Origin: Candidatus Omnitrophota bacterium | Lineage (GTDB): Bacteria; NPL-UPA2; BS750m-G34 | Assembly (NCBI GenBank): GCA_016783345.1 | Contig: JADHWT010000002.1 | Span: 1-34,244 of the forward strand | Length of the DNA stretch: 34,244 nt | Reading direction: 5' to 3' | In this document: piece after piece, positions 1 to 34,244 of the stretch | Numbering within the stretch: position 1 is the first letter of the stretch | How the letters are laid out: every line of letters starts with the position of its first letter | Position numbers and translations under genes: made by a program | Notes under the pieces: model-generated | Told to the model about the DNA's origin: nothing | Database searches by the model: none | Seen by the model: only the letters and a program-made list of their open reading frames with translations

Positions 1-666
1 GAGAAGAATTTTGTTAAGGAGGATATACAGCTTCTTTCTATGTTTGCTTCTCAGGCAGTTATAGCAATAGAAAATGCCCGGCTCTTTAGAGAATTAAAGG
101 CAGGGTATCTTAATACCATCAGGGCATTGGCCGCGGTAATTGATGCCAAGGATGCCTATACGCACAGCCACTCAGAGAAGGTGATGCAGTATGCTGTGGC
201 TATTGCGAATGAGATGCATCTTTCAGAAACCGAGGTAAAGGCCATTCAGTATGCAAGTTTCCTCCACGACCTTGGAAAGATTGGCATAAACGCCAATATC
301 CTTCAGAAACCCGGCAGACTTACTCCAGATGAATTTGCAAGTATAGCTGAGCATCCCCATATGGGTTCAGATATTGTTGAGCACGTATCCTTTTTGAAGA
401 ATCTTGTTCCTATAATTTTACACCACCATGAACGCTATGACGGTAATGGGTATCCGTCCGGACTTAAGAAAAAAAGGATTCCAATGGGGGCGAGGATTTT
501 AGGGGTAGTTGATGCCTATGAAGCCATGATATCGGACAGGCCATATCGTAAGGCCCTGGGGAAAACAAAGGCCATGGCTGAACTTAAAAAATGCAGTGGC
601 ACGCAATTTGATCCGGAGATAGTAGAAACCTTTTTGAAGCTGCTTGAAAAAAAACATCAAAAATAA
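1..666 (+). CDS. GAF/HD-GYP domain signalling protein (c-di-GMP phosphodiesterase-like), 5' end outside window
   Basis: Frame 1 is open from nt 1 (EKNFVKEDIQLLSMFASQAVIAIENARLF resembles the end of a GAF domain). The HD motif (FLHDLGK) and HHHERYDGNGYP (HD-GYP signature) are present. Stop at 664-666. Confidence 0.85.
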   Translation, partial: EKNFVKEDIQLLSMFASQAVIAIENARLFRELKAGYLNTIRALAAVIDAKDAYTHSHSEKVMQYAVAIANEMHLSETEVKAIQYASFLHDLGKIGINANILQKPGRLTPDEFASIAEHPHMGSDIVEHVSFLKNLVPIILHHHERYDGNGYPSGLKKKRIPMGARILGVVDAYEAMISDRPYRKALGKTKAMAELKKCSGTQFDPEIVETFLKLLEKKHQK

Positions 667-669
667 AAC

Positions 670-2325
670 ATGCAATTTGAATCTTCTCTTATAAATTTAA
701 TCCTGGATGCCTTAAAAATAATAACCCCTGATGTAAAGATAAAACCGGAAGACATAATTATCTCCTCCTCGGAAGATCCTTCACGCGGGGATTTTTCCAC
801 AAATTGCGCCCTCAAATTAAGTAAATTATTTTCACTCCCCCCGATGGACCTGGGACAAAAAATAGTAGATATTGTGCTATCCAAAAAACCGGCCTTTCTG
901 GACAGCGTTAAACTTGTCTCTCCGGGATTTATAAATCTATTTTTAAGTGCGAAGGCTTTTCAGGGAAAGCTGTTAGAGTTTTTAGAGAATAGTAAAGATT
1001 ACCTGTCCCCCAACATCGGTAATGGGAAGAAGGTCCTGCTTGAGTTTCTAAGCGCCAATCCCACAGGCCCATTAACCATTGCCCACGGCCGTCATGCTGC
1101 CTGCGGCGATACCCTGGCAAATATACTAAAGGCTGCCGGCTATAAAGTTACCCGGGAATATTATTACAATGACAGCGGCAGGCAGATGGATATCCTTGGG
1201 AGCAGTCTCCATGTGCGTTACCTCCAGCTTCTTGGAGAAAGGAAGAGGATGTTTAAGGAGGGCTATTCAGGGTATTATCTCCAGGAGATTGCCCGGAAGA
1301 TGATAGAGAAGCACAGAAAGGCCTATTCAAAAGAGAAGAATCTATCTATATTTACACGTTTTGCTGAAAAAGAAATTCTAAAAGATATTAAAGAGGTCCT
1401 GTCGCTATTTAGAATAAAATTTGGTTCCTGGATAAAAGAGACCAGGTTTACCAGAGGCGCAAAGGTGAAAAAACTCCTTGCCTATCTTAAAGAAAAGGAA
1501 GAGACCTATGAGAAAGACGGCGCCCTCTGGTTTAAATCAACTAAATATAATGATGCCAAGGACAGGGTCCTGGTTAAATCTACAGGAGAGCTGACCTATC
1601 TTGTTCCTGACCTGGCATACCACAAGTTTAAATATGAAAGAGGGTATGACAGGATTATTACTATTCTGGGGCCTGACCACCATGGCTATATCCAGAGGCT
1701 AATGGCCGGTATAAAGGCTATGGGCTTAGACGATACCAAATTTACAACCAAGATTCTCCAGGTTGTCAGCCTCTACCGCGGCAAGAAAAAACTTCGCATG
1801 TCCACGCGCGCCGGTGAATTTGTTACCTTGCGGAAGGTTATAGACGAGGTTGGTGTAGATGCTGCCCATTTTTTTCTTTGCATGCGCGGAATGGATGCGC
1901 CCCTTGATTTCGACCTGGAGCTTGCAAAAAAAGAATCAGCTGAGAATCCGGTTTATTATATCCAGTACGCCCATGCCCGCATCTGTAGTGTATTCAAATT
2001 TGCGCGGCAGAAAGGCTTTGCCATTGATAAACTTAAGAATATTAATCTTGGTATCATTAACCGGAAAGAGGAGATAGAGCTTCTCAAAAAGATTTTGGGC
2101 TATTCCGGAGTAATAAAGAGGGGGGCGGAGGTTTTAGAGACACAGGGACTGACTGCGTATCTCCTGGAATTAGCTTCGCTTTTTCATCAGTATTATAATA
2201 AATATAGATTCATAACCGATGATGATGATATAACTAAGGCAAGGCTTTTATTAGCTCAGGCAGTCCGGATAATCCTCTCCCACGGCCTGAAACTCCTCGG
2301 AATCAAATCCCTGAAAAAGATGTAA
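670..2325 (+). CDS. argS: arginyl-tRNA synthetase
   Basis: 551 aa. Class I motif SANPTGPLTIAHGRH, an MSTRAG (KMSKS-equivalent) motif, and a C-terminal anticodon-binding-like tail ending in M. Confidence 0.94.
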   Translation: MQFESSLINLILDALKIITPDVKIKPEDIIISSSEDPSRGDFSTNCALKLSKLFSLPPMDLGQKIVDIVLSKKPAFLDSVKLVSPGFINLFLSAKAFQGKLLEFLENSKDYLSPNIGNGKKVLLEFLSANPTGPLTIAHGRHAACGDTLANILKAAGYKVTREYYYNDSGRQMDILGSSLHVRYLQLLGERKRMFKEGYSGYYLQEIARKMIEKHRKAYSKEKNLSIFTRFAEKEILKDIKEVLSLFRIKFGSWIKETRFTRGAKVKKLLAYLKEKEETYEKDGALWFKSTKYNDAKDRVLVKSTGELTYLVPDLAYHKFKYERGYDRIITILGPDHHGYIQRLMAGIKAMGLDDTKFTTKILQVVSLYRGKKKLRMSTRAGEFVTLRKVIDEVGVDAAHFFLCMRGMDAPLDFDLELAKKESAENPVYYIQYAHARICSVFKFARQKGFAIDKLKNINLGIINRKEEIELLKKILGYSGVIKRGAEVLETQGLTAYLLELASLFHQYYNKYRFITDDDDITKARLLLAQAVRIILSHGLKLLGIKSLKKM

Positions 2326-2352
2326 CCCACTTTTTTCAACAAAAATAGGAAA

Positions 2353-2970
2353 ATGAAATTTGTAGATTGGGGAAGGATTGAGTATAATAACGCCTGGACC
2401 AGGCAGGAGGAATTAGTAAGAGAAAGAATAGAAGGAGAGAGGAAAGAAGACCTTGTCATACTGGCTGAGCACGAATCAGTATATACCCTGGGCAGGCGCG
2501 GAAACAAAAAAAATATCCTTGTGCCGGATGGACTCCTTAAAGAGATGGGGATTCCGGTTTATGAGGTCAATCGCGGCGGTGATATCACCTATCATGGTCC
2601 GGGGCAGATTTTGTTATATTTTATTTTTCATCTTGCTTGTTTTAAATACGATGTCCATGATATGATACGCTGGATAGAGGGGCTCGTCATAAGTATGCTT
2701 GAATCCTCGGGGCTTCACGGATACCGGGTGCCGGGAAAGACAGGTGTCTTTTGCAATGGAAAGAAGATTGCTTCTATAGGACTTGGTTTTAGAAAGTGGG
2801 TGAGTTTCCACGGGCTTGCATTTAACATAGACACTGACCTAAAATTTTTTTCCTATATCCGGCCCTGCGGTTTTAAAGATGTAGAGATGACCTCGCTATC
2901 TCAAGAATTAGGGGAGAAGGTGGGGTTAAATGAGGTTAAAGAACAGTGCAAAAGTTTGTGCCTAAGATAA
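2353..2970 (+). CDS. lipB: octanoyltransferase (lipoyl(octanoyl) transferase)
   Basis: NRGGDITYHGPGQ motif typical of LipB. Lies directly upstream of and overlapping lipA. Confidence 0.9.
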   Translation: MKFVDWGRIEYNNAWTRQEELVRERIEGERKEDLVILAEHESVYTLGRRGNKKNILVPDGLLKEMGIPVYEVNRGGDITYHGPGQILLYFIFHLACFKYDVHDMIRWIEGLVISMLESSGLHGYRVPGKTGVFCNGKKIASIGLGFRKWVSFHGLAFNIDTDLKFFSYIRPCGFKDVEMTSLSQELGEKVGLNEVKEQCKSLCLR

Positions 2971-3773
2971 AAAAACGCTGGCCGTTAAGCGTAAAGGTCA
3001 AGGAGATGGAAGATTTTATCAGCGGGATGGGCCTCAACACAGTCTGTGAGGAGGCGAGTTGCCCGAATAAAGGAGAATGCTTTGCTAAAAACCGGGTTAC
3101 ATTTCTCATCCTCGGGTCTGTCTGCACGCGCTCCTGTCTTTTCTGCGGTGTAACAAAGGGTAGACCTGCGCGCATAGACGTGAACGAGCCGCAGCGGATT
3201 AGCCAGGCCATCGAAATATTAGGGTTAAAAGAAGCGGTCATTACCTCAGTCACCAGAGACGACCTTGCTGACGGAGGGGCATCGCATTTTAGAGAAGTAG
3301 TTAAGACAATAAAGGCATTAAATAACGATGTAGCTGTAGAGGTCCTTACGCCTGATTTTAAAGGTGAGTTTTCCTCAATAGAGACAGTCCTTAAGAGTAG
3401 TCCTGATGTTTTCAGCCACAATGTTGAGACAGTCCCGCGTCTCTATCCTGAGATCCGGCCGGAAGCGCAGTATCTGCGTTCTTTGCGTGTCCTCGAGTTT
3501 AGTTCCTCTTTTTCGGATATCAAGACCAAGTCAGGTCTTATGGTTGGCATGGGAGAAGAGGTAAAAGAGGTAGAAGATGTTATGGCTGCCCTAAAGAAGT
3601 CAGGTTGTGATATAATAACTATAGGGCAGTACCTGAGGCCCGGCGTTAAAGAAGTAGAGGTGAAAGAATATATCCCTGAAAAGATTTTTAAACATTATGA
3701 GGAGGTAGGTAAAGACCTTGGTTTTGATGAGGTCTATTCAAGCACATTTGTCCGCAGTTCTTATAGATACTGA
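2946..3773 (+). CDS. lipA: lipoyl synthase (radical SAM)
   Basis: CEEASCPNKGEC auxiliary cluster motif and CTRSCLFC (CX3CX2C radical-SAM motif). The exact start is uncertain; the ORF overlaps the lipB 3' end by 25 nt. Confidence 0.93.
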   Translation: MQKFVPKIKKRWPLSVKVKEMEDFISGMGLNTVCEEASCPNKGECFAKNRVTFLILGSVCTRSCLFCGVTKGRPARIDVNEPQRISQAIEILGLKEAVITSVTRDDLADGGASHFREVVKTIKALNNDVAVEVLTPDFKGEFSSIETVLKSSPDVFSHNVETVPRLYPEIRPEAQYLRSLRVLEFSSSFSDIKTKSGLMVGMGEEVKEVEDVMAALKKSGCDIITIGQYLRPGVKEVEVKEYIPEKIFKHYEEVGKDLGFDEVYSSTFVRSSYRY

Positions 3774-3785
3774 AAGGAATTAAAA

Positions 3786-5069
3786 ATGCGTTCAGGAAAA
3801 AGTAAAGTCGGCCTTATCGGGCTTGGCACTGTTGGTAAGAGTGTTGTGAAGCTCTGGCCCAGGGCCGATGGTATTATCTTAAAACGAATAGTAGATAAAG
3901 ATAAGAAAAAAGGGGACAGCGCCCTTTTTTCAACTAAGCCCGATGACATTTTAAATGACCCTGAGATTGATATAGTTATCGAATTGATTGGCGGCATAAA
4001 TGACGCGTATCGTTATATAAAATCTGCCATAGAGAAGGGGAAAAATGTCGTTACAGCTAATAAGGCGCTGCTTGCCTTGAAGGGTGAGGAGCTTGAGAAA
4101 CTGGCCTTAGCAAAAGGTGTTTCCCTCGGGTATGAGGCGAGCGTGTGTGCCGGCATACCGATTATTCGGGGAATTCGAGAAGGTCTTGCAGCAAACAGGA
4201 TAAGGTCTATCTACGGCATAATCAACGGGACTGCCAATTTTATCCTTTCTGCTATGGAGGAAGAAGGTATAGGTTTTGCCCGCGCATTATCCGAGGCGCA
4301 GGAGCAGGGATTCGCCGAAAGTAATCCTACCCTTGATATTGACGGACTTGATTCCCAGCATAAACTCGCTATACTCGCACGTCTCTCTTTTAAGACATCT
4401 GTGAAATTGTCCGATATCTATGTAGAAGGTATAAGGAGAATTACTCATAGTGATATAACCTATGCGAGAGAGCTTGGTTATAGTATTAAACTCTTAGCCA
4501 TTGCAAAAGCAGAAGGAAAGAGACTTGACGCAAGGGTCCATCCAACCCTTATTTCTAAAGACAATCTCCTCTCCTCGGTTCGCGGTATCCACAATGCCTG
4601 CTTTCTCGAAGGAGATGCCTGCGGCAAGATGGTATTCTATGGCCAGGGCGCAGGTGGGCTGCCCACTGCAAGTGCGATCCTGAGCGATGTAAAAGCCATT
4701 GCTTCAGAAAAGAGGGGACTGTTCCAGATGTCATCCTCCGGCAAGGTGCTCGAAGAGTGCTTGACCGGGGGATCCAGTAGAATCGGGATTGTCCCCATCG
4801 ACGAGCTTTTCACCCGCTACTATGTCCGTTTTTCCGCAATAGACAAACCCGGGGTCCTTGCCAGGATATGTGATATACTGGGCAAGCACAATATAAGTAT
4901 TGTCAGTGTCATCCAGAAGGAGCGCAGCGGCACCAGAGGTGTCCCTATTGTCATGATGACCCATAAGGCCAGAGAATCCAGCATGCGCAAGGCCATCTCC
5001 TCTATTGATAGACTGAATGTAGTTAAAGAAAAAAGTCTATTCATCAGGGTTGAGGAGGTTGAAGATTAA
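3786..5069 (+). CDS. hom: homoserine dehydrogenase with C-terminal ACT domain
   Basis: N-terminal GLIGLGTVG Rossmann motif, a central YEASVCAGIPII segment, and an ACT-like C-terminus. Adjacent to thrC. Confidence 0.9.
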   Translation: MRSGKSKVGLIGLGTVGKSVVKLWPRADGIILKRIVDKDKKKGDSALFSTKPDDILNDPEIDIVIELIGGINDAYRYIKSAIEKGKNVVTANKALLALKGEELEKLALAKGVSLGYEASVCAGIPIIRGIREGLAANRIRSIYGIINGTANFILSAMEEEGIGFARALSEAQEQGFAESNPTLDIDGLDSQHKLAILARLSFKTSVKLSDIYVEGIRRITHSDITYARELGYSIKLLAIAKAEGKRLDARVHPTLISKDNLLSSVRGIHNACFLEGDACGKMVFYGQGAGGLPTASAILSDVKAIASEKRGLFQMSSSGKVLEECLTGGSSRIGIVPIDELFTRYYVRFSAIDKPGVLARICDILGKHNISIVSVIQKERSGTRGVPIVMMTHKARESSMRKAISSIDRLNVVKEKSLFIRVEEVED

Positions 5070-6134
5070 ATGTGGCAGGGTGTAATAGAGAGATATCGCG
5101 AGTATCTTCCTGTAAGTGAGAGGACACCTGTAATAACCCTCCAGGAAGGTGATACCCCGCTTCTGCCTGCATCCAATCTATCTTCTTTTTTAAAGACAGA
5201 TCTAAAGATATATCTAAAATACGAAGGTGCTAATCCAACAGGGTCTTTTAAGGACAGGGGAATGACAGTTGCTGTGTCTAAGGCCCTTGATGTTAAACAC
5301 GATAATGCGCCTGTGGTTATCTGCGCCTCTACCGGCAATACATCTGCCTCTGCCTCTGCCTATGCTGCGCGCGCGAAAATTAAATCAGTTGTCCTTATCC
5401 CTGAGGGAGCTATTGCTTTGGGGAAACTTTCTCAGGCGCTTATTCATGGAGCTAAGGTTATAGCTATTAAAGGAAATTTTGACGATGCCTTCAGAGTGGT
5501 AAAGGAACTTACTTCAAGATTTGACCTGGTCATGGTAAATTCTATAAACCCGTTTCGCATTGAAGGGCAGAAGACAGGCGCTTTTGAGATATGCGATCAA
5601 TTGGGTCATTGCCCTGATTATCAGGTAATGCCCGTAGGTAATGCCGGTAATATTACTGCCTACTGGAAAGGGTATAAAGAGTGGTATGGAGTTAAAAAGA
5701 TTAAAAAACTTCCTGTTATGCTTGGATTTCAGGCAGAGGGTGCAGCGCCGATAGTTTTGGGAAAGATAGTGAAAAAACCGGAGACTATAGCCACAGCCAT
5801 AAAGATCGGGAATCCTGCTTCATGGGAGAAAGCTGTAGAAGCCAGGCAGGAGTCAAAAGGTCTTATTGATAGTGTCTCTGACAAAGAAATCATCGAGGCA
5901 TACAAGCTCCTTGCCGAGACAGAAGGGGTGTTTGTTGAGCCGGCTTCGGCTTCTTCCATTGCCGGTTTAAGAAAACTTATCAAGAAAAATTATTTCCCGC
6001 GAGGGAAGAGTGTTGTAGCGATACTTACCGGCCACGGCCTGAAAGACCCGGACAGGGCTATAGCTGAAATCGCTAAGCCCGTTGTCCTCCCGCCGGATAT
6101 AGAAGTAATAGCAAAGGAGATAGGACTGAGTTGA
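5070..6134 (+). CDS. thrC: threonine synthase
   Basis: PLP-lysine motif NPTGSFKDRG. Starts 1 nt after the hom stop. Confidence 0.92.
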   Translation: MWQGVIERYREYLPVSERTPVITLQEGDTPLLPASNLSSFLKTDLKIYLKYEGANPTGSFKDRGMTVAVSKALDVKHDNAPVVICASTGNTSASASAYAARAKIKSVVLIPEGAIALGKLSQALIHGAKVIAIKGNFDDAFRVVKELTSRFDLVMVNSINPFRIEGQKTGAFEICDQLGHCPDYQVMPVGNAGNITAYWKGYKEWYGVKKIKKLPVMLGFQAEGAAPIVLGKIVKKPETIATAIKIGNPASWEKAVEARQESKGLIDSVSDKEIIEAYKLLAETEGVFVEPASASSIAGLRKLIKKNYFPRGKSVVAILTGHGLKDPDRAIAEIAKPVVLPPDIEVIAKEIGLS

Positions 6135-7138
6135 AAAGTATTAATTACAAATCCGCCGGTGTTGACATAGATAAGGGTGACAGGTTTGTCGATGCCATTA
6201 TCCCTCTTATTAAAAAGACCAGGACACGAGGTGCGGTCGGTAAAATCGGCGGGTTCAGCGGTTTTTTTAAGTCGCCTAAAAAAGGTTTTAGAGAGCCCAT
6301 CCTTGTAGCTGCTACAGATGGTGTCGGGACAAAGCTCATGGTAGCGAAGATGCTTGATAAACATGACACAGTCGGCATTGACCTTGTTGCCATGTGCGTC
6401 AATGATATCATTACCTGCGGTGCTGAGCCGTTATTCTTTCTGGATTATTTTGCAACTTCAAAGATTGATCTTAAGAGCGCCCCTCAGATCGTGAAAGGGA
6501 TAGCCGCCGGGTGTTGCCAGGCGCGCTGCGCTATAGTGGGAGGCGAGACAGCTGAGATGCCGGGGTTATACCGGAAGGGAGATTATGATTTAGCCGGGTT
6601 TTGTGTAGGAGTGGTAGAGCGAAAAAAGATTATTGACGGAAAGGATATACTACCCGGAGATATAATCCTCGGACTCAGGTCTAATGGCCTGCACTCTAAT
6701 GGATTTTCTCTTGTCAGGAAGCTGTTTTCTCAAAAAGAGATAAAAGGAAAATGGGGAAAAGAGATACTCCGTCCTACAAAGATCTATGTCCGTGAAATAC
6801 TCTCACTTAAAAAGAAAGTCAATATTAAAGGCCTTGCGCACGTAACCGGTGGAGGATTTTACGGAAATATCCCCCGCATCCTCCCAAAAGGACTTGGCGT
6901 AGAGATAAAAAAAGGTTCATGGCCTGTCCCTTTTATATTTAAGGAAATTAAAAAGAGAGGCAATCTCCCTGACAGCGAGATGTACCGGACCTTTAATATG
7001 GGCATCGGGATGGTTGTTATACTAAATAAGGCTAATGCGGAAAAAGCCAGAAGGCACTTATCCCGGATAGGCCTCCGTTCCTGGCCTATTGGACATATTG
7101 TAAGGACCAAGACTTCAGATGCAATCTTCTTTTTGTGA
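6131..7138 (+). CDS. purM: phosphoribosylformylglycinamidine cyclo-ligase (AIR synthetase)
   Basis: YKSAGVDIDKGD and ATDGVGTKL motifs. TTG start overlapping the thrC stop (TTGA). Confidence 0.92.
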   Translation: MKSINYKSAGVDIDKGDRFVDAIIPLIKKTRTRGAVGKIGGFSGFFKSPKKGFREPILVAATDGVGTKLMVAKMLDKHDTVGIDLVAMCVNDIITCGAEPLFFLDYFATSKIDLKSAPQIVKGIAAGCCQARCAIVGGETAEMPGLYRKGDYDLAGFCVGVVERKKIIDGKDILPGDIILGLRSNGLHSNGFSLVRKLFSQKEIKGKWGKEILRPTKIYVREILSLKKKVNIKGLAHVTGGGFYGNIPRILPKGLGVEIKKGSWPVPFIFKEIKKRGNLPDSEMYRTFNMGIGMVVILNKANAEKARRHLSRIGLRSWPIGHIVRTKTSDAIFFL

Positions 7139-9107
7139 AATTGTCTTCAACCGCCCCTTAAACAAATCTTTCACATATTCTATCCCCCCGCACCTTAAGG
7201 ATTCTGTCAAGGTAGGACAGAGGGTAAGGGTCTCTTTCGGAAAAAGCGATGCCTTAGGATATGTGGTAGCCCTTTCGCCTGTTCCACCTACGCAATGGAA
7301 ATCTAAAGATATAAAAGAGATAATAGATGAGATTCCCCTCCTTGACAGCGAAATGCTTAAGTTAGCCCGTTGGATGAGTGATTATTATTTTTGTTCTCTG
7401 GGTGAGGTCTTGAGTCTCTTTTTTCCCGGGGGGTGGCGGAAGGTTGGTAAAACCAGACCTCAACGTCTTAAAGAAAAGAAAGCCGATATACTTCGGAGAG
7501 GTTCTTCGCAGCCATTTTTACCAACCCGGGACCAGGATAAGTGCATTAAGAGAATAAGCCGGGCGTTGGATAAAAAAGAGAAAAAGGTATTTCTCCTCCA
7601 TGGTGTAACAGCCAGCGGAAAGACAGAGGTCTATCTGCAGTTGGCTGCGCGGGTAAGGGCTATGGGAGGAGGGGTAATAGTCCTTGTCCCTGAGATTGTC
7701 TTGACCCATGAGATTGTCAGGGCATTTCAGGCCCGCTTTGGCATGGATGTGGCTATCTGGCACAGTAAACTGGGAAAAGGGAAACGATACGAAGAATGGC
7801 TTAAGATTATAAAGGGAGAGGCCCATATTGTAATTGGTCCGCGTTCGGCCATTTTTAGTCCTGTAGAAAATTTAAGACTTATTATTGTCGATGAGGAGCA
7901 TGAAAATTCCTATAAGCAGTCTGAGACAAGTCCGCGTTATCATGGCAGGGATGTTGCTATTATGCGGGCGCATATATCTCATTTAGTGACAATACTCGGC
8001 AGCGCTACTCCGTCGCTTGAGTCGTATTACCATGCCGTAAATAAAAAATACGAGCTTATTGAGTTACCGACTCGTGTAGACGCCAGTCCACTCCCGGAGG
8101 TAAAAATAGTTGATCTCAGGGGCGCGTCAAAAGAGAGTTTCTTTTCTCAGGAATTAAAAGATTCCATAGAAGAGAAGTTGCTAAATAAAGAACAGATCAT
8201 ACTTTTTATTAACCGGAGAGGTTTTTCCTATTTTATCCTCTGCCAGGCGTGCGGGCATGTTATGAAATGCCGTAATTGTGAGGTGTCCCTGACATATCAT
8301 CGCAAGAGAGATTTGGGCGAGTGCCATTACTGCGGCTACAAAGAGAAGATAGCTTTAAGGTGTCCTGCATGTAAGAATGAGGCGCTTCGGTTTATGGGGA
8401 TTGGAACTGAAAAGGTAGAGGATGAAATAAGAAATCTTTTTCCTGAGGCAAGGGTAAGGCGCCTGGATAGCGATGTAACTCGAAAGAAAGATACTATAGT
8501 TAAAATATTGGAGGATCTAAGACGCCGCCGTATTGATATACTCGTAGGGACGCAGATGACTGCTAAAGGTCTTGATTTTCCGTATGTGACTCTGGTCGGA
8601 GTAATACTTGCCGACGGCGGGTTGAATGTCCCTGATTTTCGTGCCGGAGAGAGGACGTTTCAGCTGCTCACCCAGGTTGCCGGCCGGTCCGGCAGGGGTT
8701 CACAGGCAGGCCGCTGTATTATTCAGACGTATAATCCTCTGCACTATAGCATTGCGACTGCAGCGCGTCAAAGCTATTCAGATTTTTTTAAAGAGGAGAT
8801 TAAATTTAGAGAGGAACTTTATTATCCGCCTGTCTGCCGGTTTATCCGGGTAGTTATCCGCGGGCATGCAGAGGTGAAAGTGCGGGGAGCAGCAGAGAGA
8901 TTGGTGAGGACTATAAAAGAGGGGGTAATAGGACCTTCTCCGGCGCCCCTGTCAAGACTTAAAGGAAAATACCGCTGGCAGTTTTGTATGAAGACAAAAG
9001 ATGTAAATCGCAGTCGAAAAGTTATTCGTGATGCTATAGAAAAAGAGAGTTTGGCTTTAAAAGGTCTTGATATTATAATAGATGCCGATCCAATAGATAT
9101 GATGTAA
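7119..9107 (+). CDS. priA: primosomal protein N' (replication restart helicase)
   Basis: Walker A GVTASGKTEVY, DEEH box (IIVDEEHE), and a Cys-rich zinc-binding insert (CQACGHVMKCRNC...CHYCG...CPACK). Confidence 0.93.
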   Translation: MQSSFCEIVFNRPLNKSFTYSIPPHLKDSVKVGQRVRVSFGKSDALGYVVALSPVPPTQWKSKDIKEIIDEIPLLDSEMLKLARWMSDYYFCSLGEVLSLFFPGGWRKVGKTRPQRLKEKKADILRRGSSQPFLPTRDQDKCIKRISRALDKKEKKVFLLHGVTASGKTEVYLQLAARVRAMGGGVIVLVPEIVLTHEIVRAFQARFGMDVAIWHSKLGKGKRYEEWLKIIKGEAHIVIGPRSAIFSPVENLRLIIVDEEHENSYKQSETSPRYHGRDVAIMRAHISHLVTILGSATPSLESYYHAVNKKYELIELPTRVDASPLPEVKIVDLRGASKESFFSQELKDSIEEKLLNKEQIILFINRRGFSYFILCQACGHVMKCRNCEVSLTYHRKRDLGECHYCGYKEKIALRCPACKNEALRFMGIGTEKVEDEIRNLFPEARVRRLDSDVTRKKDTIVKILEDLRRRRIDILVGTQMTAKGLDFPYVTLVGVILADGGLNVPDFRAGERTFQLLTQVAGRSGRGSQAGRCIIQTYNPLHYSIATAARQSYSDFFKEEIKFREELYYPPVCRFIRVVIRGHAEVKVRGAAERLVRTIKEGVIGPSPAPLSRLKGKYRWQFCMKTKDVNRSRKVIRDAIEKESLALKGLDIIIDADPIDMM

Positions 9108-9127
9108 AGGGGACTGTCCTTTTTTTT
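9107..9127. terminator. putative bidirectional terminator between convergent priA and the TPR gene
   Basis: AAAGGGGACTGTCCTTTTTTTTT: a short GC core stem (GGAC/GTCC region) flanked by an A-run and a T-run, filling the whole 21-nt gap between the two stop codons. Confidence 0.45.
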
Positions 9128-9128
9128 G

Positions 9129-9713
9129 CTATGCCTGAAGCCGGCCGCGCTCAATGGTGAGCATGGCCTCAACATTTTTGAGTTCGTTAGTTATTTTAGA
9201 ATCAGTTGGTACGATTTTGAGATATTGGTCAAGGACCTGCCTTGCTTCCTTTAAGTGTCCCTGATGCAGATAGATCTCTCCAAGATTTCGTAAGGCAAGC
9301 GCGTGGTCAGGGACAAGTTTTAATGTGCCGTGCAAATTTTCCATGGCGTCATTGAGCTGGTTCAATTTCAAGTATATCTCACCAAGGCGTAGATGGACCT
9401 GCGGTTGAGGGCCCATTACAGCCAGACTGTCTTCATAGCTGTCAGCCGCATTTTCCAGTTTTTTTATCTTTTCAAAAAAGAAGGCCTTCCACAGAGAGAT
9501 TGCAGCGCAGAAAGTTAAACTGCTCGCAGGTGTTTCCGGCTTTTTAAGTTTTCGTGAGCGTGCCAGTAAAATCCCGCCCCTTGCGTTGCGCAGGTTAGGA
9601 TCAAGTGAAAGCGCAGATTTAAAATGCTGGATGGCGTAGTCATACTGGTTTTTTTCCAGTGCCATAAGCCCTTTTTGATAAGACTGCTCAGCATTTGCTT
9701 TGTTCATTTCCAT
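9129..9713 (-). CDS. tetratricopeptide (TPR) repeat protein
   Basis: 194 aa with repeated A..YQKG/AL..A..HF..AL.LDP-type TPR units (ALSLDPNLRNA, LGEIYLKLNQLNDA, LGEIYLHQGHLKEA). The only well-supported minus-strand gene. Confidence 0.75.
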   Translation of the reverse strand: MEMNKANAEQSYQKGLMALEKNQYDYAIQHFKSALSLDPNLRNARGGILLARSRKLKKPETPASSLTFCAAISLWKAFFFEKIKKLENAADSYEDSLAVMGPQPQVHLRLGEIYLKLNQLNDAMENLHGTLKLVPDHALALRNLGEIYLHQGHLKEARQVLDQYLKIVPTDSKITNELKNVEAMLTIERGRLQA

Positions 9714-9717
9714 TTTA

Positions 9718-9873
9718 TTAAAAAATTAATATAAAAATAATAAGAAGGATGATTAATATGCCCGCGATATATACGGGAGGGATGGGCCTTTTCCCTTTTT
9801 TCCATTCCTTTGATCCAAACAGGAGAAAGAGCGTCCCGTCCAAAAATGTCTTTGCTATTTTCTCTTTATTCAT
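9718..9873 (-). CDS. possible 51-aa small membrane protein upstream of the TPR gene
   Basis: My own translation: MNKEKIAKTFLDGTLFLLFGSKEWKKGKRPIPPVYIAGILIILLIIFILIF. It has a hydrophobic C-terminal helix. Its stop TAA lies 4 nt before the TPR ATG. The SD is weak, and a competing + strand ORF exists. Confidence 0.3.
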   Translation of the reverse strand: MNKEKIAKTFLDGTLFLLFGSKEWKKGKRPIPPVYIAGILIILLIIFILIF

Positions 9874-9996
9874 TTCCACTTACAAGCAAATCGCCTCTGG
9901 CGATAACATATAGTGGTTGGAATTGTCTTTTGAAATTTCATACCATTAAATAATAACACAAAAAGATAGATTTTGCCACATATATTTTTAATTTTC

Positions 9997-10024
9997 TTGA
10001 CATAGAAAGGATAGGTGATAGAAT
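9997..10024 (+). promoter_or_regulatory. sigma70-type promoter of the riboflavin operon
   Basis: TTGACA (9997-10002), a 16-nt spacer, then extended -10 TGATAGAAT (TAGAAT at 10019-10024). This places the TSS about 7 nt upstream of riboswitch P1. Confidence 0.6.
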
Positions 10025-10031
10025 TAAAGTG

Positions 10032-10180
10032 TTCTTCAGGGCAGGGTGAAATTCCCGACCGGCGGTAAAAGCCCGCCAGCCCCGAACCAGATTTGGTTCA
10101 GGGCAGACCCGTTGGAATTACGGGGCCGACAGTAAGCCCCCGCATCAGTAAAGGGGGATAAAGTCTGGATGAAAGAAGAA
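10032..10180 (+). ncRNA. FMN riboswitch (RFN element) aptamer
   Basis: P1 TTCTTC (10032-10037) pairs with GAAGAA (10175-10180). Conserved cores are present: AGGGCAGGGTGAAATTCCCGACCGGCGGTAAAAGCCCGC ... GGAATTACGGGGCCGACAGTAA ... AAAGTCTGGATGAAAGAAGA. Lies upstream of ribE. Confidence 0.9.
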
Positions 10181-10194
10181 AGAATAGAATTCTG

Positions 10195-10220
10195 CCCGAA
10201 GATAACCTTCGGGTTTTTTT
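10195..10220 (+). terminator. intrinsic terminator (expression platform of the FMN riboswitch)
   Basis: CCCGAAG (10195-10201), loop ATAAC, CTTCGGG (10207-10213), then T7 (10214-10220). Confidence 0.75.
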
Positions 10221-10856
10221 ATGTTTACCGGATTAATTGAAGAAACAGGCGAGATAAATAGCCTCAGGACCGAGACTGCAGGCAGGGCCCTGTTTGTAAG
10301 GGGTGAAGAGGTCACTAAGTCTTTAAAGATTGGCGAGAGCGTTGCTGTAGACGGCGTATGTCTTACAGTTACAGAGATTAAAAAAAATATATTTAAGGTC
10401 TTTCTAAGTCATGAAACCCTTGCGTGCACTAATCTCGGAAAAGCAAGAATCGGGACTAAGGTAAATCTCGAGAGGGCAATAGCCTTTGGCGATAGAATGG
10501 GCGGTCATCTTGTTACAGGGCATATTGATGCCATCGGCAGGATTGTCACGATCAGGAGGCTTTCTAAAACTTTTGAGATAGAGATAGATATACCGAAGGA
10601 TGACTTACGTCTTGTCGTGCCTAAAGGTTCTATTGCCGTTGACGGCGTGAGCATGACCATTGCCTCACTTAAAAATACTATAATAAAAATAGTTATCATC
10701 CCTCACACGGCAGCGATGACAACCCTTGGAAGAAAAAAGAGGGCTCAAGGTGACAAGGTAAATTTAGAATATGATATAATCGGGAAATATGTGCAAAAAT
10801 TGGGACTGACTCCGAAGGTGTCTGTCCCTTTTTTGCGGAAAGCTAATGAAATTTAA
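10221..10856 (+). CDS. ribE: riboflavin synthase alpha chain
   Basis: Canonical N-terminus [12 protein letters not shown] and an internal duplicate ([12 protein letters not shown]...[10 protein letters not shown]). Confidence 0.93.
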
Positions 10857-12039
10857 TTCCATTGCTGAAATAATAGCGGACATAAAGAAAGGCCGTCTTG
10901 TCATTATTGTAGATGATGAGGCCAGGGAAAACGAGGGGGACCTCATTATGGCTGCCTCTCGTGTAACCCCTAAGAAGATCAATTTTATGGCTACATTTGG
11001 CCGCGGACTTATCTGCACGCCACTCACTGGTGATAGACTCGATAGCCTCGGCTTAAAGGCTATGGTAGAAAATAATACTGAGAGGATGGATACAGCCTTT
11101 ACTATCTCTGTTGATGCAAAAAAAGGTGTAACTACCGGTATATCTGCCCATGACAGGGCTCTTACTATAAAGACCTTACTTAATCCAAAGACAACTCCTG
11201 ATGACCTTGCCAGGCCCGGCCATATATTTCCTATACGGGCGAAGGAAGGAGGAGTCCTCACCAGGTCCGGTCATAGTGAGGCTTCAGTAGACCTTGCCAG
11301 ACTTGCCGGACTTTACCCTGCAGGAGTTATATGCGAGATTATGAATGAGGATGGGACAATGGCAAGGACCCCGGACCTCATCAGATTCAGCCGCAGACAC
11401 GGACTTAAGATTAGCACTATTACCGACCTTATTAGTTACAGGAGCCGTAAGGAGAAATTAGTCAGGCGTCTGGTTAGTGTGAAACTGCCTACTAACTTTG
11501 GCGATTTTAAATTGGTAGTCTATGAGGCATCGGTTGGAGAGAGTCCGCATCTTGCCCTGGTCAAGGGAGATGTGAGGGGTAAGAAAAACGTTATGGTCAG
11601 GGTCCATTCTGAATGTCTCACAGGAGATGTCTTTCATTCTAAGCGTTGTGATTGCGGTGACCAGCTCAGGGAATCCCTTCGTATAATTTCAGATGTCGGG
11701 TGTGGAGTCCTTGTCTATATGCGGCAGGAAGGAAGGGGTATCGGGCTTAGAGAAAAACTCAAGGCCTATGGTCTTCAGGAAAAAGGGCTCGATACAGTTG
11801 AGGCCAATATAAAACTCGGGTTTGCACCGGACCTTAGGGACTATGGTCTTGGCGCGCAGATTTTAGTAGATCTGGGACTTAGTTCTATCCAGCTTTTAAC
11901 AAATAATCCCAGGAAGATAGTCGGCCTTAGCGGATATGGGCTTAAGGTGACAAAACGCATCCCGATTAAAATCAAGCCGCATCGTTTTAATATGCATTAT
12001 TTAAAGACAAAGGAAGAAAAGTTAGGACATTTACTTTAG
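10846..12039 (+). CDS. ribBA: bifunctional 3,4-dihydroxy-2-butanone-4-phosphate synthase / GTP cyclohydrolase II
   Basis: [12 protein letters not shown] (DHBP synthase) and [19 protein letters not shown] (GCH II zinc site). Confidence 0.95.
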
Positions 12040-12059
12040 TGTATAGTGAATGGTAGATG

Positions 12060-12155
12060 TCCCTTGTCGCAGAAGATGTTGCGACTTCGGGATCAATTCG
12101 ACCATACAATTTATGTACACGTTGTTTCATAAATTGTGGTCTCATTGAAAGGAGG
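12060..12155 (+). promoter_or_regulatory. repeated two-hairpin leader element, copy 1 (short variant), ending in the ribH SD
   Basis: TCCCTTGTCGCAGAAGATGTTGCGACTTCGGGATCAATTCGACCATACAATTTATG...CATAAATTGTGGTCTCATTGAAAGGAGG. Shares its core with copies at 17502, 26491 and 29908. Confidence 0.85.
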
Positions 12156-12159
12156 ACGT

Positions 12160-12630
12160 ATGGTAAAGGTTATAGAAGGAGAATTGGTAGTCAAGGGAAA
12201 GAGGTTCGGCTTAGTGCTCAGTCGCTTCAATGATTTTATTACCCAGCGGCTCAAGGATGGCGCAGTGGACACACTGCTCCGGCATGGGGTAAAAGATGGA
12301 GAGATTGAGATGGCCTGGGTTCCGGGTTCGTTTGAGATACCGGCTATAGCATTAAAAATGGCCAGGACCGGTCGCTATGATGCTATACTATGTCTCGGGT
12401 GTGTGATCAGAGGTGATACCCCGCATTTTGATTATATAGCGTCAGAGGTAGCTAAAGGCATAGCCCAGATTAACCTCACAACCCCTATCCCTGCTATATT
12501 CGGAATCATCACCGCTGATACTATTGAGCAGGCTGTGGAGAGGGCCGGGACCAAGGCAGGAAATAAAGGCAGGGACGCCGCCCTTTCTGCTATAGAGATG
12601 GTGAATTTGTATAGCAAGATTAAAAAATAG
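12160..12630 (+). CDS. ribH: 6,7-dimethyl-8-ribityllumazine synthase
   Basis: [14 protein letters not shown] motif. I place the start at ATG 12160 (MVKVIEG...), 4 nt after AAGGAGG. The ORF-track GTG at 12136 lies inside the conserved hairpin of the repeat. Confidence 0.92.
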
Positions 12631-12640
12631 TTAATGACTT

Positions 12641-13048
12641 ATGGGAAAGCGCAGAATAGCCAGGGAACTGGCATTAAAGATTCTCTATCAAGTAGAGATA
12701 AGCGGGAGTCCTCTGGAATCAGTCTTTACTGATTTTTGGGAAAATCATGTCTATCAATCTGAGATACGGGGGTTTACCGAGAGTCTTGCTAAAGGGGCTG
12801 TAGAGCATCGGGAAGATATTGACAAAAAAATTTCAACATATGCGGATAACTGGGACATGTCCCGTATGGCTATAATAGACAGGGTGCTTCTCCGCCTGGC
12901 TGCTTATGAAATTCAATATCGAGATGACATACCGCATGCAGTCAGTATTAATGAGGCATTGGAGATAGCCAAGAAATACAGCACCGGTGAGTCAAGCCGT
13001 TTTATCAATGGTGTGCTGGACAGAGTGGCCAAGGAACAAAAAGGTTGA
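12641..13048 (+). CDS. nusB: transcription antitermination factor NusB
   Basis: RRIARELALKILYQ N-terminus and the classic ribH-nusB adjacency. Confidence 0.92.
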   Translation: MGKRRIARELALKILYQVEISGSPLESVFTDFWENHVYQSEIRGFTESLAKGAVEHREDIDKKISTYADNWDMSRMAIIDRVLLRLAAYEIQYRDDIPHAVSINEALEIAKKYSTGESSRFINGVLDRVAKEQKG

Positions 13049-13914
13049 AATCAAAATTTGTTGACCTTCATGTCCACACCACTTTTTCCGATAGCACCTT
13101 TACCCCGGCTGAGGTAATAAAGGCAGCTCAGGAACAAGGACTATCTGCCTTAGGTATTACCGATCATGACAGCGTGTCTTCTCTAACAGTTATAACTGAG
13201 TTAGGAGAGAAGGAAGGAATAGAGATTGTCCCCGGAGTGGAACTTAGTGCCGAGGAGAAAGGACGGGAGATTCATATCCTCGGTTATTATATTTCATTGG
13301 AAGAGGACTGGTTCAGGAAAAAATTGGCAGAGTTCTCGCATGCCAGAGAAGAGAGGGCACGGGAAATTACCAGGCGCTTAAATAGAATAGGGATTGATCT
13401 TGATTTTGCGATTGTTAAAGAGATATCCGGTGAGGGCGCAGTTGGCCGGATGCATATCGCAAGGGCACTGGTGAGAGCCGGATATGTCAAACACCCCCAA
13501 TCAGCCTTCCGTCTCTATTTAGGTGAAGGTAAACCCGCCTATGTCAAAAAATTTCCTCTAACCGTTGGTGAGGCTATTGAGATGATAAAATCTCTTAAAG
13601 GCATATCTTCTCTTGCGCATCCCGGCCTTTTAAAAGATAACGACCTTATCCTGGATATCATTAAATCAGGTATAGATGGGCTTGAGGTTTTTCACCTCGA
13701 CCACAGCAACACAAAAATTAACAATTTTTTGGAATTGGCCTCTACACATAAACTCCTTGTTACAGGGGGTTCAGACTGCCACGGCCTTGGTAAAGGCAAG
13801 CAATTACTCGGTAAGATAAAACTCCCATATAAATATCTCACTGCTTTAAAGGAACGAGCAAAAATTGGGACACATAATGCAGCGCCTATTCTTGATCCGT
13901 CACGGAGAAACTGA
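13045..13914 (+). CDS. PHP (polymerase/histidinol phosphatase) domain metal-dependent phosphoesterase (TrpH/YciV-like)
   Basis: DLHVHTTFSD, GITDHD and GGSDCHG metal-ligand motifs. TTG start overlapping the nusB stop (TTGA). Confidence 0.85.
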   Translation: MKSKFVDLHVHTTFSDSTFTPAEVIKAAQEQGLSALGITDHDSVSSLTVITELGEKEGIEIVPGVELSAEEKGREIHILGYYISLEEDWFRKKLAEFSHAREERAREITRRLNRIGIDLDFAIVKEISGEGAVGRMHIARALVRAGYVKHPQSAFRLYLGEGKPAYVKKFPLTVGEAIEMIKSLKGISSLAHPGLLKDNDLILDIIKSGIDGLEVFHLDHSNTKINNFLELASTHKLLVTGGSDCHGLGKGKQLLGKIKLPYKYLTALKERAKIGTHNAAPILDPSRRN

Positions 13915-14479
13915 CGGCACAGCAAAAAGAAAATTTATGGGTAAGGTAGATATGCCTTTGAACAAAAAGGGACGGAGAGACGCAGGACTCCTTGCTGATA
14001 GATTAAAGGATGAAAAAATAACAGCCTTTTATACAAGCCCTTTAAAGAGAACTTTGGAGACTGCTAAAATTCTGAAACAATTTCACAATGCGCCGTTAAA
14101 AAAGCAGAAGGCATTCGAGGAGATACGGTTTGGAAAGTGGGAGGGGCTGACCCTGGATGAGATTTATAAAAAAGATAAGACCCTCTGCCGGAGGTGGTTT
14201 ACCGACCTTGAGAATTTTACCATGCCTCGAGGAGAAAGCGTCAAGGCCATGCAGGACAGGGTAATAAAAGGCTGGAAAGCGATACTTTCACGTCACCCTA
14301 AAGGGACAGTTGCTATTGTTACCCATGGCGGTCCTATCCGGATATTCCTCTGTTATTTCCTGAGCCTGGATCTCTCCTTTTTCTGGAAGGTAAGGTTCGA
14401 CACCGTTTCCTTAACTATTCTCACTTTTTCCAAAGGCTCCACAACCCTCACGCTCCTGAACGACACCTGCCATAAGTAA
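13877..14479 (+). CDS. histidine phosphatase family protein (phosphoglycerate mutase / alpha-ribazole phosphatase-like)
   Basis: LIRHGETD catalytic motif and a later VTHGGPIR motif. Start chosen at ATG 13877 (MQRLFLIRHGET); the ORF track starts at TTG 13865. Confidence 0.8.
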   Translation: MQRLFLIRHGETDGTAKRKFMGKVDMPLNKKGRRDAGLLADRLKDEKITAFYTSPLKRTLETAKILKQFHNAPLKKQKAFEEIRFGKWEGLTLDEIYKKDKTLCRRWFTDLENFTMPRGESVKAMQDRVIKGWKAILSRHPKGTVAIVTHGGPIRIFLCYFLSLDLSFFWKVRFDTVSLTILTFSKGSTTLTLLNDTCHK

Positions 14480-14647
14480 TTCCCCAATTTCAATCCCCAA
14501 AACGTCGGTAAAATTTTTTATGTGCATCTTGAGACCATGGACCCGCGTTTCTCATTTTTCACCATAAAAGATTTTAATTGTTTTGAGAACAAAATTATGA
14601 TAAGATTATAAGTATATTATGAGGTTATTGTGGCTAGAGAATAGAGA

Positions 14648-14962
14648 ATGATAGATAAAATTCGACAAGCTTTTAGAGAAAGACGATATGAATATAGTTT
14701 ACACGCTGTTGACCAAAGCATTTTGCGCTATATCCTTAGCAAGGAAGTTGAGGAAGTGATTGATAATGGGGAGATAATAGAAGATTATCCTGAAGATAAA
14801 TATGGTTCTAGTTGTTTAATTTATGGAACAACTATTCAAGGCAGGTCTTTACATATTCAATGTTCATATCCTTCAAGGCCGAAAATAAAGATTATTACAT
14901 TGTATCAACCAGATCCAAAAGATTGGATAGACTATAAGAAGAGGAGGGAAGAGAAAAAATGA
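14648..14962 (+). CDS. DUF4258-family putative toxin
   Basis: 104 aa. The YSLHAVDQ...R.I...EVEEVIDNGEIIEDYPEDKYG.SCLIYG...GR.LHI pattern is typical of DUF4258. ATGA overlap with the following zinc-finger gene. Confidence 0.72.
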   Translation: MIDKIRQAFRERRYEYSLHAVDQSILRYILSKEVEEVIDNGEIIEDYPEDKYGSSCLIYGTTIQGRSLHIQCSYPSRPKIKIITLYQPDPKDWIDYKKRREEKK

Positions 14963-15186
14963 AGTGTGATCTTTGCGGAGGAAGAGTAAGCGAAGAGAAA
15001 ATCAGTTATACTCTATTCTATGAAGGGCATTGGATTATTGTAGAAAATGTCCCAGCTAAAGTCTGTAATCAATGTGGTGAAAAGCTATTTGACGCGGATA
15101 CAGTAGATCGCCTTCAGGCTACTATTTGGAAAAAGCAAAAACCCGAAAGAAAAATAGAAACACCGGTCTTTAATCTTGCTCATTAG
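14959..15186 (+). CDS. YgiT/MqsA-type zinc-finger putative antitoxin
   Basis: 75 aa with CDLCGG ... VCNQCGE (a CxxC...CxxC zinc ribbon), as in the MqsA N-terminal domain family. Translationally coupled to the upstream ORF. Confidence 0.72.
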   Translation: MKCDLCGGRVSEEKISYTLFYEGHWIIVENVPAKVCNQCGEKLFDADTVDRLQATIWKKQKPERKIETPVFNLAH

Positions 15187-15200
15187 TGAAGAAGAAACTT

Positions 15201-15238
15201 TTTTGCTTTTTTCGTTCCTTAAAATCAAGCAAAATTTT
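15201..15238 (+). terminator. weak AT-rich hairpin + T-run after the TA pair
   Basis: TTTTGCTT (15201-15208) pairs with AAGCAAAA (15227-15234), followed by TTTTA. The loop is long and the stem AT-rich. Confidence 0.25.
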
Positions 15239-15336
15239 ATAGCTGAGGTCAGACTTTTTTCCATACCCCTATACCACCATAAACGATACAATTCTCAACG
15301 ACACCTGCCATGGTGTCAGAACACTCTAAATTTTTT

Positions 15337-15365
15337 TTACAAATTTTATAAGTACGTGGTATAAT
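15337..15365 (+). promoter_or_regulatory. sigma70-type promoter
   Basis: TTACAA (15337-15342), a 17-nt spacer, then extended -10 TGGTATAAT (TATAAT at 15360-15365). Confidence 0.55.
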
Positions 15366-15388
15366 AAAGAAAAATCCAGGAGAATGAT

Positions 15389-15445
15389 ATGGCAAAGCGG
15401 GAATTTATGGTATGGAATTTCAAAGATGATTATTCCAACCACTGA
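15389..15445 (+). CDS. 18-codon upstream ORF (possible leader peptide)
   Basis: AGGAG (15379-15383), 5 nt, then ATG. Peptide MAKREFMVWNFKDDYSNH. Followed by a small hairpin ATCGC-GGA-GCGAT (15462-15474) + TTTTCTT. Confidence 0.25.
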   Translation: MAKREFMVWNFKDDYSNH

Positions 15446-15495
15446 AAATCATATTGAAGTTATCGCGGAGCGATTTTCTTGTGAATAGAGGTACT

Positions 15496-16143
15496 ATGAA
15501 AAAATTATATTTTTTTATTTTCCTTTTGGGGATAACCGTTTTAGCCTTTGGGGAAGAGAAAGAAGAGACCCCATTTCAATATAACTGCCGCTGGTATCGG
15601 AATGATTTTAAGTGGTGGGATACCTGGCACAAAGAGCTTTATGGGGACCTGGGAAAAAAGAGGACCAAAGACAGTTATAATGCAAAGCACCTCATAGATT
15701 CCATTAAGAGATTAAAGAGATGGGTCCTCCCGGAGAAGGCCGGTCTCTTTGAAAGTTTTATGGAATTTTACGGGACAATCAAGAAAGACGTAGAGAAGGG
15801 TAATTTAAGAAAGCATGATATAAACAGAATCAAGCATTCATTAAAAATAAAGAGAAAAGAGTTTGTAACTCAATTTCATTATAAAAATTTAAAGCCCGGA
15901 GAGTGGATTAGTAAGGAGGTGGTGGATAAATCTACGTTTGAGAAGATAGAAACAGCGCCTATGTTTATTACATCTAAAGAAAAATCAAAACATAGATATG
16001 TAGCGCATCGATATGGAAGGGTCTTCCACAAACGGAGTTGTGATATAGTCAAGGATATGAAGGAAAGCGACAAGATATATTTTAAGACCAGGCGCCGCGC
16101 CCTTTCTACTAACCGCAAACGCTGCCGGGAATGCAAGCCCTGA
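15496..16143 (+). CDS. secreted hypothetical protein with a C-terminal Ada-like Cys motif
   Basis: Start moved to ATG 15496, giving a signal-peptide-like MKKLYFFIFLLGITVLAFG|EE. The C-terminus VFHKRSCDIV...YFKTRRRALSTNRKRCRECKP resembles the H..xC...C..C metal-binding tail found on Ada-Zn-like domains. Confidence 0.6.
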   Translation: MKKLYFFIFLLGITVLAFGEEKEETPFQYNCRWYRNDFKWWDTWHKELYGDLGKKRTKDSYNAKHLIDSIKRLKRWVLPEKAGLFESFMEFYGTIKKDVEKGNLRKHDINRIKHSLKIKRKEFVTQFHYKNLKPGEWISKEVVDKSTFEKIETAPMFITSKEKSKHRYVAHRYGRVFHKRSCDIVKDMKESDKIYFKTRRRALSTNRKRCRECKP

Positions 16144-16956
16144 ATGAAGCCCGCGAAAAGATTTGTTATACTGCTCACAGATTTTGGCCTAACCGACGGA
16201 TATGTCGGGACCATGAAAGGTGTCATCTCCAGTATAAGTCCGGAGGTAACTGTCTACGATTTAATCCATGAGATTCCTCCGCAGGATATTGAGGCCGCCG
16301 CTGTTGTGCTTTCCTCATCATATAGATTTTTCCCGAGGCAGAGTATCTTTGTGGCAGTGGTTGACCCTGGGGTGGGCAGCGAGAGGGCGATTATAGCATT
16401 GAAGACTGATTCATACATTTTTCTTGCGCCGGATAACGGGCTTTTGAGTTTAATTGCCGAAAGGGAAAATGTCCGCAGTGTTGTTAAGGTGGTAAACAAA
16501 AAATATTTTTTAAAAGATGTCAGCTCTACATTCCATGGCCGTGATATCTTTGCCCCTGTTGCAGGGTATCTTTCGCTTGGAGTGAGGATGGAAGAGATAG
16601 GAGAGCCTGTTCAGGATATAACAAAGCTCAGTCTATCCGAGGTAAGGATAGCGCCTCGCAGGTCTCTCACAGGCAGGGTAATATATATTGACAGATTTGG
16701 TAATATCATGACCAATATTAGTGAGAAGAATTTTTTGTCTTTCACTGAGGGAGATAAAACGCAGAAGATGGTTGCTGAGATAAAGAGAAAGACTGTTACC
16801 AAATTTGTAAATCACTATAATCAGGGTTTACCAGGAGAGCTTATTATGCTTATGGGCAGTAGTGGATATCTGGAGATATCTATAAATAAGGGCAGGGCCG
16901 GTGATATGCTTAAGACATCACCCGGGGATATGGTGGAGATAAAATGGCTAAATTGA
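16144..16956 (+). CDS. SAM hydroxide adenosyltransferase family protein (DUF62)
   Basis: LLTDFGLTDGYVGTMKGVI N-terminal signature, VVDPGVGS, and FHGRDIFAPVAG. Confidence 0.85.
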   Translation: MKPAKRFVILLTDFGLTDGYVGTMKGVISSISPEVTVYDLIHEIPPQDIEAAAVVLSSSYRFFPRQSIFVAVVDPGVGSERAIIALKTDSYIFLAPDNGLLSLIAERENVRSVVKVVNKKYFLKDVSSTFHGRDIFAPVAGYLSLGVRMEEIGEPVQDITKLSLSEVRIAPRRSLTGRVIYIDRFGNIMTNISEKNFLSFTEGDKTQKMVAEIKRKTVTKFVNHYNQGLPGELIMLMGSSGYLEISINKGRAGDMLKTSPGDMVEIKWLN

Positions 16957-17495
16957 TTTTTATTTTAGGCGGGGCAAGGAGCGGGAAAAGTTCCTTCGCC
17001 TGTAAATTAGCAGAAGACATGTGCCCTTCAATGGGGGATGTAGTTTATCTGGCTACGGCTGAGGTGACTGATGATGAGATGGCTCGCCGTATTGCCCGGC
17101 ATAAGGCCCGGAGGCCTTCCCATTGGCAGACTATAGAAGAGCCGCGCAATTTGGCAAGGATAACTAAAATACTTGGAGAGACAGAAAAAGTAGTCTTACT
17201 TGATTGTTTGACTATACTTTTATCAAATATAATATTAAGCGAAGTAAAGGATCAAAAAGACTTATATAAGCATGAAGAAAGATTAGTCAAAAGTTTTTCT
17301 TCTCTTGCTGAGGCAGCAGCGAAAAGCGCTTTTCCTGTGATTTTTGTATCTAATGAAGTTGGCATGGGGATATGTCCGGAAAATTATCTGGGGAGGGTCT
17401 TTAGAGATCTTGTAGGGCGAATAAATCAGGAGATATCAAGAAAGGCTGCGGAAGTATATTTTCTCCGCGCAGGGATTCCGCAGAAGATAAAATAA
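16944..17495 (+). CDS. cobU: bifunctional adenosylcobinamide kinase / adenosylcobinamide-phosphate guanylyltransferase
   Basis: P-loop ILGGARSGKSSFA, size 183 aa, and the C-terminal VSNEVGMGI motif typical of CobU/CobP. Confidence 0.85.
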   Translation: MAKLIFILGGARSGKSSFACKLAEDMCPSMGDVVYLATAEVTDDEMARRIARHKARRPSHWQTIEEPRNLARITKILGETEKVVLLDCLTILLSNIILSEVKDQKDLYKHEERLVKSFSSLAEAAAKSAFPVIFVSNEVGMGICPENYLGRVFRDLVGRINQEISRKAAEVYFLRAGIPQKIK

Positions 17496-17501
17496 GGTAT
17501 G

Positions 17502-17638
17502 TCCCTTGTCGCAGAAGATGTTGAGTAAAATGTTTTCAACTTTTTACTCAACGCGACTTCGGGATTAATTCGACCATACAATTTATGTTCACCTGCCGCT
17601 TTGCGGCGGTTTCATAAATTGTGGTCTCATTAAGGAGG
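17502..17638 (+). promoter_or_regulatory. repeated two-hairpin leader element, copy 2 (longest variant), ending in the SDR gene SD
   Basis: Same core as the other copies. The HP1 extension is GTTGAGTAAAA/TTTTACTCAAC. The HP2 tip is expanded by CTGCCGC-TTT-GCGGCGG. Confidence 0.85.
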
Positions 17639-17644
17639 TAATTT

Positions 17645-18466
17645 ATGTGTGATGAATTGTTTGAGCTGAAAGATAAGGTAGTGGTTATTACAGGCGGAGG
17701 AGGAGTGCTCTGCAGTACTATTGCTAAGGCCTTAGCCCAAAGGGGGGCAAAGGTCGCTATCTTGGATCTCAATGAAAAGGCTGCAAAGGATGTGGCTCAA
17801 GAGATTTCGAAGAACCAAGGAGAGGCCATCGGGATTAAGGCCGATGTATTAAAGAAAGACAGTCTTGAGAAAAGTCTTGAGTTTGTCCTTTCTAAATTCA
17901 AAAAAGTAGATATCCTCATCAATGGCGCCGGTGGGAATAAAAAAGAGGCTACCACTTCAGATGAACTTGATTTTTTTAATTTATCTGCTGACGCGGTAAG
18001 ATGGGTTTTTGATTTGAATTTCTTGGGGACATTTCTTCCGTCCCAGGTCTTCGGGAAGGAGCTGGTAAAACAGGGGAAAGGGATTATTTTAAATATCTCT
18101 TCCATGAATGCCTTAAGGCCCCTTACCCGCATCCCGGCCTATTCTGCAGCGAAAGCTGCCGTCAGTAATTTTACCCTGTGGCTGGCTGTGCATATATCAC
18201 AGAATTATTCAAAAAATATCAGGGTCAATGCAGTTGCCCCTGGTTTTTTCCTGACAGAGCAGAACAGGTTTCTTTTAATGGATGAAAAGACAAAGAAGTT
18301 TACCCCGAGAGGTCAAACAATTATTGGTCATACCCCTATGGAGAGGTTTGGTGAGCCTCTCGAACTGATCGGGACCGTTACCTGGCTTCTGTCCGATGCC
18401 TCAGCCTTTGTCCATGGGGTGGTTATACCTGTTGATGGCGGCTTTTCAGCATTTAGTGGGGTATAG
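17645..18466 (+). CDS. SDR family oxidoreductase
   Basis: ITGGGGVLC cofactor motif and catalytic YSAAK. The length and pattern resemble mannonate/gluconate-type SDRs, but the substrate cannot be assigned. Confidence 0.88.
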   Translation: MCDELFELKDKVVVITGGGGVLCSTIAKALAQRGAKVAILDLNEKAAKDVAQEISKNQGEAIGIKADVLKKDSLEKSLEFVLSKFKKVDILINGAGGNKKEATTSDELDFFNLSADAVRWVFDLNFLGTFLPSQVFGKELVKQGKGIILNISSMNALRPLTRIPAYSAAKAAVSNFTLWLAVHISQNYSKNIRVNAVAPGFFLTEQNRFLLMDEKTKKFTPRGQTIIGHTPMERFGEPLELIGTVTWLLSDASAFVHGVVIPVDGGFSAFSGV

Positions 18467-18478
18467 TGTAAGCGGTAA

Positions 18479-19648
18479 ATGTTAATTTTTGCTGACGAAA
18501 ATATCCCATTCGTAAGGGATGCCTTCAGGACATTTGGCGAAGTAGTCACATTTGCAGGCCGGGAAATAACGAGAGAAAAAATTAAAGACGGAGATATCTT
18601 ACTCGTCAGGACTGTGACCGGGGTCAATAGAGAACTCCTTGAAGGAACTAAAATAAAATTTGTAGCTACAGCAACAATCGGTATTGACCATATTGATACC
18701 GCCTATCTCAAAAAAAATGGAATTGGTTTTTCAAATGCCCAGGGCAGCAATGCCAATTCCGTATCAGAATACGTTATGACCGCCTTGCTCTGTCTCGCAA
18801 ATAGAATGGGTTTTCAACTTTCCCAAAAGAGTCTCGCAGTTATAGGCGTAGGTAATGTAGGAAGCAGGGTTGTAGAGATGGCTAAGGGACTCGGAATGGA
18901 TGTCCTGGAAAACGACCCGCCATTAGCCATGGAGACACGTGAGGTACGCTTTAAGAAAATAGAGGATGTAATAAAGTCAGATATCATAACCTTCCATGTC
19001 CCTCTCTCTTATAAAGGAAAGGACGCTACCTTTCATATGGTTGATGAAAAACTTTTATCCCAACTCAAAAAAGGCGCTATTCTTATCAATACATCCAGGG
19101 GAGGGGTTGTAGAAACAAAGGCCCTTTATGAGGCTATAAAGAAAAGGAATCTTTTAGCCTCTGTAATAGATGTCTGGGAAAATGAACCTGGGATAGATAT
19201 GGAGTTACTTAGAGAGGTAAGCATAGCAACACCCCATATTGCCGGCTATTCTTTTGACGGCAAGGTTAATGGAACGCGTATGATATATAATGCCTGCGCA
19301 GAGTTTTTTAAATTAAAACCAGGCTGGAGGATGGAATCGGTTATGCCAGAGGCCCCTGTTGGAGAGCTAAAAATAGAGACCAGGGGTACCCACAGGATGG
19401 CTTCGCCTAGAGATGAAGGAATGCTCTGGGATACTATCCGTAAGCTCTATGACATAGAGAGAGATGACAAGTCTATTAGAAAGATGTTAAACCTTAGAGG
19501 AGAAGAGCGCGGCCCTTATTTCGATCGCCTCCGTAAGGAATATCCCATCCGAAGGGAATTTTTCAATACTACGCTTACGCTGACGTTCACGTCATCAAAA
19601 AATTTTATAGACAAATTCCTATCCCTGGGCTTTAGACTTAAGATTTAA
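18479..19648 (+). CDS. pdxB: erythronate-4-phosphate dehydrogenase
   Basis: The N-terminus MLIFADENIPFVRDAFRTFGEV...LLVRTVTGVNRELLEG.KIKFVATATIGIDHID parallels E. coli PdxB (MKILVDENMPYARDLF...). A C-terminal dimerisation-domain-like extension is present. Confidence 0.83.
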   Translation: MLIFADENIPFVRDAFRTFGEVVTFAGREITREKIKDGDILLVRTVTGVNRELLEGTKIKFVATATIGIDHIDTAYLKKNGIGFSNAQGSNANSVSEYVMTALLCLANRMGFQLSQKSLAVIGVGNVGSRVVEMAKGLGMDVLENDPPLAMETREVRFKKIEDVIKSDIITFHVPLSYKGKDATFHMVDEKLLSQLKKGAILINTSRGGVVETKALYEAIKKRNLLASVIDVWENEPGIDMELLREVSIATPHIAGYSFDGKVNGTRMIYNACAEFFKLKPGWRMESVMPEAPVGELKIETRGTHRMASPRDEGMLWDTIRKLYDIERDDKSIRKMLNLRGEERGPYFDRLRKEYPIRREFFNTTLTLTFTSSKNFIDKFLSLGFRLKI

Positions 19649-19668
19649 AATTCTGAAGACCAATTTTG

Positions 19669-19709
19669 CTTGATTATATAGGAAAGTATATAAAGTGGAC
19701 TTAAGCTAT
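19669..19709 (+). repeat. 41-nt repeat, copy A (37/41 identical to 26001-26041)
   Basis: CTTGATTATATAGGAAAGTATATAAAGTGGACTTAAGCTAT versus CTTGATTGTATAGGAAAGGATAGAAAGTGGACTTGAGCTAT. Confidence 0.85.
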
Positions 19710-19727
19710 CAGCCAAAGGCTGATTTG
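19708..19727 (+). terminator. hairpin after pdxB (weak terminator candidate)
   Basis: ATCAGCC-AAA-GGCTGAT (19708-19724) followed by TTT. An overlapping alternative pairing AGCCAAA/TTTGGCT (19711-19730) also exists. Confidence 0.3.
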
Positions 19728-19729
19728 GC

Positions 19730-19758
19730 TTGACTTAGGGGGATATATTTTTTATAAT
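19730..19758 (+). promoter_or_regulatory. sigma70-type promoter of the aroA'-aroB' operon
   Basis: TTGACT (19730-19735), a 17-nt spacer, TATAAT (19753-19758). AAGGAGGG SD before ATG 19782. Confidence 0.65.
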
Positions 19759-19781
19759 CATTTTTAAAGGAGGGACAGGAG

Positions 19782-20573
19782 ATGATAGGGAAAGGTATTA
19801 GATTAGAGCGGATTATAGATAGAAATTCCGGACGTACTGTTATTGTCCCGATGGACCATGGGATTACAATGGGCCCTATTGCCGGCTTAATTGACATGAA
19901 GGTCACTATTGACAAGATGGTCAACGGTGGCGCCAATGCCATTGTTGTGCATAAAGGTATTGTGCGGGAAGGGCATCGCGGAACTGGTAAGGATGTAGGG
20001 CTCATCATACATCTCTCGGCAAGCACAATTATCGGGCCTGATCCCAATGCGAAGGTTGCTGTCTGTGAAGTAGAAGAGGCGATAAAATTAGGAGCAGATG
20101 CTGTTTCAGTCCACATAAATCTTGGCGCAGAGACAGAAGGAGAGATGTTAAGGCATCTGGGAAAAGTAAGCAGGGAATGTCAGCACTGGGGAATGCCGCT
20201 TGTAGCTATGATGTATACGCGCGGGAAAAAAGTCAAGAGTGAATATGACGTTAAACATATCAAACATGCAGCCAGGGTTGGCGCTGAACTCGGCGCAGAC
20301 CTGGTCAAGGTGAATTACACAGGGAGTGTTGACTCATTTAAAGAGGTAACCGAAGGCTGTCCTGTCCCTGTAGTTATTGCAGGAGGTGAAAAGGTAGAGA
20401 CAGATGATGCCCTTTTTAAGATGGTTGAGGGAGCGCTTAAGGCCGGAGCTAAGGGGGTCTCGATCGGCCGAAATACCTTCCAACATAAATCACCTGCGAA
20501 GGTAGTCGCTGCCATTGGTAAGATAGTCCATAAAAATTGCTCAGTGAGAGAAGCCTTAGGATTACTTAAATGA
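19782..20573 (+). CDS. aroA': DhnA-type class I aldolase, probable 2-amino-3,7-dideoxy-D-threo-hept-6-ulosonate (ADH) synthase
   Basis: [17 protein letters not shown]...GPI.GLID, GANA...[25 protein letters not shown] and WGMPL.AMMY.RG strongly resemble the MJ0400 family as I recall it. Adjacent to a DHQ synthase II gene. Confidence 0.8.
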
Positions 20574-20580
20574 GATTGCA

Positions 20581-21579
20581 ATGACAATGAAGAAGATCTG
20601 GGTAAATCTTATTCCATGGGATGAAGCGCTGGCCAGGGCAGCTATTGACAGCGGCGCTGAGGCTTTGCTTGTTGCAAAAGGTGACAGCCACAAGGCAAAA
20701 AAGATTGCAGGGGTAAAGACTGTCAGTGAAGACGGAGACATTGTCCTCGGGAAAGATGCGGAAGTCGTAGAGATAAAATCTAAAGCTGATGAGGTCAAGG
20801 CATCCGGGATTCCTAAAGACAGGATAGTTATCCTCCGCATGAAGGACTGGACTATCATCCCGTTAGAAAATTTGATTGCCCAGCGCGGTAATTTAGTAGT
20901 AGAGGTTACATCAGGGGAAGAGGCAAAGGTCATGACCGAGGTCCTGGAAAAGGGCGTAGACGGAGTGCTTTTTAATATAAGAGATAAAGAACAGCTTTGT
21001 AAAGGGATTAAACTTGTGCAGGGTTTTTCTCACCAGCTTTCACTTGTTAAGGCAAAGATTAAAGGGACCAAGGTCCTTGGACTCGGAGACAGGGCATGCA
21101 TTGATACCTGCACTATGATGAGACCGGGGCAAGGGATGCTTATCGGTAACACAGGCGGAGGTTTTTTTCTGGTGCACGCTGAGGTAGTTGAAAATCCATA
21201 CGTAGAATCAAGGCCATTTCGGGTCAATGCAGGAAGTCTCCACGCATATGTCCTTGTGCCCGGCGGCGGGACCAGGTATCTCTCAGAACTAAGGGCCGGG
21301 GATGAGGTCCTGGTTGTCGGCCATGACGGGCATACTGAAACTGCATTTATCGGACGGGTCAAGGTAGAGAAAAGGCCGATGTTTCTGGTTACGGCAGAGG
21401 CTTGTGGAAAAGACCTGTCCCTTGTTCTCCAGAATGCCGAGACCATTACCCTTACCACTCCTGACGGGAAGGCAGTACCTGTAACAAGCCTCAAGAAGGG
21501 TGATGAGGTAATGGCATATCTTGAAGAAGGCGGCCGCCATTTCGGGGTTAAGGTAGAAGAGACAATTATCGAAAGGTGA
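20581..21579 (+). CDS. aroB': 3-dehydroquinate synthase II (archaeal type)
   Basis: 332 aa. The N-terminal KKIWV...W....A..AI.SGA.ALLV layout and size fit the MJ1249/DHQS-II family. Operonic with the aldolase. Confidence 0.8.
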   Translation: MTMKKIWVNLIPWDEALARAAIDSGAEALLVAKGDSHKAKKIAGVKTVSEDGDIVLGKDAEVVEIKSKADEVKASGIPKDRIVILRMKDWTIIPLENLIAQRGNLVVEVTSGEEAKVMTEVLEKGVDGVLFNIRDKEQLCKGIKLVQGFSHQLSLVKAKIKGTKVLGLGDRACIDTCTMMRPGQGMLIGNTGGGFFLVHAEVVENPYVESRPFRVNAGSLHAYVLVPGGGTRYLSELRAGDEVLVVGHDGHTETAFIGRVKVEKRPMFLVTAEACGKDLSLVLQNAETITLTTPDGKAVPVTSLKKGDEVMAYLEEGGRHFGVKVEETIIER

Positions 21580-21588
21580 AGGCGGTAT

Positions 21589-21936
21589 TTGAAAAAGAGA
21601 TTACGTTTAACAGTTATTGAGCTCTGGCTTCTTCTCATTATGCTCGGGTCAATAATACTCACTATATGGCCGCAGCTTGAAGTGGTAAAAGAGGCGCGGG
21701 ACAAACAGGAATGCGTGGCTAATTTGCTTAGTATAATAATGGCCATCCGTCTATATGAAGCGAAAGAAGGGGTAGAGTATAACGACCGCGCTATAAAGGG
21801 ATTAGTAAGTAAGGGGTATCTCTCTGAAGAGCTTATCTGTCCTGCAACAGGTGACTATTATCGAATTGATCCTGAAGATGATCTGGCATTTTGTCCGAGC
21901 GGCAGACCAGGCCATAGATGGCCATTGCAGGAATAG
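21589..21936 (+). CDS. pilin/pseudopilin-like small protein with an atypical N-terminal motif
   Basis: TTG start. KKRLR-LTVIELWLLLIMLGSIILTI resembles the prepilin N-methylation/TM segment (xTLIEL, Glu at +5) but has Arg instead of Gly at -1. C-terminal Cys pair (CPATG...FCPSG). Confidence 0.5.
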   Translation: MKKRLRLTVIELWLLLIMLGSIILTIWPQLEVVKEARDKQECVANLLSIIMAIRLYEAKEGVEYNDRAIKGLVSKGYLSEELICPATGDYYRIDPEDDLAFCPSGRPGHRWPLQE

Positions 21937-22632
21937 GTGAAAGTTACAGCTATAGTGCCGGCAGCCGGGGCAGGTAAAAGGATGAGGCAGACAGTTTCTA
22001 AACCTTATCTATTGATCGGAGGAAAGCCGATCCTTAGTTATACCCTTGATGCCTTGAATCGTTCGGATGAGATACAGGAGATAATAGTGGTGACCATGGC
22101 CGGGGAGATTGATTTGTGTAAGAAGGATGTAGTAAAGCGGTTTAATTTTAATAAGGTTTCTGCTGTTATCCCCGGCGGGGAGAAAAGACAGGACTCAGTC
22201 TATAAAGGTTTAAAGAGTATAAAAAATGAAGTGGATATTGTCCTTATCCACGATGGGGTCCGTCCTTTTTTGAGTCAGAGGCTCTTGAAGGACGTTATAA
22301 AATGCGCTGCGCAATTTAAAAATGCAATTACAGCTATCCCTGTAAAGGATACCTTAAAAAAGATTGATAAAAAAGGCTGTGTGGAAGAGACTATTTCCCG
22401 TGATGCTGTCTGGCATGTCCAGACTCCGCAGGCCTTTGACTACCACCAGATTATGGAGGCGCATGAGAAGGCGTCCAAAGATAATTTTTATGGGACAGAT
22501 GATGCAGGACTGGTGGAGAGGTGCGGGTATCCGGTTAAGATTGTAGCGGGGACACCGCAGAATATAAAAATAACTATGCCGGAGGACCTCACTATGGCTG
22601 AAGCGATATTAGAGTTAAGTAGTAAAGATTAA
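21937..22632 (+). CDS. ispD: 2-C-methyl-D-erythritol 4-phosphate cytidylyltransferase
   Basis: GTG start. AIVPAAGAGKRM motif, IHDGVRPF, and VQTPQAF. Confidence 0.92.
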   Translation: MKVTAIVPAAGAGKRMRQTVSKPYLLIGGKPILSYTLDALNRSDEIQEIIVVTMAGEIDLCKKDVVKRFNFNKVSAVIPGGEKRQDSVYKGLKSIKNEVDIVLIHDGVRPFLSQRLLKDVIKCAAQFKNAITAIPVKDTLKKIDKKGCVEETISRDAVWHVQTPQAFDYHQIMEAHEKASKDNFYGTDDAGLVERCGYPVKIVAGTPQNIKITMPEDLTMAEAILELSSKD

Positions 22633-22640
22633 GTATTCGT

Positions 22641-23117
22641 ATGATAAAGGTAGGATATGGAGTAGATTTTCATCGCCTTGTGAAAGGAAGGAAACTTATT
22701 TTAGGGGGGATAGATATAGATTATCCTTTAGGTCTTGAAGGGCACTCAGACGCTGATGTGATTATACATGCAATAAGTGACGCAATCCTTGGAGGCGCGG
22801 GCCTCGGGGACATTGGAAAATATTTTCCTGAAACCCCGGAGTATAAAGACATATCAAGTATAGAGATTTTGAAGAGAGTAAACAGGATGCTTCCCGGAGA
22901 TGCATCTATTAACCACATTGACCTTACGTTTATCGGGGAGGAGCCGAAGATAGCGCCCTGCGCAGAAGAGATGAAGGGTAAGATTGCCAATGCCCTGGGC
23001 ATCAGGGGAGAGATGGTAAATATCAAGGCTACTACTACCGAGGGATTAGGCGCGGTTGGGGAGAAGAAAGGCCTGGGGTGCCAGGCTGTTGTTACACTGG
23101 AGGTGGGGAAAAAATGA
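22641..23117 (+). CDS. ispF: 2-C-methyl-D-erythritol 2,4-cyclodiphosphate synthase
   Basis: [30 protein letters not shown]. Confidence 0.95.
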
Positions 23118-23791
23118 AAAAAGAAATACAAGCTGTTTTTGAAAGAGATCCGGCAGCGCGTAATACCTTTGAGGTGATTTTGACCTATTCGGGACTCCAT
23201 GCTATATTCTTCTACCGTCTTTCCAATTTTCTCTTGCGCTTGAATGTCCCTGCTTTGCCAAGGTTTGTCTCACAGGTGGCGCGGTTTTTAACCGGTATTG
23301 AGATTCACCCGGGCGCCAGGATTGGAGAGGGATTGTTTATTGACCATGGAATGGGAGTGGTGATTGGCGAGACTTCTGTGATAGGAGATAACGTAACTCT
23401 TTTTCAGGGTGCTACTCTCGGCGGGACAGGCAAGGAAAAGGGCAAACGCCATCCCACCTTAGGGAATAATGTAGTCGTCGGAGCGGGGGCAAAGATACTG
23501 GGAGATATCACTGTCGGAGACAATGTCAATATCGGGGCTAATGCAGTGGTAATTAGAGATGTCCCTTCTAATTCTACTGTAGTAGGTGTTCCCGGCCGCA
23601 TAGCGCGCCATAAAGGGAAAAGGCGACCAGGTATTTCGCTTGACCATACGAATCTTCCCGACCCGATTGCAGAGAAGATCACGCAATTACAGGAAACGAT
23701 TGATGAGCTTGAAGAACATATGGAGTGCTGGAAGAAGGGCGTGCCATGTGCAGCTATTAAGGAAAAACAAAAAGAAAAAGGGGATAAATAG
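23114..23791 (+). CDS. cysE: serine O-acetyltransferase
   Basis: Start set at ATG 23114 ([15 protein letters not shown]), which makes an ATGA overlap with the ispF stop. Hexapeptide repeats [38 protein letters not shown]. Confidence 0.9.
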
Positions 23792-23794
23792 TCT

Positions 23795-25024
23795 ATGAAA
23801 AAAGGAATTGGTCTGGTATTAATCCTAATAATTATTACAGGCATAATAGGAGGTATTTTCTGGTATCAGAAAATAAAGACAAAGGGAGAGAGGGAGTTCT
23901 ATGCGGCAAAGAAACTTTATGAAGAAAAAAGATATGATGCTTCCTATCTTGCTTTTGACTCACTCCTGAAAGATTATCGTCAGGCAATATGGAGTGGCGA
24001 GGCGATATATTACGCGGGTAAAAATCTAAGTCTCCTTGGACGCGACAGCGAAGCAAAGGAGTACTGGCAGAGGCTTAAGGATCAATATGGCGATAGCATT
24101 CACGGGGAGGAGACAAATTTTTATATAGGACGCAGCTTCGAACGGGAAGGGGACGTAAAAAAGGCGAGGCCCTATTATGAAAAGGTCGTAAAAAAATTTC
24201 CTGCAAGTTCCCTGGTAGATGATGCGCTCCTGGGGCTCGGCCGTATATATGAAAAAGAAGGTGAAGTAGAGGATGCATTAGCAAGTATTGAGAAAGTAGC
24301 TGCAAATTTTCGAGAGACCCGGGAGGTTGCCCGGGTGATCCTCGATATAGCCGCCCTTTACGAAAAAAAGGAGGAATGGGTAAAATCACTGGACCTTTAC
24401 TATAAGGTGTGCAAAGATTTTCCCGAAGGAGACCTGGTTCAAAATGCAGAAGATGGTATAAGCCGTATCAATACCCACCTTATTTTTTCGCGTTATCCCA
24501 CAGAGGATAGTTTTATCTATAGAGTGGAAAAAGGCGATAGCCTTAGTTCTATCGCTAAAAAATTTAATACAACCATAGAGCTTATAACAGAATCAAACGG
24601 GTTAAAAACAACTATGCTTAAACCCGGACAGCGGCTTAAGATATTGGAAAGCAAGTTTAGTATAAAGGTAAGTAAAGGGAAGAATAAAGTATATCTTAAA
24701 AATAATGACAAACTCATCAAGGTCTACAGGGTCGCAACCGGTAAAGATAATTTAACCCCTGAAGGCAATTTTACTATTGTTAATAAACTCAAGGATCCTC
24801 CGTGGTATACCCCGGGAGCTATTATCCCCCCTGGAAGTCCTGAGAATATTCTGGGAAGCCGCTGGATTGGTATTTCAGAAGAAGGCTATGGTTTCCACGG
24901 GAGTAATAATCCGGCAGACATTGGTAAATATGTTACAAACGGTTGTGTGCGCCTTCGGGAAGAGGATGTCAAGGAGTTATATAAACTGGTGCCGGTTGGA
25001 ACGCCGGTAGAAATCATAAAGTAG
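23795..25024 (+). CDS. TPR-like / LysM / YkuD L,D-transpeptidase domain protein
   Basis: N-terminal TM segment and YbgF/TPR-like repeats. LysM (YRVEKGDSLSSIAKKFNTTIELITESNGL). YkuD catalytic motif FHGSNNP...GCVRL. Confidence 0.85.
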   Translation: MKKGIGLVLILIIITGIIGGIFWYQKIKTKGEREFYAAKKLYEEKRYDASYLAFDSLLKDYRQAIWSGEAIYYAGKNLSLLGRDSEAKEYWQRLKDQYGDSIHGEETNFYIGRSFEREGDVKKARPYYEKVVKKFPASSLVDDALLGLGRIYEKEGEVEDALASIEKVAANFRETREVARVILDIAALYEKKEEWVKSLDLYYKVCKDFPEGDLVQNAEDGISRINTHLIFSRYPTEDSFIYRVEKGDSLSSIAKKFNTTIELITESNGLKTTMLKPGQRLKILESKFSIKVSKGKNKVYLKNNDKLIKVYRVATGKDNLTPEGNFTIVNKLKDPPWYTPGAIIPPGSPENILGSRWIGISEEGYGFHGSNNPADIGKYVTNGCVRLREEDVKELYKLVPVGTPVEIIK

Positions 25025-25030
25025 AAAAAA

Positions 25031-25987
25031 ATGGCAAATAGTCTTGACTTTGAAAAACCTATTATAGAATTAGAAGAAAAGATAAAAGATCTCAGGGAAA
25101 TGGGCAGGTCCGGAAATATGGACCTATCCTCGGAGATTAATAATTTAGAAAAAAAATTAGGTGATGTCAAAACAAAGATATTTGCCGGTCTCACTGCCTG
25201 GCAGAGGGTGAAGTTAGCGCGGCATCCATTACGGCCTTATACCCTTGATTATATCAATTTAATTATGACAGATTTCATCGAGCTCTGCGGAGACAGGACA
25301 TTTGCCGATGATCCGGCCATTGTAGGAGGACTTGCCAAATTTAATGGCGAGGGAGTAGTAGTCCTGGGACACCAGAAAGGCAGAGACACCAGGGAGAATA
25401 TCCAACGGAATTTTGGCATGGCCCATCCCGAAGGTTATCGGAAGGCCTTACGCCTGATGAAGCTCGCAGAGAAGTTCAATAAACCCGTTATCTCTTTTCT
25501 GGACACCCCGGCAGCCTATCCGGGCGTAGGAGCAGAAGAACGGGGACAGGCTGCGGCTATTGCCCATAATCTTAAGGAGATGAGCGAGTTAAAGGTGCCT
25601 ATAATAGTTGTTGTCATCGGGGAAGGCGGAAGCGGAGGCGCATTAGGCATCGGGGTCGGCGACAGGATTTATATGCTGGAATATTCTATCTATTCTGTCT
25701 GTCCGCCGGAGGCATGCGCGGCTATCCTGTGGAGAGACAGGGCTAAGGCAGGAGATGCAGCCAAGGCCCTCGCTTTAACCAGCAAAGATTTGTTGAAGAC
25801 AGGGATTATTGATGAGATTATCCCCGAACCATTAGGCGGCGCCCACCGTCAGGCAAATGAGACAGCTCTAAAGATAAAAGAATATTTGATTAAGGGGCTT
25901 CAGGGATTAAGGGGATTAGATCACGAAACACTTTTAAAATTACGTTATGAAAAATATCGCTGTATAGGGAGTTTGACTGAAACATGA
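25031..25987 (+). CDS. accA: acetyl-CoA carboxylase carboxyltransferase alpha subunit
   Basis: FLDTPAAYPGVGAEERGQAAAIA and GEGGSGGALGIG motifs. Confidence 0.95.
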   Translation: MANSLDFEKPIIELEEKIKDLREMGRSGNMDLSSEINNLEKKLGDVKTKIFAGLTAWQRVKLARHPLRPYTLDYINLIMTDFIELCGDRTFADDPAIVGGLAKFNGEGVVVLGHQKGRDTRENIQRNFGMAHPEGYRKALRLMKLAEKFNKPVISFLDTPAAYPGVGAEERGQAAAIAHNLKEMSELKVPIIVVVIGEGGSGGALGIGVGDRIYMLEYSIYSVCPPEACAAILWRDRAKAGDAAKALALTSKDLLKTGIIDEIIPEPLGGAHRQANETALKIKEYLIKGLQGLRGLDHETLLKLRYEKYRCIGSLTET

Positions 25988-26000
25988 AAAACGGGCATAA

Positions 26001-26041
26001 CTTGATTGTATAGGAAAGGATAGAAAGTGGACTTGAGCTAT
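26001..26041 (+). repeat. 41-nt repeat, copy B (covers the RBS, GTG start and first 5 codons of the RsbW-like gene)
   Basis: 37/41 identical to 19669-19709. Confidence 0.85.
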
Positions 26042-26449
26042 AGCTTAATTAAATTAGAGGTCAGGAGTCATCCCCGGTATCTCCGGCTTATCCGGAATGC
26101 TACATATGATATAGCGCTGATATGCGGATTTACAGAGGATGAGGCCAAAGACCTCAGGCTCGTTATAGATGAGGCCTGCACAAATGTTATCAAACACAGT
26201 TACCGGCATGATTACAGCAAGCCGATTATTTTAAATTTTTTTCTATATGACGATAGATTTGAGATGCTCATAGAGGATTGCGGCAGGAAGGTCCGCCCAT
26301 CACAGATTCGATCAAGGGACATAGATAAGGTTAGGCCGGGAGGCCTGGGTGTTTATATTATAAAGAAACTTATGGATGTGATGGAATATGATCCTACCGG
26401 AAAAGATGGTCCGAGATTAAGATTGGTTAAGTACAGGAAGAAGTCGTAA
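26027..26449 (+). CDS. anti-sigma regulatory factor, RsbW/SpoIIAB-like serine kinase (HATPase_c)
   Basis: GTG start. N-box DEACTNVIKHSY and G-box RPGGLGVYIIKKLMD. 140 aa, the typical size. Confidence 0.8.
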   Translation: MDLSYSLIKLEVRSHPRYLRLIRNATYDIALICGFTEDEAKDLRLVIDEACTNVIKHSYRHDYSKPIILNFFLYDDRFEMLIEDCGRKVRPSQIRSRDIDKVRPGGLGVYIIKKLMDVMEYDPTGKDGPRLRLVKYRKKS

Positions 26450-26490
26450 GTAGTAAGTAATAAGTTATAAAAGCTTACTATAATGGAGTA

Positions 26491-26607
26491 TCCCTTGTCG
26501 CAGAAGATGTTGAGTAAAATTTCTTCGATTTTTTACTCAACGCGACTTCGGGATTAATTCGAGCATACACTTTATGAAACATAAAGTGCGCTCTCATTAA
26601 AAGGAGG
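26491..26607 (+). promoter_or_regulatory. repeated two-hairpin leader element, copy 3 (covarying variant), ending in the STAS gene SD
   Basis: Same HP1 as copy 4. HP2 carries two compensated base-pair swaps and an AAA tip. A TATAAT at 26479-26484 ends 6 nt upstream. Confidence 0.85.
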
Positions 26608-26611
26608 TTTT

Positions 26612-26947
26612 ATGGAGATTAATTCAAGAGAAGAAAACAATGTTAGTATAATTATTCTGGAGGGAGAAGTGGATATATCTTCCACAGACCTCATCCGGGG
26701 AAAACTCAAAAAGTTGATAGACGAAAAGAAAAAAGCAATTGTTATAAATCTGGCAAATGTCCCCTATATCGACAGTTCCGGTCTGGGTGTATTCGTAGAG
26801 ACAATGCAGGAGATGGGTAAATACGGCGGAGAATTAAAATTGGCGGGGTTGACTGATGACGTCAAAAAGGTCTTTGAATTAACACGGCTCACTAATTTTT
26901 TCAGCATCTTTGCCGAAGAAAAAGAGGCCATAGCGAGTTTTAAATGA
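26612..26947 (+). CDS. STAS-domain anti-sigma-factor antagonist (RsbV/SpoIIAA-like)
   Basis: 111 aa with a phosphorylatable-serine motif YIDSSGLGVF. Confidence 0.88.
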   Translation: MEINSREENNVSIIILEGEVDISSTDLIRGKLKKLIDEKKKAIVINLANVPYIDSSGLGVFVETMQEMGKYGGELKLAGLTDDVKKVFELTRLTNFFSIFAEEKEAIASFK

Positions 26948-28644
26948 GTCCGCGTAATCCCGGTAGTAATTTAGGGGCGCGTCTTGTAGAAAAGGGTCTT
27001 ATTACTAAAGAGGCCCTTGCAAAGGCGCAAAAGGCAAGTAAAAGGGGCACCCCTTTGCAAAAGACACTGGTAGAGCAGGGTAGTATCACTGAAGAAAAGC
27101 TTATTGACTTTATGGCTAAAGAACTTAATATCCCCTGTGTAAAGATGTCTGATTATGTCATAGACCCTAAGATTGTGAAGATAGTGCCGGAAAAATTAGC
27201 GCGGCATTATACTGTCATCCCGCTTTTTAAGGTCCTGGATACCTTGACCATAGCAATGGCTGACCCATCAAATTTCTATGCGATTGAGGATATTAAAATA
27301 AAGACAAAGTGCGAGTTAAACAAGGTGCTTGCATCAGAAAAGGATATCAATAAGGCTATAGACAAATATTATGCCGCCGGAGTAGAGATTATGGAAGAGG
27401 CCATTAAGGACCTTAAGGAGATCTCCCTTGAGCAAGAGGCAAAGGAGGAAGCAAGTCCCTCCCAGCTCCAGCATGATGCAGAAGATGCGCCTATTGTGAA
27501 ATTAGTTAATTCTTTTATTGCCCAGGCCATTAATCGCCGCGCTAGTGATATCCATTTAGAACCGTATGAAAAGGATCTCCGCATACGCTACCGCATTGAC
27601 GGAGTGCTTTACGAGGTGGCTTCACCGCCCAAGAATCTACAGGGGGCACTTGTATCACGTTTAAAGATTTTATCCCAGCTCGATATCGCCGAAAGGCGTC
27701 TTCCCCAGGACGGCCGTTTCCGCATGCGCATTAAAGATAAGTCCATTGATCTTCGTCTCTCTACCCTGCCTACGATATTCGGAGAGAAGGTGGTTATGCG
27801 AATCCTTGACAAAGGAAGTCTGGCCCTGGATATGAAAGACCTTGGTATGGAAGAGAATATGCTGGCTGGTTTTGAGAAGGCGATAGCATCTCCTTATGGG
27901 ATGGTGGTTGTGACCGGCCCCACGGGAAGCGGCAAGACAACGACCCTTTATTCTGCCTTAAATAAGGTCAATTCTGTAGGGAAAAATATTATTACCGTCG
28001 AGGACCCTGTCGAATACAGGATACACGGCATCAATCAGGTCCAGGTTCAGCCAAAGATCGGCCTGACGTTTGCTGCGGGGCTGCGTTCTATTTTACGGCA
28101 GGACCCTGATATTGTTATGGTAGGAGAGGTAAGGGACCTTGAGACGGCTGAGATAGCTATCCGGGCAGCACTTACAGGGCACCTTGTGTTTACTACCTTG
28201 CATACCAATGATGCCGTCGGGACACTGGCGCGCCTCGTGGATATGGGGATTGAGCCGTTTCTGGTTGCATCTTCCGTGGTCGTAGTAATGGCTCAGAGAC
28301 TGGTCAGGAGGATCTGTCCCGATTGCAAAAAAGAATATACACCGCCTCAAGAAATGCAGAAGATTATAAAAGAAAAATTTCCTGATAAAGATATAAAATT
28401 CTATAAAGGCGTGGGGTGCAAGAATTGTAACAACACCGGGTATCGCGGTAGAGTCGGGGTGCATGAGGTCCTCTCTATAACAGATGAGATAAAAGAGATG
28501 ATTATCAACCGTAAGACCCCTGACGAGATTGAGAAGGCAGCCAGGAAACAGGGTTTTATATCCCTTAGTGAGTGCGGCTTGCTCAAGGTGGCAAACGGCA
28601 TAACTTCTTTAGAAGAAGTCCACAGCTCATTTTTTGAAGTATAA
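26944..28644 (+). CDS. type II/IV secretion system ATPase (GspE/PilB family) with an N-terminal T2SSE_N domain
   Basis: Walker A GPTGSGKTTT, Asp box, Walker B/His box (VGEVRD...GHLVFTTLHTN), and tetracysteine CPDC...CKNC. ATGA overlap with the STAS gene. Confidence 0.92.
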   Translation: MSPRNPGSNLGARLVEKGLITKEALAKAQKASKRGTPLQKTLVEQGSITEEKLIDFMAKELNIPCVKMSDYVIDPKIVKIVPEKLARHYTVIPLFKVLDTLTIAMADPSNFYAIEDIKIKTKCELNKVLASEKDINKAIDKYYAAGVEIMEEAIKDLKEISLEQEAKEEASPSQLQHDAEDAPIVKLVNSFIAQAINRRASDIHLEPYEKDLRIRYRIDGVLYEVASPPKNLQGALVSRLKILSQLDIAERRLPQDGRFRMRIKDKSIDLRLSTLPTIFGEKVVMRILDKGSLALDMKDLGMEENMLAGFEKAIASPYGMVVVTGPTGSGKTTTLYSALNKVNSVGKNIITVEDPVEYRIHGINQVQVQPKIGLTFAAGLRSILRQDPDIVMVGEVRDLETAEIAIRAALTGHLVFTTLHTNDAVGTLARLVDMGIEPFLVASSVVVVMAQRLVRRICPDCKKEYTPPQEMQKIIKEKFPDKDIKFYKGVGCKNCNNTGYRGRVGVHEVLSITDEIKEMIINRKTPDEIEKAARKQGFISLSECGLLKVANGITSLEEVHSSFFEV

Positions 28645-28675
28645 AAGAGCGTATTTCCATTTTTCCATTTTTTAT

Positions 28676-28703
28676 TTGCAAAAATAGAATTATATGTTAT
28701 AAT
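28676..28703 (+). promoter_or_regulatory. sigma70-type promoter of the ROK regulator gene
   Basis: TTGCAA (28676-28681), a 16-nt spacer, then extended -10 TGTTATAAT (TATAAT at 28698-28703). Confidence 0.55.
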
Positions 28704-28735
28704 TACTTTGTGGACAATTTCTAATAAGTTTAAAA

Positions 28736-29866
28736 ATGAGGCCTATAATTTGTGACCATGGGTTAATGCGCAGGATTAACCGTGTAAGGATCCTTAACCT
28801 GCTTCGCTTACGGGACTCACTTTCACGTATTGAACTGACCCGGGAGACCGGGCTTGACGGGAAGACTGTGACAAACCTTACCCAGGAGTTATTGGCTAAG
28901 AGGTTAATAATTTCAGATGGATATGAAACCTCAAGCGGCGGAAGGAGACCGGAATTATTAAGGCTAAATAGCAATCTAAAACATACCATCGGGATTTATC
29001 TGGACCCGGATAAAATTATCGGGGTCCTGGTTGATTTAAGAGGAAATATTCTAAAAGAAGAAATTTTTTCTTTATTTAAAATCTCCAAAAGAAAATATAT
29101 CTTGTCAGGCATTAAAAAAATTACGCAATCTCTAATAGCTTGTACCACCCGCTCCAGGCTCCTCGGCTTGGGATTTGTGTTTCCCGGGATAATCGATAGG
29201 GATAAGGAGACTATTATTCAGTCTTCAAATCTACCTGTTCTTGAAGGGATAAGGATAAAAGAGTATTTTAGAAAAAATTTTTCATTACCTATAGAGATAG
29301 AAGACTCCTCCCGGGCAATGGCATTGGGAGAGAAATGGTTTGGCAGGGCTCAAGGCATAGACAATTTCGTGTTTATAGAGCTGGGTGTAGGAATTGGCTG
29401 TGCAATACTTAGTAGAAGTCAGCTTCATTATGGGGTGAGTCTCAGTGCAGGAGAGCTCGGCCATACTGTGGTAGATATAAATGGACCCCGTTGCAGATGC
29501 GGGCATAAAGGGTGCCTTGAGACAGTAGCCTCTAGCAGGAAGATACTGGAAAAGATATCCGGAAAGGGCAGGAAGGAGGCACAGAAGATTATTGCAGATG
29601 CAGGGTATTATATTGGTGTAGGAGTGAGCAACCTTGTCAACCTCTTAAATCCTTCCCATCTTATTATAGGTGGGATAGGTGGGGAGCTAAGTCTGGTAGG
29701 AGAAACTTTATTTAAGGCTATAGATAGAGCTATGAAAAAATATACTGTATCTTCATCATATAATGCGGTTCAGGTTATCCCGGCAGCCCTTGGAGAGAAA
29801 GGAGGTGCATTAGGCGCAGCTACACTTATTTTAAAAAAGGTATTTGAGTTAAAAGAATTGGAGTAA
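28736..29866 (+). CDS. ROK family transcriptional regulator (NagC/XylR-like)
   Basis: N-terminal wHTH (RINRVRILNLLR....SRIELTRETGLDGKTVTNLTQEL). ROK zinc motif GHTVVD..GP.CRCGHKGCLE. No obvious SD, so the start is uncertain. Confidence 0.85.
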   Translation: MRPIICDHGLMRRINRVRILNLLRLRDSLSRIELTRETGLDGKTVTNLTQELLAKRLIISDGYETSSGGRRPELLRLNSNLKHTIGIYLDPDKIIGVLVDLRGNILKEEIFSLFKISKRKYILSGIKKITQSLIACTTRSRLLGLGFVFPGIIDRDKETIIQSSNLPVLEGIRIKEYFRKNFSLPIEIEDSSRAMALGEKWFGRAQGIDNFVFIELGVGIGCAILSRSQLHYGVSLSAGELGHTVVDINGPRCRCGHKGCLETVASSRKILEKISGKGRKEAQKIIADAGYYIGVGVSNLVNLLNPSHLIIGGIGGELSLVGETLFKAIDRAMKKYTVSSSYNAVQVIPAALGEKGGALGAATLILKKVFELKELE

Positions 29867-29872
29867 TGGTAG

Positions 29873-29898
29873 CCGCAGGCTTTAGCCTGCGGTAATTT
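29873..29898 (+). terminator. hairpin terminator candidate after the ROK gene
   Basis: CCGCAGGC (29873-29880), loop TTTA, GCCTGCGG (29885-29892), then TAATTT (poor T-run). Confidence 0.5.
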
Positions 29899-29907
29899 AA
29901 AGGAGTA

Positions 29908-30032
29908 TCCCTTGTCGCAGAAGATGTTGAGTAAAATTTCTTCGATTTTTTACTCAACGCGACTTCGGGATTAATTCGACCATACAATTTATGTGCACGT
30001 TGTTTCATAAATTGTGGTCTCATTAAAAGGAG
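29908..30032 (+). promoter_or_regulatory. repeated two-hairpin leader element, copy 4 (canonical), ending in the DegT gene SD
   Basis: TCCCTTGTCGCAGAAGATGTTGAGTAAAATTTCTTCGATTTTTTACTCAACGCGACTTCGGGATTAATTCGACCATACAATTTATGTGCACGTTGTTTCATAAATTGTGGTCTCATTAAAAGGAG. Confidence 0.85.
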
Positions 30033-30038
30033 AAAATA

Positions 30039-31325
30039 ATGGTAAAAGAAAAATTAGCTATAGAAGGCGGTAAGGCAGTAGGAGAAGGCGTAACCTTTCC
30101 AGGCTGGCCTAATTTTACAGATGAGATTATAAACGCAGCAATGGAACCTCTTCGCACTGGCAAGGTCAATTACTGGACAGGTAAAAACGGTCAGGAATTT
30201 GAAAAAAAATTTGCTGAATGGAATGGTTCAAAATATGCCATCTCTACAACCAATGGCACCAGTGCCCTGCATGTGGCTCTGGCAGGACTTGAGATTGGGC
30301 CAGGGGATGAAGTAATTGTTCCTTCCTATACATTTATCGCTTCATCTTTTTGTGTGCTTCAGGCAGGTGCTATTCCTGTATTCGCAGATGTGGATGACAA
30401 AAAGACCCACTGTATATCTCCCAGGGATATTGAAGCAAAGATCACTAATAAAACAAAGGCCATTATCCCGGTGCACCTTTATGGCAATGTCTGTGACATG
30501 GATGAAATATTAGCTATTGCTAAAAAACACAATCTCTATGTCATAGAAGACTGCGCTGAGACGCACGGCGGTACATATAAAGGAAAGAAGGTAGGCACTA
30601 TGGGAGATGCAGGTGCTTTTAGTTTCTGTCAGTCTAAGTCATTTACAACTGGCGGTGAAGGAGGAATGGTCACAACTGACAATGAGGAAGTAATGTGGAG
30701 GTGTAAGTCTTTCCGTGACCATGGGTACGATGTCTCCAAGCGACTTAGTCTGATGGAATTAGAAGGAAAGCTTCCATATATACATAATATAGTTGGTTTT
30801 AATTACCGCATGACTGAAATGCAGTCAGCAATAGGGATAGCAGAACTTAAGAGATTTGATTCCTGGAACTTGCCCCGCAGGCAGAAAAATGGATCTGTAC
30901 TTATAGAAGAGCTAAAGGATTGTCCTTTAGTCATTGGCCTTCCTATTCACAACCAGGACAACAAGACAAATGGTTTCTTTGTTTTTCCTATTGTTGTGGA
31001 TATTGATAAATTTAATGTAGATATTGGTAAGTTGCGTGATACAATTGATGCTGAGAAGGTTCCTGTATGGAGATGCTTCTGGCCACAGTGTTATAAAGAA
31101 AAGGCCTTTCAGGAACACAATGGCTTTGGCAGGGCAAAGTTTCCTTTTAAGTCAAAGGAGTATACAAACCCTGCTTCTGTAAAGTATAATGAGGTTCAAT
31201 GCCCGAATTCTGCATGGCTTGAGGCGCGGACATTTATAACCTTGTGCCACCCCATGCTTGAGGAGAATCATATGCGACTAATTGCCAGGGCTATCAAAAA
31301 GGTAGTTTTAGGTCTGGTGAAATAA
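30039..31325 (+). CDS. DegT/DnrJ/EryC1/StrS family PLP-dependent aminotransferase
   Basis: NGTSALHVAL, IPVHLYG, the FSFCQSKSFTTGGEGG (Schiff-base Lys) pattern, and NYRMTEMQSAIG. Confidence 0.9.
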   Translation: MVKEKLAIEGGKAVGEGVTFPGWPNFTDEIINAAMEPLRTGKVNYWTGKNGQEFEKKFAEWNGSKYAISTTNGTSALHVALAGLEIGPGDEVIVPSYTFIASSFCVLQAGAIPVFADVDDKKTHCISPRDIEAKITNKTKAIIPVHLYGNVCDMDEILAIAKKHNLYVIEDCAETHGGTYKGKKVGTMGDAGAFSFCQSKSFTTGGEGGMVTTDNEEVMWRCKSFRDHGYDVSKRLSLMELEGKLPYIHNIVGFNYRMTEMQSAIGIAELKRFDSWNLPRRQKNGSVLIEELKDCPLVIGLPIHNQDNKTNGFFVFPIVVDIDKFNVDIGKLRDTIDAEKVPVWRCFWPQCYKEKAFQEHNGFGRAKFPFKSKEYTNPASVKYNEVQCPNSAWLEARTFITLCHPMLEENHMRLIARAIKKVVLGLVK

Positions 31326-32650
31326 TGGTAAAAATAGGCATTGCCCGGATAGACATCACACCTAAAAGGCCAGTTTGTCTGGCTGGTTACTTCAATAAGA
31401 GGATATCAAATGGGGTGCTGGATAAACTATATGTTAAGGTGGTTATTCTAGAGAAAGAAAAATTCACTTTAGCAATAATTACCCTGGATCTGATAGGGCT
31501 TTCCTATGAGGATGTAGATAGGATCAGGAGACGCCTCAATAAACGCTTTGGTATTCCGACTGAACATATCATTATCTCCTGTACCCATACCCATACAGCC
31601 CCAGCCACATATTCCAGCTTTGAAGTAAAAAAAGAAAAGCAATTTATGAAAAGGCTGATTCCTCTTATTGAAGAGGCCTTTAAAAAGGCCCTCAGTACTA
31701 AAAAAGAAGCAGAGATTTATATAGCCAAGATTCGAGAGTGGAGGCTATCTTTTAACAGGCGTTATATAATGAAAGATGGATCTGTAGTTACAAATCCTCC
31801 CAGAAGGAGTCCTGAAATAGTTAAGCCGGAAGGCCCAGTTGACAATCTCATTACCAGCCTTGTTTTTATCTCTTCAGGCAAAATAATCGGCCTTTTAATA
31901 AATGCTACCAATCATGTTGATGCTACAGGTGGAAATAAGATTTCAGCTGGTTGGCCAGGCCACTTGTCTCGAGAACTCAATAAAGCCTTAAAAGGAAGAT
32001 TCCCTGTTCTGGTTCTGACTGGAACTGCTGGAAATATAAATCATTGTGATCCTAATCTTTTTAAAATCCATTGTTCTCATAGAGAGGCACAGAGACTTGG
32101 CAAGGCCTATAGCAGATATATCCTCAAGTCCTTAAAGAAAAGGGTGCTTCTAAAAGAGCCTGCGCTTTCCTGCATTTCTAAGAAATTAAATATTCCTTAT
32201 CGAAAGGTAAGTGCTATTCAAATTAAAAAGGCAAGAGACCTGTTAAAGGTTCCTTTTTTCCTGCCCTTGAATGACCTTACCTCAGAAGACCTGGCAGCAG
32301 GCAATATCGTAGTCAAGAGATTATTTGCCAAGGAGTTATTGAAATTTGTTAGTTTAAAAAAGAAAAGAGATATGCTTGATATCACTGTCTTTAAGATAGG
32401 GTCTCTGGCTCTTGTGGGTATTCCGGGTGAGCCATTTGTAGAGATTGGCCTGGCTATAAAGAATTCAAAAATTTCCCCACATATTATAGTTACAGGCAAT
32501 ACCAATGGTAGTGCTGGCTATATTCCATTAAAGAAACATTTTCAAAAAGGCGGTTACGAGACCTGCACTCATCCTTATAATCGCTTTTCTAAAGATCTGG
32601 GGGAGAGGATAATTAAAGTAACTGTTGATATGTTAAAAGAAAGGAGCTAA
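31325..32650 (+). CDS. neutral/alkaline ceramidase N-terminal-domain-like hydrolase (function unknown)
   Basis: The GIARIDITP..PV.LAGY..R...GV.D.LYVK..ILE...F.LAIITLDLIG......D.I....CTHTHTAP pattern resembles bacterial ceramidase-like proteins. Recalled from memory, not searched. Confidence 0.55.
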   Translation: MVKIGIARIDITPKRPVCLAGYFNKRISNGVLDKLYVKVVILEKEKFTLAIITLDLIGLSYEDVDRIRRRLNKRFGIPTEHIIISCTHTHTAPATYSSFEVKKEKQFMKRLIPLIEEAFKKALSTKKEAEIYIAKIREWRLSFNRRYIMKDGSVVTNPPRRSPEIVKPEGPVDNLITSLVFISSGKIIGLLINATNHVDATGGNKISAGWPGHLSRELNKALKGRFPVLVLTGTAGNINHCDPNLFKIHCSHREAQRLGKAYSRYILKSLKKRVLLKEPALSCISKKLNIPYRKVSAIQIKKARDLLKVPFFLPLNDLTSEDLAAGNIVVKRLFAKELLKFVSLKKKRDMLDITVFKIGSLALVGIPGEPFVEIGLAIKNSKISPHIIVTGNTNGSAGYIPLKKHFQKGGYETCTHPYNRFSKDLGERIIKVTVDMLKERS

Positions 32651-32652
32651 TC

Positions 32653-33693
32653 ATGGTAAAGTGGGGAGTAATTGGAGCGTGCGGCATAGCTAAGAGAAGA
32701 ACTATTCCTGAAGGGATTGTACCTGCAAAGAACGCAGAACTTGTTGCAGTTATGGATGTTGATGAGAAGGCAGTTATAGAGGCTGCTCAGAAATTTGGCG
32801 GGGTTAAATATTATACTAAAGAAGACGACCTTTTAAAAAATCCAGATGTAGATGCTGTATATATTGCTACCCCTGTCTGTCTCCATGCCTCTCAAGTAAT
32901 AAAGGCAGCTAATGCAAAAAAACATATCTTCTGTGAAAAACAGATGGCTATGACTGTTGCTGATTGCGAGAAGATGATTAAGGTATGCAAAAAAAATAAA
33001 GTAAAACTTTCCCTGGGGTATCTAATGCGCTATAACGTATATCATAAGGAGATAAAGGAGATGCTCAATAAAGGTTTGCTGGGAACGCCTGTAATGGCCA
33101 GGGCACAGCTCTCCTGCTGGTATCCAGAAATTGCTGGGGCCTGGCGCCAGGAACCAGCAAAAGGTGGAGGAGGCTCACTTATTGATATGGGCACGCATTG
33201 TATAGATCTCCTGGAGATGTTTTTTGGAAAGACAAAAGCGGTCTCCTGTTTTTTGACCAATCGCGCCTTTAAGTATCCGGTAGAAGATACTGCCATAGTA
33301 AATCTTGAGTTTCAGAATGGTGTTATTGGCATAGTAGACAACTGCTTTAGCATCCCTGATGCCTCATCTAAGAATCGGCTTGAGATATATGGGACCAAAG
33401 GTTCTATCTTGGCTGAAGGGACTATTGGACAGGCACCTGGCGGAGAGGTGAGTGCGTATCTAGAAAAAGAAGCGAAAGGATATACAGCTGAGCAGGCAAG
33501 GACAACCTCAACAGAAGAGAAGATAACCCTAACCCCTGTAAATACCTATCAGGCTGAGATAGAGGATTTTTCTTCATGTATAGAAGAAGACCGAGAGCCT
33601 TCTTTCACTGGAGAACATGGCCTCTGGAACCAAAAGATTGTTTTAGCCTGTTATGAATCTGCTCGAAAAAGAAAAGCTATAAGCGTAGGATAA
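32653..33693 (+). CDS. Gfo/Idh/MocA family NAD(P)-dependent oxidoreductase
   Basis: WGVIGACGIAKRR Rossmann start, the EKQMA (EKP-like) motif, and a C-terminal alpha/beta domain with GGGSLIDMGTHCIDL. Confidence 0.9.
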   Translation: MVKWGVIGACGIAKRRTIPEGIVPAKNAELVAVMDVDEKAVIEAAQKFGGVKYYTKEDDLLKNPDVDAVYIATPVCLHASQVIKAANAKKHIFCEKQMAMTVADCEKMIKVCKKNKVKLSLGYLMRYNVYHKEIKEMLNKGLLGTPVMARAQLSCWYPEIAGAWRQEPAKGGGGSLIDMGTHCIDLLEMFFGKTKAVSCFLTNRAFKYPVEDTAIVNLEFQNGVIGIVDNCFSIPDASSKNRLEIYGTKGSILAEGTIGQAPGGEVSAYLEKEAKGYTAEQARTTSTEEKITLTPVNTYQAEIEDFSSCIEEDREPSFTGEHGLWNQKIVLACYESARKRKAISVG

Positions 33694-33701
33694 AATTTTA
33701 T

Positions 33702-33729
33702 TTGAAAAATCCCACAATGTTGGTATAGT
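33702..33729 (+). promoter_or_regulatory. sigma70-type promoter immediately upstream of the last ORF
   Basis: TTGAAA (33702-33707), a 16-nt spacer, then extended -10 TGGTATAGT (TATAGT at 33724-33729). The ATG at 33737 is only 7 nt after the -10. Confidence 0.5.
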
Positions 33730-33736
33730 AATTTGT

Positions 33737-34244
33737 ATGGAAAAGATTAAGGTTATAATTTATGGATGCGGTGTTATGGGGCGAAGGACTGTTGAGGCGC
33801 TCCTTGATAAAAAAAGTTTTGAGATTGTCGGAGCCATAGATATAAACCCCGAACTTATAGGGAAAGAGTTAGGAGGCGTTAAAATTCAAAAGGATGCCGA
33901 TGAACTTTTTTCTAAAGTAGCAAAGCATGCCCATGCTGTTGTGCTTACCACGACGTCTCATTTAAAGAGCGTATTTCCACAAATAACCCAATGCCTGAAA
34001 GCTCGTTTGAATGTTATCTCTACCTGCGAAGAACTGTCCTATCCATGGAAGTCTAATCCTGAACTTGCCGAAGAGATTGATAACCTGGCAAAGGAACATA
34101 AAGTCACTGTGGTAGGGACAGGCATTAACCCCGGCTATTTAATGGATACCCTTCCACTTATGCTTACTGCCCCCTGCCTCAAGGTAAAATCCATTAAAGT
34201 AGTACGAATGATGAACTCTGCCAAACGCCGGATCCCTTTCCAGG
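33737..34244 (+). CDS. DapB-like NAD(P)-binding protein (dihydrodipicolinate reductase / amine dehydrogenase-like), 3' end outside window
   Basis: My own translation: MEKIKVIIYGCGVMGRRTVEALLDKKSFEIVGAIDINPEL...TCEELSYPW...VVGTGINPGYLMD. The frame is open to the window end. Not in the ORF track because no stop is reached. Confidence 0.65.
   Translation, partial: MEKIKVIIYGCGVMGRRTVEALLDKKSFEIVGAIDINPELIGKELGGVKIQKDADELFSKVAKHAHAVVLTTTSHLKSVFPQITQCLKARLNVISTCEELSYPWKSNPELAEEIDNLAKEHKVTVVGTGINPGYLMDTLPLMLTAPCLKVKSIKVVRMMNSAKRRIPFQ

Follow-up and report, generated by a model that had tools for sequence, protein, structure and literature searches.

The closest described counterparts of the element analysed here are small interspersed repeats of other bacteria. 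Correia/CREE of Neisseria, ERIC of Yersinia and BOX, RUP and SPRITE of pneumococcus are short, gene-free, multi-copy and lineage-restricted; they vary between strains, occupy intergenic or intercistronic positions, form stable hairpins in transcripts and come in modular long and short forms (PMC2649163, PMC10969869, PMC3049150). Where Correia and ERIC repeats are co-transcribed with genes, cleavage by RNase III or RNase E has been reported (PMC10969869, PMC3049150). In the Bacillus cereus group, the intergenic families bcr1-bcr18 have conserved secondary structure, some of them behave as mobile elements, and they are often transcribed in UTRs, notably 5' UTRs, or between the cistrons of an operon (PMC3446304). 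The palindrome-associated elements derived from IS200/IS605 and the REP/REPIN elements are based on hairpins rather than on terminal inverted repeats, are specific for strand and orientation, and have a short conserved sequence at one end with no duplication. REPs typically lie 3' of genes and not 5' of a Shine-Dalgarno sequence (SD), a TTTAT target duplication is reported for bcr1, and we know of no report of SD-adjacent placement for the bcr repeats. Phage T7 carries intercistronic RNase III sites and 5' stabiliser hairpins next to strong SDs.

The window, the whole stretch of 34,244 nucleotides of Candidatus Omnitrophota DNA analysed here, contains four copies of a structured element. All lie on the plus strand, and each runs up to an SD and then a start codon, those of ribH (ATG 12160), an SDR gene (17645), a STAS-domain gene (26612) and a DegT-family gene (30039). 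At about 90-135 nt, with no gene carried and four copies per 34 kb, the element shares with the Correia, ERIC and BOX-type repeats a short, gene-free, multi-copy and lineage-restricted make-up, variation between strains, an intergenic or intercistronic position, hairpin-forming transcripts and modular long and short forms. Unlike these repeats, it lacks terminal inverted repeats and a regular target-site duplication, consists of two independent hairpins (HP1 and HP2) and not of one end-to-end hairpin, is oriented alike in every copy seen and ends on the right 0-2 nt from a strong SD, and has no known cognate IS. The bcr families resemble it in conserved structure, in the mobility of some members and in transcription within 5' UTRs or operons, but they belong to a different phylum and have no sequence relationship to it. 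It likewise resembles the IS200/IS605-derived and REP/REPIN elements in its hairpins in place of terminal inverted repeats, its fixed strand and orientation, the short sequence at one end and the lack of a consistent duplication, and differs from them in that its hairpins are dissimilar, its junction base is variable and no Y1 transposase was found. With the T7 sites it has in common that irregular hairpins recur in a polycistronic mRNA, each shortly before the SD of the following cistron; those sites are fixed in the expression programme of one genome, whereas the Omnitrophota hairpins are strain-variable and at most putative cleavage sites. The element is best filed as a new variant among the small structured interspersed repeats, distinguished by its strict, oriented placement against strong ribosome-binding sites. 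We consider it probable that it represents a young, insertion-polymorphic, MITE-like structured repeat that sits in one orientation directly 5' of strong SDs and is co-transcribed with the genes that follow. The coordinates of the features are collected in Table 1.

Table 1. Features of the rib operon and of the four element copies, numbered from the first nucleotide of the window
Feature	Position	Strand	Details
rib promoter	9997-10024		TTGACA-16-TAGAAT
FMN riboswitch	10028-10184	+	RF00050, 100.2 bits; controls the ribE-ribBA-ribH-nusB transcript
Terminator-like hairpin of the rib leader	10194-10214
Inserted block at ribH	12040-12147	+	108 nt, between the ribBA stop TAG (12037-12039) and the ribH SD; absent from empty-allele strains
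TATAGT, -10-like hexamer	12042-12047	+	Within the inserted block; read directly from the sequence
HP1, minimal form	12060-12092	+	30-nt extension missing
HP1 stem P1	12060-12063 with 12089-12092	+	TCCC with GGGA
HP1 stem P2	12066-12070 with 12081-12085	+	GTCGC with GCGAC; closes the 10-nt loop AGAAGATGTT, 12071-12080
HP2	12093-12148	+	Outer helix TCAAT (12093-12097) with ATTGA (12144-12148)
HP2 middle helix	12100-12103 with 12138-12141	+	GACC with GGTC
HP2 inner helix	12107-12115 with 12128-12136	+	9 bp
ribH SD	12148-12155	+	AAAGGAGG; native, strong; 4-nt spacer, then ATG 12160 (start codon ends at 12162)
Long-form copy, cobU/SDR	17496-17633	+	138 nt inserted in comparison with the empty orthologous site of L048; TAAGG at both junctions
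Long-form copy, sub-family B, 5' of the STAS-domain gene	about 26489-26600	+
Terminator-like hairpin before the DegT copy	29868-29892
Long-form copy, 5' of the DegT-family aminotransferase gene	about 29906-30026	+	AAAGGAG flanks at 29899-29905 and 30026-30032

The ribH copy lies inside the rib operon, whose promoter, FMN riboswitch and terminator-like hairpin sit where the first-pass annotation had placed them. The gap between ribBA and ribH holds a short-form copy of the two-hairpin element with its core at 12057-12148 on the plus strand. That annotation had also preferred ATG 12160 to the upstream GTG 12136 as the ribH start, and rightly so: seven RibH homologues (70-91% identity) all begin at the position of the ATG, and gene callers on nine other contigs give a RibH product of 156 aa. 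The GTG falls inside the 3' arm of HP2, and the extension MVSLKGGR that it would add has no counterpart in the seven homologues. Because GTG 12136 is located within the inserted element, an N-terminal extension is impossible in strains without the element, and the GTG-extended ribH reading frame is an artefact of the insertion.

For the structure alignment we used eight distinct copies, the four of the window and four from other sources. The two-hairpin model comprises 38 pairs; 98.9% of its cells form a pair, compared with 36-46% when the partners are slid by 1-3 columns, and seven pairs (six of them in HP2) are changed on both sides, compared with 0-1 in the slid controls. Single-sequence folds gave z = -3.2 and -5.0. 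HP2 is an irregular 18-bp helix with conserved internal loops, TC/TC and ATA/T, and the long form of HP1 has 20 bp; the two hairpins, built on UCCC/GUCGC stems in HP1 and on GACC plus CAAUUUAUG stems in HP2, show no similarity to each other. P1, P2 and the HP1 loop are invariant across the eight distinct copies, and the last loop position is C in contigs L046 and L047. The HP1 extension forms a separate 11-bp hairpin, and its sequence differs in L002. At ribH exactly 30 nt are missing relative to the three other window copies, as the first reading had it, and the view that the extension is dispensable holds; it is present in five of the eight distinct copies. The ribH copy was taken there for a minimal variant; it is indeed a short form, but not a unique one, since the same form recurs in L003, L011, L046 and L047.

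The outer HP2 helix had been described as carrying a third compensatory change, TCAAT/ATTGA (12093-12097/12144-12148) in place of TTAAT/ATTAA. The change is paired as claimed and is real by covariation: the changed pair is U:A in five of the eight copies, C:G in two and U:G in one. As a sign of an RNA function specific to the rib operon it does not hold. HP2 falls into three sub-families (GACC/GGTC with CAAT/ATTG, GAGC/GCTC with CACT/AGTG, and CGAC/GTCG with CAAG/CTTG), and the HP1 and HP2 sub-types are combined as a mosaic, the copies c26k and c30k having a common HP1 and different HP2s. The compensatory changes mark the sub-families of a hairpin-keeping repeat and do not demonstrate selection on a rib-specific RNA. 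Fold energies of the sense and antisense strands show no sense bias, and because the two fold equally well the structure does not reveal on which strand selection acts, nor whether it acts on RNA or on DNA.

Orthologous sites without the element carry the main argument. We searched public assemblies for proteins identical to the window RibH and compared the junctions. Four contigs (L014, L015, L016 and L020, from four samples) encode an identical RibH within flanks that are 96-99% identical, and have a 12-nt ribBA-ribH spacer without the element. With slashes marking the junctions, this empty allele reads CATTTACTTTAG/AAAGGAGGAGTT/ATGGTAAAG, that is, CTTTAG/AAAGGAGGAGTT/ATG. The window spacer measures 120 nt, of which 108 nt are an insertion separating TAG from AAAGGAGG, and L046, 96.3% identical to the window, also has a 120-nt spacer with the element present. 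At greater distance the spacer is unrelated, being 67 nt long in a genome whose RibH is 91% identical (L048-L051; nt identity about 79-86%) and a 91-nt palindrome in one whose RibH is 88% identical (L052; nt identity about 75%). Two further window copies are missing at their orthologous sites. The cobU-SDR site is empty in L048, where an 11-nt spacer reads AAAATAA/GGAGGTAATTT/ATG; the window has 138 nt between TAA and an identical GGAGGTAATTT, kept at 17634-17644. The ROK-DegT site is empty in L054, with the 17-nt spacer TAA/AAAGGAGGAGAAGTAAA/ATG, and measures 172 nt in the window.

The SD is present in the empty ribH alleles too, and the segment from SD to ATG is kept, identically at the SDR site. 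Comparison of the paired alleles indicates that the element is a recent, derived insertion at the ribH, SDR and DegT sites and that the SD-to-ATG segments are native; the ribH insertion is recent in that some strains of the species have it and others do not. Precise deletion is a less probable origin of the 12-nt ribH allele. Assembly breaks coincide with the edges of the element: contigs L012, L013, L017 and L019 begin a single nucleotide ahead of the ribH ATG, L018 begins at 12147, L026 breaks off with the stop codon of cobU and L027 within the element itself, as expected of a repeat or a polymorphic site. The anatomy described in the first-pass annotation is confirmed; its interpretation is supported only in part. 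It had implied that the ribH copy serves the rib operon as a functional leader or as a regulatory RNA between cistrons, and had named unrelated or absent ribBA-ribH spacers in related genomes as evidence to the contrary. The comparison speaks in just this way against a conserved rib RNA, the spacers being 12 nt in the same species and unrelated at 67 nt and 91 nt in relatives. Nor does a rib-specific leader agree with the absence of two other window copies from their orthologous sites or with the functionally unrelated genes that the copies serve.

The family is narrowly distributed. Copies were surveyed in the 34 kb window and in short contigs. Within the window the 42-nt HP2 core has two matches at 3 mismatches or fewer, against none expected from shuffles, and a covariance model built from the eight distinct copies found no additional copy there. 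A scan of 185,579 species-representative genomes with the HP1 21-mer returned only the Candidatus Omnitrophota MAG CSMAG_2088, on three contigs, and a metagenome word scan gave one true match, L011, the other seven being chance. The element was thus found only in the window species, in the MAG of this sister Omnitrophota bacterium and on a single metagenome contig. The covariance model detected no copy in about 50 kb from relatives (72-85% nt identity), which included orthologues of two of the occupied sites. Viral contigs had chance 18-mer matches only and none to the second motif, and blastn against plasmids and phages gave no match. Rfam 15 returned only the FMN riboswitch and tRNAs at the gathering threshold and chance-level matches at E up to 10. 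Additional copies outside the window precede a cold-shock gene (csp), a NagB-like gene, an unknown 117-aa gene and fabZ, so that the downstream products as a whole (RibH, SDR, STAS, DegT, CSD, NagB-like, FabZ and the 117-aa protein) are unrelated. The copy linked to STAS in the window and that linked to csp in CSMAG_2088 are 98.3% identical over 118 nt, whereas the two genomes are 91-94% identical over 1.1 kb of orthologous coding DNA; the copies are more alike across species than the genomes themselves.

In every copy homology stops at CTCATT(A/G), which is followed by (AA)AGGAG(G) and then by gene-specific sequence. A strong SD, defined as AAGGAG or GGAGG at a suitable distance, is present in all four element-linked window genes and in all three empty alleles, compared with only about 2-6 of the 32 other window genes; by a crude estimate, the chance of finding one in all three empty alleles is at most 0.007. 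Copies in long intergenic regions (those of STAS, csp and nagB) adjoin an SD as well, so mere tolerance of insertions between a stop codon and an SD is no explanation. Together with the single orientation of all copies seen, this adjacency suggests that insertion or recombination takes place at the SD region. The interspersed repeat would enter 5' of a pre-existing strong SD, either behind the stop codon of the preceding gene or in a 5' UTR, and would leave the native SD-to-ATG segment intact. Going one step further, we tentatively raise the possibility of a mobile element that homes to ribosome-binding sites, in which the strong SD (AAGGAG/GGAGG) would be the target and insertion in one orientation directly 5' of it would install a structured leader. 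Such homing may proceed by a hairpin- or guide-based mechanism, the 5' UCCCUU of the element being nearly complementary to the SD.

At ribH the element is most likely transcribed as a passenger within the FMN-riboswitch-controlled mRNA. No terminator-like site or two-hexamer promoter was called at or in this copy, and with no U-tract after either hairpin read-through is expected, which makes co-transcription in the operon mRNA, as proposed in the first-pass annotation, plausible. No -35 hexamer matches the lone TATAGT of the inserted block, which was not among the promoters called and could support weak transcription at best. A promoter carried by the element itself was rejected: several copies have a -10-like box in front of them, but a promoter with both hexamers was called at or in none of the window copies, the box at the SDR site is merely the end of cobU, and L003 has a native promoter upstream. 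The favoured reading, which we infer to be likely, is accordingly that of a MITE-like element spreading by mobility or recombination, with the ribH copy as a passenger in the FMN-controlled transcript. The repeat family, its structure, the insertion polymorphism, the adjacency to SDs and the narrow distribution rest on observation; the mobility mechanism, the co-transcription and any effect on expression are inferred.

The consequences for expression would follow from the altered gap. The 12-nt gap of the empty allele probably allowed translational coupling of ribBA and ribH; the insertion would lengthen it to 120 nt and fill it with stable hairpins, which should abolish the coupling and may alter local mRNA processing or stability. 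Predicted SD accessibility is 0.50-0.54 with the element and 0.71 without it, moderate in either case, and we rejected an SD-sequestering switch on this ground. Any regulatory effect would be secondary. By analogy with the Correia, ERIC and bcr repeats, a role in mRNA processing or stabilisation is plausible. We regard it as possible but doubtful that, whatever the origin of the repeat, its transcribed hairpins have been exapted to process or stabilise the mRNA between cistrons, for instance as a substrate of RNase III or as a 5' stabiliser next to a strong SD, and would uncouple ribH-nusB expression from ribE-ribBA. The irregular HP2 with its conserved internal loops and the long-form HP1 have helix lengths compatible with RNase III processing, every copy lies directly 5' of an SD, and cleavage of Correia and ERIC transcripts and transcription of bcr repeats have been reported elsewhere (PMC10969869, PMC3049150, PMC3446304). 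On the other side, fold stability has no sense-strand bias, and strains lacking the element carry an identical RibH and SD, from which it follows that the element is dispensable.

As to how the repeat spread, it shares with MITEs a length below 500 bp, multiple dispersed copies, the lack of a transposase gene and presence/absence polymorphism at orthologous sites. It departs from them in its ends, which are not complementary to each other; only internal hairpins were found, and terminal inverted repeats are lacking. The sequence repeated at the junctions is TAAGG (5 nt) for SDR, AAAGGAG (7 nt) for DegT and at most 1-3 nt for ribH. The left boundary varies, with 18 extra nt at ribH and the terminator-like hairpin at DegT. 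Given these inconsistent junction repeats and this variable boundary, transposition is a putative mode of spread. One route, which seems unlikely, is that of a non-autonomous derivative of the IS200/IS605 or REP/RAYT type, inserting strand-specifically 3' of the SD complement CTCCTT without target-site duplication. It would account for hairpins near both ends where terminal inverted repeats are absent, for the lack of a consistent duplication, for the strict orientation with a conserved short sequence adjoining one end only, and for a covarying pair (columns 90/156) at the boundary of element and flank. In the IS200/IS605 family, however, the same transposase binds both ends, and HP1 and HP2 are dissimilar; the base next to the junction varies (CCTCC/TTAATGAG versus CTCCTTT/TAATGAG), as does the left boundary, and there is no Y1 transposase in the window or the flanking loci. 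Indeed, no transposase or recombinase of any kind was seen there, the loci holding only housekeeping genes.

Spread without a transposase, by template switching or recombination through purine-rich SD-like flanks (AAAGGAG to the right of the element, a degenerate AA(A/T)GG(A/T)G to its left), is similarly improbable in our estimation. The junction microhomologies (TAAGG, AAAGGAG, and TGA or G) do differ in length and all resemble an SD, the element has a fixed right end and a variable left extent, and the mosaic combinations of sub-types in c26k and c30k would be natural products of such exchange. Contig L047, in which the element joins another locus to ribH, would fit as well, but its coverage is 2.3x and it is possibly an assembly chimera. 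Against this route, such events are rare and nine or more copies would be hard to reach, and the ribH junction has almost no microhomology.

A dedicated cis-regulatory leader RNA (a riboswitch, a thermosensor or a leader that binds a protein), which would head a post-transcriptional regulon and have drawn ribH-nusB into it, is very unlikely. Such a leader would explain the covariation-backed two-hairpin fold, the fixed position against the SD, the copy before a cold-shock gene and the invariance of HP1 and its AGAAGAUGUU loop across copies and two species, and the 5' UCCCUU can pair either within P1 or, alternatively, with the SD; the invariant HP1, several invariant unpaired segments and the conserved HP2 internal loops would also fit a specific RNA-protein interaction. 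But three orthologous sites of the same species and of close relatives lack the element or have another sequence in its place, the downstream gene set is functionally incoherent, Rfam has no matching family, predicted SD accessibility shifts only slightly and the sense strand folds no better than the antisense.

Several smaller candidates were rejected. No frame is open in all copies: a sense uORF (MLRLRD, then stop) shifts in length with the TCAAT variant and has no SD, an antisense frame is broken in c17k, L003 and L011, and a profile search with the antisense peptide matched a single spurious called ORF, P0241. The word AATGGTAG, shared to the left of two copies, is not enriched in the window. 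An operator for a DNA-binding dimer (GTCGC-N10-GCGAC) is inconsistent with the 30-nt extension, which alters the half-site spacing, and integron attC sites with GTTGAGT...ACTCAAC motifs that are in the wrong order and with flanking genes that are syntenic core genes.

For the rib operon, these results remove a false lead, in that its additional structure is not a second layer of riboflavin control. The rib-specific story is an ordinary one; SD-adjacent homing would be surprising if true. For the genomes concerned, the element is a cause of fragmented short-read assemblies. For the poorly studied Omnitrophota, it is a previously undescribed structured repeat family with three sites for which matched empty alleles are at hand. 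If the SD is the insertion target, the target specificity would be unusual for a bacterial mobile element, and the occupied and empty sites would constitute a natural experiment on how the insertion of hairpins between translationally coupled genes affects operon expression.

The ribBA-ribH junction is a hot spot. Among related genomes its spacer measures 12 nt in the empty allele (L014), 67 nt in the genome with 91% RibH identity (L048), 91 nt in the genome with 88% RibH identity (L052) and 120 nt in the window (12040-12159), and each of the three long spacers carries a different palindrome. The alleles also differ in the 4 nt between the Shine-Dalgarno sequence and the ribH ATG (window 12156-12159): these are ACGT where the element is present (the window and the public contigs L046 and L047) and AGTT where it is absent. 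A further contig, L018, has AGTT at these 4 nt. Over 1177 nt it shows no other difference from the window, and its break coincides exactly with the element's right edge. Filled and empty ribH alleles probably coexist in one sample.

Two comparisons bear on rearrangement at the element. In contig L047 (ERZ24794656, 1211 nt, 2.3x coverage) a CcdA/DsbD_TM-like gene, represented by its 3' end, is joined to ribH through the terminator-like hairpin and a short-form element with TTAAT and ATTGA as the arms of the HP2 outer helix. This junction reflects either a rearrangement via the repeat or an assembly chimera, and under either reading L047 shows at least one further element copy at another locus. 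The second comparison pairs L002 (4487-4623) with L011 (1172-1318), where the compared stretch runs to the end of the 1318-nt contig; approximately 80 nt 5' of the element are common to both loci, and the genes 3' of it differ (a 117-aa protein in L002 vs FabZ in L011). In L002 a tRNA gene in divergent orientation (4537-4623) begins inside this shared upstream sequence, and no tRNA was called in the equivalent stretch of L011. The common upstream sequence followed by different downstream genes suggests a rearrangement at the element.

Small open reading frames within the element were also considered. The predicted product of the short uORF is MLRLRD* in TTAAT-bearing short forms and is 16 aa long in long forms, in which the 30-nt extension is in frame; in the ribH copy it reaches 18 aa because TCAAT removes the stop codon. 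It is not preceded by a Shine-Dalgarno sequence and is probably meaningless. The ORF antisense to the element was rejected as spurious, since its frame is broken in other element copies and it has no relatives in the database.

Coordinates of features in the window and on public contigs
Feature	Window	Other contigs	Remarks
FMN-riboswitch operon	10028-13048		ribE-ribBA-ribH-nusB, running on into a PHP-domain gene
Short uORF in element	12076-12132 and equivalents		starts at conserved ATG in HP1 loop
Putative toxin-antitoxin pair	14648-15186		DUF4258 and MqsA-like antitoxin, between His_Phos_1 and SAM_HAT genes
Second intergenic repeat, CTTGATTRTATAGGAAAGKATAKAAAGTGGACTTRAGCTAT	19660-19727; 26001-26041	L001 72-139	
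ORF antisense to element	29826-30023	L025 1132-1314	60-65 aa; - strand in window; gene call P0241 of public assembly
Terminator-like hairpin GGTAGCCGCAGGCTTTAGCCTGCGG	29868-29892	L047 211-235; L048 4807-4850	

The window contains no ribD. The putative DUF4258/MqsA-like pair is present in contig L026 and missing from the syntenic region of L048. The two window copies of the CTTGATTRTATAGGAAAGKATAKAAAGTGGACTTRAGCTAT repeat are ~90% identical to each other, and a copy in the sister MAG CSMAG_2088 is ~79% identical to them. The hairpin CAGCCAAAGGCTG comes after the 19.7-kb copy; the 26-kb copy covers the GTG at 26027 that is listed as the start codon of the HATPase_c_2 gene, and the listed start may therefore be wrong. 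The repeat could be a promoter or small-RNA motif.

The GGTAGCCGCAGGCTTTAGCCTGCGG hairpin lies immediately left of the 30-kb element copy, and another element copy, in L047, also has it on its left. The unrelated 67-nt ribBA-ribH spacer of the genome with 91% RibH identity consists of an expanded form of this hairpin, which may be another small mobile hairpin.

Follow-up and report, generated by a model that had tools for sequence, protein, structure and literature searches.

A double-hairpin element before the STAS gene of a Candidatus Omnitrophota bacterium, probably one copy of a dispersed non-coding repeat

The element in the kinase-STAS gap

The window, i.e. the whole stretch of 34,244 nt from a Candidatus Omnitrophota bacterium that was analysed, contains a kinase-STAS-PilB locus in which the kinase and STAS genes are separated by a gap of 162 nt. 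An element comprising two hairpins is located in this gap, and the Shine-Dalgarno sequence (SD) of the STAS gene begins immediately 3' of the base of hairpin 2. The features of the locus are as follows.

26479-26488, + strand: TATAAT (26479-26484) followed by GGAG, a possible -10 box
26490-26607, + strand: whole element (copy 3), upstream of the STAS gene
26490-26554, + strand: hairpin 1 (MFE fold and RNAalifold; P3 by covariation)
26490-26494 with 26550-26554, + strand: P1, AUCCC paired with GGGAU
between P1 and P2, + strand: internal loop UU / UUC
26497-26501 with 26542-26546, + strand: P2, GUCGC paired with GCGAC
3' of the 5' strand of P2, + strand: unpaired AGAAGAUG, then the optional inner hairpin P3 (26509-26541)
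26555-26599, + strand: hairpin 2 (alignment, MFE fold and covariation)
26555-26558 with 26596-26599, + strand: P4a, UAAU paired with AUUA
26559-26560 and 26594-26595, + strand: conserved UC/UC internal loop
26561-26564 with 26590-26593, + strand: P4b, GAGC paired with GCUC
26565-26567, + strand: unpaired AUA facing the bulged C26589 (asymmetric loop)
26568-26576 with 26580-26588, + strand: P4c, CACUUUAUG paired with CAUAAAGUG
26577-26579, + strand: AAA, tip of hairpin 2
26600-26607, + strand: SD of the STAS gene, AAAGGAGG, followed by the spacer UUUU and the ATG at 26612 (block 26600-26614)

Conserved cores of 20 and 21 nt each have exactly four matches in the window, every one on the + strand, where chance would give none. 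The three other copies are listed below.

12059-12155, + strand: copy 1, between ribBA and ribH; short hairpin 1 without P3, hairpin 2 of type A, then the SD
17498-17635, + strand: copy 2, between cobU and an SDR gene; a precise 138-nt insertion in comparison with the relative L047
29906-30032, + strand: copy 4, between a ROK and a DegT gene

Copy 3 is flanked by AATGGAG (26482-26488) and AAAGGAG (26600-26606), an imperfect direct repeat with 6 of 7 matches, and AATGGAG is the upstream, partly decayed member of this SD-like repeat. The TTTTATGGAG at the SD region of copy 3 is common to the relative L039.

A sequence-only reading of this DNA had pointed to two double-compensatory base-pair swaps in hairpin 2 of copy 3, and both were found in the alignment: the pair 26563:26591 is G:C in copy 3 and C:G in copies 1, 2 and 4, and the pair 26570:26586 is C:G in copy 3 and A:U in the other three. 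The AAA tip was verified as well, as was the identity of hairpin 1 with that of copy 4, which runs from GGAGT before P1 through the linker. The bulged base 26589 is C in copy 3 instead of U. When equal substitutions (two in the 5' arm and three in the 3' arm) were placed at random on the hairpin of copy 4, all pairs remained intact and two of them were doubly compensated in about 1e-3 of the trials.

The same hairpin-2 variant is present in L003, a copy located before a csp gene in another MAG, which indicates that the swaps arose elsewhere than at the STAS locus and that the variant marks a subfamily. The swaps had been taken for two independent substitutions; the preservation of pairing stands, whereas the events belong to the lineage of an element subfamily and could have occurred in one step by hairpin-templated mutation.

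The repeat family and its base pairing

Pattern scans yielded 19 distinct copies, four in the window, three in the Candidatus Omnitrophota MAG CSMAG_2088 and 12 on metagenome contigs; they come from searches of genome fragments, not whole genomes. The scans were strand-blind and the SD was not part of the patterns, which were exact matches to the strands of P1 and P2. P1 and P2 never vary among the copies because the scans forced this, so their invariance is an ascertainment effect and no evidence for sequence-specific reading. That idea was withdrawn, also because hairpin 1 differs in a diverged copy (L051). Of the 32 metagenome matches, about 20 were due to chance and did not contain the 5' half, and the match on an Uhrbacteria contig (L004) was rejected as a chance match within a coding region.

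The copies follow one plan. Hairpin 1 consists of P1 (AUCCC/GGGAU), an internal loop UY/UUC, P2 (GUCGC/GCGAC) and the unpaired AGAAGAUG; P3 is an optional inner hairpin, two copies have an extra hairpin, and in L024 the interior is reduced to a loop of 5 nt. Hairpin 2 adjoins hairpin 1 and leads from P4a (YAAU/AUUR) through the UC/UC loop, P4b and a small asymmetric loop to P4c, which varies and bears the tip; the SD comes directly after P4a. The diverged copy L051, a weak match to the covariance model (22 bits), has another hairpin 1, and its hairpin 2 is clearly homologous, with the UC/UC loop present.

RNAalifold, which the earlier reading had proposed for the four window copies, recovered P1, P2, P4a and P4b independently from the 19-copy alignment. 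Standard pairs occupy 97.9 % of the cells (28 pairs in 19 distinct copies) and nine pairs have changed on both sides. The observed covariation score was reached by none of 500 shuffles and slid controls fell to 25-41 % paired, so the claim that base pairing is under conservation held for the family as a whole. Covariation is strong in P3, P4a and P4b, and every copy folds far better than its own shuffles (z from -3.4 to -7.5).

The caution that the pairing may matter at the level of either RNA or single-stranded DNA proved apt. G-U accounts for 15 of 735 predicted pairs (2 %), the helices being almost purely Watson-Crick, and in 18 of the 19 copies the antisense strand folds no worse than the sense strand; the conserved loops of the antisense strand read GA/GA and GAA/RA. 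Folding at the RNA level and folding at the DNA level are therefore indistinguishable.

Template switching (Ripley-type) within a DNA palindrome can transfer a change from one arm to its partner, which gives perfect compensation in one step. The swaps could accordingly be a mutational by-product of intrastrand template switching (quasipalindrome correction) and not evidence of selection, an explanation that we consider rather unlikely on balance. It agrees with the near absence of G-U and with the fact that both swaps in copy 3 need transversions, with no G-U intermediate. The loop of P3 reads UUC in L028 and L035 and, inverted, GAA in L005, and inner hairpins are either complete or cleanly missing; both observations likewise speak for it. 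However, the mismatched loops and bulges (UC/UC, AUA/U) persist uncorrected, which argues for constraint, and hairpin 2 always pairs despite wholly different sequences across clades; moreover, template switching and selection are not mutually exclusive.

As is typical of dispersed DNA repeats, hairpin-2 types common to several genomes are joined to differing forms of hairpin 1. Type B is found in copy 3 and L003, type C occurs with and without P3 (L005, L006 and L032), and L051 joins type A to a foreign hairpin 1. A rearrangement point is seen in L005 and L032: their upstream parts, made up of a divergent tRNA-Leu gene, the spacer and the element, are orthologous, and their genes differ right after the SD.

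The Rfam 15 covariance models gave no match on any of the four window copies over 11900-30200, with E values up to 10; the sole match in the window at the gathering threshold is an FMN riboswitch (10028-10184). A blastn search with copy 3 against plasmids and phages gave no match, and the pattern scan of viral contigs gave 0 matches. Neither Rfam nor the literature found includes this family of structured repeats, which belongs to an uncultivated phylum and had not been described before.

Placement before genes, empty sites and the upstream TATAAT

Each of the 19 copies is in sense orientation to the gene that follows it, whose start codon lies 1-15 nt past the UCAUURA tail. In 18 of them an SD is present between this tail and the start codon; it is absent in L013, located before rplN, and likewise in the diverged L051 copy, located before ribE. 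The downstream genes include ribH, an SDR gene, the STAS anti-sigma antagonist gene, DegT, csp, a nagB-like gene, fabZ and fabF, and further rplN, likely rpsK, rpmI, rbfA, xseB and genes for lipoproteins and a pilin-like protein. The genes behind the element are unrelated, and the neighbours on both sides are mostly co-directional. A same-strand ORF ends upstream of 16 copies, at a distance of 3-40 nt in 13 and of 3-23 nt in 10 of these 16, and with such short gaps the element is mainly an intercistronic spacer. It forms a segment of a 5' UTR in a few copies (L003, L005 and L006).

All four window copies are insertions, missing at the syntenic loci of close relatives, where the spacers measure 3-20 nt.

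Copy 1, ribBA-ribH, gap of 120 nt: spacer of 17 nt in L054 and L050 (RibH identity 90 and 84 %)
Copy 2, cobU-SDR, gap of 149 nt: spacer of 11 nt in L047 (RibH identity 91 %)
Copy 3, kinase-STAS, gap of 162 nt: spacers of 3-20 nt with no model match in L039, L040, L045 and L046 (STAS identity 86, 77, 72 and 65 %)
Copy 4, ROK-DegT, gap of 172 nt: spacer of 17 nt in L053 (DegT identity 84 %)

With the filters off, the covariance model R1 found no clear copy in 79 kb of the relatives' loci, in comparison to four in the 34-kb window; the only marginal match among those loci was the diverged L051 copy.

Two of the sites can be read precisely. Copy 2 splits an SD and has TAAGG on either side (17493-17497 and 17631-17635): the site is ...AAAATAAGGAGGTAATTTATG in L047 and, in the window, ...AAAATAAGG followed by the insert TATGTCCC...CTCATTAAGG and then AGGTAATTTATG. 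Copy 4 splits the resident SD and is flanked by AAAGGAG (29899-29905 and 30026-30032), and the empty site in L053 reads TAA directly followed by AAAGGAGG...ATG, with a single AAAGGAGG in the 17-nt spacer. Since the insert has the resident SD on either side at these two sites, an intact SD remains beside the start codon.

The flanking repeats vary, measuring 5 nt in copy 2 and 7 nt in copy 4 and being imperfect (6 of 7) in copy 3; none is evident for most metagenome copies. With lengths that differ and no evident repeat at most metagenome copies, a transposase-type target duplication is not established, and recombination at SD microhomology would look alike. The left end scored no better against the reverse complement of the right end than the shuffled null in all 19 copies, i.e. 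no terminal inverted repeats were detected. No transposase, donor or autonomous element was found in the DNA available.

The unrelated downstream genes and the absence of the element from four syntenic kinase-STAS-PilB loci contradict the idea of a leader dedicated to the STAS-PilB genes. A riboswitch or attenuator specific to these genes, or a self-cleaving ribozyme or processing site, would suit a highly structured segment directly upstream of an SD. It is extremely improbable, since the element is missing from the orthologous loci and found before other genes, no Rfam match was obtained even at E up to 10, no U-run follows hairpin 2, and L024 replaces AGAAGAUG and P3 by a loop of 5 nt, so that there is no conserved catalytic or ligand-binding core. 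An intrinsic terminator or attenuator was likewise rejected: hairpin 2 is followed by UCAUURA and the SD and not by a U-run, and no terminator-like site was called at any copy.

The TATAAT at 26479-26484, 6 nt before T26491, had been proposed to place the element at the exact 5' end of a transcript. Transcription would then start at about 26490, and hairpin 1 would be a 5'-terminal stem-loop protecting the STAS-PilB transcript. The hexamer is perfect and ends 5 nt before A26490. Hexamers of the form TAnnnT end 3-13 nt upstream in 11 of the 19 copies, in comparison to 6.3 +/- 2.0 in shuffles (P ~0.02), an enrichment that is weak and confounded by the conserved UAU before P1. Some copies do lie in true 5' UTRs, with TTGCCA-17-TACAAT about 25 nt upstream of L006 and TGATATAAT about 50 nt upstream of L005. 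These good promoters, however, start transcription 18-50 nt upstream of the element and not at it, and most copies are located 3-23 nt behind an upstream ORF.

At copy 3 there is neither a -35 nor a TG extension. Upstream of the four window copies the promoter scan gave no sigma-70-type site, in agreement with the earlier remark that a good -35 is lacking at copy 3, and the same scan found good sites elsewhere in the window (15336-15365, 19730-19758 and 28675-28703). The statement that the other copies lack an equally placed -10 had to be corrected, since copies 1, 2 and 4 have TATAGT, TAAAAT and TAATTT ending 7-11 nt before P1. In L040 (77 % identity) the orthologous spacer is GATATAAAGGGAGG, so the TATAAT-GGAG of the window is most simply explained as old SD-proximal sequence left upstream of the insert, and the TATAA at copy 3 is probably ancestral spacer next to the SD. 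The proposal of an exact transcript end is thus weak: the perfect TATAAT and the excess of TAnnnT count for it, and the missing sigma-70 promoter and the upstream ORFs 3-23 nt away count against it. We regard promoter-coupled stabilization as very doubtful; a weak internal -10 at copy 3 is possible.

Mode of spread, possible function and relation to known repeats

The evidence of empty sites, unrelated neighbours and a shared fold favours, with a fair margin of doubt, the reading of 26490-26607 as a copy of a dispersed non-coding double-hairpin repeat of 60-140 nt that has recently multiplied in an Omnitrophota-like lineage. New copies are found in the short spacer before a gene, in the orientation of the gene and inside or beside the SD. 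The element would be co-transcribed in the mRNA, as an intercistronic spacer or in a 5' UTR, and its two adjacent helices would leave the SD free. A duplicated or rebuilt SD would keep the downstream gene translatable, probably a condition of survival in a compact genome with spacers of 3-20 nt.

The constraint on pairing could come from the copying machinery, acting on hairpins of single-stranded DNA, or from self-folding of the transcribed insert, and templated mutation within the palindromes may yield part of the apparent compensation. Mobility could run via a transposase, SD-microhomology recombination or a circular intermediate. The effect on the STAS-PilB genes is probably small, about 160 nt of uncoupling from the kinase gene, to which copy 3 may add a weak -10 and some protection of the mRNA end.

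Paired substitutions among copies in one genome are by themselves no proof of a dedicated regulatory RNA. The empty-site pairs provide clean before-and-after material on the tolerance of insertions inside the operons of very compact genomes, and the covariance model can be used in annotation, where it masks the repeats and flags points of recent rearrangement. What stands out is how strictly the element is tied to the SD site and that this site is duplicated; the split and duplicated SD hints at an unusual choice of target or at strong filtering in favour of insertions restoring the ribosome-binding site (RBS).

The conserved mismatched loops and the fixed SD register could equally mean recognition by an RNA-binding factor and a real regulatory role. 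The element might be a plug-in mRNA leader like the CREN/REP2 of Neisseria, read by one trans-acting protein or small RNA, so that each insertion would recruit a gene to a common post-transcriptional regulon. The sense orientation of 19 out of 19 copies with their fixed register to the SD speaks for such a leader, as do the non-Watson-Crick loops UY/UUC and UC/UC, kept in both clades (UC/UC even in L051), the growth- or cold-related genes among the targets (csp, rbfA, rpmI, fabF, fabZ and ribosomal protein genes) and the precedent of REP2 (PMC3184786; PMC9031163). The whole gene set is nevertheless functionally incoherent (ribH, SDR, STAS, DegT, xseB, lipoproteins) and the folding gives no strand signal, with 2 % G-U and an antisense strand that folds as well. 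The predicted accessibility of the RBS is also unchanged and no candidate partner was identified. We judge this leader improbable.

A role as an RBS insulator was rejected, since the predicted accessibility of the region -15 to +3 was no greater with the element (0.45-0.67) than in the empty-site orthologues without it (0.22-0.77). Pairing of the 5' strand of P1 with the SD amounts to only 4 bp. A pseudoknot of GAAGA with the P3 loop UCUUC is possible in some copies but was discarded, since L005, L015 and L018 have an inverted or altered loop and copies lacking P3 have none. A leader peptide starting from an internal ATG (MLSKISSIFYSTRLRD, clade 1) was discarded too: the frame, length and stop differ between the clades, the SD spacing is missing and four copies have no ATG.

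A bolder pair of proposals, considered unlikely, is that the SD itself is the attachment site of a mobile cassette or that the element is a phylum-specific plug-in leader with one trans-acting factor. If the former were true, the cassette would seek translation starts, duplicate the SD on entry and stay harmless inside operons; if the latter, each hop would rewire a gene into a common post-transcriptional regulon.

Among the known classes, REP/REPIN elements (mobilized by RAYT) and those derived from IS200/IS605 are short extragenic palindromes recognised as hairpins of single-stranded DNA. Their mismatched or bulged bases serve as marks of specificity, and they are present in many copies, often inside operons. 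The element described here resembles them as a short extragenic palindrome with no terminal inverted repeats. It differs from REP/REPIN in having no GTAG-type tetranucleotide with a short G+C-rich stem and in being flanked by SD-like direct repeats. Elements derived from IS200/IS605 have subterminal hairpins that resemble each other at the two ends, and they insert beside a fixed short target that is not duplicated. Here hairpin 1 and hairpin 2 are unlike each other, (A)GGAG invariably adjoins the 3' junction and could be a target, and the 5' flank lacks conservation. The genome fragments at hand showed no RAYT or TnpA gene.

The bcr1 repeats have TTTAT as the flanking direct repeat; the flanking repeats here, unlike those of bcr1, are pieces of the SD of varying length. 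In the Bacillus cereus group bcr1 is about 155 bp long and forms two independent stem-loops that compensatory changes keep paired; direct repeats of 5 bp flank it, and its sites vary between related strains (PMC3184786; Okstad 2004; Klevan 2007; Kristoffersen 2011). Our element shares the paired stem-loops kept by compensatory changes, the short flanking direct repeats, the variable sites and the lack of a transposase of its own, a likeness in kind only, set by the description in PMC3184786. As far as that account says, neither a link to start codons nor a single orientation relative to the downstream gene is a feature of bcr1, unlike the element here.

REP2 of Neisseria is 120-150 bp long, has no terminal inverted repeats, contains two stem-loops and an RBS and is located upstream of unrelated ORFs (PMC3184786; Parkhill 2000; Morelle 2003); its presence before a given gene varies between strains (PMC9031163). 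It has been described with its own promoter and ATG, and contact-dependent co-regulation has been shown (PMC3184786; PMC9031163). The Omnitrophota element is similar in that it has no terminal inverted repeats, two internal stem-loops and an RBS at the 3' end, directly before unrelated ORFs. In contrast to REP2, its copies resemble one another only as far as the SD, before the ATG, show no evident promoter and are in many cases intercistronic. It also has SD-flanking direct repeats, and none are reported for REP2 in the two accounts (PMC3184786, PMC9031163). The likeness to REP2/CREN is again one of kind, no sequence relationship being expected in a different phylum.

BOX of Streptococcus pneumoniae and MITEs of the Correia/ERIC type are modular, tightly folded and co-transcribed with their neighbours, and they can alter expression or mRNA stability (PMC3049150). 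The modular build with optional inner modules is common to these and to the element (PMC3049150). They are, however, enriched away from sites between co-transcribed genes and have no fixed link to the SD, and Correia-type MITEs differ further by terminal inverted repeats and fixed target duplications (PMC3049150).

A classical MITE (Correia, RUP) was rejected for want of terminal inverted repeats in all 19 copies. An integron attC site, one long imperfect hairpin between RYYYAAC and GTTRRRY at the 3' end of a mobile cassette, was rejected since the element forms two hairpins instead of one, the only GTTGAGT...ACTCAAC lies in the optional P3 with its parts in the wrong order, and the flanking genes are syntenic housekeeping genes. 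By analogy with the described systems, the element appears to be a new and unrelated member, in a new phylum, of the structured interspersed repeats of the REP2/CREN and bcr1 kind.

The build of the REP/REPIN class was not matched by the element. A separate REP-like insert just upstream of copy 4 (29867-29898) does have a GTAG-type tetranucleotide and a palindrome in the form of a short G+C-rich stem. In the relatives L047 and L049 the ribBA-ribH spacer contains, in each, a different hairpin insert.

Hairpin inserts in the ribBA-ribH spacer and beside copy 4

Since a canonical FMN riboswitch precedes the ribE-ribBA-ribH genes, copy 1 of the double-hairpin element is located within a riboswitch-controlled operon. 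The ribBA-ribH spacer in which it lies was compared with those of relatives (loci L047, L049, L050 and L054).

Window 10028-10184: canonical FMN riboswitch (100 bits)
Window 12040-12159; L047 4800-4866; L049 3589-3679; L050 2309-2325; L054 2537-2553: ribBA-ribH spacer
Window 29867-29898: REP-like insert, in which TGGTAG precedes a G+C-rich palindrome, CCGCAGGC-TTTA-GCCTGCGG
L047 4805-4845 and L048 (a further relative) 8593-8633: longer form of the REP-like insert, GGTAGTCGCAGGC...GCCTGCGG, both upstream of ribH

In one lineage this 17-nt intercistronic spacer has received the double-hairpin element, in another a REP-like hairpin, and in a third a palindrome rich in A+T (GCATGCAGATATAAT...ATTATATCATGCAT). 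With three different hairpin inserts in three lineages, the spacer has the appearance of an insertion hot spot for palindromes. AATGGTAGA, retained in the 5' flank of copy 1, is perhaps a remnant of the REP-like insert.

The REP-like insert of the window is placed directly 3' of the ROK stop codon and immediately 5' of copy 4. No such insert was found at the matching position in the syntenic locus L053.

Junctions of the element and its internal ATG

The element is also found in the contigs L005 and L032, which share a divergent tRNA-Leu(CAA) gene, a spacer containing TGATATAAT or GGAGATAAT and then the element, with the optional inner hairpin P3 present in L005 and absent from L032.

L005 4340-4720, - strand: tRNA-Leu(CAA)-element region
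L032 1055-1318, - strand: tRNA-Leu(CAA)-element region

Directly 3' of the Shine-Dalgarno (SD) sequence the downstream genes diverge, a 117-aa protein being encoded in L005 versus fabZ in L032; the rearrangement breakpoint between the two contigs is located at the element. The SD is not an obligatory part of the element unit, because two copies touch the start codon without any SD: one upstream of rplN (L013 1503-1493, - strand; junction UCAUUGAA-AUG) and a diverged one upstream of ribE (L051 12940; junction UCACUU-AUG).

An internal ATG within the unpaired AGAAGAUG starts a short ORF (window 26507-26557 and the equivalent site in other copies), which reads MLSKISSIFYSTRLRD in copies 3 and 4. 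This ORF is probably incidental, because neither its frame nor its length is conserved between clades.

Sequences upstream of copy 3 and a second repeat

Window 26450-26478: about 28 nt, GTAGTAAGTAATAAGTTATAAAAGCTTAC, from the kinase stop codon to TATAAT
Window 19669-19709 and 26001-26041: second repeat, CTTGATTRTATAGGAAAGKATAKAAAGTGGACTTRAGCTAT, 41 nt, two copies 90% identical

The stretch preceding TATAAT has no counterpart in the 3-20-nt spacers of relatives; short GTAA/TAAG repeats occur within it. The GTG start of the anti-sigma kinase gene, at 26027, falls within the copy of the 41-nt repeat at 26001-26041, whereas in relatives it is the end of accA that this gene overlaps. The other copy of the repeat lies in the spacer 5' of an aldolase-like gene, and a good promoter (19730-19758) is located downstream of that copy.

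Follow-up and report, generated by a model that had tools for sequence, protein, structure and literature searches.

A two-hairpin repeat of about 90–140 bases, here called E, occurs four times in the 34,244-nucleotide stretch of DNA that we analysed (the window), and is probably a young, lineage-restricted, non-autonomous interspersed repeat of one species-level clade of Omnitrophota. It has been gained at sites where relatives lack it, its copies share the orientation of the downstream gene and abut that gene's Shine-Dalgarno (SD) sequence, and its two hairpins have been kept by compensatory change. On these sequence comparisons E is an inserted repeat and no ancient regulatory leader.

Copies of E in the window

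E consists of a 5′ hairpin, HP1, followed by a 3′ hairpin, HP2. The window copies are called c1–c4 and are located by the coordinates of their cores; copies found elsewhere are L001, L002, L003 and L005. The cores occupy positions 12060–12146, 17502–17631, 26491–26598 and 29908–30024 of the 34 kb window, all on the + strand, and each fills the gap between two open reading frames that run in the same direction. The likely genes around them are likewise all on the + strand, and the window's 37 genes are of housekeeping type. The core 21-mers CCCTTGTCGCAGAAGATGTTG and GCGACTTCGGGATTAATTCGA occur four times each, on the + strand only, where shuffled sequences would be expected to give none. Every window copy finishes with CTCATT(A/G)A, and AAGGAG(G), 4–6 locus-specific bases and ATG come next. 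The initial annotation had described four + strand copies, each ending at an SD sequence 4–6 nt before an ATG, and this was confirmed when the positions were reread.

Copy c1 (12060–12146, + strand; 95.8 bits with the covariance model described below) has a short HP1 and HP2 variant A, and lies between ribBA and ribH. It is flanked by AATGGTAGATG on the left (12049–12059) and GAAAGGAGG on the right (12147–12155), and the ribH ATG is at 12160. Copy c2 (17502–17631, + strand; 126 bits) combines a long HP1 with HP2 variant A between cobU and a gene for a short-chain dehydrogenase/reductase (SDR). TAAGG is present on both sides of it, at 17493–17497 and 17630–17634; the second of these begins within the core, its T being the last core base (17630–17631). 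The SD sequence AAGGAGG follows at 17632–17638 and the ATG at 17645. An additional small, GC-rich hairpin, CTGCCGC-TTT-GCGGCGG (17593–17609, + strand), is nested in the HP2 tip of c2 only, as judged from alignment and folding.

Copy c3 (26491–26598, + strand; 140.6 bits) has a long HP1 and HP2 variant B, and separates a gene for an RsbW-like kinase (HATPase_c_2) from a STAS gene. On its right side are AAAAGGAGG (26599–26607) and an ATG at 26612. The segment 5′ of c3 (26450–26490, + strand) contains GTAG, the hairpin TAGTAAG..CTTACTA and TAATGGAGTA, and is missing from the empty sites described below. Copy c4, the canonical one (29908–30024, + strand; 135 bits), has a long HP1 identical to that of c3, together with HP2 variant A. 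It lies downstream of a ROK gene and upstream of a gene for a DegT-type aminotransferase with its ATG at 30039, and AAAGGAG flanks it twice, at 29898–29904 and 30026–30032. HP1 of c4 (29908–29970, + strand) is built from the pairings UCCC/GGGA and GUCGC/GCGAC and an optional inner helix, GUUGAGUAAAA/UUUUACUCAAC; HP2 (29971–30026, + strand) is built from UUAAU/AUUAA, GACC/GGUC and CAAUUUAUG/CAUAAAUUG. A small extra hairpin lies directly 5′ of E in both c3 and c4. The one at c4, a separate hairpin 'H' (29865–29892, + strand), consists of AATGGTAG and CCGCAGGC-TTTA-GCCTGCGG, and a relative of it fills the ribBA–ribH junction in L010, an 87% identical relative.

Copies outside the window and database searches

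Public genomes and JGI metagenomes were scanned for exact matches to an invariant 21-mer, a search that is blind to position. Only four more true copies were found in these two large collections. Three of them (L001–L003) come from one GTDB representative genome, Candidatus Omnitrophota bacterium CSMAG_2088, which is approximately 91–95% identical to the window DNA where the two overlap. The fourth, L005, is on a contig and is the single true copy in the JGI metagenomes. A further hit, L004, was rejected as a chance 21-mer match within high-GC coding DNA and is no copy of E.

All four new copies are oriented with the downstream gene and have their 3′ end on AAGGAG(G), 5–8 nt from the start codon; the position-blind copies are thus placed in the same way as the window's four. 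Orientation was judged relative to the downstream gene, the window genes all being on one strand. The genes that follow the new copies encode a cold-shock protein, a 117-amino-acid protein of unknown function, a NagB-like deaminase and FabZ. Two of the new copies lie behind a gene transcribed in the divergent direction, one behind a tRNA gene and the other behind pta, and E is therefore not confined to operon interiors. In total E is present at eight independent loci, with placement and orientation alike in 8/8. An upstream module that appeared to be shared by L002 and L005 was identified as a divergent tRNA gene with its promoter, outside E.

No Rfam family matched E when the whole window was searched at gathering scores, the only hit being an FMN riboswitch at 10028–10184, and the best score in a permissive scan of positions 29860–30060 was 19 bits against a threshold of 64 bits. 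The earlier statement that E belongs to no known riboswitch or leader class is upheld at both levels. Searches by blastn against 5,426 E. coli genomes and against plasmid and phage collections gave no match to E, and a scan of viral contigs with a word from the middle of the element gave none either. By sequence, E is thus unlike the ERIC, REP and BIME repeats of E. coli. E is not mentioned in the full-text literature searched, which included a 2026 survey of complete Omnitrophota genomes. When the reverse strand of E was translated and used in a protein search, the single match was to a sister assembly, at the very locus of c4.

Occupied and empty sites in relatives

Orthologous regions of relatives were graded by the identity of their RibBA and PilB proteins. 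The cleanest pair of filled and empty sites is provided by c2 and L010. In L010 the cobU–SDR junction is empty and reads ATAAAATAAGGAGGTAATTTATG; in the window it reads ATAAAATAAGG, then the insert TATGTCCC...CTCATTAAGG, then AGGTAATTTATG. The insert sits within the host SD sequence TAAGGAGG, with TAAGG flanking it on both sides, and leaves both the cobU stop codon and the SD sequence of the SDR gene intact. The idea that E is a mobile cassette carrying its own ribosome-binding site is borne out as regards mobility, since orthologous sites are found filled and empty, but not as regards the ribosome-binding site, since the host of c2 already had TAAGGAGG.

The other junctions show the same variation. 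The junction between the RsbW-like kinase and STAS genes is empty in L018, L019, L020 and L021 (90, 84, 80 and 77% identity, respectively), and a site between a tRNA gene and geneX is filled in L002 and empty in L019. The ribBA–ribH junction is empty in L016 and L009 (84 and 81%), contains a full copy in L014 (97%), and is occupied in L010 and L017 by two quite different hairpin inserts. In L015 (94%) it contains a truncated copy, in which a deletion has taken away HP1 completely, along with the 5′ foot of HP2. The HP2 remnant is identical at 52/52 positions, compared with 92.6% identity in the flanks (expectation 0.018).

A covariance model built from nine sequences found no E in approximately 80 kb of DNA from relatives of about 87% identity or less; the same model did detect the truncated copy in L015, and there are four copies in the 34 kb window. 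It would be parsimonious, on these comparisons, for E to have been gained in the common ancestor of a clade of at least about 92% identity and to have spread later. Precise excision between flanking repeats could mimic empty sites, but gain is more parsimonious because of the phylogenetic pattern. The initial annotation contrasted E, as a conserved fold, with a decaying repeat; this was too strong, as L015 has lost HP1 and the family is absent at about 87% identity and below. Assembly artefact is excluded as a source of E, which is found, with sequence variation, in independent assemblies from several studies.

Junctions and mosaic structure

The bases following the SD sequence differ at every locus, and the right boundary of E must therefore lie at or inside the SD sequence. 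The right flank is constant, (A)AAGGAG(G). On the left, the interior of E is invariant from TCCC onward, and the preceding 8–10 bases are variable. The left flank contains an SD-like purine motif every time, followed by TA(T)(G). This motif is ATGGTG in L002 and L003, ATGGAG in c3, AAAGGAG in c4, TAAGG in c2, ATGGTAG in c1, ATGAAG in L001 and GTGAAG in L005. It is an exact repeat of the right flank in c2 (5 nt) and c4 (7 nt), and the others are imperfect SD-like repeats. As these direct repeats differ in length, they are a poor match to a fixed-length target-site duplication. When the left end of E was aligned locally with the reverse complement of its right end, the scores were 4–6, compared with a mean of about 5 for shuffled sequences, in agreement with the earlier observation that E has no terminal inverted repeats. 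The hairpins begin 0–4 nt from the left end and finish 2–3 nt before the SD sequence.

The copies of E are mosaics of subfamilies. The inner HP1 helix is a 30-nt block that is either present or absent. Copies c3 and c4 have the same left end and the same HP1, loop included, and different HP2 sequences, and the HP2 of c3 is found again in L001, from the other genome. The GAAGTCGTAAATGG carried by L002 corresponds to the end of the gene that lies upstream of c3, and the left flank of L002, GAAGTCGTAAATGGTGTATG, equals that gene end plus the c3 left motif, minus the 33-nt hairpin of c3. Comparison of these flanks suggests that a few flanking bases travelled with E into L002.

Folding, covariation and sequence constraint

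The two-hairpin structure proposed in the initial annotation is the minimum-free-energy (MFE) fold of c2, c3 and c4 (z = –4.6 to –6.7) and does not hold for c1, where HP1 is short and the MFE structure pairs the 5′ UCCCUU with the SD sequence instead. The reverse strand of E folds equally well (z = –5.9), and folding alone therefore does not pick the RNA strand.

Nine sequences of E (the window's four and five further copies) were aligned and the proposed structure was counted on the alignment. Of the cells concerned, 99% were paired; when the partners were slid relative to one another this fell to 35–45%. The compensatory pair changes previously claimed for c3 are real, and with the five further copies there are seven changes affecting both sides of a pair, six of them in HP2. 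None of 500 shuffled alignments reached the observed covariation score. There are three compensated versions of HP2, A (GACC..CAATTTATG), B (GAGC..CACTTTATG) and C (CGAC..CAAGTTATG), and in its closing stem, UUAAU/AUUAA, columns 68 and 134 are occupied by U-A, by C-G and by the intermediate U-G.

Substitutions are confined to the HP2 stems, the tips and the optional HP1 module. In the outer stems, bulge and loops of HP1, 0/30 columns vary. Variable columns make up 13/36 in the HP2 stems compared with 1/38 in the outer part of HP1 together with the HP2 internal loops (Fisher p = 2e-4), and the sole varying column among those 38 is an internal-loop column. Invariant features are the AGAAGAU bulge and UU/UUC loop in HP1, and the UC/UC and AUA/U loops in HP2. 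We infer from this pattern of substitution that the invariant HP1 and loop bases are read by something and that HP2 needs its helix only. The constraint fits an RNA-binding factor and a hairpin-recognising single-strand DNA enzyme equally, and selection of E by an RNA-binding protein could account equally well for the lack of change at every unpaired nucleotide.

With short upstream context, the SD sequence of c2, c3 and c4 is predicted to be unpaired with a probability of 0.7–0.95. In the short copies the predicted value is 0.3–0.5, and it shifts with the context included.

Possible roles of E as a functional RNA

One tentative alternative is that E is mainly a functional RNA module that has spread through its usefulness, as a protein- or ribosome-docking leader or a protector of mRNA ends; a lineage-specific factor that binds RNA, or an RNase, would then recognise the hairpins and invariant loops. 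The covariation in HP2, with a U-G intermediate on the + strand, would be expected of such a module, but the reverse strand folds as well, and one mismatch in L005 is a wobble on the reverse strand only. The complete lack of change in the 30 outer columns of HP1, although the HP2 stems have diverged, argues for a functional RNA, as do the strict co-orientation and SD contact at 8/8 loci and the presence of copies both inside operons and behind promoters. However, the genes downstream are unrelated (ribH, SDR, STAS, DegT aminotransferase, cold-shock protein, NagB and FabZ), relatives of 77–90% identity express the same genes with orthologous junctions that are without E, whole modules of E come and go, and the predicted accessibility of the SD sequence is uneven across copies. 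The truncated copy in L015 bears on the question in both directions, as the retained half is more conserved than its flanks, but E is evidently partly dispensable at ribH.

It is improbable that E is a coupling cassette similar to MIRU, in which an ORF running from an ATG or GTG at the left end to the TAA or TGA of CATT[A/G]AA before the SD sequence would pass ribosomes from the upstream to the downstream gene. An ORF of 29–32 codons ending 2–3 nt before the SD core is present in the copies with a short HP1 (c1, L003 and L005), but the long-HP1 copies close this frame after about 10 codons (TGT TGA), the frame used in c3 and L001 is a different one, with its end between HP1 and HP2, a start codon is missing from c4, and the left ATG is not preceded by an SD sequence. 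A conserved small ORF was therefore rejected, the frame being closed or shifted in c2, c3, c4, L001 and L002.

Least probable of these is a translational switch or RNA thermometer, in which the anti-SD-like 5′ UCCCUU would alternate between GGGA and the SD sequence. In c1 and L003, which have the short HP1, the MFE structure or a large part of the ensemble does pair UCCCUU with the SD region; in c1, however, this pairing leans on the locus-specific spacer ACGU, and the outcome varies with the amount of upstream context. In the long-HP1 copies the pairing of C5 with GGGA has a probability of 0.96–1.0 and the SD sequence is 0.7–0.95 unpaired. Sequestration of the SD sequence as a general property of E was rejected, as this sequence is mostly unpaired in c2–c4. 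E is probably no signal-responsive regulator.

A consensus scan found no promoter-like site inside E at the four window copies. Boxes resembling a –10 element were seen 8–14 nt upstream of E, and at c2 these belong partly to the native flank. A role as terminator was rejected, as no run of U residues follows HP2. The sites GTTGAGT/ACTCAAC in HP1 resemble attC core sites, but their order is wrong and they are missing from the short copies, and this reading was rejected.

Possible routes of spread

For E as an inserted repeat, we propose that the SD sequence itself would direct copying. The copying could follow either of two routes. In the first, a strand-specific, single-strand transposase of the HUH/Y1 type (IS200/IS605 or RAYT) would read the hairpins and a short target. 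Enzymes of this kind recognise imperfect hairpins near the ends of their elements and find their target via a guide at the hairpin foot (PMC3479197). TCCCTT, which never varies at the foot of HP1, has as its complement AAGGGA, close to the SD sequence, and is suggestive of such a guide. The apparent duplication at E is atypical for the IS200/IS605 type of family. In the second route, template switching or recombination would occur at microhomology that a donor copy, through its SD-like ends, shares with the SD sequence of the recipient gene; this would explain the variable length of the repeats, the mosaics and the transduced flank. Neither a transposase nor any other autonomous partner of E is encoded among the window's 37 genes.

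The insertion rebuilds an intact SD sequence that is predicted to be mostly unpaired, so that E would be tolerated at this position and in this orientation, and copies elsewhere would be lost by selection. Once in an mRNA, the stacked hairpins may insulate the SD sequence from what lies upstream or protect processed 5′ or 3′ ends, and we conjecture that this would be neutral or mildly useful to the host.

A more specific version of these ideas, which we regard as doubtful, is that E is selfish DNA that homes on SD sequences, with the ribosome-binding site as its integration site, TCCCTT as a guide that pairs with the target, and a lineage-specific protein that reads the bulge and loops. If this were true, the 5′ end of any gene could be colonised cheaply, and E would be carried in every mRNA that it invaded.

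Implications and comparison with known systems

As a clean natural example either of a mobile element that lands on a universal signal for translation or of a portable leader that rewires 5′ untranslated regions, E would bear on the evolution of expression within operons. It also bears on the reading of 'conserved' intergenic structures in metagenome bins, where E could be mistaken for a riboswitch-like leader. Repeats of this kind may contribute to the short contigs (2–8 kb) of the clade. None of the sister contigs examined ended at a copy of E. The Omnitrophota are uncultured, and to our knowledge any lineage-specific nucleic-acid machinery that they possess is unexplored.

BOX elements of Streptococcus pneumoniae and ERIC/IRU elements of enterobacteria are non-coding, structured repeats of about 100–150 nt that are transcribed with their neighbours; they are modular (boxB), lineage-restricted and without a transposase of their own. 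E resembles them in size, structure, optional modules, lack of its own transposase and restriction to one lineage. It differs in having no single long palindrome, in its one orientation with the 3′ end on an SD sequence (8/8 loci), and in the SD-like repeats that bracket it.

The MIRU elements of Mycobacterium tuberculosis lie between the genes of operons, are oriented with transcription and end at the signals for translation of the following gene. All of this is also true of E within operons, but E has no ORF conserved across copies, is not tandemly repeated, and is found behind divergent promoters as well. In the ompA 5′ untranslated region and the STAB-SD leader of cryIIIA, the true SD sequence is preceded by a stable hairpin or by a motif resembling an SD. 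E has a similar succession of SD-like motif, structure and SD sequence, and mRNA protection would be expected by analogy; those leaders belong to single genes, whereas E is a dispersed repeat.

Classical MITEs such as the Correia element of Neisseria are, like E, small, non-autonomous and structured, lie near gene starts, are co-transcribed, and vary between strains in being present or absent at a given site. Unlike them, E has no terminal inverted repeats, no flanking repeat of fixed length and only one orientation.

E resembles the IS200/IS605-derived palindrome-associated transposable elements (PATEs), and the REP/REPIN sequences mobilised by RAYT Y1 transposases, in its lack of terminal inverted repeats, in having an imperfect hairpin close to either end, and in its strand-specific placement beside a short specific sequence. 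By the definition used for PATEs, E has subterminal hairpins, no terminal inverted repeats and one orientation beside a short target (AAGG/GGAG) at 8/8 loci; these features are necessary for membership and insufficient for it. An apparent direct repeat flanks E, which insertions of IS200/IS605 do not make, and the TAAGG on both sides of c2 could be either a duplication or a pair of identical left and right cleavage sites. No TnpA or RAYT gene is present within the window. Conserved mismatches and bulges in the hairpins are a feature of REP sequences (PMC3479197) and of E alike, and recognition of structure over stem sequence would explain both the covariation and the invariant loops. REP sequences have a conserved GTAG at the 5′ foot of an imperfect palindrome of 20–40 nt; in E, by contrast, TATG, GTA, TATA or ATTG stands before the foot of HP1, and GTAG is found only at c1, 3 nt away. 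Hairpins with GTAG at their foot, at 29865 and in L010, had pointed to a REP/RAYT reading, which was rejected, as the combination of GTAG and a following hairpin shows no enrichment in DNA of the clade (rank 63 of 256 tetranucleotides). Matches of the model on the reverse strand are hairpins matching themselves only. A REPIN consists of two inverted copies of one REP; HP1 and HP2 are unrelated, and E is therefore no REPIN.

REP, BOX, ERIC and MITE sequences are common in bacteria, and their placement is usually loose. E belongs by kind with these small structured interspersed repeats, and is set apart from them by its locked position at the ribosome-binding site and by the SD-like repeats that bracket it.

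The ribBA-ribH junction

An FMN riboswitch (window 10028-10184, 100 bits) and, 3′ of it, a terminator-like hairpin (10194-10214) lie ahead of ribE-ribBA, and this arrangement is kept in four relatives. As the riboswitch heads ribE-ribBA, c1, the copy of the two-hairpin repeat E found at the ribBA-ribH junction, is located inside a riboswitch-controlled operon. In L010, from an 87% relative, the ribBA-ribH junction is occupied by a small GTAG-footed hairpin (4804-4848). The two junctions have AATGGTAG in common, which is followed by the hairpin in L010 and by c1 in the window. The GTAG-footed hairpin consists of AATGGTAG and (C/T)CGCAGGC..GCCTGCGG, placed between a stop codon and AAAGGAG. It is also present in the window at 29865-29892, immediately 5′ of c4 (the E copy between the ROK and DegT-type aminotransferase genes), and in L011-L013; no general enrichment of GTAG plus hairpin was found. 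In a further relative, L017 (GCA_964435555.1), the hairpin insert at this junction (3590-3675) is about 75 nt long and unrelated to these; it reads GGAATC..GCATGCAGATATAAT..ATTATATCATGC..GATTCC and stands directly ahead of AAAGAAAGGAGG. Because this insert differs from the other two, a single junction holds three different inserts in three lineages.

The E copies with a short HP1 (first hairpin), namely c1 and those of L003 and L005, contain an ORF of 29-32 codons (window 12051-12149 at c1) whose product begins MV[DY][VI]PCRRRCCDFGINS. The ORF runs from an ATG or GTG at the left to a TAA or TGA within CATT[A/G]AA at the right, immediately ahead of the SD. Covariation further links the A/G position at this stop to column 68, in the closing stem of HP2.

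A second dispersed repeat and differences in gene content

E is not the only dispersed repeat: another one, CTTGATTRTATAGGAAAGKATAKAAAGTGGACTTRAGCTAT, about 41-43 nt long, occurs at window 19669-19709 and 26001-26041 and at about 104-139 of L001. The copy at 26001-26041 lies within the 5′ end of the RsbW-like gene. The corresponding protein in L018 has the N-terminus MKNGHN-LVKLE, whereas the window has an insert at that point. The insert supplies an in-frame TAG, an SD-like motif, GGAAAGGA, and a GTG start codon whose frame is that of the remainder of the gene.

A toxin-antitoxin-like pair (DUF4258 protein and MqsA-like antitoxin; window 14480-15290), flanked by long spacers, is missing from the syntenic region of L010. 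In CSMAG_2088, a relative about 91-95% identical, a 1.8-kb insertion (L002 5663-7435) comprising LmbE-like deacetylase and NagB-like genes separates the GFO_IDH_MocA and DAP-dehydrogenase-like genes, which are neighbours in the window (about 33693).

A possible rearrangement at a tRNA-linked copy of E

L002 (4351-4626) and the metagenome contig L005 (1066-1310) share a block made up of the same divergent tRNA gene, the promoter of that gene and a copy of E. The gene following this shared block differs between the two genomes, encoding a 117-aa protein in L002 and being fabZ in L005, which suggests a rearrangement with its breakpoint at E.
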